From a candidate division WOR-3 bacterium (GTDB lineage: Bacteria > Hydrothermota > Hydrothermia > WGAB01): a stretch of DNA of 64,000 nucleotides. Shown in pieces: positions 1 to 64,000 of the stretch (within the stretch, counting starts at the first letter, position 1; each line of letters begins with the position of its first letter). The notes beneath the pieces were generated by a model. That model did no database searches and was not told where the DNA came from. It saw nothing but the letters and a program-made list of their open reading frames with translations. The stretch lies in assembly GCA_015490555.1 (NCBI GenBank), contig WFXO01000029.1, positions 2,024 through 66,023 of the forward strand, written 5' to 3'. The position numbers and the translations under genes were made by a program.

Positions 1-593
1 GGATGCCGATAAAGAACCTCCACGGCGAAAAGGGCGCCGCCCAGCGGGGCGCGGAAGATGGAGCCGATCCCACCGGCGGTCCCCGCGAGTAAGAGGATCC
101 GCGTATCCCGTGCGGAGAGTCGCAAAAGCCGGCCGAGCAGGGACCCAAACCCGGACCCAATCTGGGCGATCGGTCCTTCGCGGCCCGCGGATCCGCCCGT
201 TCCGATGGTCAACGCAGAAGCCAGAGTTTTAATGACTGGCACGATGGGTCGGACCTGCCCCCGTTTCCGGTGGAACGCCTCGATCACTGCGTCCGTCCCA
301 TGCCCCTCCGCTTCTGGTGCAAAGGTGTAGATCAGCAATCCGGCCAGGAGTCCACCCAGGGCAGGGACCAGCACCAGGAGCCACCGATGTCGGACAATCA
401 CCTCCACAACGTTTCCGAACCCGCCCTCTCCGGCCGGTTTAGGCATCATGTACCCGACCAGCCGCCCCAGGAAAAAGTCTCCCGTCACCCCGAGAAGCCA
501 ATGGAAAAAGACCGCCCCCGCTCCGGACACAATTCCCACAATAGCCCCGAGAAATAACCATTTCCCGAGGTGCTTGATTTCGACCTGTTCCAT
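1..593 (-). CDS. ClC-family chloride channel / H+-Cl- antiporter, N-terminal ~197 aa (gene continues past window start)
   Basis: Reverse-strand translation of 57-240 reads ...PVIKTLASALTIGTGGSAGREGPIAQIGSGFGSLLGRLLRLSARDTRILLLAGTAGGIGSIFRAPLGGALFAVEVLYRH. This carries the GREGP and GxFxP selectivity-filter motifs and aligns with E. coli ClC-ec1 (GREGPTVQIGGNIG...[29 protein letters not shown]). In-frame ATG at 593 (MEQVEIKHLGKWLFLGAI...). Not in the ORF track because it is partial. Confidence 0.75.
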   Translation of the reverse strand, partial: MEQVEIKHLGKWLFLGAIVGIVSGAGAVFFHWLLGVTGDFFLGRLVGYMMPKPAGEGGFGNVVEVIVRHRWLLVLVPALGGLLAGLLIYTFAPEAEGHGTDAVIEAFHRKRGQVRPIVPVIKTLASALTIGTGGSAGREGPIAQIGSGFGSLLGRLLRLSARDTRILLLAGTAGGIGSIFRAPLGGALFAVEVLYRH

Positions 594-677
594 CAGGGAA
601 TTGGGGAGTTTCAAGGTATCTAAATTTTAAGGCGAAACCAGCCTCCATTCCGAGAGTTCCTTTTATAGGTCCATTTC

Positions 678-706
678 TTGACCCTTTAGGGGCATCCCCC
701 TAAAAT
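678..706 (+). promoter_or_regulatory. sigma70-like promoter for the nuo operon (TTGACC-17 nt-TAAAAT)
   Basis: TTGACC at 678-683, a 17-nt spacer, and TAAAAT at 701-706. It lies ~30 nt upstream of an AAGGAG Shine-Dalgarno at 721-726 and the TTG start of nuoH at 734. The region is divergent from the ClC gene. Confidence 0.4.
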
Positions 707-733
707 ACAACGGAATCCCGAAGGAGAACGAAA

Positions 734-1684
734 TTGGCGCAACCCATCTTTCAAACCCTTTGGAAAACCGGGGTTGTTTTTTTAGGGGCGCTCACCGCGG
801 CGGCCTATCTGGTACTGGCGGAACGGAAGTTCGCTGGCTATTTCCAGGAACGGTACGGGCCGAACCGCGTAGGGCCCTTCGGCCTTCTTCAGCCCCTTGC
901 GGATGCCGTCAAACTCCTCCTTAAAGAAGAAGTGATCTTTCCTCAGGCAAGCCGCGGTCTCTACCTGGCAGCCCCGGTCATCATCGGCGTCGCCGCCCTT
1001 CTCCCCCTGGCTGTGATCCCCTTTAGCGAGCACTTTTACATTGCCGATCTGCCGGTGGCGGTGCTCTATCTTCTGGCTGTCGGGTCGCTCAGCACCTACG
1101 GGGTCCTCCTGGGAGGCTGGTCTTCGAACAGTAAATACGCCCTGCTGGGTGGGCTTCGATCCGCCGCCCAAATGGTCTCCTACGAGATCGCCATGGCCCT
1201 GGCCCTCGTCGGCGTCGCCCTAATGGCCCAAAGCCTTTCCCTCGTCAAGATCGTCCAGGCTCAGCAATCCCTCTGGTTCTTGATCCCCCAAATCCTTGGG
1301 TTCGTGGTTTTCCTGATCGCTGCGTTTGCAGAAACCAACCGCTTGCCCTTCGACCTCCCCGAAGCAGAATCGGAACTCGTGGCCGGTTACCACACCGAGT
1401 ACAGCGCCTTTAAATTCGCGATGTTCTTCGTGGGAGAGTATATCCACCTGTTCATCGTAGGATGCCTGGTCACCGTCCTCTATCTGGGCGGATGGTATGG
1501 CCCCTGGAAACCGGGGCCACACTGGTTCTTCCTGAAAACATTCCTCGTCCTGTTCTTCATGATCTGGGTCCGATGGACCTACCCTCGGTTCCGATTCGAC
1601 CAACTCATGCGCTTTAGTTGGAAGGTCTTGATCCCGGTGGCCCTGTTGAATCTCTTGTTGACCAGTTTGTGGATGGCACTATGA
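734..1684 (+). CDS. nuoH: NADH-quinone oxidoreductase subunit H (NuoH/ND1)
   Basis: 316-aa polytopic membrane protein. MAQPIFQTLWKT...ERKFAGYFQERYGPNRVGPFGLLQPLADAVKLLLKEE is the conserved NuoH N-terminus. TTG start with AAGGAG SD 7 nt upstream. Stop overlaps the nuoJ start (ATGA). Confidence 0.9.
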   Translation: MAQPIFQTLWKTGVVFLGALTAAAYLVLAERKFAGYFQERYGPNRVGPFGLLQPLADAVKLLLKEEVIFPQASRGLYLAAPVIIGVAALLPLAVIPFSEHFYIADLPVAVLYLLAVGSLSTYGVLLGGWSSNSKYALLGGLRSAAQMVSYEIAMALALVGVALMAQSLSLVKIVQAQQSLWFLIPQILGFVVFLIAAFAETNRLPFDLPEAESELVAGYHTEYSAFKFAMFFVGEYIHLFIVGCLVTVLYLGGWYGPWKPGPHWFFLKTFLVLFFMIWVRWTYPRFRFDQLMRFSWKVLIPVALLNLLLTSLWMAL

Positions 1685-2175
1685 CGACACTCTTTTGGCT
1701 TTTCGGGGTTTTGGCAATCGTCGGGGCCCTCGGGGTGCTCTTCCAGACCCACCCCGTTCGGGGCGCCCTGTTCCTGCTGTTGAACTTTTTAGCCATCGGC
1801 GTACTTTACTTGCTGGCTCGAGCCCCCTTCGTCGGCTTTGTCCAGATCCTGGTGTACGCCGGCGCGATCGTGGTCCTGTTCCTCGTCGCCATCATGGTCA
1901 TGGACCTCCGACGGTTGGAGTCAGACTTTGACCTCGGACTCATGGGATTCCTGACCTTCGTGCTCGGTGTAGCGTTTTTTGTGATCGTCGCACTCGTCCT
2001 CCTGAAAAACCAGATCCCGGAAGTCTCACCACCCCCGACCGGAACACCAGAAGCCCTGGGAGAGTGGCTGTTCGGACAGTATCTCGTCCCGTTTGAATTG
2101 GCGTCCATCCTCCTCCTGGTCGCAATTGTCGGGGCCATTGTCTTGATCCGAAGGAGAAGACAAGATGTCTCCTAA
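1681..2175 (+). CDS. nuoJ: NADH-quinone oxidoreductase subunit J (NuoJ/ND6)
   Basis: ATG at 1681 (MTTLFWLFGVLAIVGALGVLFQTHPVRGALFLLLNFLAIGVLYLL...) is typical of NuoJ. It overlaps the nuoH stop. The ORF-track start at 1618 is an in-frame upstream extension. Confidence 0.85.
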   Translation: MTTLFWLFGVLAIVGALGVLFQTHPVRGALFLLLNFLAIGVLYLLARAPFVGFVQILVYAGAIVVLFLVAIMVMDLRRLESDFDLGLMGFLTFVLGVAFFVIVALVLLKNQIPEVSPPPTGTPEALGEWLFGQYLVPFELASILLLVAIVGAIVLIRRRRQDVS

Positions 2176-2473
2176 CGCCTACATCCTCCTCGGCCTCCTC
2201 TTGTTTACCATCGGGATGATCGGCGTGCTGTTCCGACGAAACTTGATGTTCATCCTGATGAATCTGGAACTGATGATGAACGCAGTTGGCCTGGTCCTCG
2301 TGGGCGCCTCTCTCGGCGGATGGATCGAAGGACAACTCATCATCCTGATGATCCTTGTGGTCGCCGCCTCAGAGGTGGCCATCGGCATCGGGATCCTGAT
2401 CAACGTCGTCCGGCTTACCGGCCGTCCGGATGTGGACCACCTCCCTAAAGCCCCGGAGGAATCCACACCATGA
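2165..2473 (+). CDS. nuoK: NADH-quinone oxidoreductase subunit K (NuoK/ND4L)
   Basis: 102 aa with three TM helices. MSPNAYILLGLLLFTIGMIGVLFRRNLMFILMNLELMMNAV is the canonical NuoK sequence. Confidence 0.9.
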   Translation: MSPNAYILLGLLLFTIGMIGVLFRRNLMFILMNLELMMNAVGLVLVGASLGGWIEGQLIILMILVVAASEVAIGIGILINVVRLTGRPDVDHLPKAPEESTP

Positions 2474-4359
2474 AGGGGATCCTGCTGATGACCCTTTTTG
2501 CGCCCCTGGCCGGTGCGATCCTCAACGGCTTTTTGGGCACCTGGTTCCGAAAGAAGGCACACTTCCCGGCTATCGTAGCCGTAGGGCTCTCCTTCCTGGG
2601 CTCCCTCGTCTTGTTCCAGTGGAGCCTTCAGCATCCCTTAGGTCAAGAATGGATCCTCTACACCTGGGTCCCTGTCGCCGATCTCCGGGTTCCCTTTGGC
2701 CTCCTCTTTGACCGATTGGCCGCCATCATGCTCCTCGTGGTCACCACCGTCTCCTTCCTGGTCCACATCTACTCCATCGGCTACATGGCAGACGATCCCG
2801 GATATCGCCGGTATTTCGCCTATCTCAATCTCTTCGTCTTCTCCATGCTCCTCCTGGTGCTCGCCAACAACTTCCTGCTCCTCTTCGTGGGCTGGGAGGC
2901 CGTAGGACTCTGTTCGTACCTGTTGATCGGGTTTTGGTATGAGAAAAAGACGGCCTCGGACGCCGGCAAAAAGGCCTTTATCGTCAACCGGATCGGCGAT
3001 GCCGGGTTCCTGTTAGGAATCTTCACCCTGTTTGCGACCTTTGGCACCCTAGAATACACCCGGATCTTTGAGATCGTTCAAAGCAATCCCGGCTACTTCT
3101 CGGGTGTTCTTGCGGCCGCCACCCTGTTCCTCTTCATGGGTGCGGTGGGGAAATCCGCCCAATTCCCGCTCTATGTGTGGCTCCCGGACGCGATGGAAGG
3201 CCCCACCCCGGTCTCCGCCCTCATCCACGCCGCTACCATGGTCACTGCCGGCGTCTACATGGTCGCACGGAGCCATCCCTTGTTCCAGGAAGTCCCTCAA
3301 ATCGGGACCCTGGTGGCCTCCATCGGCGCGTTTACAGCGATCTTTGCGGCCTCGATTGCCCTGGTCACGGATGACATCAAACGGGTCCTGGCGTATTCCA
3401 CCATCTCTCAACTGGGCTACATGTTCGTGGCGGTCGGGCTGGGCGCCTATACGGCCGGGATCTTCCACCTCTTTACCCACGCCTTTTTCAAAGGGCTGTT
3501 GTTCCTGGCCGCCGGCAGTGTGATGCACGCCACCGGCGGGGAACTCAATATGCACAAAATGGGGGGACTGTGGAAAAAGATGCCCCATACTGGTTGGACC
3601 TTCGTCATTGGCGCGCTGGCCCTTTCCGGCATCCCCCCACTGGCTGGCTTTTTCTCCAAAGACGAGATCCTGGCCTCCGCCTTCCGCACCGGACACACCT
3701 TGATCTGGGGCGTCGCCTGGGCAACGGCTTTCCTGACCGCCCTCTACATGTTCCGCCTGATCTTCAAGGTCTTCTTCGGCAACCCCCGGGACCCGGCCCT
3801 CTACGAGCACGCCCATGAGTCTCCGCCCGTCATGACCGTCCCGATGTGGATCCTGGCTGTGCTTTCCGTGACCGTCGGCTGGCTGGGATTGGGCGAAGAA
3901 AGTAGCCTGTTCCACCGATTCCTGGCGCCCACCCTGGGACACCTGGAGATCGTGCCGCCCATGGTCGAAAAAGAGGCCGGGCTCGGCCTAATCCTCTTGT
4001 CCGTCGCGGCCGGCCTGGCCGGCATCTGGCTGGCGTATCAAATGTTCCTCAAGGGGTCTCCAAACCCCACCGCCCTCGCCCAACGCGCCGGCTTCTTCTA
4101 CCGACTCCTGAAAGGCAAATACTACGTGGACGAACTCTATCAAACGGTCATCGTCACCCCGATCCGCGGCTTGGCGGTGCTCACCTTCCGCTTGGTGGAC
4201 CGGATCTTGATCGACGGGACCGTCAACCTCACCGGGAAATCCCTGGCAGCTACCGGCAATGTGATCCGCAAAGGCAGTTCGGCACGGACCCGAACCTACC
4301 TGTTCTGGGTCCTCCTCGGGGCCCACGTGCTCCTGTGGTTCCTATTGAAAGGGAGATAA
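2470..4359 (+). CDS. nuoL: NADH-quinone oxidoreductase subunit L (NuoL/ND5), antiporter-like
   Basis: 629-aa Mrp-antiporter-like subunit (WLPDAMEGPTPVSALIHAATMVTAGVY). ATGA overlap with nuoK. Confidence 0.9.
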   Translation: MKGILLMTLFAPLAGAILNGFLGTWFRKKAHFPAIVAVGLSFLGSLVLFQWSLQHPLGQEWILYTWVPVADLRVPFGLLFDRLAAIMLLVVTTVSFLVHIYSIGYMADDPGYRRYFAYLNLFVFSMLLLVLANNFLLLFVGWEAVGLCSYLLIGFWYEKKTASDAGKKAFIVNRIGDAGFLLGIFTLFATFGTLEYTRIFEIVQSNPGYFSGVLAAATLFLFMGAVGKSAQFPLYVWLPDAMEGPTPVSALIHAATMVTAGVYMVARSHPLFQEVPQIGTLVASIGAFTAIFAASIALVTDDIKRVLAYSTISQLGYMFVAVGLGAYTAGIFHLFTHAFFKGLLFLAAGSVMHATGGELNMHKMGGLWKKMPHTGWTFVIGALALSGIPPLAGFFSKDEILASAFRTGHTLIWGVAWATAFLTALYMFRLIFKVFFGNPRDPALYEHAHESPPVMTVPMWILAVLSVTVGWLGLGEESSLFHRFLAPTLGHLEIVPPMVEKEAGLGLILLSVAAGLAGIWLAYQMFLKGSPNPTALAQRAGFFYRLLKGKYYVDELYQTVIVTPIRGLAVLTFRLVDRILIDGTVNLTGKSLAATGNVIRKGSSARTRTYLFWVLLGAHVLLWFLLKGR

Positions 4360-4363
4360 CGCG

Positions 4364-5863
4364 ATGCTGAGCGTGGTCATCTTCGCACCCCTGGTGCTGA
4401 GCCTCCCGCTCTTCTTCCTGCGGGGGCGAAAGGCATGGTTTGGCTATACATGGTTTGCCAGCGTGGTGGTCTTTGTCTTGTCCCTGGCTTTGCTCCGGGG
4501 CTTCCAATGGGAGACCCCTGGCTTCCAATGGGAACAGCAGGTGGAATGGCTCCCGACCCTCGGGGCGTCCTATCACATCGGGATTGATGGCCTCAGCCTC
4601 ATCCTGATCCTGTTGACCACCTTCTTGACCACGATCTCCATTCTCGCGTCGTTCCGATACATCCAGCACCGGATCCGGGAATTCTGCATTGCCATGCTCG
4701 TCCTGGAAGGCGCCATGATCGGCGTCTTCGCCTCCCTCGACCTCCTCCTCTTCTTCATCTTCTGGGAAGTGATGCTCGTCCCGATGTTCCTGTTGATCGG
4801 GGTCTGGGGCCACGACCGACGCATCTATGCGGCCTTCAAGTTCGTACTCTATACCATGGCCGGCAGCGCGTTCCTCCTGTTCGCCATCCTCGTCTTACGG
4901 CTCAAAACCGGGACCTTCGACCTGGTCACCCTGCAACAGACGGTCGGCAACCTTCCGGGTGCGATCCAGCGCTGGGCGTTCCTGGCGTTCGCGATCGCCT
5001 TTGCCATCAAGGTGCCCCTGGTCCCCTTCCACACCTGGCTCCCGGACGCCCACGTGGAAGCCCCCACCGCCGGCTCCGTCCTCCTCGCCGGGATCCTCCT
5101 GAAAATGGGCGTCTATGGCTTCCTGAGATTCAACTTTGCGCTGTTCCCCTCGATCGCCCGGGACCTGGCACCCCTGTTCATGGCCCTCGGGGTGATCGGC
5201 ATCCTCTACGGTGCATGGATGAGTTGGGTCCAAACGGACCTGAAAAAACTCATTGCGTATTCTTCGGTGGCACACCTGGGCTTTGTCATCCTGGGGATCT
5301 TCACGTTTACCCCCTGGGGGCTCCAGGGCGGGATCCTGCAGATGGTCAACCACGGGCTCTCGACCGGCGCCCTCTTCCTGGCCGCCGGCCTGCTCTATGA
5401 ACGAAAACACACCCGCGAGATGAGCCAATTGGTGGGCATCGGGAAATTGATGCCCGTCTTTTCCACCGTGTTCGGCATCGTCATGCTCTCCTCGATCGGC
5501 CTCCCCGGCTTGAACGGCTTTGTGGGCGAATTCCTGATCCTTCTCGGCACCTTCCAGGTGAGCAAAACGCTCGCCTTCTTCGGTGTGCTGGGCATCATCT
5601 TTGCCGCCGTGTACATGCTCTCCATGTTCCAGAAAGTCGTGTTCTCGCCTCCTCGAGAAGAGGATCGGGGGTTGCTGAAAGATCTGACGCTCCGCGAGTG
5701 GCTGGTGTTCGTGCCTCTCCTGGTCTTCATCTTCGCCATCGGCGTCTATCCCCGGCCCTTCTTGAAATTCGGAAAGATCCCCAGCCAGCAGGTCATCGAA
5801 CGGGTTGCGCCGGAAACCCCGACACCGACCCTGTCCCCACACGCAGAGGAGGGAGAACCATGA
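4364..5863 (+). CDS. nuoM: NADH-quinone oxidoreductase subunit M (NuoM/ND4)
   Basis: 499-aa antiporter-like subunit (FHTWLPDAHVEAPTAGSVLLAGILLKMGVYG). Confidence 0.9.
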   Translation: MLSVVIFAPLVLSLPLFFLRGRKAWFGYTWFASVVVFVLSLALLRGFQWETPGFQWEQQVEWLPTLGASYHIGIDGLSLILILLTTFLTTISILASFRYIQHRIREFCIAMLVLEGAMIGVFASLDLLLFFIFWEVMLVPMFLLIGVWGHDRRIYAAFKFVLYTMAGSAFLLFAILVLRLKTGTFDLVTLQQTVGNLPGAIQRWAFLAFAIAFAIKVPLVPFHTWLPDAHVEAPTAGSVLLAGILLKMGVYGFLRFNFALFPSIARDLAPLFMALGVIGILYGAWMSWVQTDLKKLIAYSSVAHLGFVILGIFTFTPWGLQGGILQMVNHGLSTGALFLAAGLLYERKHTREMSQLVGIGKLMPVFSTVFGIVMLSSIGLPGLNGFVGEFLILLGTFQVSKTLAFFGVLGIIFAAVYMLSMFQKVVFSPPREEDRGLLKDLTLREWLVFVPLLVFIFAIGVYPRPFLKFGKIPSQQVIERVAPETPTPTLSPHAEEGEP

Positions 5864-7236
5864 TCCCGGTCCACCTGTTGGCCCCAGAATTTGCCGTCAC
5901 CGGGACCGCGCTCCTCATCCTGCTCCTCTCGTTTCTGACCCCACGCCGCCACCAGATCGCAGGCTCAATCACGGCCCTCGGACTCCTCCTGGCGATGTTC
6001 CTGGAAATGGGCAGCATGGGCCATTCGGCCACCCTGCTCATGCTCCAGATTGACCCGATCACCCGGCTCTTCAGCCTCATCTTCATCCTGGGCACCTTCC
6101 TGGTGACCCTCCTGACGGTGGATACCTTCGAAGAATGCCCTCCCGAAGTCTATTTCTTCCTCCTCACCGGCCTCCTGGGGATGATGATCCTCGCCAAGTC
6201 CACCCACCTGGTCCTGACCTTCCTGGCTCTGGAACTGCTGTCCTTCTCCCTGTTTGTCCTGGTTACCCTGGTGCGGACCCCGAAAGCCGTGCATGCGGGC
6301 GTCAAGTTCTTCCTGGTTGGCGCCTTCTCCTCTTCTTTTCTCCTGATGGGACTGGCCCTGCTCCTGGCCGCCGGCGGCAACCTCTCCTATGAAACGGTGT
6401 TCCACGCGTCCCGGACTCCCTTAGGACTGCTTGGCCTGATCTTCCTGCTGGTGGGCTTCGGGTTCAAACTCCTCTATGTGCCGTTCCACTTCTGGGCGCC
6501 GGATGTCTTTGAAGGCGCCCCGTCCGCCATCGTCGCGTATGTCGCCTCGGCTCCCAAGGCGGCCGGCATCGCCATCTTGATCCCGATCCTGACCCGTGGC
6601 TTCGCTCCGTATCTCCCAATCTGGGCTTCGACCTTCACGACCCTGGCCTTTCTGACCATGATCGCCGGGAACCTGGCCGCCCTCCGCGAAAGGAACGTCA
6701 AACGGATGCTCGCCTTCTCCACCGTGGCCCATGCGGGCTACCTCCTCGTGGGCTTCGCAACCCACACCCCGGCAGCCTACGCCTCCTTGTTCCTCTACCT
6801 CCTCATCTATGTGGTCATGACCATTGGCGCCTTCGCAGGGATCGTGGCCCTCCAGGAAGACGCCACCCTGGATGACCTCAAAGGCCTCGCCACCCAGTCT
6901 CCGCTGTTGGCGTTCTTGACGAGCCTCTTCTTCCTCAGCCTGGCCGGGATCCCCCCGACGGGCGGGTTCGTCGCAAAACTCTATCTCTTCAAAGCCGCGA
7001 TACAGGGAGGCCAGGGCGGACTGGCCTTCTTTGCGTTCCTCAATAGCGTGGTCTCCGCCTACTACTACCTCCAGGTACCGGCGGCGTTGTACATGCACAC
7101 ACCGGCCGGCCCCACCCACCGGCTCCCCGAAAAACCGATGCTCTCCTCTGCCCTCTGGATCGGACTCGTGCTCGTCTTCTACCTTGGCCTGTTCCCCGAT
7201 AGTGTGTACTGGGTCATCCAAAACCTTTTCCGCTGA
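5860..7236 (+). CDS. nuoN: NADH-quinone oxidoreductase subunit N (NuoN/ND2)
   Basis: ATG at 5860 (MIPVHLLAPEFAVTGTALLILLLSF...) overlaps the nuoM stop (ATGA). Antiporter-like motifs are present (FHFWAPDVFEGAPSAIVAYVASAPK). The track ORF 5698-7236 carries a spurious 54-codon N-extension in the same frame. Confidence 0.85.
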   Translation: MIPVHLLAPEFAVTGTALLILLLSFLTPRRHQIAGSITALGLLLAMFLEMGSMGHSATLLMLQIDPITRLFSLIFILGTFLVTLLTVDTFEECPPEVYFFLLTGLLGMMILAKSTHLVLTFLALELLSFSLFVLVTLVRTPKAVHAGVKFFLVGAFSSSFLLMGLALLLAAGGNLSYETVFHASRTPLGLLGLIFLLVGFGFKLLYVPFHFWAPDVFEGAPSAIVAYVASAPKAAGIAILIPILTRGFAPYLPIWASTFTTLAFLTMIAGNLAALRERNVKRMLAFSTVAHAGYLLVGFATHTPAAYASLFLYLLIYVVMTIGAFAGIVALQEDATLDDLKGLATQSPLLAFLTSLFFLSLAGIPPTGGFVAKLYLFKAAIQGGQGGLAFFAFLNSVVSAYYYLQVPAALYMHTPAGPTHRLPEKPMLSSALWIGLVLVFYLGLFPDSVYWVIQNLFR

Positions 7237-7976
7237 TGCAGGTCCATCGTTTGACCGTCGCCTCGATCCAATTTACGAACCCTCAGGTCTTCTTGTTGGA
7301 ACTCCAGGCCTATGCGGGCGACCCGCCACAGCCCGGCCAGTTCTTTGAATTCAAGATCGGCGAGGGCTTCGACCCTCTGCTCTGGCGCCCGATGAGTGTG
7401 ATGGACGCCTGGAGCGACCGCCTCCTTTTCCTGACCCAACTCCGCGGACGGGGCACCCAATGGCTCGCTCAACGCTCCGAAGGAGATATGATCGAGATCC
7501 TGGGCCCCCTGGGCCGGGGGTTTCCGATCCCCGAGGAACCGGTAACCCTTGTGGCAGGAGGGACCGGCGTCGCCCCCCTGTACTTTCTGGCCCGGCGGCA
7601 TCCGGACCGCGTTCAGAAACTCATCGCCGGCTTCGCCACCTCCCCGGGCCAACTCCTGCTGGACCGATTCTATGCCCTGCCGGTGCCCGTGATCCTCACG
7701 ACCGAAGATGGCTCCTTAGGCCTTCCAGGGACCGTCCTCGACGTCCCGGACCTCCAGGACCGCCCCCTCGTGTATCTCTGCGGACCCGGCGGCATGATTC
7801 GACGGTTCCAAGAACTCGGCTTCGAAGGGTGGATGTCCTTAGAAGATGTGATGGGGTGCGGCACCGGACTCTGCTTCGGATGCGCCGCATGGCACCGCAA
7901 AGAACAACGCTATGTCCGCACCTGCGTCGAAGGCCCGGCCTTCCCCCTCCAGGACGTGGAATCCCTCCTGTTTTGA
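7236..7976 (+). CDS. PyrK-like FAD/NAD(P)-binding oxidoreductase with C-terminal [2Fe-2S] motif (dihydroorotate dehydrogenase electron-transfer subunit family)
   Basis: 246 aa. RPMSV (RxYS-type FAD-binding) and GGTGVAPLYFLARR (NAD(P)-binding GGxG) are present. C-terminal CGTGLCFGCAAW...RTC cysteine cluster as in PyrK/NfnA/SudB/AsrB. Start ATG overlaps the nuoN stop (TGATG). Confidence 0.75.
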   Translation: MQVHRLTVASIQFTNPQVFLLELQAYAGDPPQPGQFFEFKIGEGFDPLLWRPMSVMDAWSDRLLFLTQLRGRGTQWLAQRSEGDMIEILGPLGRGFPIPEEPVTLVAGGTGVAPLYFLARRHPDRVQKLIAGFATSPGQLLLDRFYALPVPVILTTEDGSLGLPGTVLDVPDLQDRPLVYLCGPGGMIRRFQELGFEGWMSLEDVMGCGTGLCFGCAAWHRKEQRYVRTCVEGPAFPLQDVESLLF

Positions 7977-8035
7977 GATACCTCCCGCCTCACCTCACCC
8001 CTACCCCCCAACTCGGCTCCGCTAAACTATGCCGT

Positions 8036-8108
8036 CCCCCTTTCCCAAAGGGGGATTCAGGGGGATTCTTCTCTTCCCCCTTTTCCAAAGGGGGACCGAG
8101 GGGGATTC
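8036..8108. repeat. Two tandem ~33-nt palindromic units with 40-nt period (REP-like extragenic palindromes)
   Basis: Unit 1 (8036-8068) is CCCCCTTTcccAAAGGGGGattcaGGGGGATTC. Unit 2 (8076-8108) is CCCCCTTTTccAAAGGGGGaccgaGGGGGATTC. Each contains an 8-bp perfect inverted repeat CCCCCTTT/AAAGGGGG with a 3-nt loop, followed by a GGGGGATTC direct repeat. They lie in the convergent intergenic region between the PyrK-like gene (+) and the dipeptidase gene (-). Confidence 0.6.
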
Positions 8109-8168
8109 CACCACAAACCACAAACTACTCACCACCCACTACAAACTACAAGCCACAAACCACACGCC
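8109..8168. repeat. CA-rich degenerate ~10-nt tandem repeat (CCACAAACTA-like)
   Basis: caccacaaaccacaaactactcaccacccactacaaactacaagccacaaaccacacgcc contains almost no G/T. This is unlike the surrounding GC-rich DNA. Confidence 0.5.
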
Positions 8169-8189
8169 ATGTTTACGACTCTCCCCAAA

Positions 8190-8211
8190 CCCCTCCCTGA
8201 CCAGGGAGGGG
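8190..8211 (-). terminator. Candidate stem-loop terminator downstream of the dipeptidase gene
   Basis: CCCCTCCCTG-ac-CAGGGAGGGG, a 10-bp perfect GC-rich inverted repeat 56 nt past the minus-strand stop at 8267. On the minus strand it is followed by TTTGGGG, so the U-tract is weak. It could also serve the + strand. Confidence 0.35.
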
Positions 8212-8266
8212 CTATATGGTGCAGTGGATCCTGTCCAGGAATGGGCCCATATGTTGAGATCAAGAC

Positions 8267-9226
8267 TCAGGTAGCAGGAAGATGGGTTTGGAGGTATCGG
8301 ATTGCGTTTTCGTGGGTCCAGGCCTCCAAGGTCTTTTGGGAGACACCGGCCTGTCCCAGTGCCCGAACCACGTCCTGGATCTTTTCCACCCGCTCGATGC
8401 CGGGGATCTCATCCTCCTTGCCGAAGCCAAAGAAATCGGTCCCTACGGCCAACCCATTGGGGAAAGCCTGCAGGAGTTCTGTCAGGGTCTGGACGAGGTC
8501 TTCGAAGCCCATCTGTTCATCCTCAAAGAAGAGCCGGGCCAGGGCCACGCCGACAATGCCTCCCTTTTCCATCACCCGTCGGGTGACGTCCCAGGAAATA
8601 TTCCGTGTCTTCTTCGGCTGTTTCAGGATCCCCGTATGGGACACGATGGGGGGACGGATGTCCATCTCTAAGACATCCGCGTAGGTCCTGGGAGACGCAT
8701 GGGCCAGGTCCAGGATGAATCCGAGGTCCGAGGCCTTTTCGACCATCTGCCGTCCAAACGGGGTGAGCCCCTGGTCATGGGGGTCACTGGCCCCGGTTGC
8801 CCACAGATTGGAGACGTTCCAGGTCAGGCCCAGGATCCGGACCCCGATCCGATAAAGAGCCCGGAGCAGCCAGACATCCGTGAGTTCATAGGCCCCTTCA
8901 TAGGCCAGGAGGATACCAATGCGATTCGAGGCCAAACACCGTTCCAGGTCCTTCTGGGTCTCCAGGATCATGAGGTCATCCGCGAACTGTTCCGCCAGTT
9001 CTCGCGTCTTCTCCGCGGCCCGAAGCACGTGTTTGATCGCATCTTCAGAAAGATAGGTGCCCCAATGACGCCGTAAGGAAAAGATCGCCCCCACAACGAT
9101 TTTGTAGTCGCCCTTCCGCCAGGAGGGGAGATCGCCGTGAAGGTGGGGACACACTTGCCCGAAATCCAGGGACCGTTCTCCCTGGATCGTCGTGATCACG
9201 TCTTCATGCAGATCGACCACCCACAT
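8267..9226 (-). CDS. Membrane (renal-type) dipeptidase, peptidase family M19
   Basis: 319 aa. MWVVDLHEDVITTIQGERSL..., LGLTWNVSNLWA and ILDLAHASP are M19 dipeptidase signatures (DLHxD, zinc ligands). Confidence 0.8.
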   Translation of the reverse strand: MWVVDLHEDVITTIQGERSLDFGQVCPHLHGDLPSWRKGDYKIVVGAIFSLRRHWGTYLSEDAIKHVLRAAEKTRELAEQFADDLMILETQKDLERCLASNRIGILLAYEGAYELTDVWLLRALYRIGVRILGLTWNVSNLWATGASDPHDQGLTPFGRQMVEKASDLGFILDLAHASPRTYADVLEMDIRPPIVSHTGILKQPKKTRNISWDVTRRVMEKGGIVGVALARLFFEDEQMGFEDLVQTLTELLQAFPNGLAVGTDFFGFGKEDEIPGIERVEKIQDVVRALGQAGVSQKTLEAWTHENAIRYLQTHLPAT

Positions 9227-9239
9227 GGTTTCCTCCCTG

Positions 9240-11249
9240 TCAAAACTCCCAATGGGATTGGATCTTCGCCACGATGGCTTCCGGTGTCAGCCCGAAGGCC
9301 TGGAAGACATCCCGATACGGTGCCGATTTCCCGAACGTTTCCACGCCGATCACCAGGCCCTCGCTGCCGACATACCGGTACCAACAACCGGGATGTGCGG
9401 CTTCGATGGCGACCCTCCGGGTGACCTCTGGGGGCAGCACGGTGTGGCGGTACGCCTCCGGTTGCTCTTCGAAGAGTTCCAGGCTCGGGACACTGACGGT
9501 CCGAACGCGGATCCCCTTGGTTTCCAGGGCGTCGTGGACCTGGAGAGCGAGATAGACTTCTGAACCTGAGGCCATCAAGAGGAGGTCCGGGGTCCCGGAG
9601 GAATCTTTGAGGACATAGGCGCCCTTTCGGGTCCCCTCTGCTCCCCCGAGTTCGGAACGGTCCAGGATAGGGACCCCCTGTCGGGTGAGCAACAAAGCCA
9701 CGGGTCGATGTCTGAGGTTGACGGCGATTTCCCAGGCGTAGCGGGTCTCATTGGCGTCCGCAGGTCGGAGCACGACCAGCCCCGGGATGAGCCGGAGGGA
9801 AGGCAGGTGTTCCACGGGCTGATGGGTCGGCCCATCCTCGCCCAGTCCGATCGAATCGTGGCTAAACACGAAAATGACGTGGAGATGGCTCATGGCGGCC
9901 AGGCGGATCGCCGGCCGCATGTAGTCCGAGAACACCAAAAAGGTCCCTCCAAAGGGAAGGATCCCCCCGTGGTAGGCCAACCCGTTGAGGATGGCCCCCA
10001 TCCCATGTTCCCGGACCCCGAAATGCAGGTAACGACCCGTGCGATTTTGGCGGGTGAACACCTCGATGTTTTTCAGGTCCAGCCCGTTGGAGCCCCGAAG
10101 GTCTGCAGAGCCGCCCATCATGCCTTCAATTTTGGACACAATCACATCCAGCACTTTTTGGGACGCCTTCCGGGTGGCCAGGGGTCCATCCTCAGGCCGA
10201 AAGGCCGGCAACTCTTCTGCTGAGATGGGGCCAAATTCGCCACGAGAAAAAAGGTCCAGTTTTTTGGCTTTCTCGGGGAATTCCCGTTGATAGGCCTCCC
10301 AGAGTTTTCGCCATTCCGCCTCTCGTTGTTGTCCCAGTTGACGGTGCCGTCGCATATACGACAGCACATCTTCCGGCACTTCAAAGGGGGCGTAAGGCCA
10401 GTTCAGGCGTTTGCGAGTCTCTGCCACCGCTTCGGGTCCTAAGGGCGCGCCGTGGGCCGAGGCCTGATCCTGCTTGGGGCTCCCATAGCCGATATGCGTC
10501 CGCACGGCGATAAGGGAGGGCCGATCCGTCACTGCTTTGGCCTCTTGAATGGCCTGATCGATGGCCTCCAGGTCTGTTCCGTCGTCCACCCGGAGTGTGT
10601 GCCACCCCAAGGCGTCAAACCGTCGGAGGACATCCTCTGACCAGGCGAGGCGGGTGGGGCCGTCAATCGAAATACGATTGTCATCCCAGAGGACGATCAG
10701 TTTGCCGAGCCCCAGGTGTCCTGCGAGGTTCGCCGCTTCGTGGGAGACCCCCTCCATCAGATCGCCATCGCTGGCGATGACATAGGTGTAATGGTCAATC
10801 ACGGGAAACCCCGGCTCATTGTATGTCGCCGCGAGGTGAGCTTCGGCGATCGCCATACCTACGGCATTGCCGAACCCCTGTCCCAGGGGACCCGAGGTGA
10901 CTTCGACGCCAGGCGTCAGGCCAAACTCCGGATGGCCGGGTGTGATGCTGTTGAGATGGCGAAACCGTTTGATGTCGTCCAGGGTGATGTCGAACCCGGT
11001 CAGATACAGGAGGGCGTAAAGGAGCATCGAGCCGTGGCCGGCGGATAACACGAATCGGTCCCGGTTGATCCAATGGGGGTTCTGGGGGTTGAATCGGAGA
11101 TGCCGATCCCAGAGCACGAAGGCCATGGGGGCGGTCCCCATCGGCATCCCCGGGTGTCCGGACCGGGCATGTTCCACGGCGTCAATCGCCAAAAAACGGA
11201 TGGCGTTGATCACCCGTTCTTCAAGGTCTGGATGATTGGATGGGGTCAT
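9240..11249 (-). CDS. tkt: Transketolase
   Basis: 669 aa. N-terminal ...[65 protein letters not shown] carries the canonical TPP-binding/transketolase motifs. Confidence 0.9.
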
Positions 11250-11752
11250 GGTCCACTCCTTTCTATCTTGATGGACAGAGGATCGTCTTCTGAAATTTGT
11301 AAATCTCCCGAGTCCTCAGCAATACAGAGCCGCACAAAAGGAATCGAGTGTTCCTGAAGTATTTTTTCAATATCGAACCAGGGTGCGTGAAACAGGTGGG
11401 ATTTGCAGGAGCAATCGGAACTCCCAAAGCCCAGCGCGGCGATTTCAAAACGGCCTTGCAGGAGTTCTGCCAGAGAACACTCGATAGGGTGATCCGAAGG
11501 GATCAGATAAATCCGTGACGGAAGCGTGGCCCCCAAAATCTGGTCAATATGCCAGTGGGGTGGCCGAGGAGATCGAGGCTTCTTTTGGTGGAACCTCAGG
11601 TGTCGGGCCACCCGTTGGAAGCCCTGGGATCCCATGGCAGAGCCGACATAGACCAACGGGCTTCTGAGCCACTGCTCTCGAGGCCGCTGGATCCAGAGTT
11701 CGCCGGGAAACTCAAAATAAAGAAGATACGCACCTTTCTGTTGGACAGCCAT
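11246..11752 (-). CDS. DUF123 / COG1833 Uri-superfamily (GIY-YIG-like) endonuclease family protein
   Basis: 168 aa. [27 protein letters not shown] and HWHIDQIL match the G-Y-Y-x-GSA / RxxRH / HWHIDYL signature I recall for archaeal DUF123 proteins. Stop overlaps the tkt start (ATGA). Confidence 0.5.
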
Positions 11753-11990
11753 GGGAAAATTATACGCCTGGCATTCCTGGATCCTGCCGACGGAATCTCA
11801 TCTTCCCATCCGGTTGTTGCTTCACGACCTCCCGGACCTCCATTGGATTTGTGTGGCGACTGTGGATTCCAAGCGTGGGTCTCCCCACGAATCATTCGGC
11901 AAAGAGAGCGGATCGATTTGAAACCGTGCAACGATCCATAGGAGCGTTCTGAGGATGGGTTCTGAAGGCTTTATAATAGACACCGAACTT

Positions 11991-12063
11991 GGGGCCGTAG
12001 CTCAGTTGGGAGAGCGTCAGGCTGGCAGTCTGAAGGTCGTGGGTTCGAATCCCACCGGCTCCA
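11991..12063 (+). tRNA. tRNA-Ala (anticodon GGC)
   Basis: 73-nt cloverleaf. Acceptor GGGGCCG/CGGCTCC with the G3:U70 Ala identity pair. D arm GCTC-AGTTGGGA-GAGC. Anticodon arm TCAGG-CTGGCAG-TCTGA (GGC at 12024-12026, U33/A37 present). T arm GTGGG-TTCGAAT-CCCAC. Discriminator A. No encoded CCA. Confidence 0.85.
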
Positions 12064-12075
12064 CTTCTCTTTTTT

Positions 12076-12474
12076 ATGTCCACTTTTGATCGCGACGACT
12101 ATTGTTTCGCCTGTGGCCCCCGGAACCCCATCGGCTTGAAACTCCAGATCCAGAAGACGGACGAGGGGGCAAAAACTGTCTTCATCCCACGGAAAGAATA
12201 CCAGGGCTTCCACAAGGTCCTTCACGGGGGGATCACCGCGACCCTCCTGGACGAGGTCATGGTCTGGGCCGCATTCCTGCACGGCTACCCTGTGGCCACC
12301 GCAAAATTGGAGATCACCTTCCGGCGTCCTATTGCGGTGGAAACGCCGATCACGGCTTATGCACGGTTGTTGGACATCCGGGACCGTCGAATCCACGCCG
12401 AAGCCATCGCCGAACAAAACGGCAAAAAGGTAGCCCAAGCACGGGCGATCTTAGCCCGAATCACCTCCAAATGA
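12076..12474 (+). CDS. Hotdog-fold acyl-CoA thioesterase (PaaI/YbgC-like)
   Basis: 132 aa. FHKVLHGGITATLLDEVMVWAA matches the HGG...D catalytic motif of the PaaI-type thioesterase family. Starts 12 nt after the tRNA. Confidence 0.7.
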   Translation: MSTFDRDDYCFACGPRNPIGLKLQIQKTDEGAKTVFIPRKEYQGFHKVLHGGITATLLDEVMVWAAFLHGYPVATAKLEITFRRPIAVETPITAYARLLDIRDRRIHAEAIAEQNGKKVAQARAILARITSK

Positions 12475-13151
12475 TCCTCTTATTTGACATTGACGGGACC
12501 CTGATCCTTTCCGGGGGTGCGGGCACACGCGCCTTTAATCGCGTCTTCGAAGAGTTCTATGGCATCCCACACGCAATGGATGGCTATGCTCCTCAGGGCA
12601 AGACGGATACCCTGATCGCCAAAGAACTCTATGAGCAGTGGCTGGGGCAGCGCCCTACGGAGGCAGAAATCCAACGGATTCTCCGGCGTTATGTGGAGTT
12701 TCTGCGTGAAGAGGTCCCCCGTTCCTCAGGATATCGGGTGCTTCCCGGCGTCACAAAAGTTTTGGAGAAACTTTCCCAGGCACCGGATGTCCTCCTTGGC
12801 CTGGCCACCGGGAACATTGAAGAAGGGGCCAAAGCCAAACTTTCCAGAGCCAACCTTTTTCATTTTTTCGAATTTGGGGTGTACGGGGACCATGTCGATC
12901 GTAGCGTGATCCTCAAGCAGGCAAGGGACCTCGGGCGACAATTGGCAAGGGAGCGAGGAATCCCGACGGACCGGGTGATTGCCGTAGGGGATACCGTTCG
13001 AGACATCTGGGCCGCACGAGCCGCTCACGTGGAAGTGGTGATCGTCACCACAGGCCCGGAGCCGCCGGACCTCCTGGCTGCGGAACATCCCGATCTCTTG
13101 ATTCGACGGCTGGATGACCCTGCATTTGAGGCGTATCTCCATGGAGATTGA
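12471..13151 (+). CDS. HAD-superfamily hydrolase (phosphatase)
   Basis: ATG at 12471 overlaps the thioesterase stop. MILLFDIDGTLILSGGAGTRAF is HAD motif I (DxDGT). GLATGN is motif II, VIAVGDTVRDIWAA is motif IV. The track ORF 12102-13151 is a frame-overlap extension. Confidence 0.75.
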   Translation: MILLFDIDGTLILSGGAGTRAFNRVFEEFYGIPHAMDGYAPQGKTDTLIAKELYEQWLGQRPTEAEIQRILRRYVEFLREEVPRSSGYRVLPGVTKVLEKLSQAPDVLLGLATGNIEEGAKAKLSRANLFHFFEFGVYGDHVDRSVILKQARDLGRQLARERGIPTDRVIAVGDTVRDIWAARAAHVEVVIVTTGPEPPDLLAAEHPDLLIRRLDDPAFEAYLHGD

Positions 13152-13779
13152 ACGCATCGTCGTTGGCCCTCTGGAAACGAACTGTTATCTCGTCCACGAC
13201 GGCGACGTGTGCTGGATCATCGATCCCGGGGCGGATGCCGATCAGATCCTCCAACGCCTGGAAGCCCTTGGCTGGACCCCGGTAGCCATCCTTGTGACCC
13301 ACGGCCATTTTGACCATGTCGGAGCGGTACAGCCGTTACAACGCCACTATGACATCCCCTTCTGGGCGCATCGAGACGAAGCCGAGGTCCTGGCCTATCA
13401 GACTCCGGAAAGGGTCCTCGAGAATTGGGGCGTCCGGATCGCCCCCATCCCCGCGCCGGATCGGTGGCTCGAAGACGGTGAGGCTCTCTCCCTGGGCACG
13501 ACCTCGTGGCGGGTCTGGCATACGCCCGGCCACTCGCCCGGCTCCATTTGCTTGGTGGGTCCAGGAGTTGTGTTTACCGGGGATCTCCTTTTCCACCTGA
13601 GTGTCGGGCGGACCGATATCCGGGGTGGCGACGTTGGACGGCTCCAGGCCTCCCTCCGCCGGCTCCTGAGCCTCCCTCCGGAGACCCGGGTTCTGCCTGG
13701 TCATGGGCCGGAGACCACCCTTGGCTTCGAAATCCAGCACAATCCGTTCCTTTGGGGCCTGGACGCATCCGGTGTATAA
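13141..13779 (+). CDS. MBL-fold metallo-hydrolase (glyoxalase II-like)
   Basis: MEIERIVVGPLETNCYLV...AILVTHGHFDHVGAV carries the HxHxDH zinc motif. Overlaps the HAD gene stop. Confidence 0.75.
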   Translation: MEIERIVVGPLETNCYLVHDGDVCWIIDPGADADQILQRLEALGWTPVAILVTHGHFDHVGAVQPLQRHYDIPFWAHRDEAEVLAYQTPERVLENWGVRIAPIPAPDRWLEDGEALSLGTTSWRVWHTPGHSPGSICLVGPGVVFTGDLLFHLSVGRTDIRGGDVGRLQASLRRLLSLPPETRVLPGHGPETTLGFEIQHNPFLWGLDASGV

Positions 13780-13789
13780 TTGGAAAGCC

Positions 13790-14023
13790 ATGAATCTGGG
13801 ATTTCAGGAACTGTTGGTTATCTTTCTCGTCATCCTTTTGGTCTTTGGGCCCAAGAAACTCCCTCAGTTGGCCCAGGCCTTGGGGAAGGCCGTCCGTGAG
13901 TTTCGAAACGCCACGCGGGAAATCGAAGAATCCATCAAGGAAATCGAGCGCTCCGTAGACCTCGAAGAAAAACCCACCCCACCGCCACCGCCCTCATCAT
14001 CCAGTGGGACACAGGAGTCTTAA
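13790..14023 (+). CDS. tatA: Twin-arginine translocase subunit TatA/E
   Basis: 77 aa. MNLGFQELLVIFLVILLVFGPKKLPQLAQALGKAVREFR is the TatA TM helix plus amphipathic helix (FGPKKLP motif). Pro/Ser-rich tail. Confidence 0.8.
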   Translation: MNLGFQELLVIFLVILLVFGPKKLPQLAQALGKAVREFRNATREIEESIKEIERSVDLEEKPTPPPPPSSSSGTQES

Positions 14024-14840
14024 GGTGGACCTCTGGAATGTCCGCGATTGGGTCCAAGAAGGGCTCCGTGTGATCGGTGTCATCCACCTCCTTCCGCTTC
14101 CCGGAAGTCCCCGCTATCAAGGCTCGATGGCCCAGATCATGGATCGTGCCCTGGAAGATGCCGATGCCTTGATCCAGGGAGGCGTCCATGCGATTCTTGT
14201 TGAGAACTTTGGGGATGTCCCCTTCTGGAAGGATCGGCTTCCTGAAGAGACCCTGAGTGCCTTCACGGTGGTGGCCTACGAGATCCGAAAACATCACCCC
14301 CTTCCGATGGGGATCAACCTTCTGAGGAACGCAAGTCGTGCCGCCCTTTCTGTCGCTCACGCGGTGGGTGCCCAATTTATTCGGATCAATGTCCCCATCG
14401 GAGCGCGGTTAACCCCCGAGGGATGGATCGAGGGCCGCATGGCAGAGACGGCCCGATTGCGCTCTCAACTCGGGACGTCTGTCGCCTTCTTTGAAGACGT
14501 GCATGTCAAGCACTCGTGGCCGGTGGGCCAAGAGCCCCCACTTCGAGATCTTGTAGAAGAAACCGTCCAGCGTGGGGTGGCGGATGCGTTGATCGTGACC
14601 GGGCCAAGGACAGGGGAAGAGGTCGATCCAAAGCATCTCAACGAGGTCTACCGGTATGCCGACGTCCCGGTCTTTGCCGGGAGCGGGGTCACGACCGAGA
14701 ATTTGGCCCGGATCGTGCGGTCGTGCCATGGGGTCATCGTCGGGACAACCTTCAAAAAAGACGGCAATATCTCCAATCCTGTGGACCCCGACCGTGTCCA
14801 GCAGTTCATGGACCGGGTCCATGCCCTCACCCCCTCCTGA
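14004..14840 (+). CDS. BtpA/SgcQ-family TIM-barrel protein
   Basis: 278 aa. GVIHLLPLPGSPRY...ALIQGGVHAILVENFGDVPF resembles the BtpA family signature. GTG start at 14004 overlaps the tatA stop. Confidence 0.6.
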   Translation: MGHRSLKVDLWNVRDWVQEGLRVIGVIHLLPLPGSPRYQGSMAQIMDRALEDADALIQGGVHAILVENFGDVPFWKDRLPEETLSAFTVVAYEIRKHHPLPMGINLLRNASRAALSVAHAVGAQFIRINVPIGARLTPEGWIEGRMAETARLRSQLGTSVAFFEDVHVKHSWPVGQEPPLRDLVEETVQRGVADALIVTGPRTGEEVDPKHLNEVYRYADVPVFAGSGVTTENLARIVRSCHGVIVGTTFKKDGNISNPVDPDRVQQFMDRVHALTPS

Positions 14841-14884
14841 CCGAAAAGTCTGAAATCGAATTCCTCAGGGTAAGGGGCCTTTTC

Positions 14885-15952
14885 TCAATCCACCCAATCC
14901 GCGATGAAGATGTCGTATTGCCGAGGTTTCTCGGCGGCCCGATTCGACGCAAAGATGATCTTTTTGCCGTCCGGGCTGAACATCGGGAAGGAGTTGAATG
15001 TCCCCTTGTAAGTCACCCGTTCCAGGTTCTTCCCATCAATGTCGATCATGTAAAGGTCGTAATCCCATTGTCCCGGGGCATGGAGGTTCGACACAAAGAT
15101 AATTCGCTTCTCGTCGGGGAACATGAAGGGCGCGAAGTTGGTCACATTCTCCGGGGTGTGAGTGACCTGCCAGAAGGTATCGCGTTCCATGTCGTACACG
15201 TAGATCTCCATATGGCCTAAACGAACGAAGCCATTCTTGAGGTCTTCACGAAATTGTTTAAGTTCGGTGGAATCTGTGATGTGGTGGGCTCGATACACGA
15301 CATAACGGCCGGACTTGGAAAAGAAGGAGCCACCGTCGTAGCCCGGGGTAAAGGTTAGACGTCTCGGCGGTTTGTCATAGGGAGGCTCCAGCACATAGAG
15401 GTCGATATCGCCATCCTTCGCGCTGGTGAAGACGATTTTTCCATCGGGAGAGGGCCCTTCCAACTCTGCGTCGTAGGCAGGACTGCCGTAGAGTTTGTAA
15501 AGGGAATCGGTTTTCAGGTCTCGAACATAGATGTCGTAGTTGAAAAGGGGCCAGGCATACACGTGCTGTTCACGAATCAACTTCCAGACCAACGGGTTTT
15601 CTGGACATTCCGGTCCCATGGTTTCGTGTGTGCTCGCAAAAATGATTTTATCGGGCCCTAAGAAGAAGGAGCAGGAAGTCCGGCCTTTGCCTGTAGAAAC
15701 CATTCGCAGGACCTTTCCGGTTGTATCCATGAGGAAGATCTGGTCGCACGGCAGGGAGTCCATATTGCTCTGGAAGGTGATGTAGCGGCCGTCCGGACTA
15801 AAGTAAGCCTCTGCATTGGCGCCGCCATGCGTTAAACGTTTGAGATGGCGGAGATGGACCTCCCGTGGGTCCTTGTAGAGTTCCTGTGGCTTCTGGCAAC
15901 TGTTTGATCCCAGGACACCCAGTCCGACGAGGAGCCATACCCACTTTTTCAT
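14885..15952 (-). CDS. TolB-like beta-propeller lipoprotein (PD40/WD40-like repeats)
   Basis: 355 aa. Signal peptide with lipobox (LGSNSC). Repeated FSPDGRYITF / SPDGKIVFTS / FSKSGRYVVY / FSPDGKKIIFASNR blades are typical of TolB-like periplasmic proteins. Confidence 0.65.
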   Translation of the reverse strand: MKKWVWLLVGLGVLGSNSCQKPQELYKDPREVHLRHLKRLTHGGANAEAYFSPDGRYITFQSNMDSLPCDQIFLMDTTGKVLRMVSTGKGRTSCSFFLGPDKIIFASTHETMGPECPENPLVWKLIREQHVYAWPLFNYDIYVRDLKTDSLYKLYGSPAYDAELEGPSPDGKIVFTSAKDGDIDLYVLEPPYDKPPRRLTFTPGYDGGSFFSKSGRYVVYRAHHITDSTELKQFREDLKNGFVRLGHMEIYVYDMERDTFWQVTHTPENVTNFAPFMFPDEKRIIFVSNLHAPGQWDYDLYMIDIDGKNLERVTYKGTFNSFPMFSPDGKKIIFASNRAAEKPRQYDIFIADWVD

Positions 15953-15976
15953 AAAGACCTCCTTCCTTTCTCGGTT

Positions 15977-16474
15977 TTATCCAATCCAATGAATCTCGAA
16001 GGGGAGGGGCGGGGGACTTTCCCTATTGCCGAAAATCGCCCCTCGTTCCCGGGGCACCCACACGGCCTTGGGCTGTACACGCTGATAGACCTCTTGAAGA
16101 ATGTCGAAAAACGGCCCTTCCCTCAATTCGGTCGTTACGGAAAACCCCTGACTTGTCAGTTCCTCTTGGAGTTCTTTTAGCCGTTCTTTAGCCCTTTCTC
16201 GCAGTTCTTCTGTAATCACGGCTCGTACTTCCTGACTGGGTGCTTCCCCCATAAAGCCGAGATAAAGGAGCCAGGTCGAAACAGATTCTGGGAAACGCCC
16301 ATCCAGTACATACAGGATATGGATGGTCCCTTTCTCCGCAAACCTTCGAAGATTTTCCGCCACGTTGGGGGCATCTCTTGTGGGCGAAAGGGCCAAAAGG
16401 ACATCCATGTCTTTAATGTAACGCCCGGCTCGGAAACATACAAATCCCAGTTGCGGAAGTTGTAAGGGTCCCAT
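15977..16474 (-). CDS. Universal stress protein (UspA family)
   Basis: C-terminal ...GTIHILYVLDG...ELREGPFFDILQEV... is Usp-like. ATG at 16474 is preceded by GGAGA. An alternative start is ATG 16408 (MDVLLALSPTRDAP..., a typical Usp N-terminus). The track ORF extends to 16741, which is a spurious extension across the divergent MBL gene start. Confidence 0.55.
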   Translation of the reverse strand: MGPLQLPQLGFVCFRAGRYIKDMDVLLALSPTRDAPNVAENLRRFAEKGTIHILYVLDGRFPESVSTWLLYLGFMGEAPSQEVRAVITEELRERAKERLKELQEELTSQGFSVTTELREGPFFDILQEVYQRVQPKAVWVPRERGAIFGNRESPPPLPFEIHWIG

Positions 16475-16486
16475 ACCATCTCCGAC

Positions 16487-17236
16487 ATGGAGATTCTCTT
16501 CCTCGGAACAGGCACCGGGATTCCAGGAAACGGTCGGCGGCCGACCAGCGTCGCGATCCGGGAGGGCTCGGAGACCCTCCTGATCGACGTGGGACCGGGA
16601 ACCATCACGACCTTTGGGAATGAAGGATTCTCCCTTGCCGATCTCCGTGCCGTGATCCTGACCCATTTCCACCTGGACCATTGTTCGGATCTCGGGGCCC
16701 TGCTTTTCGCGATGAAACATGGGCTTCCCCAACGGACCCACCCTCTACACCTGTGGGGCCCCTCAGGACTTCGTGTCTGGCTTGATCGTCTTCGGGCCCT
16801 CTTCGGCTCCCAAATCGACGTGCCGTTTGACCTCCACGTCCATGAGGTCACGCCCCCGAGCCGTGCCATCCTGGGCCCCTTCCAATGTCAATTTTGGAAA
16901 ACGCAGCACACGGACCACAGCCTGGGAGTCATTGTGGAGGTTGAAGGGCGGAAAGTGATTTACACCAGTGACACGGAATTTTCAGAGGCCTGGGTCCAGC
17001 AACTGCCCCAACATCCCGAAGTGTTGATTACGGAATGCTCCCTACCATTTCGGGTTCCCGGCCATATGATCCCGGAAGAGGCCGGCCAGGTGGCTCAACG
17101 GATCCATGCCCAATCCTTGTACTTGGTCCATCTGTATCCCCTCCTCTCCCCCGCTGAAGCCGTCCGAAGGGCTCGGAAGACCTATCAGGGGCCGATTGAG
17201 GTCCCGACCGATGGGTTTCGGCTCCTGGTGCCTTAA
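16487..17236 (+). CDS. MBL-fold metallo-hydrolase (RNase Z / RNase BN-like)
   Basis: MEILFLGTGTGIPGNGRRPTSVAI...LLIDVGPGT...ILTHFHLDHCSDL matches the RNase Z-type HxHxDH pattern. Confidence 0.7.
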   Translation: MEILFLGTGTGIPGNGRRPTSVAIREGSETLLIDVGPGTITTFGNEGFSLADLRAVILTHFHLDHCSDLGALLFAMKHGLPQRTHPLHLWGPSGLRVWLDRLRALFGSQIDVPFDLHVHEVTPPSRAILGPFQCQFWKTQHTDHSLGVIVEVEGRKVIYTSDTEFSEAWVQQLPQHPEVLITECSLPFRVPGHMIPEEAGQVAQRIHAQSLYLVHLYPLLSPAEAVRRARKTYQGPIEVPTDGFRLLVP

Positions 17237-18633
17237 CCGCCGAGGGTAGGGACCCAGGCACGATCACGATTCCGTAGGAAGGCCTCAATGCCTTTTGCGA
17301 TCCCCTTAGCAATCTTCTCTTGATACCAACCCTGCCGGAGCCGTTTCTCTTCGGAAGGATGCGAAATAAAGCCCATTTCCACCAGAACGGACGGCATATA
17401 GGCCCCCAACAGCACATAGAAGCCGGCCTGTTTGACCCCGCGATTTTTGAGTTTTAAGGCGGTGGCCAAGTGGTCCTGGATGGAGACCGCCAGGCTCTGG
17501 GATTCCTTGAGGAATTGGGCCTGGGCCATGTCGGAGAGGATGAACTTCAAGAGGTCCGTGGTATCGAGTTCAGGACCGAGTTCATACTTCAGGGCCCCGT
17601 TTTCCAGGTTCTGGACCGCGCGTTCCCACTTGGTCCGTGCCGCGGAAAGGAAATAGGTCTCCGCGCCCTGGGCCCGCCGCCGACGTTCGTAGTTACAGTG
17701 GAGACTGATAAACAGGTCCGCGCCTGCACGGTTGGCAATCTCCGCACGTTCCCGTAAAGGGACAAACTTGTCCCGATCCCGAGTCAGAATGACCCGGGCG
17801 TGAAGATCTTTCTCCAAAATCCGTTTCAACCGTTTGGCAACGGCAAGATTGATCGTCTTTTCGCGGGTCCCATAACGTCCAATGGCTCCGGGATCCTTGC
17901 CCCCATGACCCGGATCGATCACAATGACCAACGTGCGATCCTGCGACTTTTCCCACTTCGGCTGAGGACTTTGAGGGGAGGATTTCTTCGAGGCAACGGG
18001 CACCGGTCGGAACGTTACACGGAATCGAGTTTTCTGTCGACGCACCTCAAACTCTACCGGCTGGTCGAAACGAAGGATCATCCGGAACCCTTTGGCAGTA
18101 TGGTAGATCTCCCCTCCCGACAACACACCTTCCGCAGGGATCCGATGCCCACCTTTGTAAAACCCACGGTCAATCTCCACCCGGACGGCCTGGGACTCAA
18201 GGGATTGAACCGTGGGATGGAGGTCGGCGTTGTGCTGGATCTCTACCTGGATGCCCTCCTTGTTTCCAGAAATCTTAACCGATTTGATACTCGGAGGATA
18301 GCGGCTGAGGATATACCTCGACCGTTCGCGATCCCAATAGACACGCTTTCCCGTAACTCGATCCAACACCGTTTCCAGATCTTCCGCGTGGTAATACCGT
18401 TTGCCTTGATGAAGGGCGGACCGAACAACGATGGGTTTCCCTTGAACCTTGACCTGATCCTCTTGAAAGGCCACGGCACCGTTGGGAGTCTGATAAACCT
18501 GGGAACTTGAGGACTTCCAGCCAAAGGCTTGCGCAAGTTTGGGCGGGGCCACATACGGTTGACCCTGGATCTGGATTGACGGGACACGAACGGTATGGAA
18601 AGCCAACAAGACCGTGAGCCACAAGGCTGTCAT
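17233..18633 (-). CDS. N-acetylmuramoyl-L-alanine amidase (Amidase_3, AmiC-like) with N-terminal AMIN-type domain
   Basis: 466 aa. Catalytic domain: LVIVIDPGHGGKDPGAIGRYGTREKTINLAVAKRL...ADLFISLHCN...AETYF. N-terminal ~200 aa is a beta-rich targeting domain. Confidence 0.8.
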   Translation of the reverse strand: MTALWLTVLLAFHTVRVPSIQIQGQPYVAPPKLAQAFGWKSSSSQVYQTPNGAVAFQEDQVKVQGKPIVVRSALHQGKRYYHAEDLETVLDRVTGKRVYWDRERSRYILSRYPPSIKSVKISGNKEGIQVEIQHNADLHPTVQSLESQAVRVEIDRGFYKGGHRIPAEGVLSGGEIYHTAKGFRMILRFDQPVEFEVRRQKTRFRVTFRPVPVASKKSSPQSPQPKWEKSQDRTLVIVIDPGHGGKDPGAIGRYGTREKTINLAVAKRLKRILEKDLHARVILTRDRDKFVPLRERAEIANRAGADLFISLHCNYERRRRAQGAETYFLSAARTKWERAVQNLENGALKYELGPELDTTDLLKFILSDMAQAQFLKESQSLAVSIQDHLATALKLKNRGVKQAGFYVLLGAYMPSVLVEMGFISHPSEEKRLRQGWYQEKIAKGIAKGIEAFLRNRDRAWVPTLGG

Positions 18634-19055
18634 GCCTCAGGCTCCATTTCCATGAATTCCAAAAGGACTTTCTGGGTGTCCTTTGGGTGGGTGAAGATCA
18701 CACGGGGCGAGAAGGCGCCAGGTCGGGGACCATCGACCACACGAATCCCCAACGCCTTCAACTGGTCCAGGGTCTCTTTCATGCTGGGCACCCCCAGGGA
18801 GAGGTGATGTAGCCCGCCTCCACGTTCTTGGAGGAACCGATCGATGGCCGTGCCTTCCCGCGTGGGGGTGATCAATTCCAGAATCAGGTTCGGGAGTCTC
18901 AACAGGGCGATCCGAAGTCCTCGATCGGGCAACTCTTCGTACTCGACCTCCGAGATTCGAAAGAGGGACTGAAAAAGTGACACTGCGGAGTCCAGGTCTG
19001 GAACGACAATGCCCACATGGTGAACCCAGAGCGGATTAGGCTTCTTGGTATTCAC
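18630..19055 (-). CDS. Methylmalonyl-CoA epimerase (VOC/glyoxalase fold)
   Basis: GTG at 19055 is preceded by GGAGG with 6-nt spacing (VNTKKPNPLWVHHVGIVVPDLDSAV...HHLSLGVPSMKETLDQLKALGIRV). Overlaps the 3' end of the mutase gene by 20 nt. The longer track ORF to 19142 is less likely. Confidence 0.7.
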   Translation of the reverse strand: MNTKKPNPLWVHHVGIVVPDLDSAVSLFQSLFRISEVEYEELPDRGLRIALLRLPNLILELITPTREGTAIDRFLQERGGGLHHLSLGVPSMKETLDQLKALGIRVVDGPRPGAFSPRVIFTHPKDTQKVLLEFMEMEPEA

Positions 19056-20625
19056 CGAACACCTCCCTGAAGACATCGGAGATTTCTCCCAGCGTGGCCC
19101 CGGCTTTGAGGGCTTCCAAGATGGGAGGGACCAGATTTGCATCCTTTTGTGCTTGCTCTTTCAGGTCTCGCAAGGCTCGAAGGACCGCATTGGAGTCGCG
19201 GTATCTTTTGTATTGTTGAAGCCGCTGGATCTGCTCCTGTTCGATCCGGGGATCGACCTTCAGGATTTCCTGGACCTGGGGTTCCTGTTCTTCTTCCCGA
19301 AACCGGTTGACTCCGACTACGGTGGTCTCGCCTCGTTCGAACTTCTTCTGTGCCTCATAAGCGCTTTGTGCGATTTGTTCTTGGAAGAAGCCAGACTCTA
19401 CGGCGGCCACTGCCCCTCCACGCCGGTCGATCTCTTCCAGGAGTTCCCAGATCCGTTCCTCCATCTGATTGGTCAGGCTTTCCACAAAATAAGAACCTGC
19501 CAAGGGATCCACGGTATCCGGTACACCGGTTTCATAGGCAAGAATTTGCTGGGTCCGAAGGGCCAATTTAGCCGATGTATCCGCGGGCAAAGCCAAGGCC
19601 TCGTCGTAGGCATTGGTATGAAGGGATTGGGTCCCGCCCAGCACAGCCGCAAGGGCTTGATAGGCCACACGGATCAGGTTGTTTAAGGGTTCAATGGCTG
19701 TCAGGGTGACCCCACCGGTCTGAGTATGGAATCGAAGGCGCCAGGACTTTTCGTTCTGGGCGCCGAAGCGATCCCGCATGATATGGGCCCAGATTCGACG
19801 GGCTGCCCGGAACTTCGCAATCTCTTCAAAGAAGTAACTGTGGGCAGCAAAGAAGAACGAAAGACGGGGTGCAAAGGCATCCACATCGATCCCCCGGCGT
19901 TGGACTTCCTCGACATAGGCAATCCCGTCGGCCAGGGTAAACGCGACCTCTTGGACCGCGGTGGCTCCCGCCTCGCGGTAGTGATAACCAGAGATGGAGA
20001 TCGGATTCCAGCGAGGGAGATGCTGGGCGCAGAACTCGATCAAATCTCCCACCAGGCGCATGGAAGGCTGCACAGGATAGATGTAGTTCCCACGTGCGGC
20101 AAACTCCTTCAGGATGTCGTTTTGGACCGTACCCCGTAAGACCTCCGGTGAAACACCTTGCCGTTCGGCAATCAAGATGTACATTGCCAGCAGGATGGGC
20201 GCTGTGGCGTTGATCGTCATGGAGGTCGAGACCTGATCCAAGTGGATGCCTTCAAAGACCTGGGCCAAGTCTTCCGGGGTCGAGATGGCCACCCCTGTCC
20301 GCCCGACCTCTCCTTCGGCCATGGGGTGATCCGAGTCGTAGCCCAACTGTGTTGGTAAATCAAAAGCCAGGGAAAGCCCGGTTTGTCCTAAGGAAAGGAG
20401 GTATCGGAACCGTTCGTTGGTCTCTTTTGCCGAGCCGAACCCCGCGTATTGGCGCATGGTCCAGAGCCGACGGCGATACATCCCGGGATAGACCCCACGC
20501 GTAAAGGGGAACTGGCCGGGTTGACCGAGTTGTCGGTCAGGATCAAAGCCCGCCAAGTCTTCCGGGCCGTATACCTCTCGAATCGGGATCCCCGATGGGG
20601 TTTTCCGAACCTCTTCCTCGGCCAT
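19036..20625 (-). CDS. Methylmalonyl-CoA mutase catalytic (N-terminal) subunit, lacking the B12-binding domain
   Basis: 529 aa. FTRGVYPGMYRRRLWTMRQYAGFGSAKETNERFRYLLSLGQTGLSLAFDLPTQLGYDSDHPMAEGEVGRTGVAI is a classic MCM (beta/alpha)8 substrate-barrel sequence. The protein ends before any DxHxxG B12-binding domain. Confidence 0.85.
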   Translation of the reverse strand: MAEEEVRKTPSGIPIREVYGPEDLAGFDPDRQLGQPGQFPFTRGVYPGMYRRRLWTMRQYAGFGSAKETNERFRYLLSLGQTGLSLAFDLPTQLGYDSDHPMAEGEVGRTGVAISTPEDLAQVFEGIHLDQVSTSMTINATAPILLAMYILIAERQGVSPEVLRGTVQNDILKEFAARGNYIYPVQPSMRLVGDLIEFCAQHLPRWNPISISGYHYREAGATAVQEVAFTLADGIAYVEEVQRRGIDVDAFAPRLSFFFAAHSYFFEEIAKFRAARRIWAHIMRDRFGAQNEKSWRLRFHTQTGGVTLTAIEPLNNLIRVAYQALAAVLGGTQSLHTNAYDEALALPADTSAKLALRTQQILAYETGVPDTVDPLAGSYFVESLTNQMEERIWELLEEIDRRGGAVAAVESGFFQEQIAQSAYEAQKKFERGETTVVGVNRFREEEQEPQVQEILKVDPRIEQEQIQRLQQYKRYRDSNAVLRALRDLKEQAQKDANLVPPILEALKAGATLGEISDVFREVFGEYQEA

Positions 20626-20659
20626 GGCCTAATTATAACCTGGGTTGCCGAGGAGAAGG

Positions 20660-21847
20660 CTAAAAGACGCGAACCTGATCTTCTAAGATCAAGCGGTACA
20701 ACTGTGGCAGGGCCTCTAAATGCCGCGCCACAATGCGCTGTATTTCGGGCGATAAAACCCTGAGAGACACCTGGGATACCGAGACCCACGTCTGACATAA
20801 CTGTGGCTCGGTAATCGGCTTCCCAATCTCCGACACCAACAGGACATGAGCCTCTTCTACCTCGGGGAGCGAATGGACCAGATCTTCGGCAATCTGCTGC
20901 GCCACCACGTTGTAGAGTTTTCCGACGTGGGAGATCGGGTTCTTGCCTGCGGCGGCTTCCAGGGTCATCGGACGCAGGGGCGTAATGAGGCCGTTGACCC
21001 GATTACCTCGGCCCACCTGGCCGTCGTCCCCGCCCTCTGCCGAAGTACCGGTCACGGTCAGATACACCGAATCTTCCGCATCTGCCGTGTTAATCGCGAC
21101 CGAGATTTCCAGGTCGGTCTGATCCGAAAGAAACGTGCGGACATGATCTAAGAGTTGATGTTTCTTCTCAAAGTAATCCTGGAACGACTGGACATGAGCA
21201 CTGACAAAGGCCACGGCCAGGGTCAGATCCAGGTTCCTGCCCCTTCGGATGGCCATGACCTTAATGTCTTCTCCCACCCAGGGAAATTGTTCTTTTAACG
21301 TGGGACTGTTTAAGTCCTGCTCGATTGACAAGACCAAGCGTTCGGTTTCAGAAAGGGGATAAAAGCCCACCCCATAGGAGGTATCATTGGACAAAGGGAC
21401 AGCATCGCTCCGGAGAAACAGATCCACGAGGTCAGGGCTTCCGGGTCGGACCCAGAGGGAAAACTCGATATGGTGCTCGACGTCCAGGTGTCGAAGGGTC
21501 TGTTTGAGGTATGTTTTTACACTCTCCTGATAAAGGTCTTCAAGGGGGACGACATGGTCATCCACGCGATCTGTGGCTCGGCCCACGAGGTAAAAACGCA
21601 TGGGAATCTCGACGTCTCCTCCGCCGAACCGTGGTGTGGCGTGTCCTCCGACGAGAAGGGCCTTATCGACATTGTGATGGAGGACCCGTCCATAGGTTTC
21701 CAAATAATATCGGGAGAGCGCGCGAGAGAAAGCCTCGACCATCCCATCCGTCAGGGAATCTGGATGCCCGATCCCCTTCCGTTCCACGACTTCTACGTCC
21801 ATGTCCCGGACCCGATACCCCGACCACGGGGCCACCCGAATTTCCAT
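20660..21847 (-). CDS. Archaeal-type S-adenosylmethionine synthetase (MAT, Pfam AdoMet_Synthase family)
   Basis: 395 aa. [73 protein letters not shown] aligns with M. jannaschii MAT ([20 protein letters not shown]...[23 protein letters not shown]). It is unlike bacterial MetK. Confidence 0.8.
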
Positions 21848-22948
21848 TTATGTCCTCCTTTTCTTTTGCTTGATGAGTTCTTGAAGCAAAGGAGCATGAA
21901 TCCCCTTGGCTTGTACCAACACCTGATGGGATCGCCCAAAACGATACACCAAAGTCTTCACTGCTAACCGAGCCTTGATTTCCTCTTCCTGGGTTGGGAC
22001 CGATCGTTCCAATTCTTTTAAAACTTCAAGAATCCCGATGTCCATCAAAAAAATCCCCTGATCCTTAAAGTATACAGGTTCAACGCCTTGGGTTTCGCCG
22101 GCTTCGATCAGCAGGTCAAAGTCAATGTGATACGTGATGTCTACATTCCCTGGATTTCCGAAGGGGTGGTCTAAGACGCGATGTTGGTGGTAGACCATCA
22201 GGCTTCCCTGAGGGAAACGGCGAAGCAAGGAGGGACGTCGGTCCCCGTAATCGATGGTGAGAATGACGGCCTGTTTAAGATGTGTAAAGAGATCCAAAGC
22301 AAACTGGTAAGCCTGAGGGGCAACGTCCAAGATCTGGCCTTCGTGGACCCAGGGGCGGTATCGTTTTAAAAACTCTTGAAGTTCTGGGTCCTGTAGGGGA
22401 AAGGCCTGGAATGAAAAGGCCCCTCCTTTCTCTACCACGCGGAGTTCTTGCCAGCCGCTGGAGGTCCATTGCACCCGAAAAAACGGAAACGCATCGAAGA
22501 GTTCGTTGGATACGACAAAAACGGGGGATGGCAGGTCTGAAAAGGTGGTGAACCAGGTGACGGGTTTTCCCTGAAGGACTTCTCGTTGTCTTTGTTTCAA
22601 GGTGGGAGAACGTTCCACCAGGGCATAGGTGATGGGGATTTCTTTTTGTTGGAACCAGGTGAGGATGTCCAGGGCCAGGTAGCCCTCGCCGGGTCCCAAC
22701 TCAAGGATCCTCAGCGGAAGAGGCCATCCCAATTGATTCCAGACCTGGTGGATCCAGCGTGCCAGGGTCCACCCAAAGATCGGATGGAGGGTGGGGCTGG
22801 TATAGAAATCGCCTTCCCGTCCGATATGGGGACCCTTGGAGTAATAGCCGAACTCGGGATGATACAAGGCAATGTCTACAAATTCAGCAAAGGATAAGGA
22901 GCCACCCTCCGCTTGTATTTTCTGTGAGAGCACCTCGCGAATTCCCAT
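21848..22948 (-). CDS. MidA/NDUFAF7-family SAM-dependent methyltransferase (DUF185)
   Basis: 366 aa. SLSFAEFVDIALYHPEFGYYSKGPHIGREGDFYTSPTLHPIFGWTLARW...ILELGPGEGYLALD is the hallmark DUF185/MidA N-terminus plus the SAM-binding GxGxG. Confidence 0.8.
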   Translation of the reverse strand: MGIREVLSQKIQAEGGSLSFAEFVDIALYHPEFGYYSKGPHIGREGDFYTSPTLHPIFGWTLARWIHQVWNQLGWPLPLRILELGPGEGYLALDILTWFQQKEIPITYALVERSPTLKQRQREVLQGKPVTWFTTFSDLPSPVFVVSNELFDAFPFFRVQWTSSGWQELRVVEKGGAFSFQAFPLQDPELQEFLKRYRPWVHEGQILDVAPQAYQFALDLFTHLKQAVILTIDYGDRRPSLLRRFPQGSLMVYHQHRVLDHPFGNPGNVDITYHIDFDLLIEAGETQGVEPVYFKDQGIFLMDIGILEVLKELERSVPTQEEEIKARLAVKTLVYRFGRSHQVLVQAKGIHAPLLQELIKQKKRRT

Positions 22949-23127
22949 GGAGCCTTAATTAAATGGCAACACGATCCTGGCTTCAACAAAAAGGCATCGG
23001 TTTGTGTCGAAATTCTATTCTTTTAGCCAAGGAATATTGATTGAATCCGTCACTCGAAAGGGTTTTCATGGCTTGTTCTTTTCAGTGGACGGGTGTACAA
23101 TCGAATGAACCTTAGGAGGTGATTTTG

Positions 23128-25350
23128 ATGGCGATTTGGTGTCTCATTTTATGGGGTGTATGGGGGATTCATATTCCTGGAAGTCAAGTTTTCACATCCA
23201 AACTTCTGCAGTCGGTAGACTGGAAAAGCCCGTCCTTCAACTGGGTGCCGGTAGGGCCGGAGGGGGGTCATGTGGAGCGGGTTTCTTCCAACACCGCAGA
23301 TCCTTCTCAAAAGATCGCCATTTCTTTTTATCTCTGGACGGATCTCACCGGGACAGGGTGGATGGCTTTCCCCGAACTCGGCCGCGTCTTAGATGGGCAC
23401 TATACCCAACCCCAAAAAGCCGTGGTGGCCTCGGAGAACGCCCTGCTCTATTCCAACGACGGAGGATTTTCCTGGTTTCCGGTCCTGACATACACCATGT
23501 TCCAGGCGATATCAGAGTCACCCGGTAGCACGCTCTACCTGGTTGCGGATCAAACGGTGTACCGGAGTGATGATGGCGGGGCTACGTGGAACACTGTGGC
23601 CCCCTTACTTTACGATGTGCAAGAACTGGACATCGATCCGCAGAATCCCGAGACGGTTTTTGCAGCGGCAACTCTGAGTGGTGCCGTGATCCTCATGCGC
23701 TCAACGGACGGTGGCAGCACCTGGTCATGGGTGATCCCGCCGACCTCTGGTCTCGGCCTCACGGATATCATGGACATCGAGGTCAACCCTTGGGATCCTA
23801 CGGAAGTCATCATCTCGGGCAGTGGGGATGGCCCTGGCATGCTCTATATCTCGCATGACTCCGGCACCACCTGGGATACCCTGATGGGGTCTTTAAGCAG
23901 TGGTCTTTACTTTGCAACGGACGTCGAATATCGGAGTGCAGACACGTTGTTGGTCACCAATCTGATTCCCCGTGGACTGTACCTGGGGGTTCGGAACGGC
24001 ACCGATTGGACATTTTCGCTCCTGGACAGCACCGGGTACCCCATCGATGTGGACCAGGCCAATGACGGTTCTCTGGTCATGGCCACGACGTCCGGGATCT
24101 TACAGTCTCCAGGGATCGGGCAGCCCTTCACCTGGCACAATGATGGACTGAGGAATGTGATGGTTTACTGGGAGGGGCAGATGCCTGCCTGGTCCGGAGA
24201 CCGCTTTGTGGTTCCTTCCTCGTTCCTTGGCGGTGTCCTTTATCGCACCTTGGATGGCGGGCAAACGTGGGAGCGGCTCATCCTCGGATCGATGATCTTC
24301 ATGAGTGCCGTGGAGATCGCCCCAGGGGACAGCAATATCCTTTACCTCAGCGGCATGGGTGCCGACATCAACGGCCCACAACCCACCCTCCACACCCTAT
24401 ACCGATCATCGGATTTCGGCACCACCTGGCAACCCCTGGATTCCCTGGGAATCGATGATACCACCGCGTCCGGAGCAACAGACCTTCATGTCTCCCCTCT
24501 TGACCCTGCGGACCTTTTGGCCCTCAAAGACCAAGGCCTATTCCACTCAACGGACGCGGGATCCACCTGGACGCTTGTGTTGCCGCCGCCGATTTTTCCA
24601 ACGCTCCCTGGGATCAACCAGCATTTGTGGATTTACCAGGGCGGCTCCTTTCTCTTCACACCAGACCACGGGACCTCCTGGGATACCGTGGCCTCATGGC
24701 CTTCGGAGCCCCAGAGCATGGACGTCGATCCCTCCTCCTCGACGCTGTTCTTTGTTGCACCCGATACCGGCTATCCAAACCCACTGAAACTCTTCTCCAT
24801 CGACACAACCGGAACAATTCAGGTCGTTAAGGATCTCTCGGACGCTTTGATCGCCTTTGTGGATGTCGCCCCCGGAGGTGGACTTTATCTGACCCAATTC
24901 ACCATGAGCGCGTCGCTCTTCGGCCGTTCGGCGGACTACGGTCAGACATGGGAGTGGGATACACTGTCGTTCCTGGCATTCTGGATCCGTGGCTCGACTT
25001 CCCAGGTCCTTCTCTCATCGATCGGCTTGGGATTCTGGCGAAGTGAAGACGCTGTGGTCCAGGTGATGGAGCCGGTCGCCGGTGCATCGGCCATCCCGTA
25101 CCTCCAAATTCTGAATCCCCTGACGTCCTCGGTATTGCGTTTATCCTACACTTCGACCTATGAAGGACCGGTTAGGCTCCGTGTCTTTAACGTGGCGGGG
25201 GCGTTGGTCTACGAGACCATGGGGCACAAGGATCAGCCCAGATGGACGTTCAGTCTGGATGCCCGCCCCTTCGTCTCTGGACTTTACATCCTGGAGCTTC
25301 AGGAAGGACAGGGGATTGCTCAGCGTGTCCGATGGATCCGGATCCCTTAA
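23128..25350 (+). CDS. Secreted BNR/Asp-box repeat beta-propeller protein (sortilin/Ycf48-like) with T9SS-type C-terminal sorting domain
   Basis: ATG at 23128 has a perfect AGGAGG SD 8 nt upstream. Signal peptide present. At least 8 S-x-D-x-G-x-T-W Asp-boxes (SDDGGATW, STDGGSTW, SHDSGTTW, TLDGGQTW, SSDFGTTW, STDAGSTW, PDHGTSW, SADYGQTW). The C-terminal ~80 aa (LRVFNVAGALVYE...FVSGLYILELQ) resemble the T9SS (Por secretion) CTD. Confidence 0.7.
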   Translation: MAIWCLILWGVWGIHIPGSQVFTSKLLQSVDWKSPSFNWVPVGPEGGHVERVSSNTADPSQKIAISFYLWTDLTGTGWMAFPELGRVLDGHYTQPQKAVVASENALLYSNDGGFSWFPVLTYTMFQAISESPGSTLYLVADQTVYRSDDGGATWNTVAPLLYDVQELDIDPQNPETVFAAATLSGAVILMRSTDGGSTWSWVIPPTSGLGLTDIMDIEVNPWDPTEVIISGSGDGPGMLYISHDSGTTWDTLMGSLSSGLYFATDVEYRSADTLLVTNLIPRGLYLGVRNGTDWTFSLLDSTGYPIDVDQANDGSLVMATTSGILQSPGIGQPFTWHNDGLRNVMVYWEGQMPAWSGDRFVVPSSFLGGVLYRTLDGGQTWERLILGSMIFMSAVEIAPGDSNILYLSGMGADINGPQPTLHTLYRSSDFGTTWQPLDSLGIDDTTASGATDLHVSPLDPADLLALKDQGLFHSTDAGSTWTLVLPPPIFPTLPGINQHLWIYQGGSFLFTPDHGTSWDTVASWPSEPQSMDVDPSSSTLFFVAPDTGYPNPLKLFSIDTTGTIQVVKDLSDALIAFVDVAPGGGLYLTQFTMSASLFGRSADYGQTWEWDTLSFLAFWIRGSTSQVLLSSIGLGFWRSEDAVVQVMEPVAGASAIPYLQILNPLTSSVLRLSYTSTYEGPVRLRVFNVAGALVYETMGHKDQPRWTFSLDARPFVSGLYILELQEGQGIAQRVRWIRIP

Positions 25351-27134
25351 GATTTGTGCTCCCGGGTCAGCAACGCAAGGAAGGCCTCCTGCGGTAACTC
25401 GACTTTTCCAATCTTCTTCAAGCGCTTTTTGCCCTCTTTTTGTCGTTCCAGGAGTTTTCGCTTGCGGGTGACATCCCCTCCATAGCACTTGGCCGTTACA
25501 TCCTTCCGAATCGGAGGGATCCGTGACTTGGCGATGACTTTCTTGCCGATCGCGGCCTGAATGACCACCTCAAACAGTTGCCGCGGAATTAACTTCTGCA
25601 GTCGATCCACCACCCACCGCCCTAATCGGTATGCCTGGTCTTTGTGAACCACAAACGCCAAGGAATCCACCCGTTCCCGTGCTACCAAAATGTCTACACG
25701 GACCAAATCGGATTCCCGAAATTCCAAGAACTCATAGTCCATTGACGCATACCCACGGGACACGGTCTTGAGTTTGTCATAGAAGTCGAAAATCACCTCT
25801 TGAAGGGGCAATTCATACTCGAAGAGCACGGTGTTCGGATCCAAATAATGGAATGTGCGCTGAACCCCTCGTCGGGATTGACAGAGTTCCACAATCGGAC
25901 CGATGTACTCCGCGGGTGTGATGATTTGAACCAGGACAAAAGGTTCGAAAGCCTTCTCATAGTGGGTCGGAAAGTCTTTCGGGCTATCTACAATCTTCGT
26001 GGTGCCATCCTCCAGGACCACCTTATACTCGACATTGGGCGTCGTCATGATCACTTCCAGGCCGAATTCTCTTCGCAGGCGTTCCCGTGTGATTTCCATA
26101 TGAAGAAGTCCCAAAAAGCCGACCCGGAAGCCCGCACCCAGGGCCGGGGAATGTTCTCCGACATACGTTAACGCCGCATCGTTCAGTTTTAACTTATCCA
26201 GGGCTTTTTGAAGAAGGGGGTATTCGGAGGGAACCACCGGATAGACCCCGGAGAAGACCATCGGCTTGGGCTCTCGGTAGCCAGGAAGGGCAGGAGTTTC
26301 CGGGGCTTGCGCGGAGACAATGGTGTCCCCAACCGCTGCGTCCCGGATTTCTTTGACCTGGGCTGCTAAATAGCCGACTTCCCCGGCTTGAAGGACCTCC
26401 ACAGGGACGCGATGGGGACGAAAGACCCCTACCTCGACCACCTCGAACACCTTCCCCGAAGACTTAAACAAAATCCGATCCCCGGGCCGAACCGATCCAT
26501 CAAACACCCGAATAAAGGGGATAGCCCCTCGATATTCATCATACACCGCGTCAAAAATTAACGCTTTGAAGGGCTGTTTGGGATCTCCCTTCGGGGGTGG
26601 AACCTTTTCGATGATGGCCTCCAGCAGTTCCTGGACACCCCACCCCTCTTTAGCGGAGATCTCGAAGATCTCTTCTTCTCCGAGTAAATCCAGGATCTGC
26701 TGCCGAACACGATCCACATCCGCATTCGGAAGATCAATCTTGTTAATGACCGGGATAATGGTCAAGTCCTGTTCCAGGGCTAAATAGAGATTTGCGATTG
26801 TCTGGGCTTCCACCCCCTGGGTGGCATCCACCAACAGGATGGCTCCTTCACAGGCCGCCAGCGATCGGGAAACTTCATAGGTGAAGTCGACATGACCGGG
26901 GGTATCAATGAGATTGAGGATATAGTCTTCCCCCTGATACCGATAATGCATGCGGACCGGGTGCATTTTGATGGTGATTCCGCGTTCTCGTTCTAAGTCC
27001 ATCGAATCCAGGACCTGTTCGGCCATATCTTCAGGCCGAAGGGTCCCGGTCAACTCCAGGAACCGATCTGCGAGGGTGGATTTGCCGTGGTCGATGTGTG
27101 CGATAATGCTGAAATTTCGGATCTTCACGGCCAA
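25347..27134 (-). CDS. lepA: Elongation factor 4 (LepA)
   Basis: 595 aa. MAVKIRNFSIIAHIDHGKSTLADRFLELTG... has a GTPase G1-G4 plus the LepA-specific C-terminus. Confidence 0.9.
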   Translation of the reverse strand: MAVKIRNFSIIAHIDHGKSTLADRFLELTGTLRPEDMAEQVLDSMDLERERGITIKMHPVRMHYRYQGEDYILNLIDTPGHVDFTYEVSRSLAACEGAILLVDATQGVEAQTIANLYLALEQDLTIIPVINKIDLPNADVDRVRQQILDLLGEEEIFEISAKEGWGVQELLEAIIEKVPPPKGDPKQPFKALIFDAVYDEYRGAIPFIRVFDGSVRPGDRILFKSSGKVFEVVEVGVFRPHRVPVEVLQAGEVGYLAAQVKEIRDAAVGDTIVSAQAPETPALPGYREPKPMVFSGVYPVVPSEYPLLQKALDKLKLNDAALTYVGEHSPALGAGFRVGFLGLLHMEITRERLRREFGLEVIMTTPNVEYKVVLEDGTTKIVDSPKDFPTHYEKAFEPFVLVQIITPAEYIGPIVELCQSRRGVQRTFHYLDPNTVLFEYELPLQEVIFDFYDKLKTVSRGYASMDYEFLEFRESDLVRVDILVARERVDSLAFVVHKDQAYRLGRWVVDRLQKLIPRQLFEVVIQAAIGKKVIAKSRIPPIRKDVTAKCYGGDVTRKRKLLERQKEGKKRLKKIGKVELPQEAFLALLTREHKS

Positions 27135-27317
27135 TAATTATCCGGGGACGCGGAAGGGATTGCAAAACCGAGATTCCCGAGGTCTCTTCTTCCTTCTGTC
27201 CATGGTGCACAAACCGCCGAACGGTCAAGAAAAGACGCTTCCTTCCATTGCATCTTCAGACCCGGCAAGGTATAATCAAAATCCTGAAAATTCCAAACGT
27301 AAGGAGGAACATGGAAA

Positions 27318-28463
27318 TTGGCCAAATCGTATATTTTTACCTCAGAGTCCGTCACCGAAGGGCATCCGGACAAAATTTGCGATCAGGTCTCGGATGCGAT
27401 CCTTGACGCCGTCCTGATGGACGATCCGGAGGGGCGGGTCGCCGTCGAAGCGCTCACCACCCGAGGGCTCGTTTTCGTTTCCGGCGAAATGACCACACGA
27501 ACCTACGTGGATATCCCCGAAGTCGTGCGTGAAGTGGTCCGGGAAGCAGGCTATACACGACCGGAATATGGGTTCGAATACTCCTCCCTCGCGGTCCTGA
27601 CCTCGATCCAGGAACAAAGCCCAGACATCTCTCTGGGCGTGGATAAAGGCGGGGCCGGGGACCAGGGCATGATGTTTGGCTTTGCCGTGGATGAATCCCC
27701 AGAACTCATGCCGTTGCCTTCCATGCTGGCCCACAAACTGGCCCGCAGATTGGCTGAAGTCCGAAAGAAGAACCTCGTGGACTACCTTCGCCCCGACGGC
27801 AAGTCCCAGGTGACCGTTGTGTACGAGGACGGTCGGCCGGTCCGGGTAGATACCATTGTCCTCTCTGCCCAACACGAGCCCGATATCCACCTGGATGACC
27901 TCCGGAATGACCTGATCCGCTTGGTCATCCATGAAGTGATCCCTTCGGAGTTATTGGATGACTCGACGCGGATCTTCATCAACCCGACCGGTCGGTTTGT
28001 CATCGGGGGTCCGGTGGGTGATACCGGTGTCACCGGTCGAAAGATCATGGTGGATTCTTACGGCGGTTATGCCCGCCATGGCGGGGGCTGCTTCTCCGGG
28101 AAAGACCCCACGAAAGTGGACCGATCCGCCGCCTATATGGCCCGGTACCTCGCCAAAAACCTCGTCAAGGCCGGGGTGGCACGAAAAGTGGAAATCCAGT
28201 TGGCATATGCCATCGGCGTGCCCCAACCGGTCGCCATCTACGTTGATACCTTCGGCACTTCGGATATCCCAGAAGATCGCATCGTGGAAGCCATTCGGGA
28301 CATGTTTGACCTCTCCCCGCGCGGGATTATCCAAACCCTGGATCTCCTTCGACCGATCTACCGGCAAACCGCGGTTTACGGTCACTTCGGCCGTGAAGAA
28401 GAGGGGTTCCCTTGGGAAAAAACTGATGCCGCCGAAGAGTTTCGACGGCGGCTTCTTGGATAA
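27318..28463 (+). CDS. metK: S-adenosylmethionine synthetase, bacterial type (MetK)
   Basis: 381 aa. (M)[30 protein letters not shown] matches E. coli MetK MAKHLFTSESVSEGHPDK. TTG start with AAGGAGG SD 10 nt upstream. Confidence 0.9.
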
Positions 28464-28469
28464 AAAGCC

Positions 28470-29960
28470 ATGAATGCCGATCGTCCGGTCCGCGTCCGCT
28501 TCGCCCCGTCTCCCACAGGCTACCTCCACGTAGGAGGTGCTCGAACCGCACTCTACAACTTTCTCTTCGCGCGCAAACATCACGGCAAGTTCATCTTGAG
28601 GATCGAAGATACAGACCGCAGCCGATATGTGCCGGATTCCGTAGACGATATCATGGCCAGTCTCCGATGGCTGGGCATCACATGGGACGAAGGTCCTGAT
28701 GTCGGCGGCCCCTATGGCCCCTACGTCCAGTCTCAGCGGGTGGAATTGTATCGGCAGTATACCCACCAATTGGTAGAACAGGGCCACGCCTATTACTGCT
28801 TCTGCTCCGAAGAACGGCTCCAGAGCCTCCGAGAGATGCAGCGTCGTCTCAAACTCCGGACCGGCTATGATCGGAAATGCCGGAACCTCAGCCCCGAGGA
28901 GGTCCAGAAAAATCTCGATCAGCAGGTACCGTATGTCATCCGCCTCAAGGTCCCTCTGGAGGGGTCGACCACGTTCCACGATCTCCTCCGAGGAGACATC
29001 ACCTACCCGAACAGCGAACTGGAAGACATCATTCTGTTGAAGTCGGACGGCTTCCCTACGTATCACCTGGCCAATGTCGTGGACGACCACCTGATGGAGA
29101 TCAGCCATGTACTTCGGGCCGATGAATGGATCCCCTCCACACCGTATCACCAACTCTTGTATCAGGCCTTTGGCTGGGATCCCCCCATCTTTGCACACCT
29201 CCCGGTGATCCTCTCCCCTGACGGCAAGGGGAAACTCTCGAAGCGTCATGGTGCCACCGCGGTCCGAGAGTTTCGTGAACAGGGATACCTCCCGGAGGCC
29301 CTGGTAAACTTCTTGGCCCTGCTGGGTTGGTCCCCGGGCAGTGACCGCGAGATCGTAAGCCTGGAAGAGATGATCGAACTCTTCGATCTGAAAAAAGTCG
29401 GGAAACGAGGGGCCGTCTTTGACTACCAAAAATTGCTTTGGATGAACGGAGAATACATCCGGAGTCTGACAGACGAGGAACTCTACCAGCGGGCGCTGCC
29501 CTATATGGAAGCCGCGGGGTTGATCCAAAATGACGCCGACCGCGAGAAGTTCCGGGCCGTGGTGCCCCTCATCAAAGAACGCATCAAAACCCTGGCCGAG
29601 GCCCCGGACCACGCGGAGTTCTTCTATCGGGAACCCGAGACGTATGATGAAAAGGGCCTTCGGAAACATCTCAAAGATCCAGGAGTCTTCCACAGGCTCC
29701 GCCTGGTGGTGGAACGCCTGCAGGCCCTGGACGACTTTACCGTAGCGTCTGTGGAGCAGGCGATTCGGGGCCTTGCGGAAGCGTTGGGGGTCGGGGCAGG
29801 CAAACTGATCCACCCCACCCGGCTGGCTGTTACCGGTCGGACGCGCGGACCGGGCCTCTTTGAGTTGATGGCGGTCCTTGGAAAAGAAACCTGCATTCGA
29901 CGCATCCAAAAATTCATCCAACGATTTGAAGGAACCGAGGTTCACTCCACGACCCCATGA
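28470..29960 (+). CDS. gltX: Glutamyl-tRNA synthetase
   Basis: 496 aa. RFAPSPTGYLHVGGARTALYNFLFAR (HIGH-region) and KLSKRHG (KMSKS) are present. The 664-aa antisense ORF 27951-29945 is a GC artefact. Confidence 0.9.
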   Translation: MNADRPVRVRFAPSPTGYLHVGGARTALYNFLFARKHHGKFILRIEDTDRSRYVPDSVDDIMASLRWLGITWDEGPDVGGPYGPYVQSQRVELYRQYTHQLVEQGHAYYCFCSEERLQSLREMQRRLKLRTGYDRKCRNLSPEEVQKNLDQQVPYVIRLKVPLEGSTTFHDLLRGDITYPNSELEDIILLKSDGFPTYHLANVVDDHLMEISHVLRADEWIPSTPYHQLLYQAFGWDPPIFAHLPVILSPDGKGKLSKRHGATAVREFREQGYLPEALVNFLALLGWSPGSDREIVSLEEMIELFDLKKVGKRGAVFDYQKLLWMNGEYIRSLTDEELYQRALPYMEAAGLIQNDADREKFRAVVPLIKERIKTLAEAPDHAEFFYREPETYDEKGLRKHLKDPGVFHRLRLVVERLQALDDFTVASVEQAIRGLAEALGVGAGKLIHPTRLAVTGRTRGPGLFELMAVLGKETCIRRIQKFIQRFEGTEVHSTTP

Positions 29961-30898
29961 GTTCCACCTCTACTCCCCAAAAGGAGCCCATCATCGTCGC
30001 TCGTGATCTCTATAAAACTTACGGCGATCTGGTCGCCGTGGATCACATCGATTTCAAGATTTACCCTGGTGAGTGCTTTGGCTTCCTGGGGCCACACGGG
30101 GCGGGCAAAACGACGACCATGAAGATGATCTATGGCTTCTCTCCCATTACGTCCGGACACCTTACGGTTTTTGGCCTCCCGGTCCAAAGCCACAGCCGGC
30201 AGATCCGCGCGCGACTGGGGATCTGCCCCCAGGAAGACAACCTGGATCCCGACTTCACCGTCCTGGAAAACCTTCTGGTCTATGCTCGGTACTTCGGAAT
30301 CCCCAAATCCGTCGCCTTGGACCGAGCCCTCCAACTCTTAGATTTCTTCGACCTACTCCACAAAAAGGATCAAATCATTCGGACCCTCTCCGGTGGAATG
30401 AAACGCCGCCTGCTCCTGGCCCGTGCGATGATCAATCATCCCGAAGTCCTGATCCTCGATGAACCGACCACCGGACTAGACCCTCAAGCCCGCCATGCCA
30501 TCTGGGACCGCATCCTGAGCTTCAAGGAGCAAGGGGTCACCATCCTCCTGACCACCCACTACATGGAAGAAGCCGAACGACTCTGTGATCGGTTGGTCAT
30601 CATGGACCACGGCCGAATCTTGGTCGAGGGACGCCCTCAACAACTGATCCATGACCTGGTCGGCCATGAAGTGATCGAGATCTATCCCGCGAATGGCTTT
30701 GTGGATCGGATCCGGGAACGGTTCCCGGACCTTGAAGTGGAAACCTACCACAACCGCCTGGAGATCTTTTTGCGAGAGTCCGACACCGAAGTCACCGAAT
30801 ACATCCTGGAACACCTCCAGCCCCCCAGCCTCTATGTCCGTCGGGCCACCCTGGAAGATGTCTTCTTTAAGATGACCGGTCGCCAACTTCGGGATTGA
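29957..30898 (+). CDS. ABC transporter ATP-binding protein (ABC-2/DrrA-type)
   Basis: 313 aa. Walker A GPHGAGKTTT, signature LSGGMKRRL and Walker B LILDEPTTGLD are present. Overlaps the gltX stop. Confidence 0.85.
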   Translation: MSSTSTPQKEPIIVARDLYKTYGDLVAVDHIDFKIYPGECFGFLGPHGAGKTTTMKMIYGFSPITSGHLTVFGLPVQSHSRQIRARLGICPQEDNLDPDFTVLENLLVYARYFGIPKSVALDRALQLLDFFDLLHKKDQIIRTLSGGMKRRLLLARAMINHPEVLILDEPTTGLDPQARHAIWDRILSFKEQGVTILLTTHYMEEAERLCDRLVIMDHGRILVEGRPQQLIHDLVGHEVIEIYPANGFVDRIRERFPDLEVETYHNRLEIFLRESDTEVTEYILEHLQPPSLYVRRATLEDVFFKMTGRQLRD

Positions 30899-31686
30899 CC
30901 ATGAATTCCTTTTGGATGAAACCCGACTTGTCATGGCGGATGTGGACCGTTTGGCAACGGGATCGAGATGTCTATTGGAAAACTTTTAAGGTCAACTTTT
31001 TGCCTCCGCTCTTGGAGCCTATTCTGTATTTGTTTGCGCTGGGTTTCGGGCTGGGAGCCTTTGTGAAAGAGATCCAAGGCATCCCGTATGTCCAGTATAT
31101 CGCTCCCGCCCTGGTCGCCATTTCCATGATGTATAACGCCTTCTTCGAGTGCACGTACTCCTCTTTCGTGCGGATGTATTATCAGAAGACGTTTGACGCC
31201 ATCATCGCGACCCCGGTCTCCTTAGACGATGTGGTGATGGGCGAAATTCTCTGGGGCGCCACCAAAGCCCTGATCAATGCTACCATCGTCCTGGCTGTTG
31301 TCATGGCGTTTCGCTTGGTCACGCTTCCCCATGCCCTCCTGATCATCCCCTTTTCCTTTTTGGCTGGCCTCCTCTTCTCCGCCATCGCGATGTTCTTCAC
31401 GGCTGTGGTACCCTCGATCGATTCGTTCAACTACCCGTTTTACCTCTTTATCACGCCGATGTTCCTGTTCTCTGGAACCTTCTTCCCTATGGACGTCCTG
31501 CCCCCGATCCTCCAGAAATTTGCCTGGGCCACTCTTCCGTTGACCCATGTCGTCAGTGTCACCCGCGCGTTGGCCATGGGCACCTGGCCTGCACAGGGGT
31601 GGGCGTCGCTCTTGTGGATGGGAGGGGTGACGGTCCTGATGACCTATCTGTCCCTGGCCCTCATGCGGCGTCGGCTCATCGTGTAA
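30895..31686 (+). CDS. ABC-2 type transporter permease
   Basis: 263 aa, 6 predicted TM helices. ATGA overlap with the upstream ATPase gene. Typical ABC-2 exporter partner. Confidence 0.75.
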   Translation: MTMNSFWMKPDLSWRMWTVWQRDRDVYWKTFKVNFLPPLLEPILYLFALGFGLGAFVKEIQGIPYVQYIAPALVAISMMYNAFFECTYSSFVRMYYQKTFDAIIATPVSLDDVVMGEILWGATKALINATIVLAVVMAFRLVTLPHALLIIPFSFLAGLLFSAIAMFFTAVVPSIDSFNYPFYLFITPMFLFSGTFFPMDVLPPILQKFAWATLPLTHVVSVTRALAMGTWPAQGWASLLWMGGVTVLMTYLSLALMRRRLIV

Positions 31687-31734
31687 CCTTCCAGGAAACT
31701 GCCGAACTGAGATTAGAATCCCCAAAAAGAAAAG

Positions 31735-31809
31735 TCGGGGAGAGCCGATTTGAACGGCCGACCCCCTGCTCCCAAGGCAGGTGCGCTAACCGGGCTGCGC
31801 TACTCCCCG
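31735..31809 (-). tRNA. tRNA-Pro (anticodon TGG)
   Basis: The reverse complement folds as CGGGGAG-TA-GCGC-AGCCCGGTTA-GCGC-A-CCTGC-CTTGGGA-GCAGG-GGGTC-GGCCG-TTCAAAT-CGGCT-CTCCCCG-A (75 nt). Anticodon loop CU-UGG-GA. 7-bp acceptor. No encoded CCA. Confidence 0.8.
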
Positions 31810-32096
31810 ACGTTTGCGTTTTAAATATACCCCAAACCCTCAGACCTTGTCAATCCCACGACTTGGCTCATCAAAGATCGAACGGTAGGTGGGTTGGGGT
31901 ACGTGGTTCACGGTAAAGATCTTGGGAATCCCTCTTGGCCCTGACCGTCCCTTATGAGGGAAGGGGAACGATCCCTCGGGTTTGTGCATATATGGGACGC
32001 TCGGGACCCCCATCGAAATCGTACCAGGGGTTTGCCGGGGGTAGATGTTCAGGAACCAAGGATCCGGCCTCCGGACAGACAGATCCGTGCGAAGGG

Positions 32097-32125
32097 TTGA
32101 CTTTTCTTTTCTCAACAGATAGAAT
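32097..32125 (+). promoter_or_regulatory. Near-consensus sigma70 promoter for the giant sensor kinase gene (TTGACT-17 nt-TAGAAT)
   Basis: TTGACT at 32097-32102, a 17-nt T-rich spacer, and TAGAAT at 32120-32125. GAGGAA SD at 32166-32171. ATG at 32174. Confidence 0.45.
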
Positions 32126-32173
32126 TGTGAGAACCTGACTTGTCAAATTTTATTTTCTGACCCGTGAGGAACC

Positions 32174-35100
32174 ATGCCGAAACGAAAAAAACACGTTGCG
32201 TCTGTCCCCTATGAAGCCGTTGCCGAAGCCAACCCGATGGGCATCCTGCTCATCGCACCCGACGCCACGATCCGATATGTCAACAAAGCCTTTTGCAAAC
32301 TCACGGGTCTAAAGAAATCCGACCTGCTGGGCAAGCTTTTCACGATTCTCCGAGATTTTGTGGTTCCGGAAGACCGCCAAAAGGTCTGGGAATACTTCCA
32401 AAAACGTATTGCCGGCAAGAAGGTTCCAATCCAGTACCAGATCCGGGCCATTATGAAGGATGGGACTCGGAAGTGGGTTGAGGTTTCTGCGTATCCCATC
32501 GAAACACCGGAAGGTCGCCTCATCCAAGCGACCATTGCAGACATCACAGATCGTAAGAAGATCGAAGCAGAATTAGAGCGGGATCGCCACATCCAGCGCA
32601 TTTTAAACCAGATCCTTCGGCTTTCTTTAGAGGTTCCCTCTCTTTCGGAATACTTTGAATCCGTCTTGGAGATTCTGGTCCGCATTCCCTGGTTAGCCCT
32701 CGAGGAAAAGGGGGCCATCTTTTTAATCGATCCAGAGACCCAAACCCTTCGCGTAGCAGCCCACCGAAACTTCCCTATGGAACAATTACAACGGTGTCAA
32801 AACATTCCGCTGGGGAAGTGCATTTGTGGAAAGGCTGCCCAGCAAAAGAAAGTCCTCTTTGTCCCATGGGTGGATGAGAGACACGAGTTCCGCTATCCCG
32901 GGATGCCTCCCCACGGGCACTATTGTGTCCCGATCTTGTACGGAGATGAGGTCCTGGGGTTACTCAACCTTTATGTTCCGGAAGGGCACATTTATGACCT
33001 CGAGGAAGAAGCCCTCCTCACGGCAGTGGCTGCGATCTTAGCGGGGGTGATATACCGCAAACGCACCGAAGAAGCCCATCGTGAAACTGAAGAACTCTTT
33101 CGAACCTTGGCCTCCACCATCGGGGCAGGGGTTTTTGTCTACCAAGACGATCGCTTTGTCTACGTGAATAAAGCCTGTGAAGAACTGACTGGCTATACGT
33201 CTGAAGAATTGCTCCAAATGAAGTTCTGGGATGTCGTCGCTCCTGAGTATCAAGACCTTGTGCGGGAACGTGGACTGGCTCGACAACGGGGAGAACCTGT
33301 TCCCACTTCTTATGAATTCAAAATTGTGCGAAAGGACGGGACAGAGCGCTGGGTGGTTTTCACCGCTGGCCGAATCCAATGGAAAGGCCGGCCTGCCGGG
33401 GTCGGGACAGCATTTGACATTACCGACCGAAAGAGAGCAGAAGAAGCCCTCCGCGAAAGTGAAGCCCGTTTCCGTAGTATCTTTGAAAACGCGACGGTCG
33501 GGATCTATCGAACCACTCCGGATGGCCGAATCCTGCTGGCCAATCCGGCGTTGGTTCGGATGCTGGGGTATTCCACCTTTGAGGAACTCGCCCAGCGGAA
33601 TTTAGAAGAAGAGGGCTTCGAACCCCAATATCCGCGTTCCAAATTTAAAGAATTGGTGGAACGGAATGGGGTGGTCATTGGCTTGGAAACGGCCTGGAAA
33701 CGAAGAGATGGCTCGGTCATCTTTGTCCGAGAAAGTGCCCGTGCCGTCCGCGACCCTGAAACCGGGAAGGTGTTATATTACGAAGGCATTGTCGAGGATA
33801 TCACCGATTGGAAAAAAGCAGAGCAGGCGCTACAGGAACAACTGGAATTCCTTCGGTACGTCATCGATTCCCTTGACCATCCCTTTTATGTGATCAATGC
33901 AGAGACCTATGAGATTGAGCAGGCCAATCAAGTGCTCCTTCAAGGACGCCCTCTCGAACCTGGCACCACTTGTTACCGCCTGACGCATCAAAGGGATGTC
34001 CCCTGTGCAGAGTCAGGCTTCCCGTGTCCTTTAGAAGAAATCAAACGGACCAAACAACCTGTTGTAGTAGAACACACGCACTATGACGTTCATGGAAAGG
34101 AACATATTTATGAGATTCATGGACACCCAGTTTTCGATCGGGAAGGGAACGTAACCCGTGTGATCGAATTCACGATTGACATCACGCCCAGAAAGCGCCT
34201 TGAGCGGGCCTTAAGTAGTTTGGCACAAAGTTACGCCCATCTGACCGGAAAAGCGTTCCTGGATGCCGTCACACAACATATCGCCCAAGCAATGAAATTA
34301 GATGTCGTTTTTGTTGGGGAACTTTTACCAAATGGAGAGCAAATTAAGGTCCTTTCAGCCTTCGGCATGCCCATTGAAGGGAGAATTTACAACTTAGAGC
34401 ATACCCCCTGTGAAGATGTCATCAACAAACAATTGGTCGTTTACCCTGAAAGAGTCCAACATTTGTTCCCCAAAGATCCGGAACTCAAGGAATGGGGCAT
34501 CGAGGGGTACATTGGGACACCCCTCTTCGACCCAGACCACCGGCCTCTAGGAATTATGGTGGGACTTTCGAAACAGGTGATCGAGGACCCAAGGCTTCTG
34601 GAAGAGTATTTCCAAGTCTTTGTGGATCGGGTGACCGCGGAACTCCTGCGGATGAAAGCGGATGAAGCTCTCCGGGAAAGTGAAGAGCGGTTTCGTATGC
34701 TGGCAGAATCTTCGTTAACGGGGATTTACCTCATCCAGGAGGGCAAGTTTGTCTATGTCAACCAAGCCTTCGAATCTATCTTTGGATATTCCGTAGAAGA
34801 AATTATCGGGAAACTCGGGCCCTTAGATTTAACGTATCCCGAGGATCGCCCGATCGTTCAGGAGAATATTCGGAAAAGAATAGAGGGAGAAATTGACAGC
34901 ATCCGGTATGATTTTCGGGGACTGAGGAAGGATGGAACGGTCATCCACATCGAGGTGCACGGTCGACGAATTGTCTATCAGGGGAAACCGGGCATCATTG
35001 GGACACTGGTGGACATTACGGAACGGAAGCAGGCAGAGGAAGAGATTGCTCGGAGCCATCAACTCCTCATGGCTTTGAGCCAGGCTGCCCAGGAAGTCCA

Positions 35101-37120
35101 ACGTGCCCGCTCTCCGGAAGAAGTATACCAAATTGTCGGAGAACACATCCATCGCTTGGGGTATGATGCAACCATTTTTGAGTATGACGCTGAGCAACAC
35201 CTCCTTCGTGTGGCTCACCTTACATTGAGCCCAGAAGAAAAGAAAGTTTTGGAGGGGATCCTTCAGCGACCTGTGGAGGGATTTTGGATTCCCATCAAGC
35301 CGGGCAGTTTATACCACCGGATTCTCACGCTGGGTAAAACCGTGTTTATCGCGACGGATGAGATTTCAGAGGAAGGTGAACCCAAGCACCCCTCCCCGTC
35401 CTTCTACCAATGGGCAAAGCAGTTGGGATGGGAACACAACATCATTGCTCCTTTAAAGACCCAGGAAAAAACCTTGGGGTTTCTGGCGGTTTCGGGGAAA
35501 GGTTTGACGGAGGCGGATGTCAGGGTGATCTCCATCTTTGCGAACCAGGCGGCGGTTGCCTTAGAAAACGCTCGACTTTACCGTGAGACTCGAGAACTTG
35601 CAACTTTTAATCAGCGAATCATTGAAAATGTTGCCGACGGGATCGTGATTCAGGATCGAAATGGAGTCTTCACATTCGTAAACCCCTCTGCGGCGAAGAT
35701 CCTTGGCTATCAGGTACAGGAACTCATCGGGAAACACGCCATGGACGTGGTCCCCGAGGACCAACGTCCAATTTTAGAAGAGATCCAACAAAGGCGCGTG
35801 CATGGGGTTACGGACCGTTATGAATTAGATCTTTTGAAGAAGGACGGGACACGGATCCATGCCCTCATCTCGGCCACCCCGCTTTTTGACGAACAGGGCA
35901 ACTTCGTCGGGTCCCTTTCGGTGTTCACGGATATCACAGCCCTGAAAAAGGCCGAAGAAGAGCAAGAGCGGTTGCGTGAGCAACTCTTTCAGGCCCAGAA
36001 ACTTGAAGCAATTGGACGCCTGGCCGGGGGCATCGCTCACGACTTCAACAACATCCTCACGGCCATTATGGGGCACGCGGAACTGGGAATGATGAAAATC
36101 CATCCCGGCGACCCCGTGTACCTCGATCTCAAAGAGATCTTCGATGCGGCAAAACGATCTGCTGATCTTACGTCCAAACTCCTTGGTTTTGCCAGGAAAC
36201 AGACGATCCTCCCCAAAGTCCAGAACCTGAACGAAACGATTACCGGAATGTTGGGGATGCTGAGAAGATTGATTGGAGAGGACATCGAGTTAAAATGGGT
36301 CCCGGGCACAGATCTTTGGAACATCCGGATCGATCCCCAGCAAGTCAATCAAATTCTGACAAACCTCTTGGTGAACGCGAAGGACGCAGGAGCCCGGGTC
36401 GTTACCATTGAAACAGAAAACATCACCATCAAGGAACCATATCTCGAGAAGCATCCATATTTCAAGCCGGGAGACTACGTCGTGCTTTCTGTCAGCGATG
36501 ACGGCTGTGGGATGGACGAGGAGACACTCCAGCACATTTTCGAGCCCTTCTTCACGACCAAAGAGCCTGGCAAAGGGACCGGACTCGGCTTATCCACCGT
36601 CTATGGGATCGTGAAACAAAACGATGGGTTCATCCATGTGTACAGTGAACTCGGCGTTGGAACTACGTTTAAGATTTACTTCCCTCGGCATGAGGGGGAA
36701 ACAGAAGAAGGGCACGAGGAAGAGGGTCGTTTGGCGCCAGGGCATGGGGAGACCGTGCTTCTGGTCGAAGATGAGGCAAAAATTCTGAGTGTGGTGAAAG
36801 CAATGTTAGAACAACTGGGATATCGAGTTTTGACCGCCAATCGTCCCCACAAGGCACTTGAAATTGCCAGGAAACATGCGGGTCAAATCGATTTGCTCCT
36901 CACCGATGTGGTGATGCCAGAGATGAGTGGGAAGGAGTTGGCAGAACAATTAACCCAACTCTTCCCGAATTTGAAAGTTCTGTATATGTCCGGCTACACA
37001 GCCAATCACATTGCCAACCATGGGGTCCTGGATCCAGGGGTTGCGTTTGTGTCCAAGCCACTCAGAATCCAAGAATTGGCGAAAAAGGTGCGTGAAGTCT
37101 TAGACCACAAACGTTCATAA
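32174..37120 (+). CDS. Hybrid sensor histidine kinase / response regulator with multiple PAS and GAF domains
   Basis: 1648 aa. At least six PAS/PAC-like modules (repeated ...RKDG(T/S)...W(V/I)...TDRK(R/K)AEEAL linker pattern) and GAF-like segments. HisKA H-box IAHDFNNILTAIMGHAELG. HATPase_c (N, G1 DDGCGMD, G2 GTGLGLS). C-terminal receiver domain VLLVEDE...LLLTDVVMPEMSG... Confidence 0.85.
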   Translation: MPKRKKHVASVPYEAVAEANPMGILLIAPDATIRYVNKAFCKLTGLKKSDLLGKLFTILRDFVVPEDRQKVWEYFQKRIAGKKVPIQYQIRAIMKDGTRKWVEVSAYPIETPEGRLIQATIADITDRKKIEAELERDRHIQRILNQILRLSLEVPSLSEYFESVLEILVRIPWLALEEKGAIFLIDPETQTLRVAAHRNFPMEQLQRCQNIPLGKCICGKAAQQKKVLFVPWVDERHEFRYPGMPPHGHYCVPILYGDEVLGLLNLYVPEGHIYDLEEEALLTAVAAILAGVIYRKRTEEAHRETEELFRTLASTIGAGVFVYQDDRFVYVNKACEELTGYTSEELLQMKFWDVVAPEYQDLVRERGLARQRGEPVPTSYEFKIVRKDGTERWVVFTAGRIQWKGRPAGVGTAFDITDRKRAEEALRESEARFRSIFENATVGIYRTTPDGRILLANPALVRMLGYSTFEELAQRNLEEEGFEPQYPRSKFKELVERNGVVIGLETAWKRRDGSVIFVRESARAVRDPETGKVLYYEGIVEDITDWKKAEQALQEQLEFLRYVIDSLDHPFYVINAETYEIEQANQVLLQGRPLEPGTTCYRLTHQRDVPCAESGFPCPLEEIKRTKQPVVVEHTHYDVHGKEHIYEIHGHPVFDREGNVTRVIEFTIDITPRKRLERALSSLAQSYAHLTGKAFLDAVTQHIAQAMKLDVVFVGELLPNGEQIKVLSAFGMPIEGRIYNLEHTPCEDVINKQLVVYPERVQHLFPKDPELKEWGIEGYIGTPLFDPDHRPLGIMVGLSKQVIEDPRLLEEYFQVFVDRVTAELLRMKADEALRESEERFRMLAESSLTGIYLIQEGKFVYVNQAFESIFGYSVEEIIGKLGPLDLTYPEDRPIVQENIRKRIEGEIDSIRYDFRGLRKDGTVIHIEVHGRRIVYQGKPGIIGTLVDITERKQAEEEIARSHQLLMALSQAAQEVQRARSPEEVYQIVGEHIHRLGYDATIFEYDAEQHLLRVAHLTLSPEEKKVLEGILQRPVEGFWIPIKPGSLYHRILTLGKTVFIATDEISEEGEPKHPSPSFYQWAKQLGWEHNIIAPLKTQEKTLGFLAVSGKGLTEADVRVISIFANQAAVALENARLYRETRELATFNQRIIENVADGIVIQDRNGVFTFVNPSAAKILGYQVQELIGKHAMDVVPEDQRPILEEIQQRRVHGVTDRYELDLLKKDGTRIHALISATPLFDEQGNFVGSLSVFTDITALKKAEEEQERLREQLFQAQKLEAIGRLAGGIAHDFNNILTAIMGHAELGMMKIHPGDPVYLDLKEIFDAAKRSADLTSKLLGFARKQTILPKVQNLNETITGMLGMLRRLIGEDIELKWVPGTDLWNIRIDPQQVNQILTNLLVNAKDAGARVVTIETENITIKEPYLEKHPYFKPGDYVVLSVSDDGCGMDEETLQHIFEPFFTTKEPGKGTGLGLSTVYGIVKQNDGFIHVYSELGVGTTFKIYFPRHEGETEEGHEEEGRLAPGHGETVLLVEDEAKILSVVKAMLEQLGYRVLTANRPHKALEIARKHAGQIDLLLTDVVMPEMSGKELAEQLTQLFPNLKVLYMSGYTANHIANHGVLDPGVAFVSKPLRIQELAKKVREVLDHKRS

Positions 37121-37332
37121 CCTTTCCGAGGCGGGTGGAGAGGAGGAAACGCAACGGATCGAGTCCTCCTAGATTTCTATCCAGAACCGAACCCAACACG
37201 AAAAAACAACGGGGAATTTGGGCGTAAAGTATTATAGTTGGATGGGGGTCAACGTAAAGTCCTAACTTTCTAACGTCCTCTCGTAACTCCTTGTATGAGA
37301 AGTCCGTTAGGGCACCACACAGGATTTTCGAA

Positions 37333-40107
37333 TTACAACAGGTTTTTTGGAACCCAGAAGACGAATTGGAAGCGCCACTGTTTTTCCGTTGTCCACAAGG
37401 GGAAGACCACTTTGCCCCACGAACCTCCGAGGGTTATGCCTGCCTCGCTCCGTAGTTGATTCCATGGCGATTTGGGAAGGATTGTCCAGACATTTCCGAT
37501 CTGTCCATAGACCTCGACCCACCGAATGCGCAGAGCAATCCCTGCGACGAACTTGGCCGAACCTCGCTGGAGTTCTCCTGCGGATCCCCAAAGTCCTGGT
37601 CCGATACTAAGGTGGGTGCCGGATGGAGAAAACGACCCAGTGGAGGGAATCAGGAGCCCATACAGAGGAGGTTCTCGCGTTGCCCCCTGCAAGAGGAACT
37701 GTTCTTGCTTAGGAGCCTCTCCGAAAATAGCGCCTCCAAAAATCCAAGCGGAGACAGACCAAGGGAACCCGACGCTCCCCTTGATAAACCCCGTAACCTT
37801 TCGATACCGCCATCTTCCAAATCCCATGCTCCCCTTTCCGCGAAGGTGGAGAGTCCAAAACGGCTGACTTTTGGACCATCTATACAGGAAAGAAAGTCGC
37901 TGATGAATCCCGCGTTCAAAAATTTCGGTGTTATAAAACCGCAAATCTTGGATTGCCTCGTGGAACCATTCAACCGAAAGGCTCTGACGAGATGGGGTCA
38001 ACATACGAGAAAGAAAATTCCTCTGGAAATGGACACGGGCCTCGGATCCACCCGGCAGGAGGTTGATCTCCACTCCCCATCGGGCGAGTGTTTGAAACAT
38101 GGGTTCCTGCAAGGAAAAGGAGATCATCGGACGATGAGTTTTTAGACTGTATCCCAGCGAGAGGAGCAAGGTGTGTCGTAATAGCGCTTGGGTTCCAAAA
38201 AGAGCCACTCCCGGGACCCATCCGGTGGGGGAATCCCACGTGACCCAGGGGGTCCAGAAAAGCCAAAACGCATTCACTTGAAACGGCTTCAGGTGGAAAG
38301 CAGAACTCCAGAGAATCTTCCGGGGCAGTGCATTGTTCCATTCATCCGTCTCTGGCACCACATTGTGTGGATCGAGTTCAATGTGTGTGGGCGTAAAAGG
38401 GACCGTGATTCTGTTGGCGCTGGGATCCATAAGAACCACCGTGTCCAGTGTCTCCCCACGACCTCCCTGCAGGTTCAGCGATACTGGCAGGGGGAAGGAG
38501 ACCCCTGTTTGGACGGCCAACGTCGCCATTTCCTGCCCGTCTTGCAAGGCTTTTTCGACTTTTGCAACACGGAGATCCGGCTTCGGGGTCTCATAAAGCC
38601 AGGGCGAAAGGATTTGTCGAGCCGGGAAATCTACGTGTGCTTCCACCCAACGTAAAAAGTCCTCCGTGGTCACATGGTGGAACGCATAGGTTTCAAAGTA
38701 CCCCCTCATCAGGGAATCGAACGGTTCAGGACCCAAAATTTCCCATAGCATCCACAGAACCTTGGCTCCTTTTGTGTAGATATTGGTCCAATAAGAAGTT
38801 GCCTCATAGGCCTTTCTTCCAAGAATCGGTTCATCCCATGAGGAGTTCAATTGCCAATAGAGGCCGATTTCCTCGATCGCCTCCACGGGGTTGCCCTGGA
38901 AGAATTCCGTAATAGGATCGGAAAACCACGTCTTCTGTTGCTGCCGCCAATGCATATAACGTTGTTCTGCAAAGGTTGCAAACCCCTCATCCAGCCAAGC
39001 CTCATCCATCTCATTATTTCCCAAGATTCCATAGAACCATTGATGCGCAATCTCATGAACCACAACTGCTTCATAAAAACTTGGGACTTTCGATGCAAGT
39101 CCAGCAATTTTTGGGTCCAGAGAAATCAACACCAGTGTGGGATACTCCATCCCCGAGGAGATTCCAACGGTTCCGTTGACAATTTTGAGCGTAGAATAGG
39201 GGTAAGGGAAGAACCACTCACTGAATTTTTGGAGAATGCGTGGGACTTCATGCCGGAGCGAATCCCAGAGGGGTACATGGGCCACATCTCGACGGATGAA
39301 GAATTGGATCGAGGTATTTTGAAAAACCGTATCCCGAACCACGAAGGTTGAATCCGCAATCCAGGCAAAGTCATGGACCTGTTCCGCATGGAAATAAAGT
39401 GTTTTCCAGCGACCCACGTGATCTTCACCCACCTGTTGTCCCGTGGCTCCAACCTGAAAGGGTTCCGGCACGGTAATCCACACATCGTAGGTTCCATATT
39501 CCCCGTAGAACTCGCCGGTGGCATGATAACCGTCCGGATGCCACCAGCCCGAACGCCCCCGGTATTCAGACTCCGGAAGGCCTAATGGAGGGGCCACGGG
39601 GCGGTGAGAGTCATACACAGCCACCTTCGGGTACCACTGCGTTACCACAAACTGCCCCCGGTCATGTCCCATTCGAGAAAAGATTTTTGAAAGTTTGACC
39701 GTAAAGTGCATCGTAAAGGTCGTTGTGGAGCCCGGCAATAGGGGTTGGGGCAAGTAAACTTTCATCTCGGTGTCAACCACCTTTGTGGAACATGGCACTC
39801 CGTCTTGGGTCAATTGCGTGACTTCAATCCACCCTAAATCTTGTTCACGGGCGCGGAGTAACCGAAAGTTCCCCTCCTGAGCAGCCTCACGGGCGTAAAT
39901 GGACGTTTTCTGGTAGGCGTTCGGGTAAAGATGGAACCAAACGAAGGGAAGGGTATCCGGTGAATGATTGGTGTACACCAGTGTCTCCGTTGCCTCTATC
40001 AATGTAGAGTCGACGTTGAGCCGGACCTGAATTTGATACCGAACCCCCTGCTGCCATGAAACCATCCCTAAAGTGACGCCCCACCATATCACTCCCAAAA
40101 GCCCCAT
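37333..40107 (-). CDS. M1-family zinc aminopeptidase (gluzincin) with ~430-aa C-terminal Trp/Gly-rich beta-rich extension
   Basis: 924 aa. GMEYPTLV (GAMEN-like exopeptidase motif) and VVHEIAHQWFYGILGNNEMDEAWLDEGFATF (HExxH + 18 + E) are present. The N-terminal half is M1 aminopeptidase-like. The C-terminal half (approx. 37333-38660) has no recognisable family. It has alternating aromatic/hydrophobic beta-strand-like patterning and ends ...WRFQFVFWVPKNLL. Confidence 0.7.
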   Translation of the reverse strand: MGLLGVIWWGVTLGMVSWQQGVRYQIQVRLNVDSTLIEATETLVYTNHSPDTLPFVWFHLYPNAYQKTSIYAREAAQEGNFRLLRAREQDLGWIEVTQLTQDGVPCSTKVVDTEMKVYLPQPLLPGSTTTFTMHFTVKLSKIFSRMGHDRGQFVVTQWYPKVAVYDSHRPVAPPLGLPESEYRGRSGWWHPDGYHATGEFYGEYGTYDVWITVPEPFQVGATGQQVGEDHVGRWKTLYFHAEQVHDFAWIADSTFVVRDTVFQNTSIQFFIRRDVAHVPLWDSLRHEVPRILQKFSEWFFPYPYSTLKIVNGTVGISSGMEYPTLVLISLDPKIAGLASKVPSFYEAVVVHEIAHQWFYGILGNNEMDEAWLDEGFATFAEQRYMHWRQQQKTWFSDPITEFFQGNPVEAIEEIGLYWQLNSSWDEPILGRKAYEATSYWTNIYTKGAKVLWMLWEILGPEPFDSLMRGYFETYAFHHVTTEDFLRWVEAHVDFPARQILSPWLYETPKPDLRVAKVEKALQDGQEMATLAVQTGVSFPLPVSLNLQGGRGETLDTVVLMDPSANRITVPFTPTHIELDPHNVVPETDEWNNALPRKILWSSAFHLKPFQVNAFWLFWTPWVTWDSPTGWVPGVALFGTQALLRHTLLLSLGYSLKTHRPMISFSLQEPMFQTLARWGVEINLLPGGSEARVHFQRNFLSRMLTPSRQSLSVEWFHEAIQDLRFYNTEIFERGIHQRLSFLYRWSKSQPFWTLHLRGKGSMGFGRWRYRKVTGFIKGSVGFPWSVSAWIFGGAIFGEAPKQEQFLLQGATREPPLYGLLIPSTGSFSPSGTHLSIGPGLWGSAGELQRGSAKFVAGIALRIRWVEVYGQIGNVWTILPKSPWNQLRSEAGITLGGSWGKVVFPLWTTEKQWRFQFVFWVPKNLL

Positions 40108-40184
40108 GATGCTCCTCCGGCCAGATTTGTCTGCCTTTTCAAGTGTACAGAATTTTTCGGGATGATCCTACGGCTTCGGTGGGG

Positions 40185-41468
40185 TTAGAGCCCCGTTTTC
40201 AGTCGTAGAAACACAAAGGGATTCAACGAGGTTTTTTGGCTCTCCATCAGAACCTTTCCGCCCAAACGGACTCGGAGATAGGGGAAGGGATCCCAGATCA
40301 GCGTGAGCATGTGGACCTTCGATGTCTGTCCGGCTCGGTAACTAAACTGGGAGTAATGGTCGTACAGGAAGTCATAGACGAAGCGGGTATTTCGGATCCG
40401 ATAAAACGCACGGAAGAAAATGGAGTAATCCGTTGACCGATCGAGGTCTCTATCGGGCAAGTACTTTCCCTCAAAGCCCCAGGTCCCGAAGTCCGCTCCC
40501 AGAGCTCCTCCGATCAGATGGAGGGTCTCATACGAGAAATCCACAAGTTTTTGGGTGGTATCTTGGACCACGGTCCGGGGGTCCGGGTCTCGAAGCCAGG
40601 CCGCGTAGCCTTTCACGTAAAAGGGAGCAATCACAGTGGCTCGGACCGTTCCAGAGACCTTCCAGTTATGGGCACGCAACTGCGAATTCCAGTAAAAATT
40701 GGGATCAAATTTTTCAAACTCAACGGAAACGTAATCTTCCCCACGATACGTGTAACTCATTTCCAACTGATAATCGGGAATTTGCGCATAGGCATTGGCG
40801 TCCGGATTCGGGTTGATTGCGGGTGGATACGAATAGTGTTTATTCCGATAGCCGAATCGGAGGTACATGCGATATATGGGGAAGAAATACGCATCGATCC
40901 ACAAATTTGTACGGCGATAAAAGAGTTTATCGGTCTTGGCGTACCCCACATAGAGGTCTAAACGGTCCCACCCACCCCAAAACAGAGTTCCTGTCATCGA
41001 GTTCTGTGTGTAGTCGACTTCCCAGCCTCCGTAAGAGGCCATTACGTGGAGACTTCGTCGTAACCGTAGGTTCTGGAGATCGAACCTTGCCTCCTGGTCT
41101 GTGGGACGGTATTTAAGGACTTCCTCGAGGATCTTTTCCGCTTCATGGTACCGGCGCATCCACTTTAAGACCGTGGCCATTTGTTTCAGGATCTCTGGAT
41201 CCGGCTCAGGACTGAGATCTCTTGCTTTCTTGAAAAAGTGAAGTGCACGTTGAAGATCTCCTTGTTGTTTATGGAGTTTGCCCATCAGAAAAAGATACCG
41301 GGGGTTCCGGGGATCTTCCTCAAGCAGTTGTTGGAGAATTTCCAGGGCTTCTTGATACTGATGAGCGTTGAGGGCCTGGACAGCCAAGGATTCTTGATGA
41401 GATTTCTCTGAGGTCACAGAGCCCATTTGTGGGCCTTGTGTGAGCAACAGAAGAAGAAGCACCTTCAT
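40185..41468 (-). CDS. TPR-repeat protein with C-terminal Tyr/Phe-rich putative outer-membrane beta-barrel (PgaA/PelB-like export scaffold candidate)
   Basis: 427 aa. Hydrophobic N-terminus. TPR-like helices in residues ~30-150 (...LFLMGKLHKQQGDLQRALHFFKKARDLSPE...). The remaining ~280 aa have amphipathic beta-strand periodicity (YVGYAKTDKLFYRRTNLWIDAYFFPIYRMYLRFGYRNKHY...). Family assignment is an inference. Confidence 0.45.
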   Translation of the reverse strand: MKVLLLLLLTQGPQMGSVTSEKSHQESLAVQALNAHQYQEALEILQQLLEEDPRNPRYLFLMGKLHKQQGDLQRALHFFKKARDLSPEPDPEILKQMATVLKWMRRYHEAEKILEEVLKYRPTDQEARFDLQNLRLRRSLHVMASYGGWEVDYTQNSMTGTLFWGGWDRLDLYVGYAKTDKLFYRRTNLWIDAYFFPIYRMYLRFGYRNKHYSYPPAINPNPDANAYAQIPDYQLEMSYTYRGEDYVSVEFEKFDPNFYWNSQLRAHNWKVSGTVRATVIAPFYVKGYAAWLRDPDPRTVVQDTTQKLVDFSYETLHLIGGALGADFGTWGFEGKYLPDRDLDRSTDYSIFFRAFYRIRNTRFVYDFLYDHYSQFSYRAGQTSKVHMLTLIWDPFPYLRVRLGGKVLMESQKTSLNPFVFLRLKTGL

Positions 41469-42394
41469 TCAGCACCTCCTTTCAGGGTCCAACGATACAA
41501 AGTTTCTAAAACTTCTGGGACATGGAGCACATTTGCCCCCACCCTGGCGTTGATTTCCAACACCTTGGGAGTGCCTTGTGCATCCCGCCGAATGTCCATG
41601 TCAATCGGTCCTTCCAGGGACAGGGCTTTGACAACGCGAACGGCCAAGTCATAGAGATCCTTTTCTTCCGGTGCTGGCTCAACAGCCAGGGCATTTCCCA
41701 CAATCCCGTCTTTCAGTTGGGTTTTCCGCAACACGCCGATCGCTTGGATTTCCCCTGCGGGGTATGCAAAAAGATTCACATCGAATTCCTCCCCTGCAAC
41801 GAATTCTTGATAAACAACCCCTTCTTGATTCTCTTCCTGGATTTTGCTTGGGGATCGGAAGACTTTGACCCCTCGGCCTCCCCGCCCAAACACCGGCTTC
41901 TGGACAAAGGGATATCCCAAAATCCTCCCGGCCTCGTGGGGGCCTCGGACTTCCTTCCAAAGCAGAGTCTTGGGGGCTGGAATCCCCAGTCGATGAAGCG
42001 CCTGGGCGGTCTTGTACTTGTTATTCACAATTTCCACCACTCGATAGGATGGGATAAACACGTGGACACCCAAGGCTCGAATTTTATTTCGCACAGAGGC
42101 AACCTGAGGGAGTTCCTCTGTTACCGTCGGGATCAATAGAGAAACTTCGTGGTCCGCGAGGAAAGAAAGGAGGAACTCCACAAACTCAGGGGTCTCCCCT
42201 GGAGGGACCTCCATCAGTTGGTGGACGGGCGCTTCCACTTCACGGATATCTGTACCGATCACATACCATCCTTTTTCCCGGAAAAAGAGGGCACTCGAAC
42301 GGCCGGCTGGTCCTCCTACCCCTGTAATCAGGACGGTTCGGGACGGTTCTTTGGGAGGGAGATGTCCTTGCATCTGGTTTGTTGTAGAATTCAA
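41465..42394 (-). CDS. ATP-grasp family ligase (carboxylate-amine ligase-like)
   Basis: 309 aa. N-terminal Rossmann-like VLITGVGGPAGRSSALFF, central ATP-grasp fold, ...LEINARVGANV near the C-terminus. TTG at 42394 or ATG at 42373 as start. Stop overlaps the start of the TPR/barrel gene. Confidence 0.6.
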   Translation of the reverse strand: MNSTTNQMQGHLPPKEPSRTVLITGVGGPAGRSSALFFREKGWYVIGTDIREVEAPVHQLMEVPPGETPEFVEFLLSFLADHEVSLLIPTVTEELPQVASVRNKIRALGVHVFIPSYRVVEIVNNKYKTAQALHRLGIPAPKTLLWKEVRGPHEAGRILGYPFVQKPVFGRGGRGVKVFRSPSKIQEENQEGVVYQEFVAGEEFDVNLFAYPAGEIQAIGVLRKTQLKDGIVGNALAVEPAPEEKDLYDLAVRVVKALSLEGPIDMDIRRDAQGTPKVLEINARVGANVLHVPEVLETLYRWTLKGGAE

Positions 42395-42489
42395 TTCTGT
42401 AACAATTCCTTTCTTGTGGCAATTGAATTGTATAATTATACAGTTGCAATTTGTTCACCGATGCGCATTGAACGATACGGAGGCAAACC
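42395..42489. promoter_or_regulatory. AT-rich divergent promoter/operator region with 14-bp perfect palindrome TGTATAATTATACA
   Basis: A ~95-bp intergenic stretch that is strongly AT-rich relative to the window. TGTATAATTATACA lies at 42429-42442 and contains a TATAAT hexamer. It is flanked by CAATTG/TTGCAA palindromic half-sites (CAATTGAATTG...CAGTTGCAATTTG). ACGGAGG SD precedes the ATG at 42490. Confidence 0.45.
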
Positions 42490-44325
42490 ATGCAAATGTG
42501 GATCCTGGTTGCGGTCTTACTCCATGGGGTTCATGTGAAAACCCTTCAGGAAGGTCTGCAATTTTTAGAAGCCGGCCAATTTGGGAAAGCCGAACAGAAA
42601 TTTCAGGAAGTACTCTTAGAAAATCCCGATTATCTCCCGGCCTTGAAAGCCCTGGCTGAAGTCAAAATCCGATTAAATCAGTTACAAGAAGCCCGAGATC
42701 TCCTAAAGAAAGTCGTAACCCAAGACCCTCGCGATCTGGGGGCCATGGTGACTTTGGCGGATGTCTATTCATGGCTGGGAGACTATGACCGGTCTATTGC
42801 CCTCTACAAAGATGTCATCGAACAAGACTCCACCAATTTGGCCGCCTTAAAAGGTCTTGGACGTGTTCTTCGATGGGCGCAACGGTACGATGAATCCATT
42901 CATTATTATCGCAAGGTTTTGGAAGTTGAGCCCGATGACGTAGGAGCCCTCAAAGGCCTCGCGTTGAGTTATGCCCTTTACAAAAATTTCGATGAGGCCC
43001 TGAAATGGATTGAGAAGGCCGTTGAACTTTATCCGGACAACCCCGATGTCCTCAAAACCAAAGGGGATATCCTGGCCTGGAGCAATCATTTTAAGGAAGC
43101 CGAACGGGTCTATCGACTGGCCTTAAAAGTTTCTCCGAAGTCTCCGGATATCTATCAAAGTCTCGGAAGCCTCTACAAGTGGTGGGGCAAGTACACTCGG
43201 GCGGTGGAGGCTTACGAAAAAGCCTATAATCTCCAACCCAACAATCCACAAATCCTACAGGCCTTTGCACAAACTGCTCTCAAGGCGGGACAACTCAAAA
43301 AGGCGGAAACCGCCGCAGAGAAACTTCTCCAACTCGATCCACAGAACGAAACCGCGCTCAGTATCCTCCACACACTCCAGGCAGGACAGGGCATCACCTT
43401 TTACCACTTGATTGAAGAAGTGGTTGAACCGATCGTAATGATCACAACCCTTCTCCTCTTGGTCATCTACTTCCGTCGCCGTCAAGATATTCTTCGCCGT
43501 CGCCATCGCTTTTTCTGGATCTTCACCCACTGGGTTGTCCCCACCCTATTTCTTCTTTTGGTGATCGCCTTCTTCCTCCTGAAAGGCCTCAATCTGTGGG
43601 GATCCGACATCGCTATAGAAGTCATGGAAATTCTGATCTTCATCGTGCTCCTTTTAGGTGTTGCCACTCTGCTCTGGGTTTCACGAACACGGGAACGGGA
43701 AGTGGGACGCGCCGTGCTCGCGATCGGGGCTCACCCCGATGACATCGAACTGGGATGTGGGGGAACCCTGGCGAAATATAAAGATCTGGGATATAAGGTC
43801 TATGCAATGGTTATGACTTCTGGAGAGGAAGGAGTTCCGGATCCAGAAAAACACCGCGAACGGCAAAAGGAGGCGACCCAGGGCGCCCATATCCTGGGGA
43901 TCGACCAATTGTGGATTTACCGATTTAAGGACACCGAACTCTCCAAGCACATCAACGAGATGAAGAAAGAAATCGAGAAAAAAATCCAAGAGACCGGGGC
44001 CACCGTCATTATCACGCAATCTCCTTATGACACCCACCAAGACCATAAAGCGGTATTTGAAGCCACGAAGATCGCCGCTCGAGGCCCAAAAGTTCTCCTC
44101 TGTTACGAAGACGTCTCAACAGAACCCCACTTCGTTCCGAACTTTTTTGTGGATATCACCGAGTACATCGAGGACAAAATTGAGGCGATTCAACAACATC
44201 GAACTCAGCGAAATAAGTCCTACATGAATCCTGAGAATATCCGTGGGCGTGCCGCTCATCGAGGGCTTCAAGTGGGAGTGAAATACGCTGAAGCCTTCAT
44301 TTGCATGAAGTGGGTGGATACATGA
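42490..44325 (+). CDS. TPR-repeat / 3-TM / LmbE(PIG-L)-family N-acetylglucosaminyl deacetylase fusion protein
   Basis: 611 aa. Signal/anchor followed by ~8 TPR repeats (residues ~20-300). Three hydrophobic helices (~310-400). C-terminal AVLAIGAHPDDIELGCGGTLAKY...VMTSGEEG...SPYDTHQDHKAV is the PIG-L/LmbE zinc-deacetylase signature (AHPDDE, HxDH). Confidence 0.7.
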   Translation: MQMWILVAVLLHGVHVKTLQEGLQFLEAGQFGKAEQKFQEVLLENPDYLPALKALAEVKIRLNQLQEARDLLKKVVTQDPRDLGAMVTLADVYSWLGDYDRSIALYKDVIEQDSTNLAALKGLGRVLRWAQRYDESIHYYRKVLEVEPDDVGALKGLALSYALYKNFDEALKWIEKAVELYPDNPDVLKTKGDILAWSNHFKEAERVYRLALKVSPKSPDIYQSLGSLYKWWGKYTRAVEAYEKAYNLQPNNPQILQAFAQTALKAGQLKKAETAAEKLLQLDPQNETALSILHTLQAGQGITFYHLIEEVVEPIVMITTLLLLVIYFRRRQDILRRRHRFFWIFTHWVVPTLFLLLVIAFFLLKGLNLWGSDIAIEVMEILIFIVLLLGVATLLWVSRTREREVGRAVLAIGAHPDDIELGCGGTLAKYKDLGYKVYAMVMTSGEEGVPDPEKHRERQKEATQGAHILGIDQLWIYRFKDTELSKHINEMKKEIEKKIQETGATVIITQSPYDTHQDHKAVFEATKIAARGPKVLLCYEDVSTEPHFVPNFFVDITEYIEDKIEAIQQHRTQRNKSYMNPENIRGRAAHRGLQVGVKYAEAFICMKWVDT

Positions 44326-46781
44326 CAGTTTTTCTTTCCCTATTCTTTGCTTTTGGCCTTGCCATCTTTTTTTTCGGGCTCCAAACCCTCTTTTTCTACC
44401 CCCTTTCTCTGTACTACGAGGTCTGGAAGAAGCGTTTTTATCGAAAACACCGGGACCCCTCCTTCTTCCCTCTTGTCTCCGTCCTGATTCCTGCATATAA
44501 CGAGGAGTCTACCATCCGGATGTGTGTCGAGTCCGTCTTATCGTCCGATTACCCATCCTTTGAGGTCATTGTCATTGATGACGGGTCTACCGATCGCACA
44601 GCCGAACGGATCCGGGATTATGTGGCTTCTGGGAAGATCCGATACATCTGGAAGCCCAATGGAGGTAAGGCCTCTGCATTAAATCGTGGCATCCAGGAAG
44701 CACAGGGAGAGATCATTGTATACACCGATGCCGACTCCCTGTTTCGGCCAGACACCTTACAAAAACTCGTGCGTTGGTTTGTTTCCCCCAGGATCGACGC
44801 AGTGTGCGGAAATGATACCCCGATCCATCCCACTTCAGCACTTCAGAAGTTGCTGACCATCACGACCCATATTGGAACAGGTTTCGTAAGGCGTGCGCTT
44901 TCTGTTTTGAACGTCCTGCCCATCATCTCTGGGAATTCGGGCGCTGTTCGTAAGGATCTGTTGGAGAAAGTTGGAGGGTTTACGGAGATCTGGGGGGAGG
45001 ATCTGGACCTCACCTTTAAGTTACATAAGGCACGGGCCCGGATCGTTTTTGACCCCGAGGCACTGGTGATTTCCGAAACTCCGAAGAACCTATCGACGCT
45101 CTGGAAACAACGGGTCCGATGGATGCGAAGTTTTTTGAAAATCTGTGGACTCCACAAAGATCTCTTTTTCAATCCACGATATTTTCCATTTTCTTTTTAT
45201 CTCCCCATTAACTGGGTCAACATGGTCGTTGTCCCGGTATTCCAACTGATGGCGTTTGTTCTCCTTCCACTGGCCATCCACTTGGGAGTGTATCGTTGGG
45301 GAGGCCTTGTCGATGTCATCGCATACTTAGGGTTCGGCCTCTTCCTGGTCGTCTCCGTTTACAGCACTCTCCTGGACCGTGCATTTGGACATCTCAAATA
45401 TATTCCGCTCTACGGGTGGCTTATGATCCCCTTGTCGTATTTCTATAACGCGGTGTTGGTATACTCCATTTACAAAGAGATTCGAGGTGCGGAGGAGCGA
45501 TGGGAGAAAATTACCCGTCGGGAACTGGAGCAACTTGGAGAGACCCGGGCCATCCCTTTCTGGCATCGCCGATGGACGTGGGCAATTGGTGGAACCACAG
45601 TCCTTTTCCTCTTCCTGGCCCTTGGGCTTATGCTCCGTCGTCATCACTCTGCCGTTGCCCTTCCTCCGTCAGGGGCTCAGGTCCCCCCTGTCTTTGCGAT
45701 TGCAACCCACTTTGATGCTTGGCCAGATCCGGAACAAGCGATCCAGAGTGTTTTAAAACGACCGTATCAAGAGATCATCAACATGGTGGGGGTGAGTGCA
45801 GGCCGATATGAATGGAACAATTTCCGTTGGAAAGGCCATGAACAAACATGGAGTAACGACCAGAAGGCGGCACCGTACGATCTTTTAACACACGCGATTC
45901 AGAAGTTTCAAGCGCAAGGGAAAAAGGTCGTCGCGATTGTGGACTTTTATGCCCCAGCCTATCTCAAGGAACACCCCGAAGACGCCGCGGTGGGGGTGGA
46001 CGGCCGGGTCAGCACCGAACAGGTCTGTTTTACCGAACTCGTACGCGGAAAATATGGACGGCTTCTTGTCGAAATGATCACATACTTGGCCAAACATTAC
46101 GACCTGAAAGCCATCAGTCTAACAGAATTGGAATACCACCGGTTTTGTTATGATGAGCGGTGTCTGAAACTCTTTCAGGAGCGAACGGGAGAACGAGGGT
46201 GGCCGCGCACGTTCTTCCCCCGGAGAATCGATAAAGATCATCCCAAGATCGCCAGGTGGCGCTCTCAACTGATGTACGAATATCTTCGAGAAATCGCGGA
46301 TTCTGTACACAAGTACGGCAAAGACCTTTATGTCGATGTCCCGGTAGACTGGAAACGAATGGACCATGAAGGGATTGAGACCGGGCTCTACTATCCCTGG
46401 GTGCTTCGTGTTGCCGATGCGATTATCGTTTGGGATTATTTCTACTTGGAGAATCGCCCCCCCGAAACCTCTGAAGAAGTGGCGCGGTTTTTCACCGAGC
46501 GGTATGGTGCCACCCGTGTGATCCTCTCTTTAGGCCTGTGGGGGAAATCCCATCCCGTCTCTCCCGAGGAACTTGCGACCGCACTTTACCACTCTCTCCA
46601 AGGGGGAGCCCAGAAACTGTGGATCACCCCGAACCACTTGCTCACGCCGCAACACTGGCAACGAGTTCTCGAGGTGTTGGGGGTGTTGAAACCCAAGGAA
46701 GCGATGGAACTCCACCCTCAACGGGTCGAAGATTTTGGAAATGTTCGAGGGACGATCCCCCACCGTTTCAGGATCGGATAG
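44322..46781 (+). CDS. Membrane-embedded GT2 processive glycosyltransferase (PgaC/NodC/cellulose-synthase-like) fused to ~380-aa uncharacterised C-terminal domain
   Basis: ATG at 44322 overlaps the upstream stop (ATGA). The track ORF starts at TTG 44301. GT2 motifs: VSVLIPAYNEESTI, VIVIDDGSTD (DxD), YTDADS, and QRVRWMRS (Q(R/Q)xRW processivity motif). Multiple TM helices flank the catalytic domain and follow it (~aa 290-440). The C-terminal domain (approx. 45650-46781) has no family I can name. It may be a TIM-barrel glycosidase-like fold. Confidence 0.75.
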   Translation: MTVFLSLFFAFGLAIFFFGLQTLFFYPLSLYYEVWKKRFYRKHRDPSFFPLVSVLIPAYNEESTIRMCVESVLSSDYPSFEVIVIDDGSTDRTAERIRDYVASGKIRYIWKPNGGKASALNRGIQEAQGEIIVYTDADSLFRPDTLQKLVRWFVSPRIDAVCGNDTPIHPTSALQKLLTITTHIGTGFVRRALSVLNVLPIISGNSGAVRKDLLEKVGGFTEIWGEDLDLTFKLHKARARIVFDPEALVISETPKNLSTLWKQRVRWMRSFLKICGLHKDLFFNPRYFPFSFYLPINWVNMVVVPVFQLMAFVLLPLAIHLGVYRWGGLVDVIAYLGFGLFLVVSVYSTLLDRAFGHLKYIPLYGWLMIPLSYFYNAVLVYSIYKEIRGAEERWEKITRRELEQLGETRAIPFWHRRWTWAIGGTTVLFLFLALGLMLRRHHSAVALPPSGAQVPPVFAIATHFDAWPDPEQAIQSVLKRPYQEIINMVGVSAGRYEWNNFRWKGHEQTWSNDQKAAPYDLLTHAIQKFQAQGKKVVAIVDFYAPAYLKEHPEDAAVGVDGRVSTEQVCFTELVRGKYGRLLVEMITYLAKHYDLKAISLTELEYHRFCYDERCLKLFQERTGERGWPRTFFPRRIDKDHPKIARWRSQLMYEYLREIADSVHKYGKDLYVDVPVDWKRMDHEGIETGLYYPWVLRVADAIIVWDYFYLENRPPETSEEVARFFTERYGATRVILSLGLWGKSHPVSPEELATALYHSLQGGAQKLWITPNHLLTPQHWQRVLEVLGVLKPKEAMELHPQRVEDFGNVRGTIPHRFRIG

Positions 46782-47305
46782 AGCCGCTCGATGGGGAGCC
46801 CGACCACATTAAGGTACGACCCCCGAATCCATGGGACAAAGAGTCCGGCAAACCCTTGAATCCCATAGGCACCCGCCTTGTCCCATGGATGATCCTGAGC
46901 CAGTAGCCACTCAATTTCTTCCGGGCCGAGAGCGGAAAATCGAACCTCCGTGATTTCTAAACCTTGCCGGAGTTCGCCCTCTGGAAATTTGAGCACGGTA
47001 TACCCCGTCACCACCTCATGAACCCGGCCAGAAAGCCGCCGTAAATATTCGGCCGCTTGTTCTTTAGAACGCGGTTTTCCCAAGGGTTCCCCCTCCAAAA
47101 ACACCACGGTATCGGCACTGAGGTAGACCCCAGGTTCGCAGACTTCTGGAATTTTTGATCGGGCTACGTGGATCGTATCTTCTGGATACCGGACGCGATC
47201 CTCCTCAGGCGCCGGATCGATCATGTCGAAATCATACCCGAATTTCTCCAGGATCTCTCTTCGCCTCGGAGAGCGAGAGACCAAAATCAGACGGTTAGGA
47301 TTCAT
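46718..47305 (-). CDS. maf: Maf-like nucleotide pyrophosphatase (septum formation protein Maf)
   Basis: 195 aa. LILVSRSPRRREILEKFGYDF...DTVV...KP matches Maf motifs. 3' end overlaps the convergent GT2 gene by ~64 nt. Confidence 0.8.
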   Translation of the reverse strand: MNPNRLILVSRSPRRREILEKFGYDFDMIDPAPEEDRVRYPEDTIHVARSKIPEVCEPGVYLSADTVVFLEGEPLGKPRSKEQAAEYLRRLSGRVHEVVTGYTVLKFPEGELRQGLEITEVRFSALGPEEIEWLLAQDHPWDKAGAYGIQGFAGLFVPWIRGSYLNVVGLPIERLYPILKRWGIVPRTFPKSSTR

Positions 47306-48359
47306 GGGCCTCGGCTTGAAGTTTCGCTCGGATGTAACTTGCGCGCTTCTGGTCCCTCTCCCGGGGATCGAGATCTTGTCCGAACAGTTTTTGGATATGA
47401 GCAGGTTGCGAGAACAACAAGAGTTCGTTGAGGGTCCGAATTTTCAGATCCAGATAATAGCCCAATCCAACGGCCAGACGCAGGAAGGAAACCAGTTGAG
47501 CGGTCTCATCGAACGAAATCAACCGTGCATGTTCCAAGGTGGCTCGAGCCCGCTCGATGCGATCCATAAGGACGTCCTTCAACTTTCCCGTCAAGATCTT
47601 CCTCGCCTTCCGTTCGCTCTCCAGAATCTCATCCACGGTTGCTTGAAATCGCTCCAACAGTTCTTCCTCCGTCACCCCTAACGTCTCCTGAGTATAGATC
47701 TGGAAGATATTGCCGTAAAAATCGCTCCCCTCTCCGTAGAGGCCACGGATTCCAACTCTCCGCTTAACCAATGTCTTTAACAGAGGATCCACATGTTTGG
47801 TCAACACAATCCCGGGCAAATGCGCCAGGATCGAAAGGCGCAGTCCCAAGCCAGTATTCGTAGGACAAGAGGTCAAGTACCCGAACTCCGGGTGAAAGGC
47901 ATAGGGCCAAAGGAGCCCCAACTTTCGATCGATGTCTAAAACTCTCTGAAAGACTTCACGGAGCGCAAGTCCGGAGGCCATGACTTGAATTCGCAGGTGG
48001 TCTTCCTCATTGATCAACACAGAGATCGTTTCATCTTCGGTGTAGATCAACCCCGCAGTATCTGCATACTTCAATAGATCGCGTGTCATGAGATGCCGTT
48101 CGATGAGGAATTGTCGGTCCAGTTCAGAGAGATCTCTCACTGCAACAAATGTGGCATCTTGAAACAGAGGGATCATGCGAATTCGGTCCCGAACGATCTC
48201 CAAGACCCGCTGTCGTTCGTCTTCATCCAACTGAGAGGGGAAGTGGAATGCTCGGAGGTTGCGGGCAAGACGTGCCCGTGAACTGATCACGAGTTCCGGA
48301 TACTCGCCTTCCCCGGAAAGCCAAGCAGGGGTTTGTTCAATTAAGGATTGGATTCCCAT
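47295..48359 (-). CDS. mcsB: Protein arginine kinase McsB (phosphagen-kinase fold)
   Basis: 354 aa. LVISSRARLARNL, EEDHLRIQ and CPTNTGLGLR (the guanidino-kinase CPTNLGT motif) are present. Confidence 0.8.
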   Translation of the reverse strand: MGIQSLIEQTPAWLSGEGEYPELVISSRARLARNLRAFHFPSQLDEDERQRVLEIVRDRIRMIPLFQDATFVAVRDLSELDRQFLIERHLMTRDLLKYADTAGLIYTEDETISVLINEEDHLRIQVMASGLALREVFQRVLDIDRKLGLLWPYAFHPEFGYLTSCPTNTGLGLRLSILAHLPGIVLTKHVDPLLKTLVKRRVGIRGLYGEGSDFYGNIFQIYTQETLGVTEEELLERFQATVDEILESERKARKILTGKLKDVLMDRIERARATLEHARLISFDETAQLVSFLRLAVGLGYYLDLKIRTLNELLLFSQPAHIQKLFGQDLDPRERDQKRASYIRAKLQAEAHES

Positions 48360-48877
48360 CCCAGTTCTTTCAGAATCTCTTGGATTCGATCTCGAATCTC
48401 CGCTGCTTTTTCAAACTGTTCCTGTGCAATGAAAACCTCCAACTGGCTTTCCAATTTGGCTTTCTCTTTGAGGAGTCGGTACGCTTTTCGATTTCGGCGA
48501 TACCGTTGTCCTCGATATGTAGCGGTCCCATGGAGATCCTTAAAGAGCACCTCTAAGTTTTCTCTGAACGCCTTATAACAATCGGCACAGCCGAAACGCA
48601 TGGTCTTAAGGAACGTTTCGTAAGAAAGGCCACAGGAAGGACAAACGAGTTCTCGAATGATCCGTTTTGTTTGTGGTTGGACACCGCCTTCTTCTTCCCC
48701 CGGGGTAAAAATCGCTTCTGTCTCCGTGGGTTCTCCTTCGGTGACTAAGGGTTGGGGGATCGCCAGGGCTACTTCTTCAGCGCATATTTCGCAAAGTCGG
48801 AGTACTTTTCGCCGTCCGTCGATCACCTCAACGAGTTTCACGGTGGCCTCTTTCAAGCCACACTTCTCACACAGCAT
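48341..48877 (-). CDS. mcsA: McsA-like activator of McsB (zinc-finger + UVR domain protein)
   Basis: Probable ATG at 48877 (MLCEKCGLKEATV...RLCEICA...CPSCG...CADCY: four CxxC pairs). C-terminal UvrB/C-like helix hairpin FIAQEQFEKAAEIRDRIQEIL. The track ORF starts at 48928, overlapping dxs. Confidence 0.65.
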   Translation of the reverse strand: MLCEKCGLKEATVKLVEVIDGRRKVLRLCEICAEEVALAIPQPLVTEGEPTETEAIFTPGEEEGGVQPQTKRIIRELVCPSCGLSYETFLKTMRFGCADCYKAFRENLEVLFKDLHGTATYRGQRYRRNRKAYRLLKEKAKLESQLEVFIAQEQFEKAAEIRDRIQEILKELGWESNP

Positions 48878-50762
48878 GGATTCGTCCTTGAAGGAAATTG
48901 TGGATCCGTTCTGACATCCCTTCCACATCCAAGCCCATCTGTCTCAAGAGGATACCTCGATCCCCGTGTTCCACGAAGTAATCCGGCAATCCGAAACGCA
49001 GCACCGGCAACTGAACTCCTAACTCATGAAGTACTTCCAAGATCCCGGCTCCGAATCCACCGATCAGGACATTTTCTTCCATCGTCACAAATCTCGAGAC
49101 ACCCTGCCGAAGCAAGGTCTTCAACAAAGCAATGTCCATGGGCTTTACGAACCGTGCATTGACCACCCCGATCTGGAATCCCTCTTTCTCGAGGAGATCT
49201 GCAACCTGTAGGGCGGGATAGACCATCGAGCCAACGGCCAAAATGTACGCATCCTTTCCATCTCGTAAAGTTTCCCAGGACCCAATGGGGATCTCGTGGA
49301 GGTTTTTCGGTAAGGGAACACCCCAGCCAGCCCCCCGAGGATACCGAAACGCGATGGGCCCTTGATGGTAACGATAGGCCGTATAAATCATGTGGCAGAG
49401 TTCGGCTTCGTCCTTCGGCGCCATAATAACCATGTTAGGGATCAAGCGCAAATAGGACAGGTCAAAAGCGCCGTGATGCGTGGGTCCATCGGCGCCGACC
49501 AGCCCCGCCCGGTCTAAAGCGAAACGAACGGGCAGATTTTGAAGAGCAATATCGTGGATAATCTGGTCGAAGGCGCGTTGTAAAAATGTCGAATAAATGG
49601 CTACAAATGGGATCATCCCTTGAACCGCAAGGCCTCCAGCGAAGGTCACAGCATGTTGTTCAGCAATTCCGACATCAAAGTACTGTTTCGGAAGGGCTTC
49701 TCTCAAATATTTCAAACCCGTGCCCGAAGGCATCGCCGCCGTGATGCCCACGACCCGCTCGTCCTCTTGTGCGATCCGCAGAAGTGTTTTCCCAAAGACT
49801 TCCGTATAAGAGGGAGGCCCTTTTTTCTTCTTTGGTTGTCCACTCTCCAATTCAAAAGGTCCTAAGCCGTGGAAGACTTCTTGATTGCGTTCTGCAGGGG
49901 GATATCCCTTCCCTTTCACCGTGATGGTATGGAGCAAAACGGGACCCCGAACCTGTTTTAAGTTCTGGAGATGGTGGATCAGGGTCGGGAGATCGTGTCC
50001 ATTGATCGGACCGACATAATGGATCCCCATCTCCTCAAAGAGGATCGTTGGGACCATCAAGTTTTCAAGAGACTCCCGGATCTTCCGGGCCAGCATCCGG
50101 GCTCTGTCCGTCAGACTTCGAGAAGGAAGGCGTCCCAGGAGTTCCCAGACGTCATCTTTAATCCGATGGTAAAACGGGGAGGACTTGAGTTTCGCCAGGT
50201 AGTCGGAGATGGCCCCCACATTTTCTGCGATCGACATCTCATTGTCATTCAAAACAATGATCAAATCGGTTTTGAGTTGCCCGATATTGTTTAGGGCTTC
50301 ATAGGCCATGCCCCCTGTGAGTCCACCGTCTCCGATCACTGCGATGACATGGAACCTTTGACCCAGCCGGTCTCGTGCAATGGCAATCCCCAGAGCAGCA
50401 GATAAAGAGGTAGAGGCATGTCCGGCTCCAAAAATATCATGGGGGCTTTCATCTCGCCGGAGAAACCCCGAGAGTCCTCCGAATTTTCGGATGGTGGGCA
50501 ATTGATCTCGGCGTCCGGTCAAGATCTTATGGGGGTATGCCTGGTGCCCGACATCGAAAATGATTTTGTCCCGGGGAGAATCAAAGACGTAGTGGAGGGC
50601 AATCTCCAGTTCTACCGCACCCAGGTTTCCACCCAGATGGCCCCCTTTCTCGGAGACTACTTCTAACATGTAGGCACGGATCTCCTCCGCCAACCGTTCC
50701 AGTTGGGGAAGGGTCAACTTCTTGAGATCTTTTGGACTATTGACTCTTTTGAGGAGTTGCAT
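48867..50762 (-). CDS. dxs: 1-deoxy-D-xylulose-5-phosphate synthase
   Basis: 631 aa. GGHLGGNLGAVELEIALHYVFDSPRDKIIFDVGHQAYPHKILTGRR is the canonical DXS N-terminus, with TPP-binding GDG motif. Confidence 0.9.
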   Translation of the reverse strand: MQLLKRVNSPKDLKKLTLPQLERLAEEIRAYMLEVVSEKGGHLGGNLGAVELEIALHYVFDSPRDKIIFDVGHQAYPHKILTGRRDQLPTIRKFGGLSGFLRRDESPHDIFGAGHASTSLSAALGIAIARDRLGQRFHVIAVIGDGGLTGGMAYEALNNIGQLKTDLIIVLNDNEMSIAENVGAISDYLAKLKSSPFYHRIKDDVWELLGRLPSRSLTDRARMLARKIRESLENLMVPTILFEEMGIHYVGPINGHDLPTLIHHLQNLKQVRGPVLLHTITVKGKGYPPAERNQEVFHGLGPFELESGQPKKKKGPPSYTEVFGKTLLRIAQEDERVVGITAAMPSGTGLKYLREALPKQYFDVGIAEQHAVTFAGGLAVQGMIPFVAIYSTFLQRAFDQIIHDIALQNLPVRFALDRAGLVGADGPTHHGAFDLSYLRLIPNMVIMAPKDEAELCHMIYTAYRYHQGPIAFRYPRGAGWGVPLPKNLHEIPIGSWETLRDGKDAYILAVGSMVYPALQVADLLEKEGFQIGVVNARFVKPMDIALLKTLLRQGVSRFVTMEENVLIGGFGAGILEVLHELGVQLPVLRFGLPDYFVEHGDRGILLRQMGLDVEGMSERIHNFLQGRIHAV

Positions 50763-50842
50763 AACATCGAGGAATTATACGCAGTGGCCTTTCCCTTTGC
50801 AATGGAAGCACTCCCTTGCGCTCGATGTTCCACCAGGAGTCG

Positions 50843-51655
50843 CTACCCACCAATTTGGATGGGAGAAAGGAGGTCCCGGATGGTTCGGACAGCACTGAGG
50901 GCAGCGAGGTAACTCGTTTTGGGATTCAAAGGAAAGGGTTTGTTCCGAACCTTCATTTGCAAGCAGCCGACTTCCCCGTCGACAAAGAGTTCATGGACAT
51001 TCTCACGGGATGTAGGGTCGACCTGGACCCGGACGACGGGCTCGATTTTCCCTTCCAAGGCCAGAGTAAAAGCCATGGCAACATTGGTATTGCGAGGGAA
51101 TGCTTGGACAACTTCAAAAGGACTGCCTTCAAAGATCTGGGTTACACTTGAGTAACGGAAGAGATCCATGTCATGTTCCTGAACGTAGGGAGCATCCTGG
51201 AGAGAATCTGGGGGCTTGGTGGTGGTCAAAATGGCTTTGTAGATGGGCCGCTCGGCTAAGGCCCGGACAGCATCTAAGCCGGCAATCGCGCCTGTGGGCA
51301 CCAATATTCTCGCTCGATTCGCACGAGCCTGTTCAACACATTGATAAAAGAGGTCCCGATCTGCAAAGGCACCCGTGCTCAGGATCATCAGACTGATCCC
51401 CTCTCGCAGGAGGGGTTCGGCGAATGCGCGCACGGCCCCCTGTGAAGCGGCTTCAATGACAAAATCGGGGCGTGCCTCTAAAAGATCCTCCAGATGGTCT
51501 GTGATCCGGACGCTTTCTGGAAGGCTCCGGGCAGCCTTCGCTTTCGCTTGCTCAGAGGTGTCCATCACTGCCACCCACTCCAGAGATGGATCATCCTGGA
51601 GGCTCTGGATCAAGGTTTGGCCAATGGTGCCGAATCCGATTAAGCCAAGACGCAT
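50843..51655 (-). CDS. nadX: L-aspartate dehydrogenase (NadX-type)
   Basis: 270 aa. MRLGLIGFGTIGQ Rossmann motif. PTGAIAGLDAV, AFPRNTNVAMA and ENPKTSYLAALSAVRTIRDL align with Thermotoga maritima aspartate dehydrogenase TM1643. Confidence 0.75.
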   Translation of the reverse strand: MRLGLIGFGTIGQTLIQSLQDDPSLEWVAVMDTSEQAKAKAARSLPESVRITDHLEDLLEARPDFVIEAASQGAVRAFAEPLLREGISLMILSTGAFADRDLFYQCVEQARANRARILVPTGAIAGLDAVRALAERPIYKAILTTTKPPDSLQDAPYVQEHDMDLFRYSSVTQIFEGSPFEVVQAFPRNTNVAMAFTLALEGKIEPVVRVQVDPTSRENVHELFVDGEVGCLQMKVRNKPFPLNPKTSYLAALSAVRTIRDLLSPIQIGG

Positions 51656-51659
51656 CCTC

Positions 51660-52190
51660 TTACTCCTCTAAAGCGTAATCTTGCCAAAGCACAATGTACC
51701 AGAGCCCGTCCGAAGGTCGCTTCCGCAAAACAAACAAGGCTCTCCCTTCTACCAGATCAATATCCGGCGGCGAAGGATCCAAAGAGAGGATGTAATCGTA
51801 TAACGCGGTAGCTCGGGTTCCTGTGGAATCGTACTGTAGCCCTCGAGAGAAGAGGGTCAACTGGATGCTATTCACGGCATCAAACAGTTCCTCCGTGGCA
51901 ATACGCTCTTGGCTATAGCCCCACACCAGGCTATCCAGCCCCCAATACTCCCGGAGGATCTCCGCGATACTATCTTCCTGGGAGTCAAAATAAAACTTGA
52001 AGGAATCTGGATCCAGGCAGGAAAGATAGGCTTCCAGATCCTTGGCAATATACGCAGTTTGGAGGTTTTGAATGACCTGTTCTGGCTGTGTAGGCAAAGG
52101 ATATGCCGGTCCTTCTACACTGGGAGGATGGAAAGGATTCCAACACCCCAGGAGAAGGAGCCAGGTGAGCCAGACCAGCCGAAAACGCAC
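51660..52190 (-). CDS. Hypothetical lipoprotein
   Basis: 176 aa. Signal peptide with lipobox LLLGC. No recognisable family. Confidence 0.4.
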   Translation of the reverse strand: MRFRLVWLTWLLLLGCWNPFHPPSVEGPAYPLPTQPEQVIQNLQTAYIAKDLEAYLSCLDPDSFKFYFDSQEDSIAEILREYWGLDSLVWGYSQERIATEELFDAVNSIQLTLFSRGLQYDSTGTRATALYDYILSLDPSPPDIDLVEGRALFVLRKRPSDGLWYIVLWQDYALEE

Positions 52191-52194
52191 GGGA

Positions 52195-52446
52195 TTACGC
52201 GGGGAATACCGAGACGTAAACCCGACCGCGGCGTCGGGTAAATTTCACGACCCCGTCAATCAAAGCAAAAAGGGTATCGTCACTCCCTTTGCCTACGTTA
52301 TAGCCGGGGTGGAACTTGGTCCCCCGCTGGCGAACCAAAATATGGCCGGCAAGGACCCATTGTCCATCCGAACGTTTCACCCCCAGCCGTTTCGAAATGG
52401 AGTCCCGGCCATTCTTCGTACTGCCCATACCCTTTTTATGGGCCAT
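52195..52446 (-). CDS. rpmA: 50S ribosomal protein L27
   Basis: [25 protein letters not shown]...[15 protein letters not shown] matches E. coli L27 [25 protein letters not shown].... Confidence 0.9.
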
Positions 52447-52452
52447 GACTGT

Positions 52453-53067
52453 TCACCTCCCTTTTAATCGCTTCATGCGAAACTTATCTTCTCGTTCCCG
52501 ATCTTCTAAGACCTGACGGATGAAAGCCACTTGACTCTTCAACTCCGGGATCAATTTTTGTTCCAAGGCATTCACACGGCGGGTCGTCTTTTTAATCTCT
52601 GCGCCTAACTTTTTTAAGCGGATCTCGCGCGGTGCCATCTTCAGGATGAGGTCCAGCACCTTTTCAAAGGCTTCTGTGGTCATATCGACCCGTGCGGAGA
52701 CTGAAAACGGAGAATACCCGCGGGTCATAGGGCTCCGGACCATATTTTGGGCCTCAATCTCTGGCAATTTCACACCCCAGATTTTCCGTTCCTCTATCCG
52801 GATCGCCGGTTGTTTCGGAGATGCCAAGGCCAAAGACGCCAGGGTCTCTGGACCATCGACCCCCATTGCTTTGGCCAAAAAGACCAGCGCCTCTCTCAAC
52901 TGCCGATCCAGCGCCCGCCGATCTTCCAGTAAGGGCTTGAGAAGCCCCATAAACTCCGCCATTAAGGCATCCCGCTTGTTTTTCAACAACGATGCTCCTT
53001 GCTGCGCAATCTTTATCTGGCGGCGCTTAATCAGAAGATTCATGCGTGTGGGACTGACCTGTTCCAT
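52453..53067 (-). CDS. V/A-type ATP synthase subunit D
   Basis: 204 aa. MEQVSPTRMNLLIKRRQIKIAQQGASLLKNKRDALMAEF and RLKKLGAEIKKTTRRVNALEQKLIPEL...VLEDREREDKFRMKRLKG align along the full length with Thermus V-ATPase subunit D (MSQVSPTRMNLLQRRGQLRLAQKGVDLLKKKRDAL...RLKKIGEEIKKTTRRVNALEQ). Confidence 0.75.
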   Translation of the reverse strand: MEQVSPTRMNLLIKRRQIKIAQQGASLLKNKRDALMAEFMGLLKPLLEDRRALDRQLREALVFLAKAMGVDGPETLASLALASPKQPAIRIEERKIWGVKLPEIEAQNMVRSPMTRGYSPFSVSARVDMTTEAFEKVLDLILKMAPREIRLKKLGAEIKKTTRRVNALEQKLIPELKSQVAFIRQVLEDREREDKFRMKRLKGR

Positions 53068-53121
53068 AGGCTCTTAAGGTAAAGTGAGGTCCCGGAAATG
53101 TCAACTCAAATCGCTGGGATC

Positions 53122-54294
53122 CTAAGGTTCTGTGCCGGTCTCCTCCAACTCGCGGAGTTGATCCTTCCGGGCCAGATCGTCAAAGTATTGCCAGGTATCC
53201 CCTTCGACCCCACCCGTAACACCTTGGACTTTGAGGCGAAGGATATCCGGCTGCGTGGAATAGGCGTACAGGGTCTCTTCGTCAATCAAACCGCGACGCC
53301 AAAGGTAATACAAACTTTGGTCAAAGGTCTGCATGCCATAGGGGACATAACTTTCTGCAATGACGGTTGTCAGTTCGCCAACGCGGCCCGGCTCCAGAAT
53401 AAGGTCACGGACCCGGGCATTGTTGACCATAATCTCTACAGCCGGGACCCGGCCCTGGCCATCTTTCCGTGGGACCAGTCGCTGGGAGATCGTGGCCTTG
53501 AGAACCATCGCCAACTGGACCCGAATCTGATGCTGCTGGCTGGCAGGAAAAACACTCACAATTCGGTTGATGGTCTCCTTTGCATCCATGGTATGGAGGG
53601 TCGAGATCACAAGGTGTCCGGTCTCCGCGGCAATTAAGGCCGTTTCGATGGTCTCACGGTCCCGCATCTCTCCGATCATAATGACATTGGGGTCCTGCCG
53701 TAGGGCCTCACGGAGGCCAGCATAAAAGGAGGTCGTATCAAAGCCGACTTCCCGTTGCGAGATCAAGGCCCGGTCCTCGGGGATCACATATTCAATGGGG
53801 TCCTCAATGGTGATGATATTCACAGCCTTCCGGTGATTAATGTGGTCGATCATGGCCGCCAAAGTCGTCGATTTCCCGGTCCCGGCAACTCCGGTCACTA
53901 AGATCAAGCCGTGATCTTCCATTGCAAGTTCTTCGACCTTTCTGGGGAGATTCAGTTCACGGATGGTCTTCACCGTGATCGGAATCACACGCACCGCCAT
54001 AGCTAAATGCCCCATCTGATAGTAGGCATTGATTCGGAAGCGGGCCAAGCCTTCTATGGAAACAGCAAAATCGTAAACACGATGTTGCTCTAAGGCATCC
54101 CTGGATCTCCCTTCCAGGAGAACTTGGAGCGCGCGATCCAGGTCATCGTCTGTGAGGACCTCATACTCTGGAGCCGGCTGCAGTATCCCATCTATCCGCA
54201 AATAGGGGGGACGACCGGGTTTGAGATGGATATCAGAAGCTCGCTTGGAGACCGCCTCCCGAAAAAGTGTGAGGATCTCTAAAGGCTTTGCCAT
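53122..54294 (-). CDS. pilT: Type IV pilus retraction ATPase PilT/PilU family
   Basis: 390 aa. Walker A GVAGTGKSTT. Asp-box/His-box of secretion ATPases. The AIRE-like motif is present as EIMV. N-terminal SDIHL...PPYLRIDG. Confidence 0.85.
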   Translation of the reverse strand: MAKPLEILTLFREAVSKRASDIHLKPGRPPYLRIDGILQPAPEYEVLTDDDLDRALQVLLEGRSRDALEQHRVYDFAVSIEGLARFRINAYYQMGHLAMAVRVIPITVKTIRELNLPRKVEELAMEDHGLILVTGVAGTGKSTTLAAMIDHINHRKAVNIITIEDPIEYVIPEDRALISQREVGFDTTSFYAGLREALRQDPNVIMIGEMRDRETIETALIAAETGHLVISTLHTMDAKETINRIVSVFPASQQHQIRVQLAMVLKATISQRLVPRKDGQGRVPAVEIMVNNARVRDLILEPGRVGELTTVIAESYVPYGMQTFDQSLYYLWRRGLIDEETLYAYSTQPDILRLKVQGVTGGVEGDTWQYFDDLARKDQLRELEETGTEP

Positions 54295-54301
54295 GTTCGT
54301 A

Positions 54302-55048
54302 TTATAAACCGGATGCCTTGTCTTCCGACGGATAAAAGACTTCCTCCAGGGTTAAGCCCTGAGGAGGGGCGATCACGAGCCGTCTCAGAGGTTCCCCTCG
54401 TAACGCACGTTTCAGTTCCTCCATGGGGACACGACCGGAAGCAACCGCCACCGCCATCCCCACCAGCGTGCGCACCATTTTGTAAAGAAACCGGTCGGCC
54501 TCGATGACAAAATGATACTCATCCTCGTGTTGTTCCCATCGCACTTCTTGAATCTCGACCTCTGGATTTTCCACGGGACCTACAGAAAGGTACCGAAAGT
54601 TTTTGGTGTGTTGATACCGTTTGGCGATCTCTTGTAACACCTGAAAATCGAGTTCAAAGGGATACTCCCAGACAAAACGGCGTCGTAACGGGGAACGACC
54701 CTTGAGGACCCGATAACGATAACGCTTCCCAAGGGCATCGTATCGGGGATGAAAGGTATCCGGAACTTCCTGGACTTCGTGGACCACGACATCGGGCCCG
54801 GTTAAAGCATTGAGGGCATTCCGAATGACGTCCAAGGGACGGGTTTGGGATGTATAGATGGCCGCGACTTGGCCCATCGCATGGACGCCTCGGTCGGTCC
54901 GACTGGCACCGAATAGACGCAAATTGGGGTCCTGAAAAAGAGACCGTGCTGCCTGGAGGAGTTCCCCTTGCACGGTCCGTTGGTGGGGCTGGATTTGCCA
55001 GCCATAAAAGTCTGTACCGTCATACTCGATCAGAAGTTTGTACGCCAT
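54302..55048 (-). CDS. truA: tRNA pseudouridine(38-40) synthase TruA
   Basis: 248 aa. MAYKLLIEYDGTDFYGWQIQ..., RTDRGVHAMGQVA (catalytic Asp) are present. Confidence 0.85.
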   Translation of the reverse strand: MAYKLLIEYDGTDFYGWQIQPHQRTVQGELLQAARSLFQDPNLRLFGASRTDRGVHAMGQVAAIYTSQTRPLDVIRNALNALTGPDVVVHEVQEVPDTFHPRYDALGKRYRYRVLKGRSPLRRRFVWEYPFELDFQVLQEIAKRYQHTKNFRYLSVGPVENPEVEIQEVRWEQHEDEYHFVIEADRFLYKMVRTLVGMAVAVASGRVPMEELKRALRGEPLRRLVIAPPQGLTLEEVFYPSEDKASGL

Positions 55049-55104
55049 ACCTTTGAAACATACAGCAAAACTGCTATCTCTGCATCTTCAAGGGATCGGA
55101 CCAA

Positions 55105-56934
55105 GTGTATAATAACCCTTCGATGGTGTGGGTCTTACTCTTCGCAATCCTGATTGCATGGATTCTCTACCGCTGGAGACCCGTTGGGCTTTTCGTGCTT
55201 CGGGCGGGAACGGTTTTATGGTTGGGGCTCATGATCTTGAATCCTGCATTCCCGCGATGGACCCGTTCCCCTCAGCGCCCGGTCCTTGTGATCGATGCGT
55301 CCAGAAGCATGAAATGGAACGGAAAATGGGATCAAACCCAAAAGATTCTGAAAACCGCACGATCCCTTGGGCTCCCCATTCGTTTTCTTGTGGATTCCAG
55401 TTTGGCGCAAGACGTCGAAGGACCCATTGGCGCGTTTACAGATCTCACGATCCCTTTAAAGAAGATTTCCGGTCCTCTCGTGCTATGGAGCGACGGGCAT
55501 CACAACACGGGCTCGGATTTGATGCTCTGGGCGGACCAAAGAAAAAATCCCGTATTTGTCTTGATCCCCCCGGCCATGCAGCGCTCAGCCGGCACACAGA
55601 TCAAGGAGTGGACGTGGCCTTCGACGCTGGGGGCTTCGGAACAAGCGAAGGTCTTTGTCCGGTGGCAGGGGTCGGCTGCGAAGATCCGGCTGTACGTCGA
55701 CGGGGAACTTGTCCAGGAGGCCGGAGTGACGGGCCAAACACAATGGACAACAACTCTCCCACCCCTACGACCTGGAGGCCATGCCCTCTCCCCTCAACTC
55801 CTCGACGAAGAGGGCACCGTGGTCGATCAACGGAGCGGTGTTCTCCGGGTCCTGCCCCCTGAATTCCGAGTGTTGGTGATCAGTTCCCATCCGTCGCCCG
55901 TTGTGAGCATGCTGCGGCGTGTGTTTTCATCCACGGCAGAGGTCAAGGTGGCTGTGCAAATCCAAGACAACGTCTGGAGGACACTGCAGGAAGATACCGT
56001 CCGCACAGGCCTGCCTCCAATCCAAAGTGATCTTGTGATAGCCGTGGATCCCGATCCAAGGATCTTGAAGAAAATACCGTCGTTGCCGGCTATCTGGATT
56101 GTCGGACGTCAGAGCGCAGGGACCCAATTCCGTGGGGTCGTGGTCGGCAGAAGACCTTGGGGCAATCTGCGGCCCTACCCCCTCGGTGGGACAGAACTCC
56201 CCGCATTCCAAGAGGTCTGGCCCTTGACCTGGACAGATTCCATTCGACTTTATTGGCAGGCCCAGGGGGCCACCGGCCAGCCTCGAACCCCTGTCCCCCT
56301 GATGGTCTCGGTTCCAGAAAAAGCGTTGGTAGTGGTTTCGTCTTCAGAAATCTGGAAAGCCCGATTGGTCGTTCCAGAAGCCTTTGACTCTCTTTGGACC
56401 GAGGTTGTCGACGACCTCATGCAAAAACGGGCCATCTTCTCCGTTTTCGCACTCAAACCCCGGGTCCTGGAATCGGAGCCTCTTCAGATCCAGGCAGAAT
56501 ACCGGGATTACCGCGGCAGACGAATCCCTGGAGCCTGGGTCAACGTCCAGACGCCCCAACAAGTCTTGCCCTTGTTGGAAGTCGCAGAGGGGGAGTTCCT
56601 TTCCCCAGAATTTTATCTCCCCCAAGGGACCTACACCCTTAAAGTCACCTACGGAAAGGATCAACAAACCCTCGGGACCGACAGCGTTCAGGTTCAGGTC
56701 GCACGGGGAGATGTCGAACAATGGGGACGGGATGTTGACTCCCTCACCCTCAAGGAATTGGCACGCCGGACCGGTGGACAGGTCTTGAGGACCTTGAAAG
56801 ACATCCAAGGACTCCGAATCGCGCCTGTTGAAGGTCCCCCTGTCCGTCCATTCCGCCGCCCCTGGGCCCTCTTCCCATTGGTGGTATTGCTTTCTATTGA
56901 GTGGCTGTGGCGTCAACGAAGAGGTTGGCTATGA
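55105..56934 (+). CDS. vWA-domain membrane protein (BatA-like N-terminus), function unknown
   Basis: 609 aa. N-terminal TM helix, then VLVIDASRSM (DxSxS MIDAS motif). Long beta-rich middle region. C-terminal TM anchor WALFPLVVLLSIEWLW. Confidence 0.5.
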   Translation: MYNNPSMVWVLLFAILIAWILYRWRPVGLFVLRAGTVLWLGLMILNPAFPRWTRSPQRPVLVIDASRSMKWNGKWDQTQKILKTARSLGLPIRFLVDSSLAQDVEGPIGAFTDLTIPLKKISGPLVLWSDGHHNTGSDLMLWADQRKNPVFVLIPPAMQRSAGTQIKEWTWPSTLGASEQAKVFVRWQGSAAKIRLYVDGELVQEAGVTGQTQWTTTLPPLRPGGHALSPQLLDEEGTVVDQRSGVLRVLPPEFRVLVISSHPSPVVSMLRRVFSSTAEVKVAVQIQDNVWRTLQEDTVRTGLPPIQSDLVIAVDPDPRILKKIPSLPAIWIVGRQSAGTQFRGVVVGRRPWGNLRPYPLGGTELPAFQEVWPLTWTDSIRLYWQAQGATGQPRTPVPLMVSVPEKALVVVSSSEIWKARLVVPEAFDSLWTEVVDDLMQKRAIFSVFALKPRVLESEPLQIQAEYRDYRGRRIPGAWVNVQTPQQVLPLLEVAEGEFLSPEFYLPQGTYTLKVTYGKDQQTLGTDSVQVQVARGDVEQWGRDVDSLTLKELARRTGGQVLRTLKDIQGLRIAPVEGPPVRPFRRPWALFPLVVLLSIEWLWRQRRGWL

Positions 56935-57704
56935 AACAAGAGGGTTCTCGGCTGATCTTGCTGATTGGATACATCGGTGCGGGGAAGTCGACCTATTCTC
57001 AAAAACTCTGGAAAGAGGCACCGGAGACGACTCTTCGAGTCTGTATGGATGAAATCATCCAAATGGCAAGTTTTTACGACTTTCAACCCGCTTTACGGAG
57101 CCTGTACCGGGGGGAAGAAGCCCATATGATTCTTCGAGGGCTGGCGCTTGGGCTGGACGTCATCGTGGACCGCACGAATTTAGAGCGCCGGACCCGGGCG
57201 ACCTATCTCCAAATGGGTCGCAGGCTCCAGGAACTCGCCCGTCGACTTCTCGACACCTTAGACAGCCCAGATCTCTTCGGAAGTCCTCCTTCTCAAGTGG
57301 TACAGCAGCGGATTGTGGAATGGACGCAGGATTTAGAAGACGGCCTTCTGTACCAGCAAGCATTGTTGTATGCCTATCAACAGTACGAGTGGTCCTCCCC
57401 TCCCCTCTTTCCCTCTTCCATTCCACAGACATACCGAGATCTCCTCGTAAAAATTGCACATTTAAAAATTGTAGGCATTCATTTCGATGTTCCGCCAGAC
57501 CTCTGTCTCAAACGACGGTTGGAAGCCGAAGACCGACGTCTTCGCGAGCGGATGCGGCCCATCCATTGGGAAAAGGTATTGCAGGATATGATCCGACGTT
57601 TTGAACCCCCTACGCTGGAGGAAGGGTTTGATGAACTGTGGATTTTAGATGAAAACTTTGAGAAGAAGGCCATTTATACGTCCACATCTGCTTCTCACCG
57701 GTAG
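56931..57704 (+). CDS. P-loop kinase, AAA_33/polynucleotide-kinase-like family
   Basis: ATG at 56931 overlaps the upstream stop (ATGA). Walker A LLIGYIGAGKST. VIVDRTNLERRTR resembles the Dx(T/S)N lid of AAA_33/PNK kinases. Confidence 0.5.
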   Translation: MKQEGSRLILLIGYIGAGKSTYSQKLWKEAPETTLRVCMDEIIQMASFYDFQPALRSLYRGEEAHMILRGLALGLDVIVDRTNLERRTRATYLQMGRRLQELARRLLDTLDSPDLFGSPPSQVVQQRIVEWTQDLEDGLLYQQALLYAYQQYEWSSPPLFPSSIPQTYRDLLVKIAHLKIVGIHFDVPPDLCLKRRLEAEDRRLRERMRPIHWEKVLQDMIRRFEPPTLEEGFDELWILDENFEKKAIYTSTSASHR

Positions 57705-58245
57705 GCCCGGGGTGGGGAAAACCACCCTGATCCACCGGGTTATCCAAGAACTCGGGGCCCAAGCATCTCTTTCTTCTCTCGGGCGTCCCTTAAATGTGGC
57801 CGGATTCTACACCCAAGAAATCCGATCTCATGGGCGCCGGGTTGGGTTTGAGGTGATATGTATCCCGGAGGGGAAACGAGGGATTCTGGCTCGTGTCGAC
57901 GTCCCCACACCCTTTCGAATTGGCAAATATTATGTGGATGTCCCAGGTTTTGAATCCTTGGTCATGCCCCTTTTCCGCCTCCAAAATCTGGATCTCCTGA
58001 TCATTGACGAGATCGGTCCAATGGAACTTCTTTCTTCCCGTTTTCAGCAAGCGGTCCAAGCTGCCCTCGGCCAAACCTCCCCGAAAATTTTGGGGACGAT
58101 CCAGCGAAAGCGGATTTCTCTGTTGACACAGTGGGGCGTCTCTGACCAAGCGACGGTCGTCGAATTGTCTTGGGGAGCCTGGGAGGAGACATTTGAGCAA
58201 GTGATGGCTTGGCTTCAAAGCGGGTTTACAGAATCGGACCAGTGA
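57649..58245 (+). CDS. Nucleoside-triphosphatase THEP1 family (NTPase_1)
   Basis: 198 aa. LLLTGRPGVGKTTLIHRVIQEL and DLLIIDEIGPMEL align with Aquifex THEP1 (IIITGEPGVGKTTLVKKIVERL...IIIDEIGKMEL). Overlaps the upstream kinase gene by 56 nt. Confidence 0.7.
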   Translation: MKTLRRRPFIRPHLLLTGRPGVGKTTLIHRVIQELGAQASLSSLGRPLNVAGFYTQEIRSHGRRVGFEVICIPEGKRGILARVDVPTPFRIGKYYVDVPGFESLVMPLFRLQNLDLLIIDEIGPMELLSSRFQQAVQAALGQTSPKILGTIQRKRISLLTQWGVSDQATVVELSWGAWEETFEQVMAWLQSGFTESDQ

Positions 58246-58256
58246 AGGTAGGGGCA

Positions 58257-59549
58257 TCACCCTAAAAGATCATCGACAGAAAAGAGTTTTCCCGCGACCA
58301 TCGTCCATCGGACCCATCCCCTCAATTTTTCTCCCAGGAGGGGCGTGTTCTTGCTCTTCGAGAGGATCCGACGTTCCTCCAAAACCCACTCGTGTTGGAG
58401 ATCTACGAGGGTCAAGTGGGCAGGATATCCCTCCTCAATTTGTCCCCATTGCGGCTCACCAAGGATTTTCGCGGGTTTCCAGGTCAGGGCATCCAGCAGG
58501 GTCCAAAGGTCTACCTCCCCGGTCAAGACCAGGAAGGTGTAGAGTTGAGCAAACGCCCATTGAATGCCGATCATGCCCGGAGGTGCTTGGAGGAAGTCGG
58601 CCTCTTTTTCAAAATCGGTGTGGGGGGCATGGTCTGTCGCGACCACATCGATGACCCCTTCTTTCAACGCCTCGATCAATGCTCGACGATCCTGTTCTTC
58701 TCGAAGGGGTGGGTTCACCTTATAGCATGTATCAAAGCTTCGAAGCCGTTCGTCAGTAAACGTGAGATGATGAGGAGTCACTTCAGCCGTGACGTGAACC
58801 CCACGTTGCTTTGCCTCTTGAATTAAGCGGGCTGCGGAGTAGGAGGACACATGGGCTACATGGAGATAGCCTCCTGTGAGTTCAGCAAGTGCCAGATCGC
58901 GGAACACCGCGACATCTTCAGAGATGCGGGGTCTCCCTTTCAGACCTAAGACATCCGAAACCTCGCCCTCATGCATCACGCCTCTTGCCAAGGTGGGATC
59001 TTCCGCATGACTCACGATCGGGGCGTGGAGCCACCGGGAGTATTCCAGGGCATGTCGCATCAGAGCCCCATCCGCTACCCAGGCCCCATCATCCGAGAAG
59101 GCCACAGCGCCAGCATCCCGCATTTCCAGGAGTTCGGCCAATTCTTTTCCCACCCGTTCTTTTGTGATCGTACCCACGGGTAGGATCTTGATGAGACGCA
59201 ACTCTTCCTCCCGACTTCGGATATACTCAATTCGGCTACGATCTGACAAGGGAGGACGGGTGTTGGGCATGACACAGACAGCAACGAATCCACCTGCCAA
59301 AGCCGATCGACTTCCCGACTCTAAGTCTTCCTTGTGTTCTTCGCCCGGCTCTCGGAAATGTGCGTGAAGATCGATAAATCCAGGAAAGATCGCCAATCCT
59401 TTTACATTGAGTACCGTTGGGGCTTCCGTGGATGGAATCTGATCCGAGATTTTGACGATTCGCCCTTTATCAATCAGGAGATCATAACGGCCTTCTGTTC
59501 GTTTTTTAGGATCGTAAAGTGTCCCTCCCCGAATCAAGATCCGGCTCAT
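58257..59549 (-). CDS. pyrC: Dihydroorotase
   Basis: 430 aa. PGFIDLHAHFREPG (HxH metal motif) and DHAPH are present. Multimeric class I type. Confidence 0.85.
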   Translation of the reverse strand: MSRILIRGGTLYDPKKRTEGRYDLLIDKGRIVKISDQIPSTEAPTVLNVKGLAIFPGFIDLHAHFREPGEEHKEDLESGSRSALAGGFVAVCVMPNTRPPLSDRSRIEYIRSREEELRLIKILPVGTITKERVGKELAELLEMRDAGAVAFSDDGAWVADGALMRHALEYSRWLHAPIVSHAEDPTLARGVMHEGEVSDVLGLKGRPRISEDVAVFRDLALAELTGGYLHVAHVSSYSAARLIQEAKQRGVHVTAEVTPHHLTFTDERLRSFDTCYKVNPPLREEQDRRALIEALKEGVIDVVATDHAPHTDFEKEADFLQAPPGMIGIQWAFAQLYTFLVLTGEVDLWTLLDALTWKPAKILGEPQWGQIEEGYPAHLTLVDLQHEWVLEERRILSKSKNTPLLGEKLRGWVRWTMVAGKLFSVDDLLG

Positions 59550-60484
59550 GACGATGTCCCTCCTCTGGCCAATAACGCGTAGAGGATGGCCATTCGTATG
59601 GCGACTCCGTTTGTCACCTGTTCTAAGATCACAGTATCTAACAGATCCACCACCTCAGGGTCTAATTCCACGTGCCAATTTACAGGTCCGGGGTGCATCA
59701 AGACAAACTGGCGATTCACTTTTTGAACCCGTTCCTTGGTAATGCCGAAAAATCGACGATATTCCCGGTCAGAGCCAAAGAAGGATTCCCCCAGTCGTTC
59801 TTTTTGAATGCGGAGGGCCATCACGACATCGGCCCATTCCAATGCCTCATCCACAGAATGAGAAATCCGTGCCCCATAGCGTTCAAAACTCTTGGGAACC
59901 AAAGGAGGTGGCCCCACAAGCATCACCTCGGCTCCCATCTTGGTAAAGCCGAAAAGATTCGACCGAGCCACCCTGGAGTGAAGGATGTCTCCCACAATCG
60001 CCAACTTGATTCCCTCGAGAGTCCCGAGTTTTTCTCGGACGGTAAAGAGGTCCAAAAGGGCTTGTGTAGGGTGCTCATGGGGTCCATCCCCCGCATTGAT
60101 TACAGAAGCCTCGGTATGACGGGCCAAGAAATGTGCAGCCCCGGGGGATTCGTGGCGAAGAATGATGACGTCTACCTTCATGGCTTCCATGTTTTTCATC
60201 GTATCCAGGAGCGTTTCTCCTTTCTTCACCGAGGACGTGGCTTTGGCCACACTCACGGTATCTGCAGAAAGCCGTTTGGCGGCCAGTTCGAAGGACATCC
60301 GGGTGCGGGTCGACGGCTCAAAGAAAAGGCTCAGAACGGTTTTCCCTCGAAAAGTAGGAACTTTTCTCTGGGGACGTTCCAGAATCTCTTTGAAGGAGCG
60401 GGCGGTGTCTAAAAAAAATTGAATTTCGTTCGGAGTTAAATCCTCCAATCCCAAGAGATCTTTCCGGTGGTATCCCAGGTCCAT
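59546..60484 (-). CDS. pyrB: Aspartate carbamoyltransferase catalytic subunit
   Basis: 312 aa. FFEPSTRTR (STRTR carbamoyl-phosphate motif) and HPGP are present. ATGA overlap with pyrC. Confidence 0.9.
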   Translation of the reverse strand: MDLGYHRKDLLGLEDLTPNEIQFFLDTARSFKEILERPQRKVPTFRGKTVLSLFFEPSTRTRMSFELAAKRLSADTVSVAKATSSVKKGETLLDTMKNMEAMKVDVIILRHESPGAAHFLARHTEASVINAGDGPHEHPTQALLDLFTVREKLGTLEGIKLAIVGDILHSRVARSNLFGFTKMGAEVMLVGPPPLVPKSFERYGARISHSVDEALEWADVVMALRIQKERLGESFFGSDREYRRFFGITKERVQKVNRQFVLMHPGPVNWHVELDPEVVDLLDTVILEQVTNGVAIRMAILYALLARGGTSS

Positions 60485-60581
60485 TCTGGGATGGAATTAT
60501 ACGGCGGATTTTCTCTCAACAAAACATCCCCACCCCCTCCTGTAAGCCTGGGTAGCGATGAAGACAGGGTTGGACTGGAGG

Positions 60582-63527
60582 TTACTCCTTCAGTTCCTTC
60601 CAGTAAATCATCTTAGTAATCGGAAGTTCTCCGGGTAACTTCTTGTTGATAATCTGGCCGGTAGAAGTCGAAGCGGTGAGTACTGCTGTGGGGCTCTGCT
60701 GGCTGACCGAGATTTGAGGCTCTGTCGGCAGTCCCTGTCCGATGACATCCTCTGAGATCTTCTGGCCGGTCAAGTAGTTCAAGGAGTACAGGCGAGCCAC
60801 ACCCTTCGCTTCGCATGCATTCCCAGAAGAGGTCGGCTGGTACGTTGTGAAGTATACCGTACCCGCAAACACATCGGCTTCCGCGACAACTTTTTCGCCA
60901 TTCTTCCCGCCCGTACCCAGTCGGAAATACCACCCTTTAGAAGTTCCACTTCCGCCATGCGTAACATCTCCCAGGTCTGACTCTGTGTAGGGGGTCGTCT
61001 GTCCATCATCCACCACGCAGTAGAACACACCGCTGGACGTGGTATCCTGCACGTTGGCTCGATCTCCGGTTCCGAAGAAGATCCGAAGTTTTTGATCCGG
61101 ATCGAGGGCGACCGTGGGCCGGACGTAAATGGGTTGTGCTTCTTTGGATTGGAAAATCGGGGTGGCTTGCCAGTTTGCCGTATTCGGATCCGAAACGTCG
61201 ATCCTCCAGAGACGCCCCTTGAGATCACCGACGTAGAACCGATCCACGTAGCCGTCCCCATTCAAATCCACTGCAGCCGGGGAACCTGGGATCGGCGCAT
61301 CCATTTTTTCTGAATTGATTTTGCCGTCGTTATAGGAGATCTTCCAGATCAATTCGCCGGTCGCGACATTCACAATGTAGAATCCACGGCCCTTCACCTC
61401 TACCGGACTGCCCTCATGTTCCTCTTCCCCGCGCTCTCCACCTTCATGTTCTTCCTCTTCCTCTCCGTGACGTTCGTGCTCCTCTTCCTCCTCTTCTTCC
61501 TCTTCATGTCTCTCACCATGTCCATGTCTACCTTCTTCACCGTGTCTACGCTGCTCTTCCTCACCCTCTTCTTCCTCTTTTTGTTCCTTCTCGCGCTCCT
61601 CTCCACTGGTATTTCCGTAGGGAGAGTATCCTTCCACGGTTCCACCACCAAAAGCAGCAATCCACGTCTCACCAAAAATTCCAGTAGAGCCCACTTGCAA
61701 CCGTCCGATGAATGGTTTCGACCATGTCTCACCGATTTCCGAATGCGTGAAGGACCAGAGGTATTTCGGCTGTAATGTATTGGTGATATCAAGAGCGAAA
61801 TAGGTGTTGCCACCTTGACGTTCGCCACAGACAAGAATGGTGTGCCACTCTTCTGCCTCTTTTGTAGAATCTGCAGGTCCTGATGGGATCCATACATCAC
61901 TCACGGAGGGTGAACCATCGACCATGTATTCGTGCTGATACAAGAGGTTCTTTAATTTGGGCAGAAGATTCGGGGGGATAAAAGCCCAGAGTTCTTCACC
62001 AGTTCCGGAAGTAAAACTATCCGCAAACTGGTCGTAGAAGCCGGCATCAAAGGCATGGAGCATCCCGTCGTTAGCCCCCACAACCACAATCCGGTGTCTA
62101 TTCAAATGCTGCTGTCGGAACTCGCGATACCCTTGGTCGTGGAAATAGGGAGTCGGACGACCGACGACTACTGCCTCTGAATGGAAGATATCCCCTAACT
62201 TCCAATCGTAACCGTTGTCTCCACGGATGTAATTGATCACCACATCCACGCTATCTGGGCTCACACCCAGGACGGTATGTGGGACATTCCAGGTCGTAAA
62301 GGGTACTTGTCGTCCATTCACTACAGTGTAAATCTCACGAGAACCCGGCGATTTGATTTTCAACATTTCTCCGGCGTCCCAGATCGGCGTGGCTGTGGGG
62401 AACCCGGTTTCTTCATCAATGGGAATCGTCCCGTCGGGTTGCAACTGGTAGCACTTGAAATGCCCCTTCCAGAAGGGCCCATCTCCAGGAACAAACGAAG
62501 CAAAGTAGAGTTTATCTTGATATTTGGAAGAGATCGACGGGACTTCTGGAGAAGAGAAACTCATCGATTGCTGAACGATAATCGAGAAAATCTGCTTGAG
62601 GACTTGTGTGATCTCATCGGGGTTAGTGGCTGGATAGTAATGTCCGGTACCACCGAGCTCGGCAAATTCCTGCAACTGTTGTGATCCCGTGAGTCCTACA
62701 CCAACCACAAAGGTTTTGACATCGAAGGTATCTCCTTCCACAACTAAACGGCGAAGGCGTTGAATTTCTTCCCAAGGACTGTGACGGTTGTAATAAGGAT
62801 AGCCTGTCTCCTCACCATCTGTTAGCAGGAGGATGAAGTTCTTTCTGCATTTCCGGTCTGGATCATTGGGAAGAACTTCTCTCTCTAAATATTTTCGGAT
62901 CCAGTAAAGGGTACCTCCAATCGGAGTTCCTCCATCTGCCCTTAATTCCTTATCCTGAATCATTGGGTACTGATTGATATTGTCGATCCACTCCAAGAGA
63001 TCTTGCTTGTGTTCGGGGGTATCCGGTCCTAAAGGTACACGAACAACTTGGATATTCGGGTTTGAAACGGGATATTTTTTCGGCCAGTACTCGCCATGCC
63101 AACGAATGAATCTTCGATTCCATATGTTGTAGGGCCAATTACGATACCACCATGCTCTGTACCACTGGTGTTTTTGACCATAGGTAAAGAGCCCAAATCG
63201 GATGCTGCTTGTATTTCGGATGATATATCGGAGCGCGCTTTTCAGATTGTACATCCGGGAATCGTTGGGTTCTCCATCGCCGTTGGTATCTCTGCCCGGG
63301 TAATCCTCTGACCCGTCGCCCCATGTATAGACATGTTCGCTATGCCAGATATCAAAGGTCATGCTTCCGGAAGTGTCAAAAATAATCAGAACATTCGGAT
63401 CGACTTTAGCCGTGAACAGATCGGTATCATCTGCGATGATTGGGGCCACGGGCCACAAAAGGATCCCTCCTATTAATAATGGCACCAAAAGTTCGAAGGG
63501 TCTACGAATCCTCATCATGGCTCTCAC
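60582..63527 (-). CDS. PilY1/PilC-like type IV pilus tip-adhesin homologue (N-terminal vWA domain, C-terminal Ca-binding beta-propeller) with internal Glu/His-rich insert
   Basis: 981 aa. Signal peptide. vWA MIDAS VLIIFDTSGSM ... LLLTDGEET. C-terminal propeller with DLNGDGYVDRFYVGDLKGRLWRIDV, a PilY1-type D-x-N-x-D-G...D calcium loop followed by GD..G.LWR. A low-complexity E/H/G/R segment falls between propeller blades. Confidence 0.7.
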   Translation of the reverse strand: MRAMMRIRRPFELLVPLLIGGILLWPVAPIIADDTDLFTAKVDPNVLIIFDTSGSMTFDIWHSEHVYTWGDGSEDYPGRDTNGDGEPNDSRMYNLKSALRYIIRNTSSIRFGLFTYGQKHQWYRAWWYRNWPYNIWNRRFIRWHGEYWPKKYPVSNPNIQVVRVPLGPDTPEHKQDLLEWIDNINQYPMIQDKELRADGGTPIGGTLYWIRKYLEREVLPNDPDRKCRKNFILLLTDGEETGYPYYNRHSPWEEIQRLRRLVVEGDTFDVKTFVVGVGLTGSQQLQEFAELGGTGHYYPATNPDEITQVLKQIFSIIVQQSMSFSSPEVPSISSKYQDKLYFASFVPGDGPFWKGHFKCYQLQPDGTIPIDEETGFPTATPIWDAGEMLKIKSPGSREIYTVVNGRQVPFTTWNVPHTVLGVSPDSVDVVINYIRGDNGYDWKLGDIFHSEAVVVGRPTPYFHDQGYREFRQQHLNRHRIVVVGANDGMLHAFDAGFYDQFADSFTSGTGEELWAFIPPNLLPKLKNLLYQHEYMVDGSPSVSDVWIPSGPADSTKEAEEWHTILVCGERQGGNTYFALDITNTLQPKYLWSFTHSEIGETWSKPFIGRLQVGSTGIFGETWIAAFGGGTVEGYSPYGNTSGEEREKEQKEEEEGEEEQRRHGEEGRHGHGERHEEEEEEEEEHERHGEEEEEHEGGERGEEEHEGSPVEVKGRGFYIVNVATGELIWKISYNDGKINSEKMDAPIPGSPAAVDLNGDGYVDRFYVGDLKGRLWRIDVSDPNTANWQATPIFQSKEAQPIYVRPTVALDPDQKLRIFFGTGDRANVQDTTSSGVFYCVVDDGQTTPYTESDLGDVTHGGSGTSKGWYFRLGTGGKNGEKVVAEADVFAGTVYFTTYQPTSSGNACEAKGVARLYSLNYLTGQKISEDVIGQGLPTEPQISVSQQSPTAVLTASTSTGQIINKKLPGELPITKMIYWKELKE

Positions 63528-64000
63528 CTCGTGATTCCCAAACGTTGTTGTAAGACATCTGAAGCCCTCTGAGGACTTTTGAGGGTGGAAGGTTCAAACA
63601 CGGAGGAAGAAAACTCGGCTTGGGAAACCCCTGTAATTTTCAAAACAGAGACAGGTTGATCTTCGAGATACGTTTCAATCTGCATTGGAATCCATCCTAA
63701 GCCCTCAACGCGTCGATATTCGCGTATTACAACATGTTCGCCATTACTTCGGAATATCTCTACAGGAAGACCCATTGTATTCCAGATCACCGAATCTCGA
63801 GGGCTGGTTGCTCGAATGCCCAAGAAGTCGAGAATCGAACGTGGTGAATGTCCTATTTGTTCTACAGGGGAGTCCTCTCCTGGAGAGACCAAAATTACTT
63901 TACCATCTTTCACTAAAAGGATCTCTTGAAGACCTTCTCCGAGATCCGTCACCATTTTCCAGTTATTGCCCAGTTTGTAAAGGGTTCCAGAGAAAGTCTG
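63524..64000 (-). CDS. Hypothetical protein, 5' end beyond window (frame open to position 64000)
   Basis: The reading frame continues upstream of the track's Met at 63955 (…QTFSGTLYKLGNNWKMVTDLGEG…). Stop overlaps the PilY1-like start (ATGA), which suggests a shared operon. No confident family. A LolA-like or minor-pilin-associated fold cannot be judged. Confidence 0.35.
   Translation of the reverse strand, partial: QTFSGTLYKLGNNWKMVTDLGEGLQEILLVKDGKVILVSPGEDSPVEQIGHSPRSILDFLGIRATSPRDSVIWNTMGLPVEIFRSNGEHVVIREYRRVEGLGWIPMQIETYLEDQPVSVLKITGVSQAEFSSSVFEPSTLKSPQRASDVLQQRLGITR

Follow-up and report, generated by a model that had tools for sequence, protein, structure and literature searches.

A nuoHJKLMN operon ending in a pyrK-type gene: most likely one part of a split complex I gene set with a passenger

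A 64-kb stretch of DNA (the window) carries six genes for membrane-arm subunits of complex I, in the order nuoH-J-K-L-M-N, and directly after them a gene for a PyrK-type flavoprotein. According to the original prediction, either a split nuo operon has captured an unrelated redox gene, or the flavoprotein is a dedicated electron-input or assembly partner of a complex-I-like module. The question of which of these applies was approached through gene identities and junctions, the motifs and fold of the flavoprotein, and comparison with related loci.

Operon structure and gene identities

The first gene, nuoH (734..1684, + strand, 316 aa), has a TTG start with an AGGAG Shine-Dalgarno sequence upstream, and the same gene call was obtained in a near-identical locus (L086), where the next gene, nuoJ (1681..2175, +, 164 aa), is present as well. 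These are followed on the + strand by nuoK (2165..2473, 102 aa), nuoL (2470..4359, 629 aa, complete through the C-terminal region), nuoM (4364..5863, 499 aa), and nuoN (5860..7236, 458 aa). Overlaps had been predicted for all six genes; when the junctions were read from the sequence, ATGA overlaps were found at nuoH/nuoJ, nuoK/nuoL, and nuoM/nuoN and an 11-nt overlap at nuoJ/nuoK, but nuoL and nuoM are separated by a 4-nt gap (TAAcgcgATG). The gene order is the conserved, tightly spaced nuo order minus nuoI. Because the ATG of nuoJ overlaps the stop codon of nuoH, there is no room for nuoI between them, and this junction, together with the profile-confirmed gene identities, bears out the direct succession of nuoH and nuoJ that had been claimed.

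Complex I models matched all six Nuo proteins, five of them above curated NCBIfam cutoffs: NuoH (NF004741, 373 bits, cutoff 305), NuoK (NF004320, 83.8 bits, cutoff 57), NuoL (NF005141, 762 bits, cutoff 556; TIGR01974 profile covered at positions 2-629 of 630), NuoM (TIGR01972, 576 bits, cutoff 264), and NuoN (TIGR01770, 337.6 bits, cutoff 332.6). The exception, NuoJ, passed the Pfam model only (PF00499, E=1e-36, 126 bits, cutoff 33.2) and scored below the NCBIfam NuoJ equivalog cutoffs.

Upstream, the predicted divergent ClC gene and promoter were both located. The 5′ part of a ClC chloride-channel/CBS gene (1..593, − strand, ATG at 593) is cut by the window edge; in L086 this gene is complete (609 aa, PF00654 and PF00571). 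The promoter candidate of the nuo operon, a sigma-70-like consensus match (678..706, +, TTGACC-17-TAAAAT), was the sole promoter-like match in a scan of positions 400-8600. Beyond the last gene of the operon, two copies of the G+C-rich hairpin CCCCCTTTYCCAAAGGGGG (8036-8055 and 8076-8095, + strand) were found within 8036..8095; folding gave a minimum free energy of −54.5 kcal/mol (z=−2.7). The spacer that holds them is repeat-rich and differs between strains. The hairpins likely mark the end of the transcription unit; their role as a terminator is inferred, since a consensus terminator scan did not score them.

Identity of the flavoprotein

The gene after nuoN (7236..7976, + strand, 246 aa) starts with an ATG that shares one base with the nuoN stop codon (TGATG), and on reading the junction no Shine-Dalgarno sequence was found before it. 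Coordinates, junction, and a PF10418 match (Pfam, 42.6 bits, cutoff 23.9) thus agree with the 246-aa PyrK-type protein that had been predicted at this place. In class 1B dihydroorotate dehydrogenase (DHOD-B), PyrK is the FAD/[2Fe-2S] subunit and works with PyrD to transfer electrons from dihydroorotate to NAD+.

The best NCBIfam models were the four PyrK equivalogs (145 bits, vs 72 for the Nfn/Sud-like model), although the best of them, NF000799, was matched at 145 bits against a cutoff of 314, and the other three likewise remained below cutoff. The best match of the protein in both sequence and structure was PyrK of L. lactis (PDB 1EP1/1EP3/5KSW, chain B), at 88.8 bits among PDB sequences vs 75 for NfnA and 63 for NfnI-S. 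An AF2 model (pLDDT 92.5, pTM 0.91) gave 5ksw_B (TM 0.85) and 1ep1_B (TM 0.81) as top Foldseek matches. By the AF2 model, Foldseek, and PF10418, the protein consists of an FNR-like FAD/NAD(P) module followed by a C-terminal [2Fe-2S] domain with Cys4 ligation, the architecture of PyrK. The motifs RPxS, GGxGxAP, and CGP are present, and the cysteines C208, C213, C216, and C230 (C-x4-C-x2-C...C) are invariant in 52 homologues and aligned with those of L. lactis PyrK. The window protein differs from PyrK of class 1B DHOD in its length (246 vs about 260 aa), in its scores below the equivalog cutoffs, and in that pyrD does not lie beside its gene; a search for pyrD in the 64-kb window and in the related loci of the lineage found none.

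It is conceivable, if unlikely, that the protein is instead the PyrK-fold subunit of another two-component oxidoreductase encoded elsewhere (Nfn/Sud-type with a GltD-like partner, or AsrB-like) rather than of DHOD-B, and that its place after nuoN is incidental. The gene is an orphan without pyrD nearby, the two nearest homologues not linked to nuo are orphans too, and the protein does not reach the PyrK equivalog cutoffs. In Foldseek, NfnI-S and NfnA score almost as well as PyrK, and among the 44 of 181 WOR-3 MAGs listed, most have an annotation for gltD-like genes but not for gltB. Against this stand the ligands and the flavin motif. The small subunit of NADH-dependent ferredoxin:NADP+ oxidoreductase (NfnA/NfnI-S, SudB; PDB 4YLF_A, 5JCA_S) has the same overall fold (TM 0.81-0.84), but its first cluster ligand is Asp (4ylf_A, 5jca_S) instead of the Cys of the window protein, and its flavin motif reads IPLT instead of the RPxS that the window protein shares with PyrK. 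Asp(Cys)3 ligation of the [2Fe-2S] cluster is documented for the Nfn small subunit (PMC8097209). Of the cysteine cluster that had been said to match NfnAB and SudAB, the shared fold therefore holds, while the ligands are the Cys4 set of PyrK and not the Asp(Cys)3 set of NfnA/SudB. Nfn subunits are, moreover, encoded beside a GltD-like partner (NfnB/SudA), and no gltD-like gene was found beside the window gene or among the annotated ORFs of the window. HMM and PDB scores likewise favour PyrK, as does 46% identity to a PyrK (P0007) encoded within a complete pyr operon, pyrC-carB-pyrK-pyrD-pyrF-pyrE. Equally close homologues include pyrD-adjacent and orphan genes, the latter being common (Deferrisoma, P0011, P0003, P0004).

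The gene after nuoN in related lineages

Stand-alone nuoHJKLMN operons are conserved in a five-lineage clade, defined by a NuoN search, that consists of the window and the loci L001, L116, L118, and L120. In an NJ tree calculated from NuoH, NuoL, NuoM, and NuoN (1603 columns), the window grouped with L116 and L118 at 86%, which are thus its closest relatives by Nuo proteins; L001 joined at 100%, and L120 joined at 100%. A pyrK gene directly 3′ of nuoN was found in two of the five lineages only, the window and L001. It is absent after nuoN in L116, L117, L118, and L120; a convergent AhpC (peroxiredoxin) gene follows nuoN in L116 and L118, and a DegT aminotransferase gene in L120. In GTDB genomes, the 80 NuoL-nearest loci all lack a pyrK within 10 kb. 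Synteny of pyrK with nuoN is thus confined to the window and L001 in this comparison, and among the lineages sharing the nuo operon pyrK does not regularly accompany it, as would be expected of an accessory or input subunit of complex I. The original prediction had named one pattern as speaking against itself, namely relatives with unrelated genes after nuoN and with the PyrK-like gene elsewhere next to pyrD. Its first half is what the relatives with the same operon display; the nearest PyrK homologues lie either in unrelated surroundings or within a classical pyr operon.

Within the two lineages the nuoN-pyrK linkage and its coupling appear to be long-lasting, since they have been kept while the two PyrK proteins diverged to 55% identity and since no separate Shine-Dalgarno sequence precedes pyrK in the window. 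In L001 pyrK is itself followed by folK, joined to it through a TAATG overlap as part of the same operon, which shows that tight coupling at the operon tail also recruits plainly unrelated housekeeping genes. Inside a further nuo operon (L006) lie genes for a HAD hydrolase and a CitMHS transporter.

It is improbable, in the light of this comparison, that the PyrK-like protein is a dedicated partner of complex I, be it an NAD(P)H-oxidizing input that replaces or supplements NuoEFG or an assembly or repair factor, with translational coupling fixing its ratio to NuoN. The stop/start overlap without a separate Shine-Dalgarno sequence, the linkage retained in L001 at only 55% protein identity, the absence of pyrD nearby, and the scores below the NCBIfam PyrK cutoffs would all suit such a role, and other donor modules are known to have been taken up by partial complex I enzymes (PMC4453560). 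The linkage is, however, missing from the two closest relatives by Nuo proteins and from L120, all three of which kept the operon, and from all 80 NuoL-nearest loci; folK is coupled in the same way in L001; no sequence feature separates the protein from bona fide PyrK; and the gene stands among the distal antiporter-like subunits, far from any docking place for electron input. PyrK has also been reported to need PyrDB for cofactor loading (PMC8097209), which speaks against a role as such a partner.

The 11-subunit complex-I-like enzymes (Campylobacter Nuo with flavodoxin, cyanobacterial NDH-1, archaeal Fpo) are the conceptual precedent for encoding an input protein other than NuoEFG alongside nuo genes (PMC4453560); there, the extra subunits replace nuoE/nuoF or sit with the peripheral-arm genes, clade-wide, whereas the window gene follows nuoN and does so in only two of five related lineages. 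In the literature searched, no mention of pyrK together with nuoN was found. Very little weight is given to the reading that in this WOR-3-like lineage the PyrK-fold flavoprotein was co-opted to serve a complex-I-type enzyme in NAD(P)H-linked electron transfer or in maturation, the genes of this enzyme for the iron-sulfur connecting subunit NuoI and for the input module being absent from their expected places; the coupling to nuoN would then reflect a real stoichiometric association.

Missing complex I subunits

A tblastn search of the 64-kb window and of 8.5 kb of additional upstream sequence in L086 found none of nuoA, B, C, D, E, F, G, and I, in agreement with the predicted lack of nuoA-D upstream. 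The window locus is not exceptional in having no nuoI between nuoH and nuoJ. Among the 80 NuoL-nearest loci, 64 contain nuoH, and in 41 of these 64 nuoJ comes directly after it and a NuoI homologue is lacking within 10 kb; this is the majority state and the commonest layout, the order H-I-J being found in 20 of the 64. Relatives often have operons that lack nuoI, and frequently nuoB, and are otherwise complete (A, C, D, E, F, G, H, J-N), which implies that the genes for the missing subunits merely lie at other loci.

Split nuo clusters are reported to be common across clades (PMC12361115). The window locus resembles such nuo/nqo clusters in that membrane-arm genes occupy their own operon, other subunits would be encoded elsewhere, and an unrelated gene would be co-transcribed at or within the operon; it differs in that exactly H-J-K-L-M-N are kept together without A and I and in that the likely passenger is pyrK. 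An example of a split cluster with non-nuo passenger genes is Rhodothermus marinus, in which an nqo10-14 operon reportedly includes pcd and nhaD while nqo8 and nqo9 are found at other places.

A nuoHJKLMN cluster standing outside any complete complex I, either as a relic or as a membrane module joined to a non-Nuo peripheral module (Mbx/Mbh-like, for example), would explain the missing nuoI and nuoA. The lack of nuoA-D and nuoI in the window and its flank would fit, as would the many WOR-3 MAGs with nuoB/C/D/H/N-like genes and without nuoA, I, J, K, and L in KO tables, although these tables list 44 of 181 WOR-3 MAGs and the window lineage is not recognizable among them. The six Nuo proteins are, however, full length, free of frameshifts, and kept at 61-71% identity across the five lineages; NuoH, K, L, M, and N score above the cutoffs of curated complex I models; and the otherwise complete operons of relatives imply that the missing subunits lie elsewhere. 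This reading is therefore considered hardly probable, and a complete canonical complex I is assumed for the window organism.

Assembly

That an assembly error joined the nuo locus to an unrelated pyrK locus, which had been named as a possible refutation, was suggested by nothing but the unusual gene neighbourhood and was rejected as practically negligible, since the layout, with the same junctions, was reproduced up to contig ends in at least six independent assemblies (two NCBI MAGs, three from Logan, one from ENA) and the gene order recurs in the relative L001 at 55% PyrK identity.

Proposed origin and significance

The locus is largely ordinary. With a probability of roughly 0.65, it represents the membrane-arm half of an ordinary proton-pumping complex I, encoded by split nuo loci, with the pyrK gene of the organism captured at the operon end. 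Of the two readings originally offered, the split operon with a captured redox gene is thus the one supported by the comparative data, and the dedicated input or assembly partner is disfavoured. On the basis of the comparison with relatives, pyrK is most likely a passenger and not a new subunit of complex I.

Under this explanation, the host would be an uncultured WOR-3-like bacterium (FCB group) with nuo genes split between loci, in which NuoH and NuoJ-N would form the membrane-arm half of the proton pump, and nuoA-D and nuoI, plus nuoEFG if present, would be encoded elsewhere in the genome, as would the class 1B pyrD partner of the last gene. In one sub-lineage, pyrK would have come to sit at the 3′ end of the nuoHJKLMN operon, where it would be co-transcribed from the nuoH promoter on a presumed single transcript and probably be translated by termination-reinitiation at the nuoN stop codon; its product would have no physical link to complex I.

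Counted against this explanation were the lack of a pyrD in the window or related loci, by which the partner is predicted only, the position of the protein below all four PyrK equivalog cutoffs (145 vs 314), the retention of the nuoN-pyrK junction in two lineages whose PyrK proteins are only 55% identical, and the lack of a separate Shine-Dalgarno sequence before the window pyrK.

If the flavoprotein were a partner of complex I after all, it would be a new kind of electron-input or assembly protein for this enzyme and would bear on what feeds electrons to complex-I-like enzymes without NuoEFG. If the ordinary reading is right, the locus serves as a caution that a stop/start overlap and a moderately conserved adjacency do not by themselves show functional partnership. 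Nuo operons without nuoI, and often without nuoB, are widespread in several poorly studied phyla.

Operon organization and flanking sequences

Seven co-directional genes were located on the forward strand at 734–7976 by ORF listing and profile searches: nuoH (734–1684), nuoJ (1681–2175), nuoK (2165–2473), nuoL (2470–4359), nuoM (4364–5863), nuoN (5860–7236) and a pyrK-type gene (7236–7976) encoding a 246-residue protein with the DHOD-B Fe-S domain. The nuo products scored above the curated NCBIfam/TIGRFAM cutoffs, with the exception of NuoJ, which passed the Pfam model only. Reading of the junctions gave ATGA at H/J, K/L and M/N, an 11-nt overlap at J/K, TGATG at nuoN/pyrK and a 4-nt gap between nuoL and nuoM. 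The gene set of the original prediction, including the TGATG-joined flavoprotein, was thus confirmed; the overlap that it assigned to all six nuo genes was found at H/J, J/K, K/L and M/N and is absent at L/M. Shine–Dalgarno sequences of the GGAG type precede nuoH, nuoK, nuoL, nuoM and nuoN, and none was seen at the nuoJ and pyrK junctions, so that translation of these two genes presumably depends on reinitiation after the upstream stop.

Upstream of nuoH, the divergent ClC gene that had been proposed and a candidate for the proposed promoter were both recovered, the ClC/CBS gene starting at 593 on the reverse strand and a candidate promoter (TTGACC-17-TAAAAT) matching at 678–706 on the forward strand. 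Two copies of a strong hairpin (8036–8055 and 8076–8095) lie 3′ of pyrK and probably mark the end of the transcription unit; they received no score in a scan for consensus terminators.

The spacer after pyrK (7977–8266, corresponding to L086:15813–16456 in a near-identical locus of another MAG) is rich in repeats, among them hairpin units (CCCCCTTTYCCAAAGGGGGA...GGGGGATT) after which come CA-rich runs of ACCAC/ACAAACC. Strains that are about 99% identical elsewhere differ here by a 354-bp indel: in the window, two hairpin units stand side by side (8036–8095), and in the longer variant a single unit occupies the matching place, with two more copies, both degenerate, close to its far end.

Identity of the flavoprotein

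PF10418 was present in all of the best 120 homologues, and the named ones are annotated as the electron-transfer subunit of DHOD. Identity to the window protein was 99% within the species, 55% in the related locus L001 and 35–46% in the remainder of these 120. One homologue (P0007, 46% identical) is encoded within pyrC-carB-pyrK-pyrD-pyrF-pyrE; others (P0003, P0004, P0011 and a Deferrisoma camini protein) are orphans amid unrelated genes. A metagenome scan with an alignment of the window protein and its homologue P0002 returned only distant PyrKs (identity ≤37%), with pyrD immediately downstream of pyrK in 13 of 18 such loci, and added no member to the nuoN-pyrK lineage. No class-1 pyrD lies within the 64-kb window, and pyrB and pyrC (58257–60484, reverse strand) adjoin each other apart from pyrK; in this lineage the genes for pyrimidine synthesis are dispersed. 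The related locus L120 has pyrB-pyrC too (L120:20236–21401), there within 10 kb of the nuo operon.

The window protein retains the motifs RPxS, GGxGxAP and CGP together with four invariant cysteines. The NCBIfam PyrK models ranked first (145 bits), yet below their cutoffs, and an Nfn/Sud-like model reached 72 bits; the best sequence match in the PDB was PyrK of L. lactis. An AlphaFold model (pLDDT 92.5) superposed best on PyrK (5ksw_B, TM 0.85), with NfnI-S and NfnA almost equal (TM 0.84 for NfnA), so the fold alone does not discriminate and the ligand pattern has to be consulted. The cluster motif MGCGTGLCFGC...C resembles that of PyrK (MACGIGACYAC...C), whereas NfnA and NfnI-S have Asp as the first ligand (MVDGTGMCGAC) where the window protein has Cys; ligation in the Nfn type is Asp(Cys)3 (PMC8097209). 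With the near-equal folds and the sub-cutoff scores on one side and the cysteine pattern on the other, it is rather unlikely that the flavoprotein is a PyrK-fold subunit of a different oxidoreductase.

Conservation of the nuoN-pyrK linkage

The original prediction also offered a dedicated partner of complex I as a reading of the TGATG-coupled gene. PyrK is reported to require PyrDB for incorporation of its cluster and FAD (PMC8097209), which argues against a free-standing role of the flavoprotein and against such a partnership. The linkage was further examined in a sharply bounded group of NuoN sequences (P0161–P0174), whose contigs carry the same six-gene operon among unrelated neighbours. 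In L001 the contig start is followed by HJKLMN-pyrK-folK; in L116 and L118 the operon is followed by a convergent AhpC/peroxiredoxin gene, and in L120 by a DegT aminotransferase gene. Synteny with pyrK therefore holds in L001 and is missing in L116, L118 and L120.

A neighbour-joining tree (Kimura distance, NuoH+L+M+N, 1603 gap-free columns, 200 bootstraps) grouped the window with the pair L116/L118 (86%), then with L001 (100%) and L120 (100%). In the closest relatives of the window, pyrK is thus missing after nuoN, and it is present in L001, which branches off earlier. A single gain and a single later loss would be the simplest history, with two gains as the alternative; under either, the pyrK link is dispensable to an otherwise strictly conserved nuo operon. 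An ancestral order nuoN-degT-pyrK was rejected, the DegT after nuoN in L120 and the DegT before pyrK in locus L002 being only 33% identical and the window having no DegT homologue.

In L001, folK overlaps pyrK (TAATG). This is a folate-synthesis gene for which no role in complex I is conceivable; the coupling of an unrelated gene in the same manner and the absence of pyrK after nuoN in L116, L118 and L120 both speak against a genuine complex I partner, which is quite improbable despite the TGATG junction. Passenger genes also occur in the Latescibacterota locus L006:3068–18639 (chromosome OZ252149.1), which reads nuoA-nuoCD-nuoE-nuoF-[HAD hydrolase]-nuoH-J-K-L-M-[CitMHS_2 transporter]-nuoN and is directly followed by ATP synthase genes (atpI/R, atpB). 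The nqo operons of Rhodothermus marinus are a precedent for split nuo clusters with passenger genes. A literature search on the nuoHJKLMN operon, or on pyrK together with nuoN, found nothing usable.

Complex I genes absent from the locus

Queries for NuoA, B, C, D/CD, E, F, G and I were taken from related loci and validated with Pfam. By tblastn, none of these genes was found in the 64-kb window, in L086 (which covers another 8.5 kb on the upstream side) or in the loci of the clade, in agreement with the predicted lack of nuoI and nuoA-D. A weak NuoG match at 28021–28323 (E=6e-5, 107 aa) falls in the metK region (27318–28463) and was discounted as spurious.

For comparison, the 80 loci of GTDB genomes with the closest NuoL (L006–L085) were taken; 64 contain nuoH. 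In 41 of these 64, nuoH is directly followed by nuoJ without a NuoI homologue within 10 kb (hit-to-hit gaps 18–409 nt, <240 nt in all but one), and the order H-I-J occurs in only 20. The missing nuoI is therefore not unusual. Many such operons, in Acidobacteriota, Poribacteria, Latescibacterota and NC10/Rokubacteria MAGs, are otherwise complete (A-C-D-E-F-G-H-J-...-N), and in 25 of the 41 H-J loci nuoA is present and nuoB missing; the small Fe-S subunits of the Q module, NuoB and NuoI, thus appear to be systematically encoded elsewhere. Fully split clusters beginning at nuoJ or nuoH were found in L016, L032, L055 and others among the 80, and split complex I gene sets are described as common (PMC12361115). 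The KO table of the WOR-3 paper, read for nuo genes in 44 of 181 MAGs, depends on the KO threshold and has no entry identifiable as the window lineage; it was left out of the nuoI question. Several of the 80 loci have a second, inverted L-M-N set nearby. Given the frequency of split sets, a membrane module operating without a canonical peripheral arm is very improbable, despite the missing peripheral-arm genes here.

Assembly and genomic setting

A misassembly joining two loci, which had been named as a possible refutation, has negligible probability: the order ClC / nuoHJKLMN-pyrK / M19 dipeptidase-transketolase recurs, within the reach of each contig, in six assemblies: two MAGs at NCBI, three run assemblies from Logan and one assembly from ENA.

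None of the GTDB representative genomes is close: the nearest NuoL among them belongs to Latescibacterota (58% identity), and the best named LepA matches are from candidate division WOR-3 (65–68%). A Por_Secre_tail protein gene upstream of the locus and a V-type ATPase subunit are consistent with an FCB-group, WOR-3-like organism; WOR-3 genomes reportedly encode V/A-type ATPases for the most part (PMC12542636). The subunit D gene (PF01813, 52453–53067, reverse) stands alone between aspartate dehydrogenase-like and PilT-like ATPase genes, with no further V-ATPase subunit genes nearby.

Outside the operon and pyrB/pyrC, the window holds housekeeping genes. Two unrelated S-adenosylmethionine synthetases are encoded 6 kb apart, one archaeal-type (20660–21847, reverse; PF01941, E=1e-151) and one classical bacterial MetK (27318–28463, forward; PF00438/02772/02773). 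Also present are an McsB-like ATP:guanido phosphotransferase of the protein arginine kinase family (47295–48359, reverse; PF00217), a hybrid sensor kinase of 1648 aa with about five PAS, two GAF, HisKA/HATPase and receiver domains (32174–37120, forward), and ORFs of 609 aa (55105–56934, forward) and 254 aa (15977–16741, reverse) with no Pfam match (E≤1e-4/1e-5). A DUF123 (GIY-YIG-like) gene (11246–11752, reverse) adjoins tRNA-Ala(GGC) (11991–12064, forward); the 146.9-kb contig carrying L086 terminates at this site, a sign that the region may be repeated or variable.

Proposed function of the operon

Capture of an unrelated gene by a split nuo operon, the other reading of the original prediction, is supported by the nuoI-less relatives, by the loci without pyrK after nuoN and by the folK coupling. 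A split complex I operon with PyrK as a passenger that pairs with PyrD-1B is assigned a probability of about 0.65 as a whole mechanism predicted from sequence. A single transcript would start at the promoter (about 678–706), span nuoH-N and pyrK and end at the hairpins (about 8036–8095). NuoH and NuoJ-N would assemble into complex I with NuoA-D, NuoI and possibly NuoEFG, all encoded elsewhere, and low-level synthesis of PyrK would be coupled to the translation of nuoN. Together with PyrD-1B, PyrK would transfer electrons from dihydroorotate via FMN, [2Fe-2S] and FAD to NAD+, and its sole ties to complex I would be the common NAD+/NADH pool and common expression.

Follow-up and report, generated by a model that had tools for sequence, protein, structure and literature searches.

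The locus analysed here lies in a window of 64,000 nucleotides from a candidate division WOR-3 bacterium and consists of four adjacent genes in a divergent arrangement (Table 1). A first-pass annotation had described them as a TPR protein with a predicted beta-barrel, an ATP-grasp ligase, a PIG-L/LmbE deacetylase fused to TPR repeats and three transmembrane (TM) helices, and a membrane GT2 synthase with an extra C-terminal domain; all four open reading frames and their domains are present where it placed them, and the start codons alone need refining. The ATP-grasp start is most likely at 42373, in agreement with the NCBI gene call, and the synthase starts at the ATG at 44322 within a longer open reading frame (44301–46781). 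In each gene pair of the window a stop codon and the following start share an ATGA overlap (ATP-grasp stop with porin start, PIG-L stop with GT2 start), which suggests translational coupling. Between the divergent genes lies a perfect 14-bp palindrome, TGTATAATTATACA, at 42429–42442, within which inspection of the sequence shows a TATAAT box on either strand. A GGAGG ribosome-binding site is found 6 nt upstream of the ATG at 42490, and a consensus scan located a minus-strand promoter-like site at 42422–42394, whose promoter function is an inference from sequence. No curated family covers any of the four proteins.

Table 1 Features of the locus (positions in the window)
Feature	Residues	Position (nt)	Strand	Basis
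Outer-membrane export protein (porin; export function inferred)	427 aa	40185–41468	-	Signal peptide, 7 TPR helices, 16-stranded beta-barrel
Porin beta-barrel, 16-stranded	aa 140–424	40197–41051	-	AlphaFold2
Porin TPR arm, 7 helices	aa 21–137	41058–41408	-	Pfam TPR, aa 25–135
ATP-grasp ligase, soluble, cytoplasmic	302 aa	41465–42373	-	Pfam ATP-grasp_3; no signal peptide or TM helix
Putative divergent intergenic control region		42374–42489	.	Read from sequence
Inner-membrane TPR/3TM/PIG-L protein	611 aa	42490–44325	+	Pfam PIG-L and multiple TPR families
Periplasmic TPR domain of PIG-L protein	aa 20–300	42547–43389	+	Follows signal peptide
Three TM helices of PIG-L protein	aa 315–397	43432–43680	+	Hydrophobic, before PIG-L domain
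PIG-L/LmbE Zn deacetylase domain	aa 405–611	43702–44322	+	Pfam; cytoplasmic by prediction
GT2 synthase	819 aa	44322–46781	+	Pfam Glycos_transf_2; TIGR03937 PgaC_IcaA best NCBIfam match
Synthase cytoplasmic GT2 catalytic domain		~44457–45146	+	Pfam, motifs
Synthase membrane/interface helix region		45198–45632	+	3–4 C-terminal helices besides one N-terminal helix
Synthase C-terminal domain, predicted periplasmic (beta/alpha)8 glycoside-hydrolase-like barrel		45684–46736	+	Fold resemblance; invariant acidic residues

The synthase carries the predicted Q(R/Q)xRW motif as QRVRW at 45108–45122 (aa 263–267), together with DDGS (44577), TDADS (44724) and GEDLD (44994); all four motifs are more than 90% conserved in 119 homologs, and the protein thus holds every processive-synthase motif (D, DxD, GED and QRVRW). 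The GT2 domain is recognised by Pfam Glycos_transf_2 (8e-39) and is followed by ~380 aa without any family above its cut-off. The match to TIGR03937 (1.3e-48, 166 bits) does not reach the equivalog cut-off of 422 bits, and identity to E. coli PgaC is 32% over 223 aa (E = 3e-30). Profiles of the ArnC and DPM type score far more weakly (~1e-8), as does the NodC profile TIGR04242 (7.5e-21, 74.5 bits). The topology inferred from sequence alone, TM1 with the N-terminus outside and the GT2 domain in the cytoplasm, agrees with the loop charges. Of the elements that define the synthase-dependent class of exopolysaccharide systems, the inner-membrane processive synthase (D, DxD, (T/G)ED, QxxRW and a membrane channel region) is therefore present.

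The extra ~380-aa domain of the synthase is now read as a glycoside-hydrolase-like TIM barrel, predicted to be periplasmic. On fold similarity its nearest relatives are Cwp19 (Clostridioides difficile, GHL10) and the GH153 domain of PgaB; hydrolysis or binding is inferred. Invariant acidic residues lie at the strand ends: D in THFD (45705), D in IVDFY, E in LTELE (46119) and D in YVDVP (46329). The resemblance does not extend to sequence. Against the PDB the domain profile gives only E = 0.05–0.06, which does not amount to membership with Cwp19 or the GH18 chitinases; the GH18 DxDxE motif is missing; and the profile does not detect E. coli PgaB. For the GH153 domain of PNAG systems (PgaB C-terminal), the criterion was a catalytic Asp in the position of BpsB D474. 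Pfam GHL10 and GHL6 fall below the gathering threshold, each weakly matching 4 of 26 members, and in the test of these two families and DUF4838 the window protein matched DUF4838 only (18.7 bits, cut-off 26.6). An extracytoplasmic location is inferred from split-gene signals and the positive-inside rule: where the domain is a separate protein it carries a signal peptide, lipobox or type II anchor, and in the fused form the linker preceding its TM anchor averages 7.8 K+R compared with 2.8 following the anchor. A periplasmic polymer-modifying or -cleaving enzyme, a further element of the class, would thus be represented by this barrel, its location predicted and its activity inferred. Since the domain resembles the GH153 half of PgaB, we infer that the hydrolase or binding role of PgaB is present here, fused to the synthase.

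The deacetylase is a PIG-L/LmbE enzyme and not CE4, as the first-pass annotation had it (Pfam PF02585, 5e-28, 98.6 bits against a cut-off of 28.2, aa 410–529, with TPR families N-terminal); a periplasmic or extracellular CE4 (NodB-fold) de-N-acetylase of the PgaB N-domain or IcaB kind was not found. The LmbE superfamily is defined by an HxDD + H motif with a spacer of 97–148 residues (PMC4101496), and the protein meets this definition with its metal-binding/general-base residues HPDD (aa 415–418, 43732–43743) and HQDH (aa 516–519, 44035–44046) and a spacer of 98–101. The motif is kept in 64 of 68 PIG-L homologs, and 2–3 TM helices precede the domain in 64/68, in every lineage among them, bacterial and archaeal alike. 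The loop following TM1, RRRQDILRRRHR, is strongly basic and its R/K-rich character is conserved; basic residues are also present after TM3. With a signal peptide ahead of the TPR domain and three TM helices between, these charges place the catalytic domain on the cytoplasmic side, a prediction from the positive-inside rule without experiment.

This location bears on a classical PNAG-like reading, the one that the first-pass annotation most naturally suggests, in which PIG-L is periplasmic and partly de-N-acetylates the finished polymer like PgaB, IcaB or PelA, the ATP-grasp protein being unrelated or regulatory. In its favour, the parts list parallels pgaABCD, and export by the Pga and Pel machineries depends on partial deacetylation (PMC5933820). 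Against it, the signal peptide and TPR ahead of the three TM helices and the basic loop put PIG-L in the cytoplasm, where it cannot act on a periplasmic polymer, and the 3TM-PIG-L unit exists also in monoderms and archaea. We consider this reading very unlikely, and the earlier view of the deacetylase as a functional stand-in for PgaB/PelA fails with it; PIG-L with ATP-grasp is more likely, by inference, to edit the sugar before translocation.

A second reading dispenses with the polymer: a small GlcN glycoconjugate or glycolipid would be made by a non-processive GT2 on the logic of mycothiol, bacillithiol or GPI. The order glycosyltransferase, deacetylase, ATP-dependent ligase is that of MshA/B/C and BshA/B/C, eukaryotic PIG-L has a membrane lipid as its substrate, on the cytoplasmic side (PMC4101496), and the best NCBIfam match of the PIG-L domain is BshB1 (5.5e-29). 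However, that score is 101.5 bits against a cut-off of 182.5, and BshB2 reaches 55.7 against 195. QxxRW, GED and a multi-helix membrane region typify processive synthases, the synthase being PgaC-like and not GT4 like MshA/BshA, and a thiol of the cytoplasm would have no use for a PelB/PgaA-type porin, TPR arms or a GH-like barrel in the periplasm. This alternative too is very improbable. Assignment of PIG-L as a bacillithiol/mycothiol deacetylase (BshB1, BshB2 or MshB) was rejected on the sub-threshold scores and the lack of linkage to thiol genes, which never adjoin it in the loci examined, its neighbours always being GT2, ATP-grasp and the TIM barrel.

The ligase is matched by Pfam ATP-grasp_3 (PF02655; 1e-14, 55.3 bits against a cut-off of 23.2) and, below threshold, by the NCBIfam PRK12767 type (115 bits, cut-off 218). 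It has the N-domain motif GVGGPAG, a QKPVFG(R)GG(R)G loop (QKPVFGRGGRG) and the Mg/ATP motif EINAR, and satisfies the definition of the superfamily (fold, glycine-rich loop and E-x-N Mg/ATP motif); its substrate specificity is only inferred. The best PDB match, 2pn1 (1e-13), is of unknown function and the next is the L-amino-acid ligase 3vot (7e-8); the nearest characterised relatives (L-amino-acid ligase, RimK, LysX) ligate amino acids. As it needs ATP and has no export signal, the enzyme works in the cytoplasm. Since HPDD/HxDH of PIG-L and EINAR and the glycine-rich loop of ATP-grasp are conserved, both are inferred to be probably active enzymes. This conservation counts against the possibility that the two act on some other substrate (such as a partner protein or peptide, or an intermediate of recycling) or are mainly structural, the 3TM segment being PgaD/IcaD-like. 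That possibility draws on the amino-acid ligation of the ATP-grasp relatives, on the missing PgaD/IcaD homolog and on the retention of the 3TM segment everywhere, but the characterised members of the LmbE superfamily all have a GlcNAc or N-acyl-GlcN moiety as substrate (PMC4101496), and we regard it as highly doubtful.

The porin was proposed to take the role of PgaA/PelB, and this held. AlphaFold2 predicts for the ~290 aa after the TPR arm, which have no Pfam match, a barrel of 16 strands (pLDDT 89.5), and the top three structural matches are PelB, BcsC and PgaA, the three known porins of synthase-dependent systems. An outer-membrane beta-barrel porin with a periplasmic TPR scaffold, also required of the class, is thus present. 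At the sequence level there is no such match: the PgaA equivalog TIGR03939 scores 24 bits (cut-off 367), hhalign against PgaA gives a probability of 0.3%, and the barrel profile misses E. coli PgaA. The charge of the polymer cannot be read from the net charge of the barrel.

A survey of 185,579 species genomes gave 62 complete non-redundant loci, and the gene set is thus shared by no fewer than 62 genomes of bacteria and archaea, among them Acidobacteriota, Myxococcota, Nitrospirota, Bacteroidota, Chloroflexi, Actinobacteria, Betaproteobacteria, Spirochaetes and Methanosarcinales. GT2, TIM-barrel C-domain, 3TM-PIG-L and ATP-grasp occur together in all 62 loci with enough contig. A further 11 are incomplete, truncated by contig ends or, in one (L078), pseudogenised; no intact locus lacking a core partner was seen among those surveyed. 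Linkage across so many phyla without an intact exception is not due to chance. These four components are the invariant core; the TPR parts and porin barrel are accessory and were seen in diderm lineages alone. Around the set the surveyed loci share no further conserved gene, so the cassette is self-contained. The presence of ATP-grasp at every complete locus, mostly directly beside PIG-L, favours coupled chemistry and is further evidence against the classical PNAG-like reading.

The first-pass annotation had also named findings that would refute it, and its claim survived each: the GT2 is nearest to PgaC/IcaA and not to a lipid-linked family (DPM/ArnC), the LmbE domain is not placed in thiol biosynthesis, and the genes are strictly linked in relatives. 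The structure prediction it proposed for the barrel supported it, its suggestion that ATP-grasp ligates a freed sugar amine is retained below with the substrate inferred, and no paper describing the gene set was found in the literature searched, in keeping with its view of an undescribed system. Its interpretation is supported overall, with two corrections, the location and role of the deacetylase and the identity of the C-domain.

The analysis shows the identities and folds of the domains, the conservation of their motifs and the strict linkage of the genes, whereas the topology, polymer chemistry, PIG-L and ATP-grasp substrates and order of steps are inferred. On balance we favour, without great confidence, a synthase-dependent machine, self-contained and spanning the envelope, for a GlcNAc-type (PNAG-like) polymer with cytoplasmic deacetylation and re-acylation. 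At the cytoplasmic face, the PgaC-like GT2 would polymerise a UDP-HexNAc-derived sugar, threading the chain through its own channel. Before channel entry, membrane-anchored PIG-L would strip the N-acetyl group from the sugar, most likely as the nucleotide-sugar donor, and the soluble ATP-grasp enzyme beside it would use ATP to ligate a carboxylate (amino acid or organic acid) to the freed amine, an order that parallels LpxC to LpxD, MshB to MshC, BshB to BshC and NodB to NodA. In the periplasm the GH153/GHL10-like barrel fused to the synthase may bind or trim the chain, which would be guided by the TPR arm of the PIG-L protein and the short TPR arm of the porin, to exit through the 16-stranded PelB/BcsC/PgaA-like barrel. 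Experimental data are lacking for every member of the gene set. The identity of the polymer is inferred from the 32% identity to PgaC together with similarity of fold, and a nucleotide-sugar substrate has no precedent in the LmbE family, no member of which is, to our knowledge, known to use one (none is mentioned in the sections of PMC4101496 consulted). The conserved 3TM anchor might instead indicate a lipid-linked or chain-end substrate.

The last point leads to the remaining alternative, editing of a chain end or primer by Nod-factor logic: the GT2 would make the glycan, PIG-L would deacetylate a single GlcNAc (non-reducing terminal or primer) and ATP-grasp would acylate that one amine, giving a cap, an anchor or a starting unit and not a repeated substituent. 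A precedent exists in NodC (GT2), NodB (a cytoplasmic deacetylase of the terminal GlcNAc) and NodA (N-acylation). NodC is among the GT2 matches, anchoring of PIG-L beside the synthase suits a membrane-proximal chain end or lipid-linked primer, and characterised LmbE enzymes use GlcNAc glycosides (PMC4101496). Nucleotide sugars are not known to be among their substrates. On the other hand, the growing end is buried in the active site of processive synthases (BcsA, HAS), out of reach of a second enzyme; no conserved ABC exporter like NodIJ is found at the loci; and PgaC outscores NodC by far (166 against 74.5 bits). We consider chain-end editing unlikely and retain editing of the donor.

The preferred reading shares with PgaABCD (E. 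coli, Bordetella) and IcaADBC a GT2 of the PgaC/IcaA lineage and a metal-dependent de-N-acetylase. It differs in that the deacetylase is PIG-L/LmbE, three-TM anchored and predicted to be cytoplasmic, whereas theirs is CE4; ATP-grasp is obligate and PgaD/IcaD missing; the synthase, and not the deacetylase, carries the fused GH-like domain; the TPR scaffold is divided between the inner-membrane protein and the porin; and no protein reaches the Pga equivalog cut-offs, the C-domain and barrel having no sequence match to PgaB and PgaA. Pel relies on a GT4 synthase (PelF) and on PelA, a CE4/GH166 protein of the periplasm. Neither Pel (PelB/PelC, PelA) nor cellulose (BcsA/BcsC/BcsZ) systems have ATP-grasp, and Bcs has no deacetylase. 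NodC/NodB/NodA, with a GT2 HexNAc synthase, cytoplasmic de-N-acetylase and subsequent N-acylation, follow the order proposed here, but NodB is CE4, NodA is an acyl-ACP transferase and not ATP-grasp, and their pentameric products leave through the NodIJ ABC transporter, without porin, TPR or GH domain. In mycothiol and bacillithiol synthesis and in LpxC to LpxD a cytoplasmic Zn deacetylase (LmbE-type or LpxC) likewise frees a GlcN amine for energy-dependent acylation; there, however, products are small molecules or lipids, the glycosyltransferases belong to GT4 and no ligase is of the ATP-grasp type, while PIG-L here is invariably found with a synthase and parts for export, and scores below the BshB cut-offs. 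Cytoplasmic editing would set the system apart from PgaB and PelA, both periplasmic deacetylases, and what is new is a PNAG-like export set with a PIG-L predicted to be cytoplasmic and an obligate ATP-grasp, its function inferred.

One element of the synthase-dependent class, a c-di-GMP receptor (PilZ, PgaD interface, PelD, Alg44 or MshEN), was not found. The four proteins have no Pfam match to PilZ, a GGDEF I-site or MshEN, the loci show no conserved extra gene, including a small 2-TM gene of the PgaD/IcaD kind, and the PilZ or PelD-type receptors of Bcs and Pel are not seen in the present set; a novel site is not excluded. Diguanylate cyclase (GGDEF) genes flank the cassette in five loci only, which fits biofilm-type regulation.

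All four open reading frames described by the first-pass annotation were found where it placed them, and Pfam bore out its list of parts: a GT2 synthase, a deacetylase of PIG-L type (not CE4) with TPR repeats, an ATP-grasp protein and a TPR protein. Its claim of an extra C-terminal region in the synthase held as well. With the start positions used in public gene calls, both pairs of genes overlap by an ATGA, which suggests translational coupling inside each half-operon. The divergent intergenic region between the two half-operons is 116 bp long and contains a perfect palindrome, TGTATAATTATACA, with a TATAAT box on both strands; judged from sequence alone, this could be a pair of overlapping divergent -10 elements or an operator.

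Features of the cassette and its upstream neighbours (positions in the window)
Feature	Position	Strand	Start in public gene calls	Assignment
TPR/barrel ORF	40185-41468	-		Pfam TPR, aa 25-135, then ~290 aa without a family
ATP-grasp ORF	41465-42394	-	42373	Pfam ATP-grasp_3, 1e-14
TPR/PIG-L ORF	42490-44325	+		Several Pfam TPR families; PIG-L, 5e-28, aa 410-529
Synthase ORF	44301-46781	+	44322	Pfam Glycos_transf_2, 8e-39, then ~380 aa without a family above threshold
Overlap of ATP-grasp/porin pair	41465-41468	-		ATGA, with public-call starts
Overlap of PIG-L/GT2 pair	44322-44325	+		ATGA, with public-call starts
Palindrome	42429-42442			14 bp, perfect
Sensor histidine kinase	32174-37120			1648 aa; at least six PAS domains, CckA-like kinase core
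M1 peptidase	37333-40107			

The genes around the cassette are housekeeping or unrelated (M1 peptidase, Maf, McsB/McsA, Dxs, complex I subunits, transketolase, LepA), and none of them is kept beside the cassette in the neighbourhoods of other genomes. The large histidine kinase lies two genes upstream, separated from the cassette by the M1 peptidase, and showed no association with the cassette in other genomes. The G+C content is 0.57 in positions 1-32000, which include complex I and transketolase, against 0.51 in and around the cassette. The synthase differs by at least one residue from that of L001, a locus on contig JBPNPE010000136.1 (GCA_054032655.1); residue 40 is Y in the window and F in P0001. 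The window must therefore derive from a close relative.

Full-length homologs of the synthase together with its GH-like C-terminal domain (C-domain) number more than 120 across many phyla, with 45-67% identity over ~95% coverage. Six of their neighbourhoods, from Bacteroidota, Aminicenantes, a Deltaproteobacteria MAG, an Anaeromyxobacteraceae contig and two metagenome contigs, have the order ATP-grasp, barrel, TPR/PIG-L, GT2 with C-domain. A C-domain profile run against 185,579 species, each represented by a single genome, gave 99 relatives, of which 80 were kept, and all six frames of every locus were scanned with an HMM built for each part of the cassette. GT2, C-domain, PIG-L and ATP-grasp were found together in 62 non-redundant loci, and ten further loci carry stand-alone C-domain paralogs. 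Eleven loci lack a partner; all are cut by a contig end except L078 (Chloroflexia), which is visibly pseudogenised, its entire cassette being fragmented. No intact counter-example to the four-part linkage was present among the loci scanned, and with linkage in 62/62 loci chance adjacency is rejected.

The 62 loci fall into four main architectures, with three loci of mixed type. The window's type, in which a fused synthase is accompanied by the barrel and a TPR-PIG-L fusion, accounts for 32 (Bacteroidota, Acidobacteriota, Nitrospirota, Deltaproteobacteria/Thermodesulfobacteriota, Myxococcota/Anaeromyxobacter and Aminicenantes). A fused synthase with a stand-alone 3TM-PIG-L and a separate TPR protein is found in four (Glaciimonas soli, two Collimonas and Stakelama marina), split genes with a barrel in another four (Spirochaetota, three of them named loci), and split genes with neither barrel nor TPR in 19 (Chloroflexi including Roseiflexus, Actinobacteria including Arthrobacter and Pseudarthrobacter, Methanosarcinales and Methanotrichaceae). 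When the ORFs flanking the cassette were clustered all against all, no additional conserved gene emerged: no cluster occurred in more than 14 of ~60 loci, and the largest were generic ABC transporter domains.

Several features are confined to particular lineages. On the archaeal contigs (L048, L053, L054 and L060; Methanosarcinales, Methanotrichaceae and Methanosarcina MAGs) PIG-L, ATP-grasp, GT2 and C-domain are four separate genes, implying inter-domain transfer of the core, if contamination of the MAGs, which we cannot exclude, is not responsible. Five loci (L015, L018, L059, L068 at 2172-4382, and L069), from Nitrospirae, Deltaproteobacteria, Collimonas and Spirochaetes, have a gene for a CHASE/GAF/GGDEF diguanylate cyclase adjoining the cassette; this hints at possible control by c-di-GMP in some lineages, although the cassette itself showed no receptor domain. 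The Aminicenantes barrel gene is in two ORFs in one assembly (L004 4811-6133 and L005) and intact in a related one (L012 4503-5825), the split reflecting either pseudogenisation or an error in sequencing. In Glaciimonas, Collimonas and Stakelama (L050 10160-11422, L057, L059, L064) the synthase is followed by a secreted protein of ~420 aa with an N-terminal TPR region and no match to the barrel HMM, which might be a porin that has diverged or another kind of scaffold.

The top curated NCBIfam family for the synthase is PgaC/IcaA (TIGR03937, 1.3e-48), although its 166 bits are far under the 422 required of an equivalog; NodC, CelA and others rank below it. It is 32% identical to E. coli PgaC over 223 residues (E = 3e-30), and the DDGS, TDADS, GEDL and QRxRW motifs are more than 90% conserved in an alignment of 119 full-length homologs. 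A lipid-linked, non-processive GT2 is rejected, ArnC and DPM types reaching only ~1e-8 to 1e-10 against 1e-48 for PgaC. Topology was read from the number of K+R residues in the loops. TM1 runs from N-out to in and is followed by 4.4 K+R; the GT domain, assigned to the cytoplasm, is followed by two clear TM helices whose connecting loop is almost uncharged (0.46 K+R), a third, weaker helix, a linker with many basic residues (7.8 K+R, minimum 4), and a last TM helix that leads through a poorly charged stretch (2.8 K+R) into the C-domain. From this pattern we infer that the C-domain is located outside the cytoplasm. Where it is encoded as a separate gene, its N-terminus carries a signal peptide in Spirochaetia, a lipobox in Pseudarthrobacter and Roseiflexus, or a type II anchor in Methanosarcinales, and these inferred export signals lend independent support to an extracytoplasmic location.

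The C-domain folds as a (beta/alpha)8 barrel in AlphaFold2 (26 sequences; pLDDT 91.4, pTM 0.89), with invariant acidic residues D25, D101, E162 and D232 (domain numbering) at the ends of strands 1, 3, 4 and 5. By sequence it belongs to no curated family: the window protein's sole match is to DUF4838 and, at 18.7 bits, misses the cut-off of 26.6, and GHL10 and GHL6 each match weakly in 4 of the 26 members. Its profile found nothing better than E = 0.05-0.06 among PDB sequences and no signal against E. coli PgaB (hhalign), nor did the barrel profile against E. coli PgaA. The likeness of both to known proteins is visible at the level of fold only. When 1.84 billion cluster representatives were searched exhaustively with HMMER, only 255 relatives of the C-domain emerged at E <= 0.001 and 101 at E <= 1e-30, a small and discrete family. 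Net charge was uninformative about the polymer for both C-domain and barrel (barrel -8 to +4; PgaA -11). In Chloroflexia a second C-domain paralog lies directly downstream of the first, and some members of this group also have ORFs with two tandem C-domains, distant from the synthase or with no synthase detected in the locus (L061 10010-11173, L075, L076, L087; L071 7411-9912, L072 7444-9909).

The LmbE superfamily is marked by HxDD and a further H with a spacer of 97-148 residues (PMC4101496). The window protein has HPDD at aa 415-418 and HQDH at aa 516-519, and the signature is retained in 64 of 68 homologs. Every characterised LmbE enzyme hydrolyses an N-acyl group carried by GlcNAc or GlcN (PMC4101496). 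A role in a thiol-cofactor pathway is rejected, since the domain scores under the cut-offs for BshB1 (101 bits against 182) and BshB2 (56 against 195) and the gene context is wrong. The first-pass annotation had held that its reading would fall if the LmbE domain belonged to mycothiol or bacillithiol biosynthesis, if the GT2 profile lay in a DPM/ArnC family or if the genes were unlinked in relatives; on each point the evidence went the other way. The protein begins with a signal peptide and ~280 aa of TPR. The loop behind TM1 is highly basic and conserved (RRRQDILRRRHR in the window; RKKHVLKKRNK, RRSLRRRP and similar in relatives). TM2, a short uncharged loop, TM3, basic residues and the PIG-L domain come next, so that the TPR region is predicted to lie in the periplasm and the deacetylase in the cytoplasm. 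Outside the 32 TPR-fusion loci PIG-L has no fused TPR and keeps the three helices (for example in Glaciimonas, Arthrobacter, Roseiflexus, Methanosarcinales and Spirochaetia), which argues that the 3TM-PIG-L unit is ancestral and that TPR was added in diderm lineages.

ATP-grasp enzymes couple a carboxylate to an amine. The cassette's member has no export signal and retains the glycine-rich loop and an EINAR motif. Its closest solved structure, 2pn1 (1e-13), is of unknown function; an L-amino-acid ligase follows (7e-8), with RimK, LysX and PurK types more distant. The nearest NCBIfam models are the uncharacterised PRK12767 "CPSase-like" ones, under their cut-offs, and more than 120 of its homologs bear generic names only. 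Directly beside the cassette, Aminicenantes and Anaeromyxobacteraceae (L004 10549-11637, L005 6928-8016, L008 1550-2740) have a class IV (D-amino-acid/branched-chain) aminotransferase gene that is not conserved elsewhere; it could conceivably supply a D-amino acid to the ATP-grasp.

Judged by its domains and folds, the export half of the cassette appears to be a recognisable synthase-dependent machine of the Pga/Pel/Bcs kind, with a PgaC-like synthase, a predicted periplasmic barrel resembling GH153, which cuts partially deacetylated PNAG (PMC5933820), TPR scaffolding and a PelB/PgaA-like porin. What is unusual is the other half, in which PIG-L and ATP-grasp form an obligate pair. If the predicted topology is correct, this pair lies on the cytoplasmic side and cannot act on the translocated polymer, whereas PgaB, IcaB and PelA do so. 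From the LmbE substrate class and ATP-grasp chemistry, the simplest inference is deacetylation of glucosamine followed by ATP-dependent re-acylation: PIG-L would remove the N-acyl group from the glucosamine amine, and the ATP-grasp would use ATP to re-acylate that same amine. MshB/MshC, BshB/BshC, LpxC/LpxD and NodB/NodA share a deacetylate-then-acylate order, like that proposed here. The main rival, editing of a primer or chain end by the logic of Nod factors, remains possible. Against it, processive synthases keep the chain end buried and no alternative exporter is conserved, which favours the view that the donor sugar is edited where the synthase faces the cytoplasm. Under donor-sugar editing, the 3TM segment would dock PIG-L onto the synthase, perhaps substituting for PgaD/IcaD. 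Polymer, substrates and topology are all inferred from sequence and predicted structure, and the chemistry has not been shown.

A bolder reading, which we judge less likely than not, is that the cassette makes an unknown class of secreted or cell-wall poly-glucosamine whose amines bear acyl groups other than acetyl, for example amino-acyl groups, added in the cytoplasm by the membrane-anchored PIG-L and the ATP-grasp docked on the synthase. If true, this would be the first synthase-dependent system in which polymer chemistry is edited before, not after, translocation, and such editing would be common to bacteria and methanogenic archaea. It could also be the missing biosynthetic route to N-aminoacyl-glucosamine units, which exist in nature: N-glycyl-glucosamine bridges have been reported in Halococcus cell walls (Steber & Schleifer 1979, cited in PMC4187196).

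Characterised synthase-dependent polysaccharide systems are few, a 2025 tool paper having rules for 14, and to our knowledge none modifies its polymer (acetylation, deacetylation, epimerisation) before translocation; in the known ones modification comes after. No curated NCBIfam or Pfam family is specific to any of the four proteins, and database names of their homologs are generic. Full-text search found no paper describing the combination, so that the initial view of it as undescribed held within the literature searched; an earlier, purely computational mention, for example in the ATP-grasp survey of Iyer et al. 2009, is not excluded. A paper on a Thauera deacetylase contains no PIG-L, LmbE or ATP-grasp terms, its enzyme being annotated as a generic polysaccharide deacetylase, and the epsSMASH preprint does not mention ATP-grasp. 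What is new here, with function inferred, is a cytoplasmic editing module, a GH-like family and a minimal porin within a synthase-dependent system. A PgaC-like synthase working with a cytoplasmic deacetylase and an ATP-dependent ligase would, if confirmed, be a new route to matrix-polymer diversity, and the cassette would establish a new family of GH-like domains and provide a minimal porin of PelB/PgaA type, 427 aa long. Its hosts include members of abundant, poorly studied phyla of soil, groundwater and sediment (Acidobacteriota, Myxococcota, Nitrospirota, Thermodesulfobacteriota, Chloroflexi). The cassette is also present in experimentally usable isolates, namely Collimonas antrihumi DSM 104040, Glaciimonas soli GS1, Stakelama marina LXI357, Pseudarthrobacter sp. 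S9 and several Arthrobacter strains, which makes the prediction directly testable.
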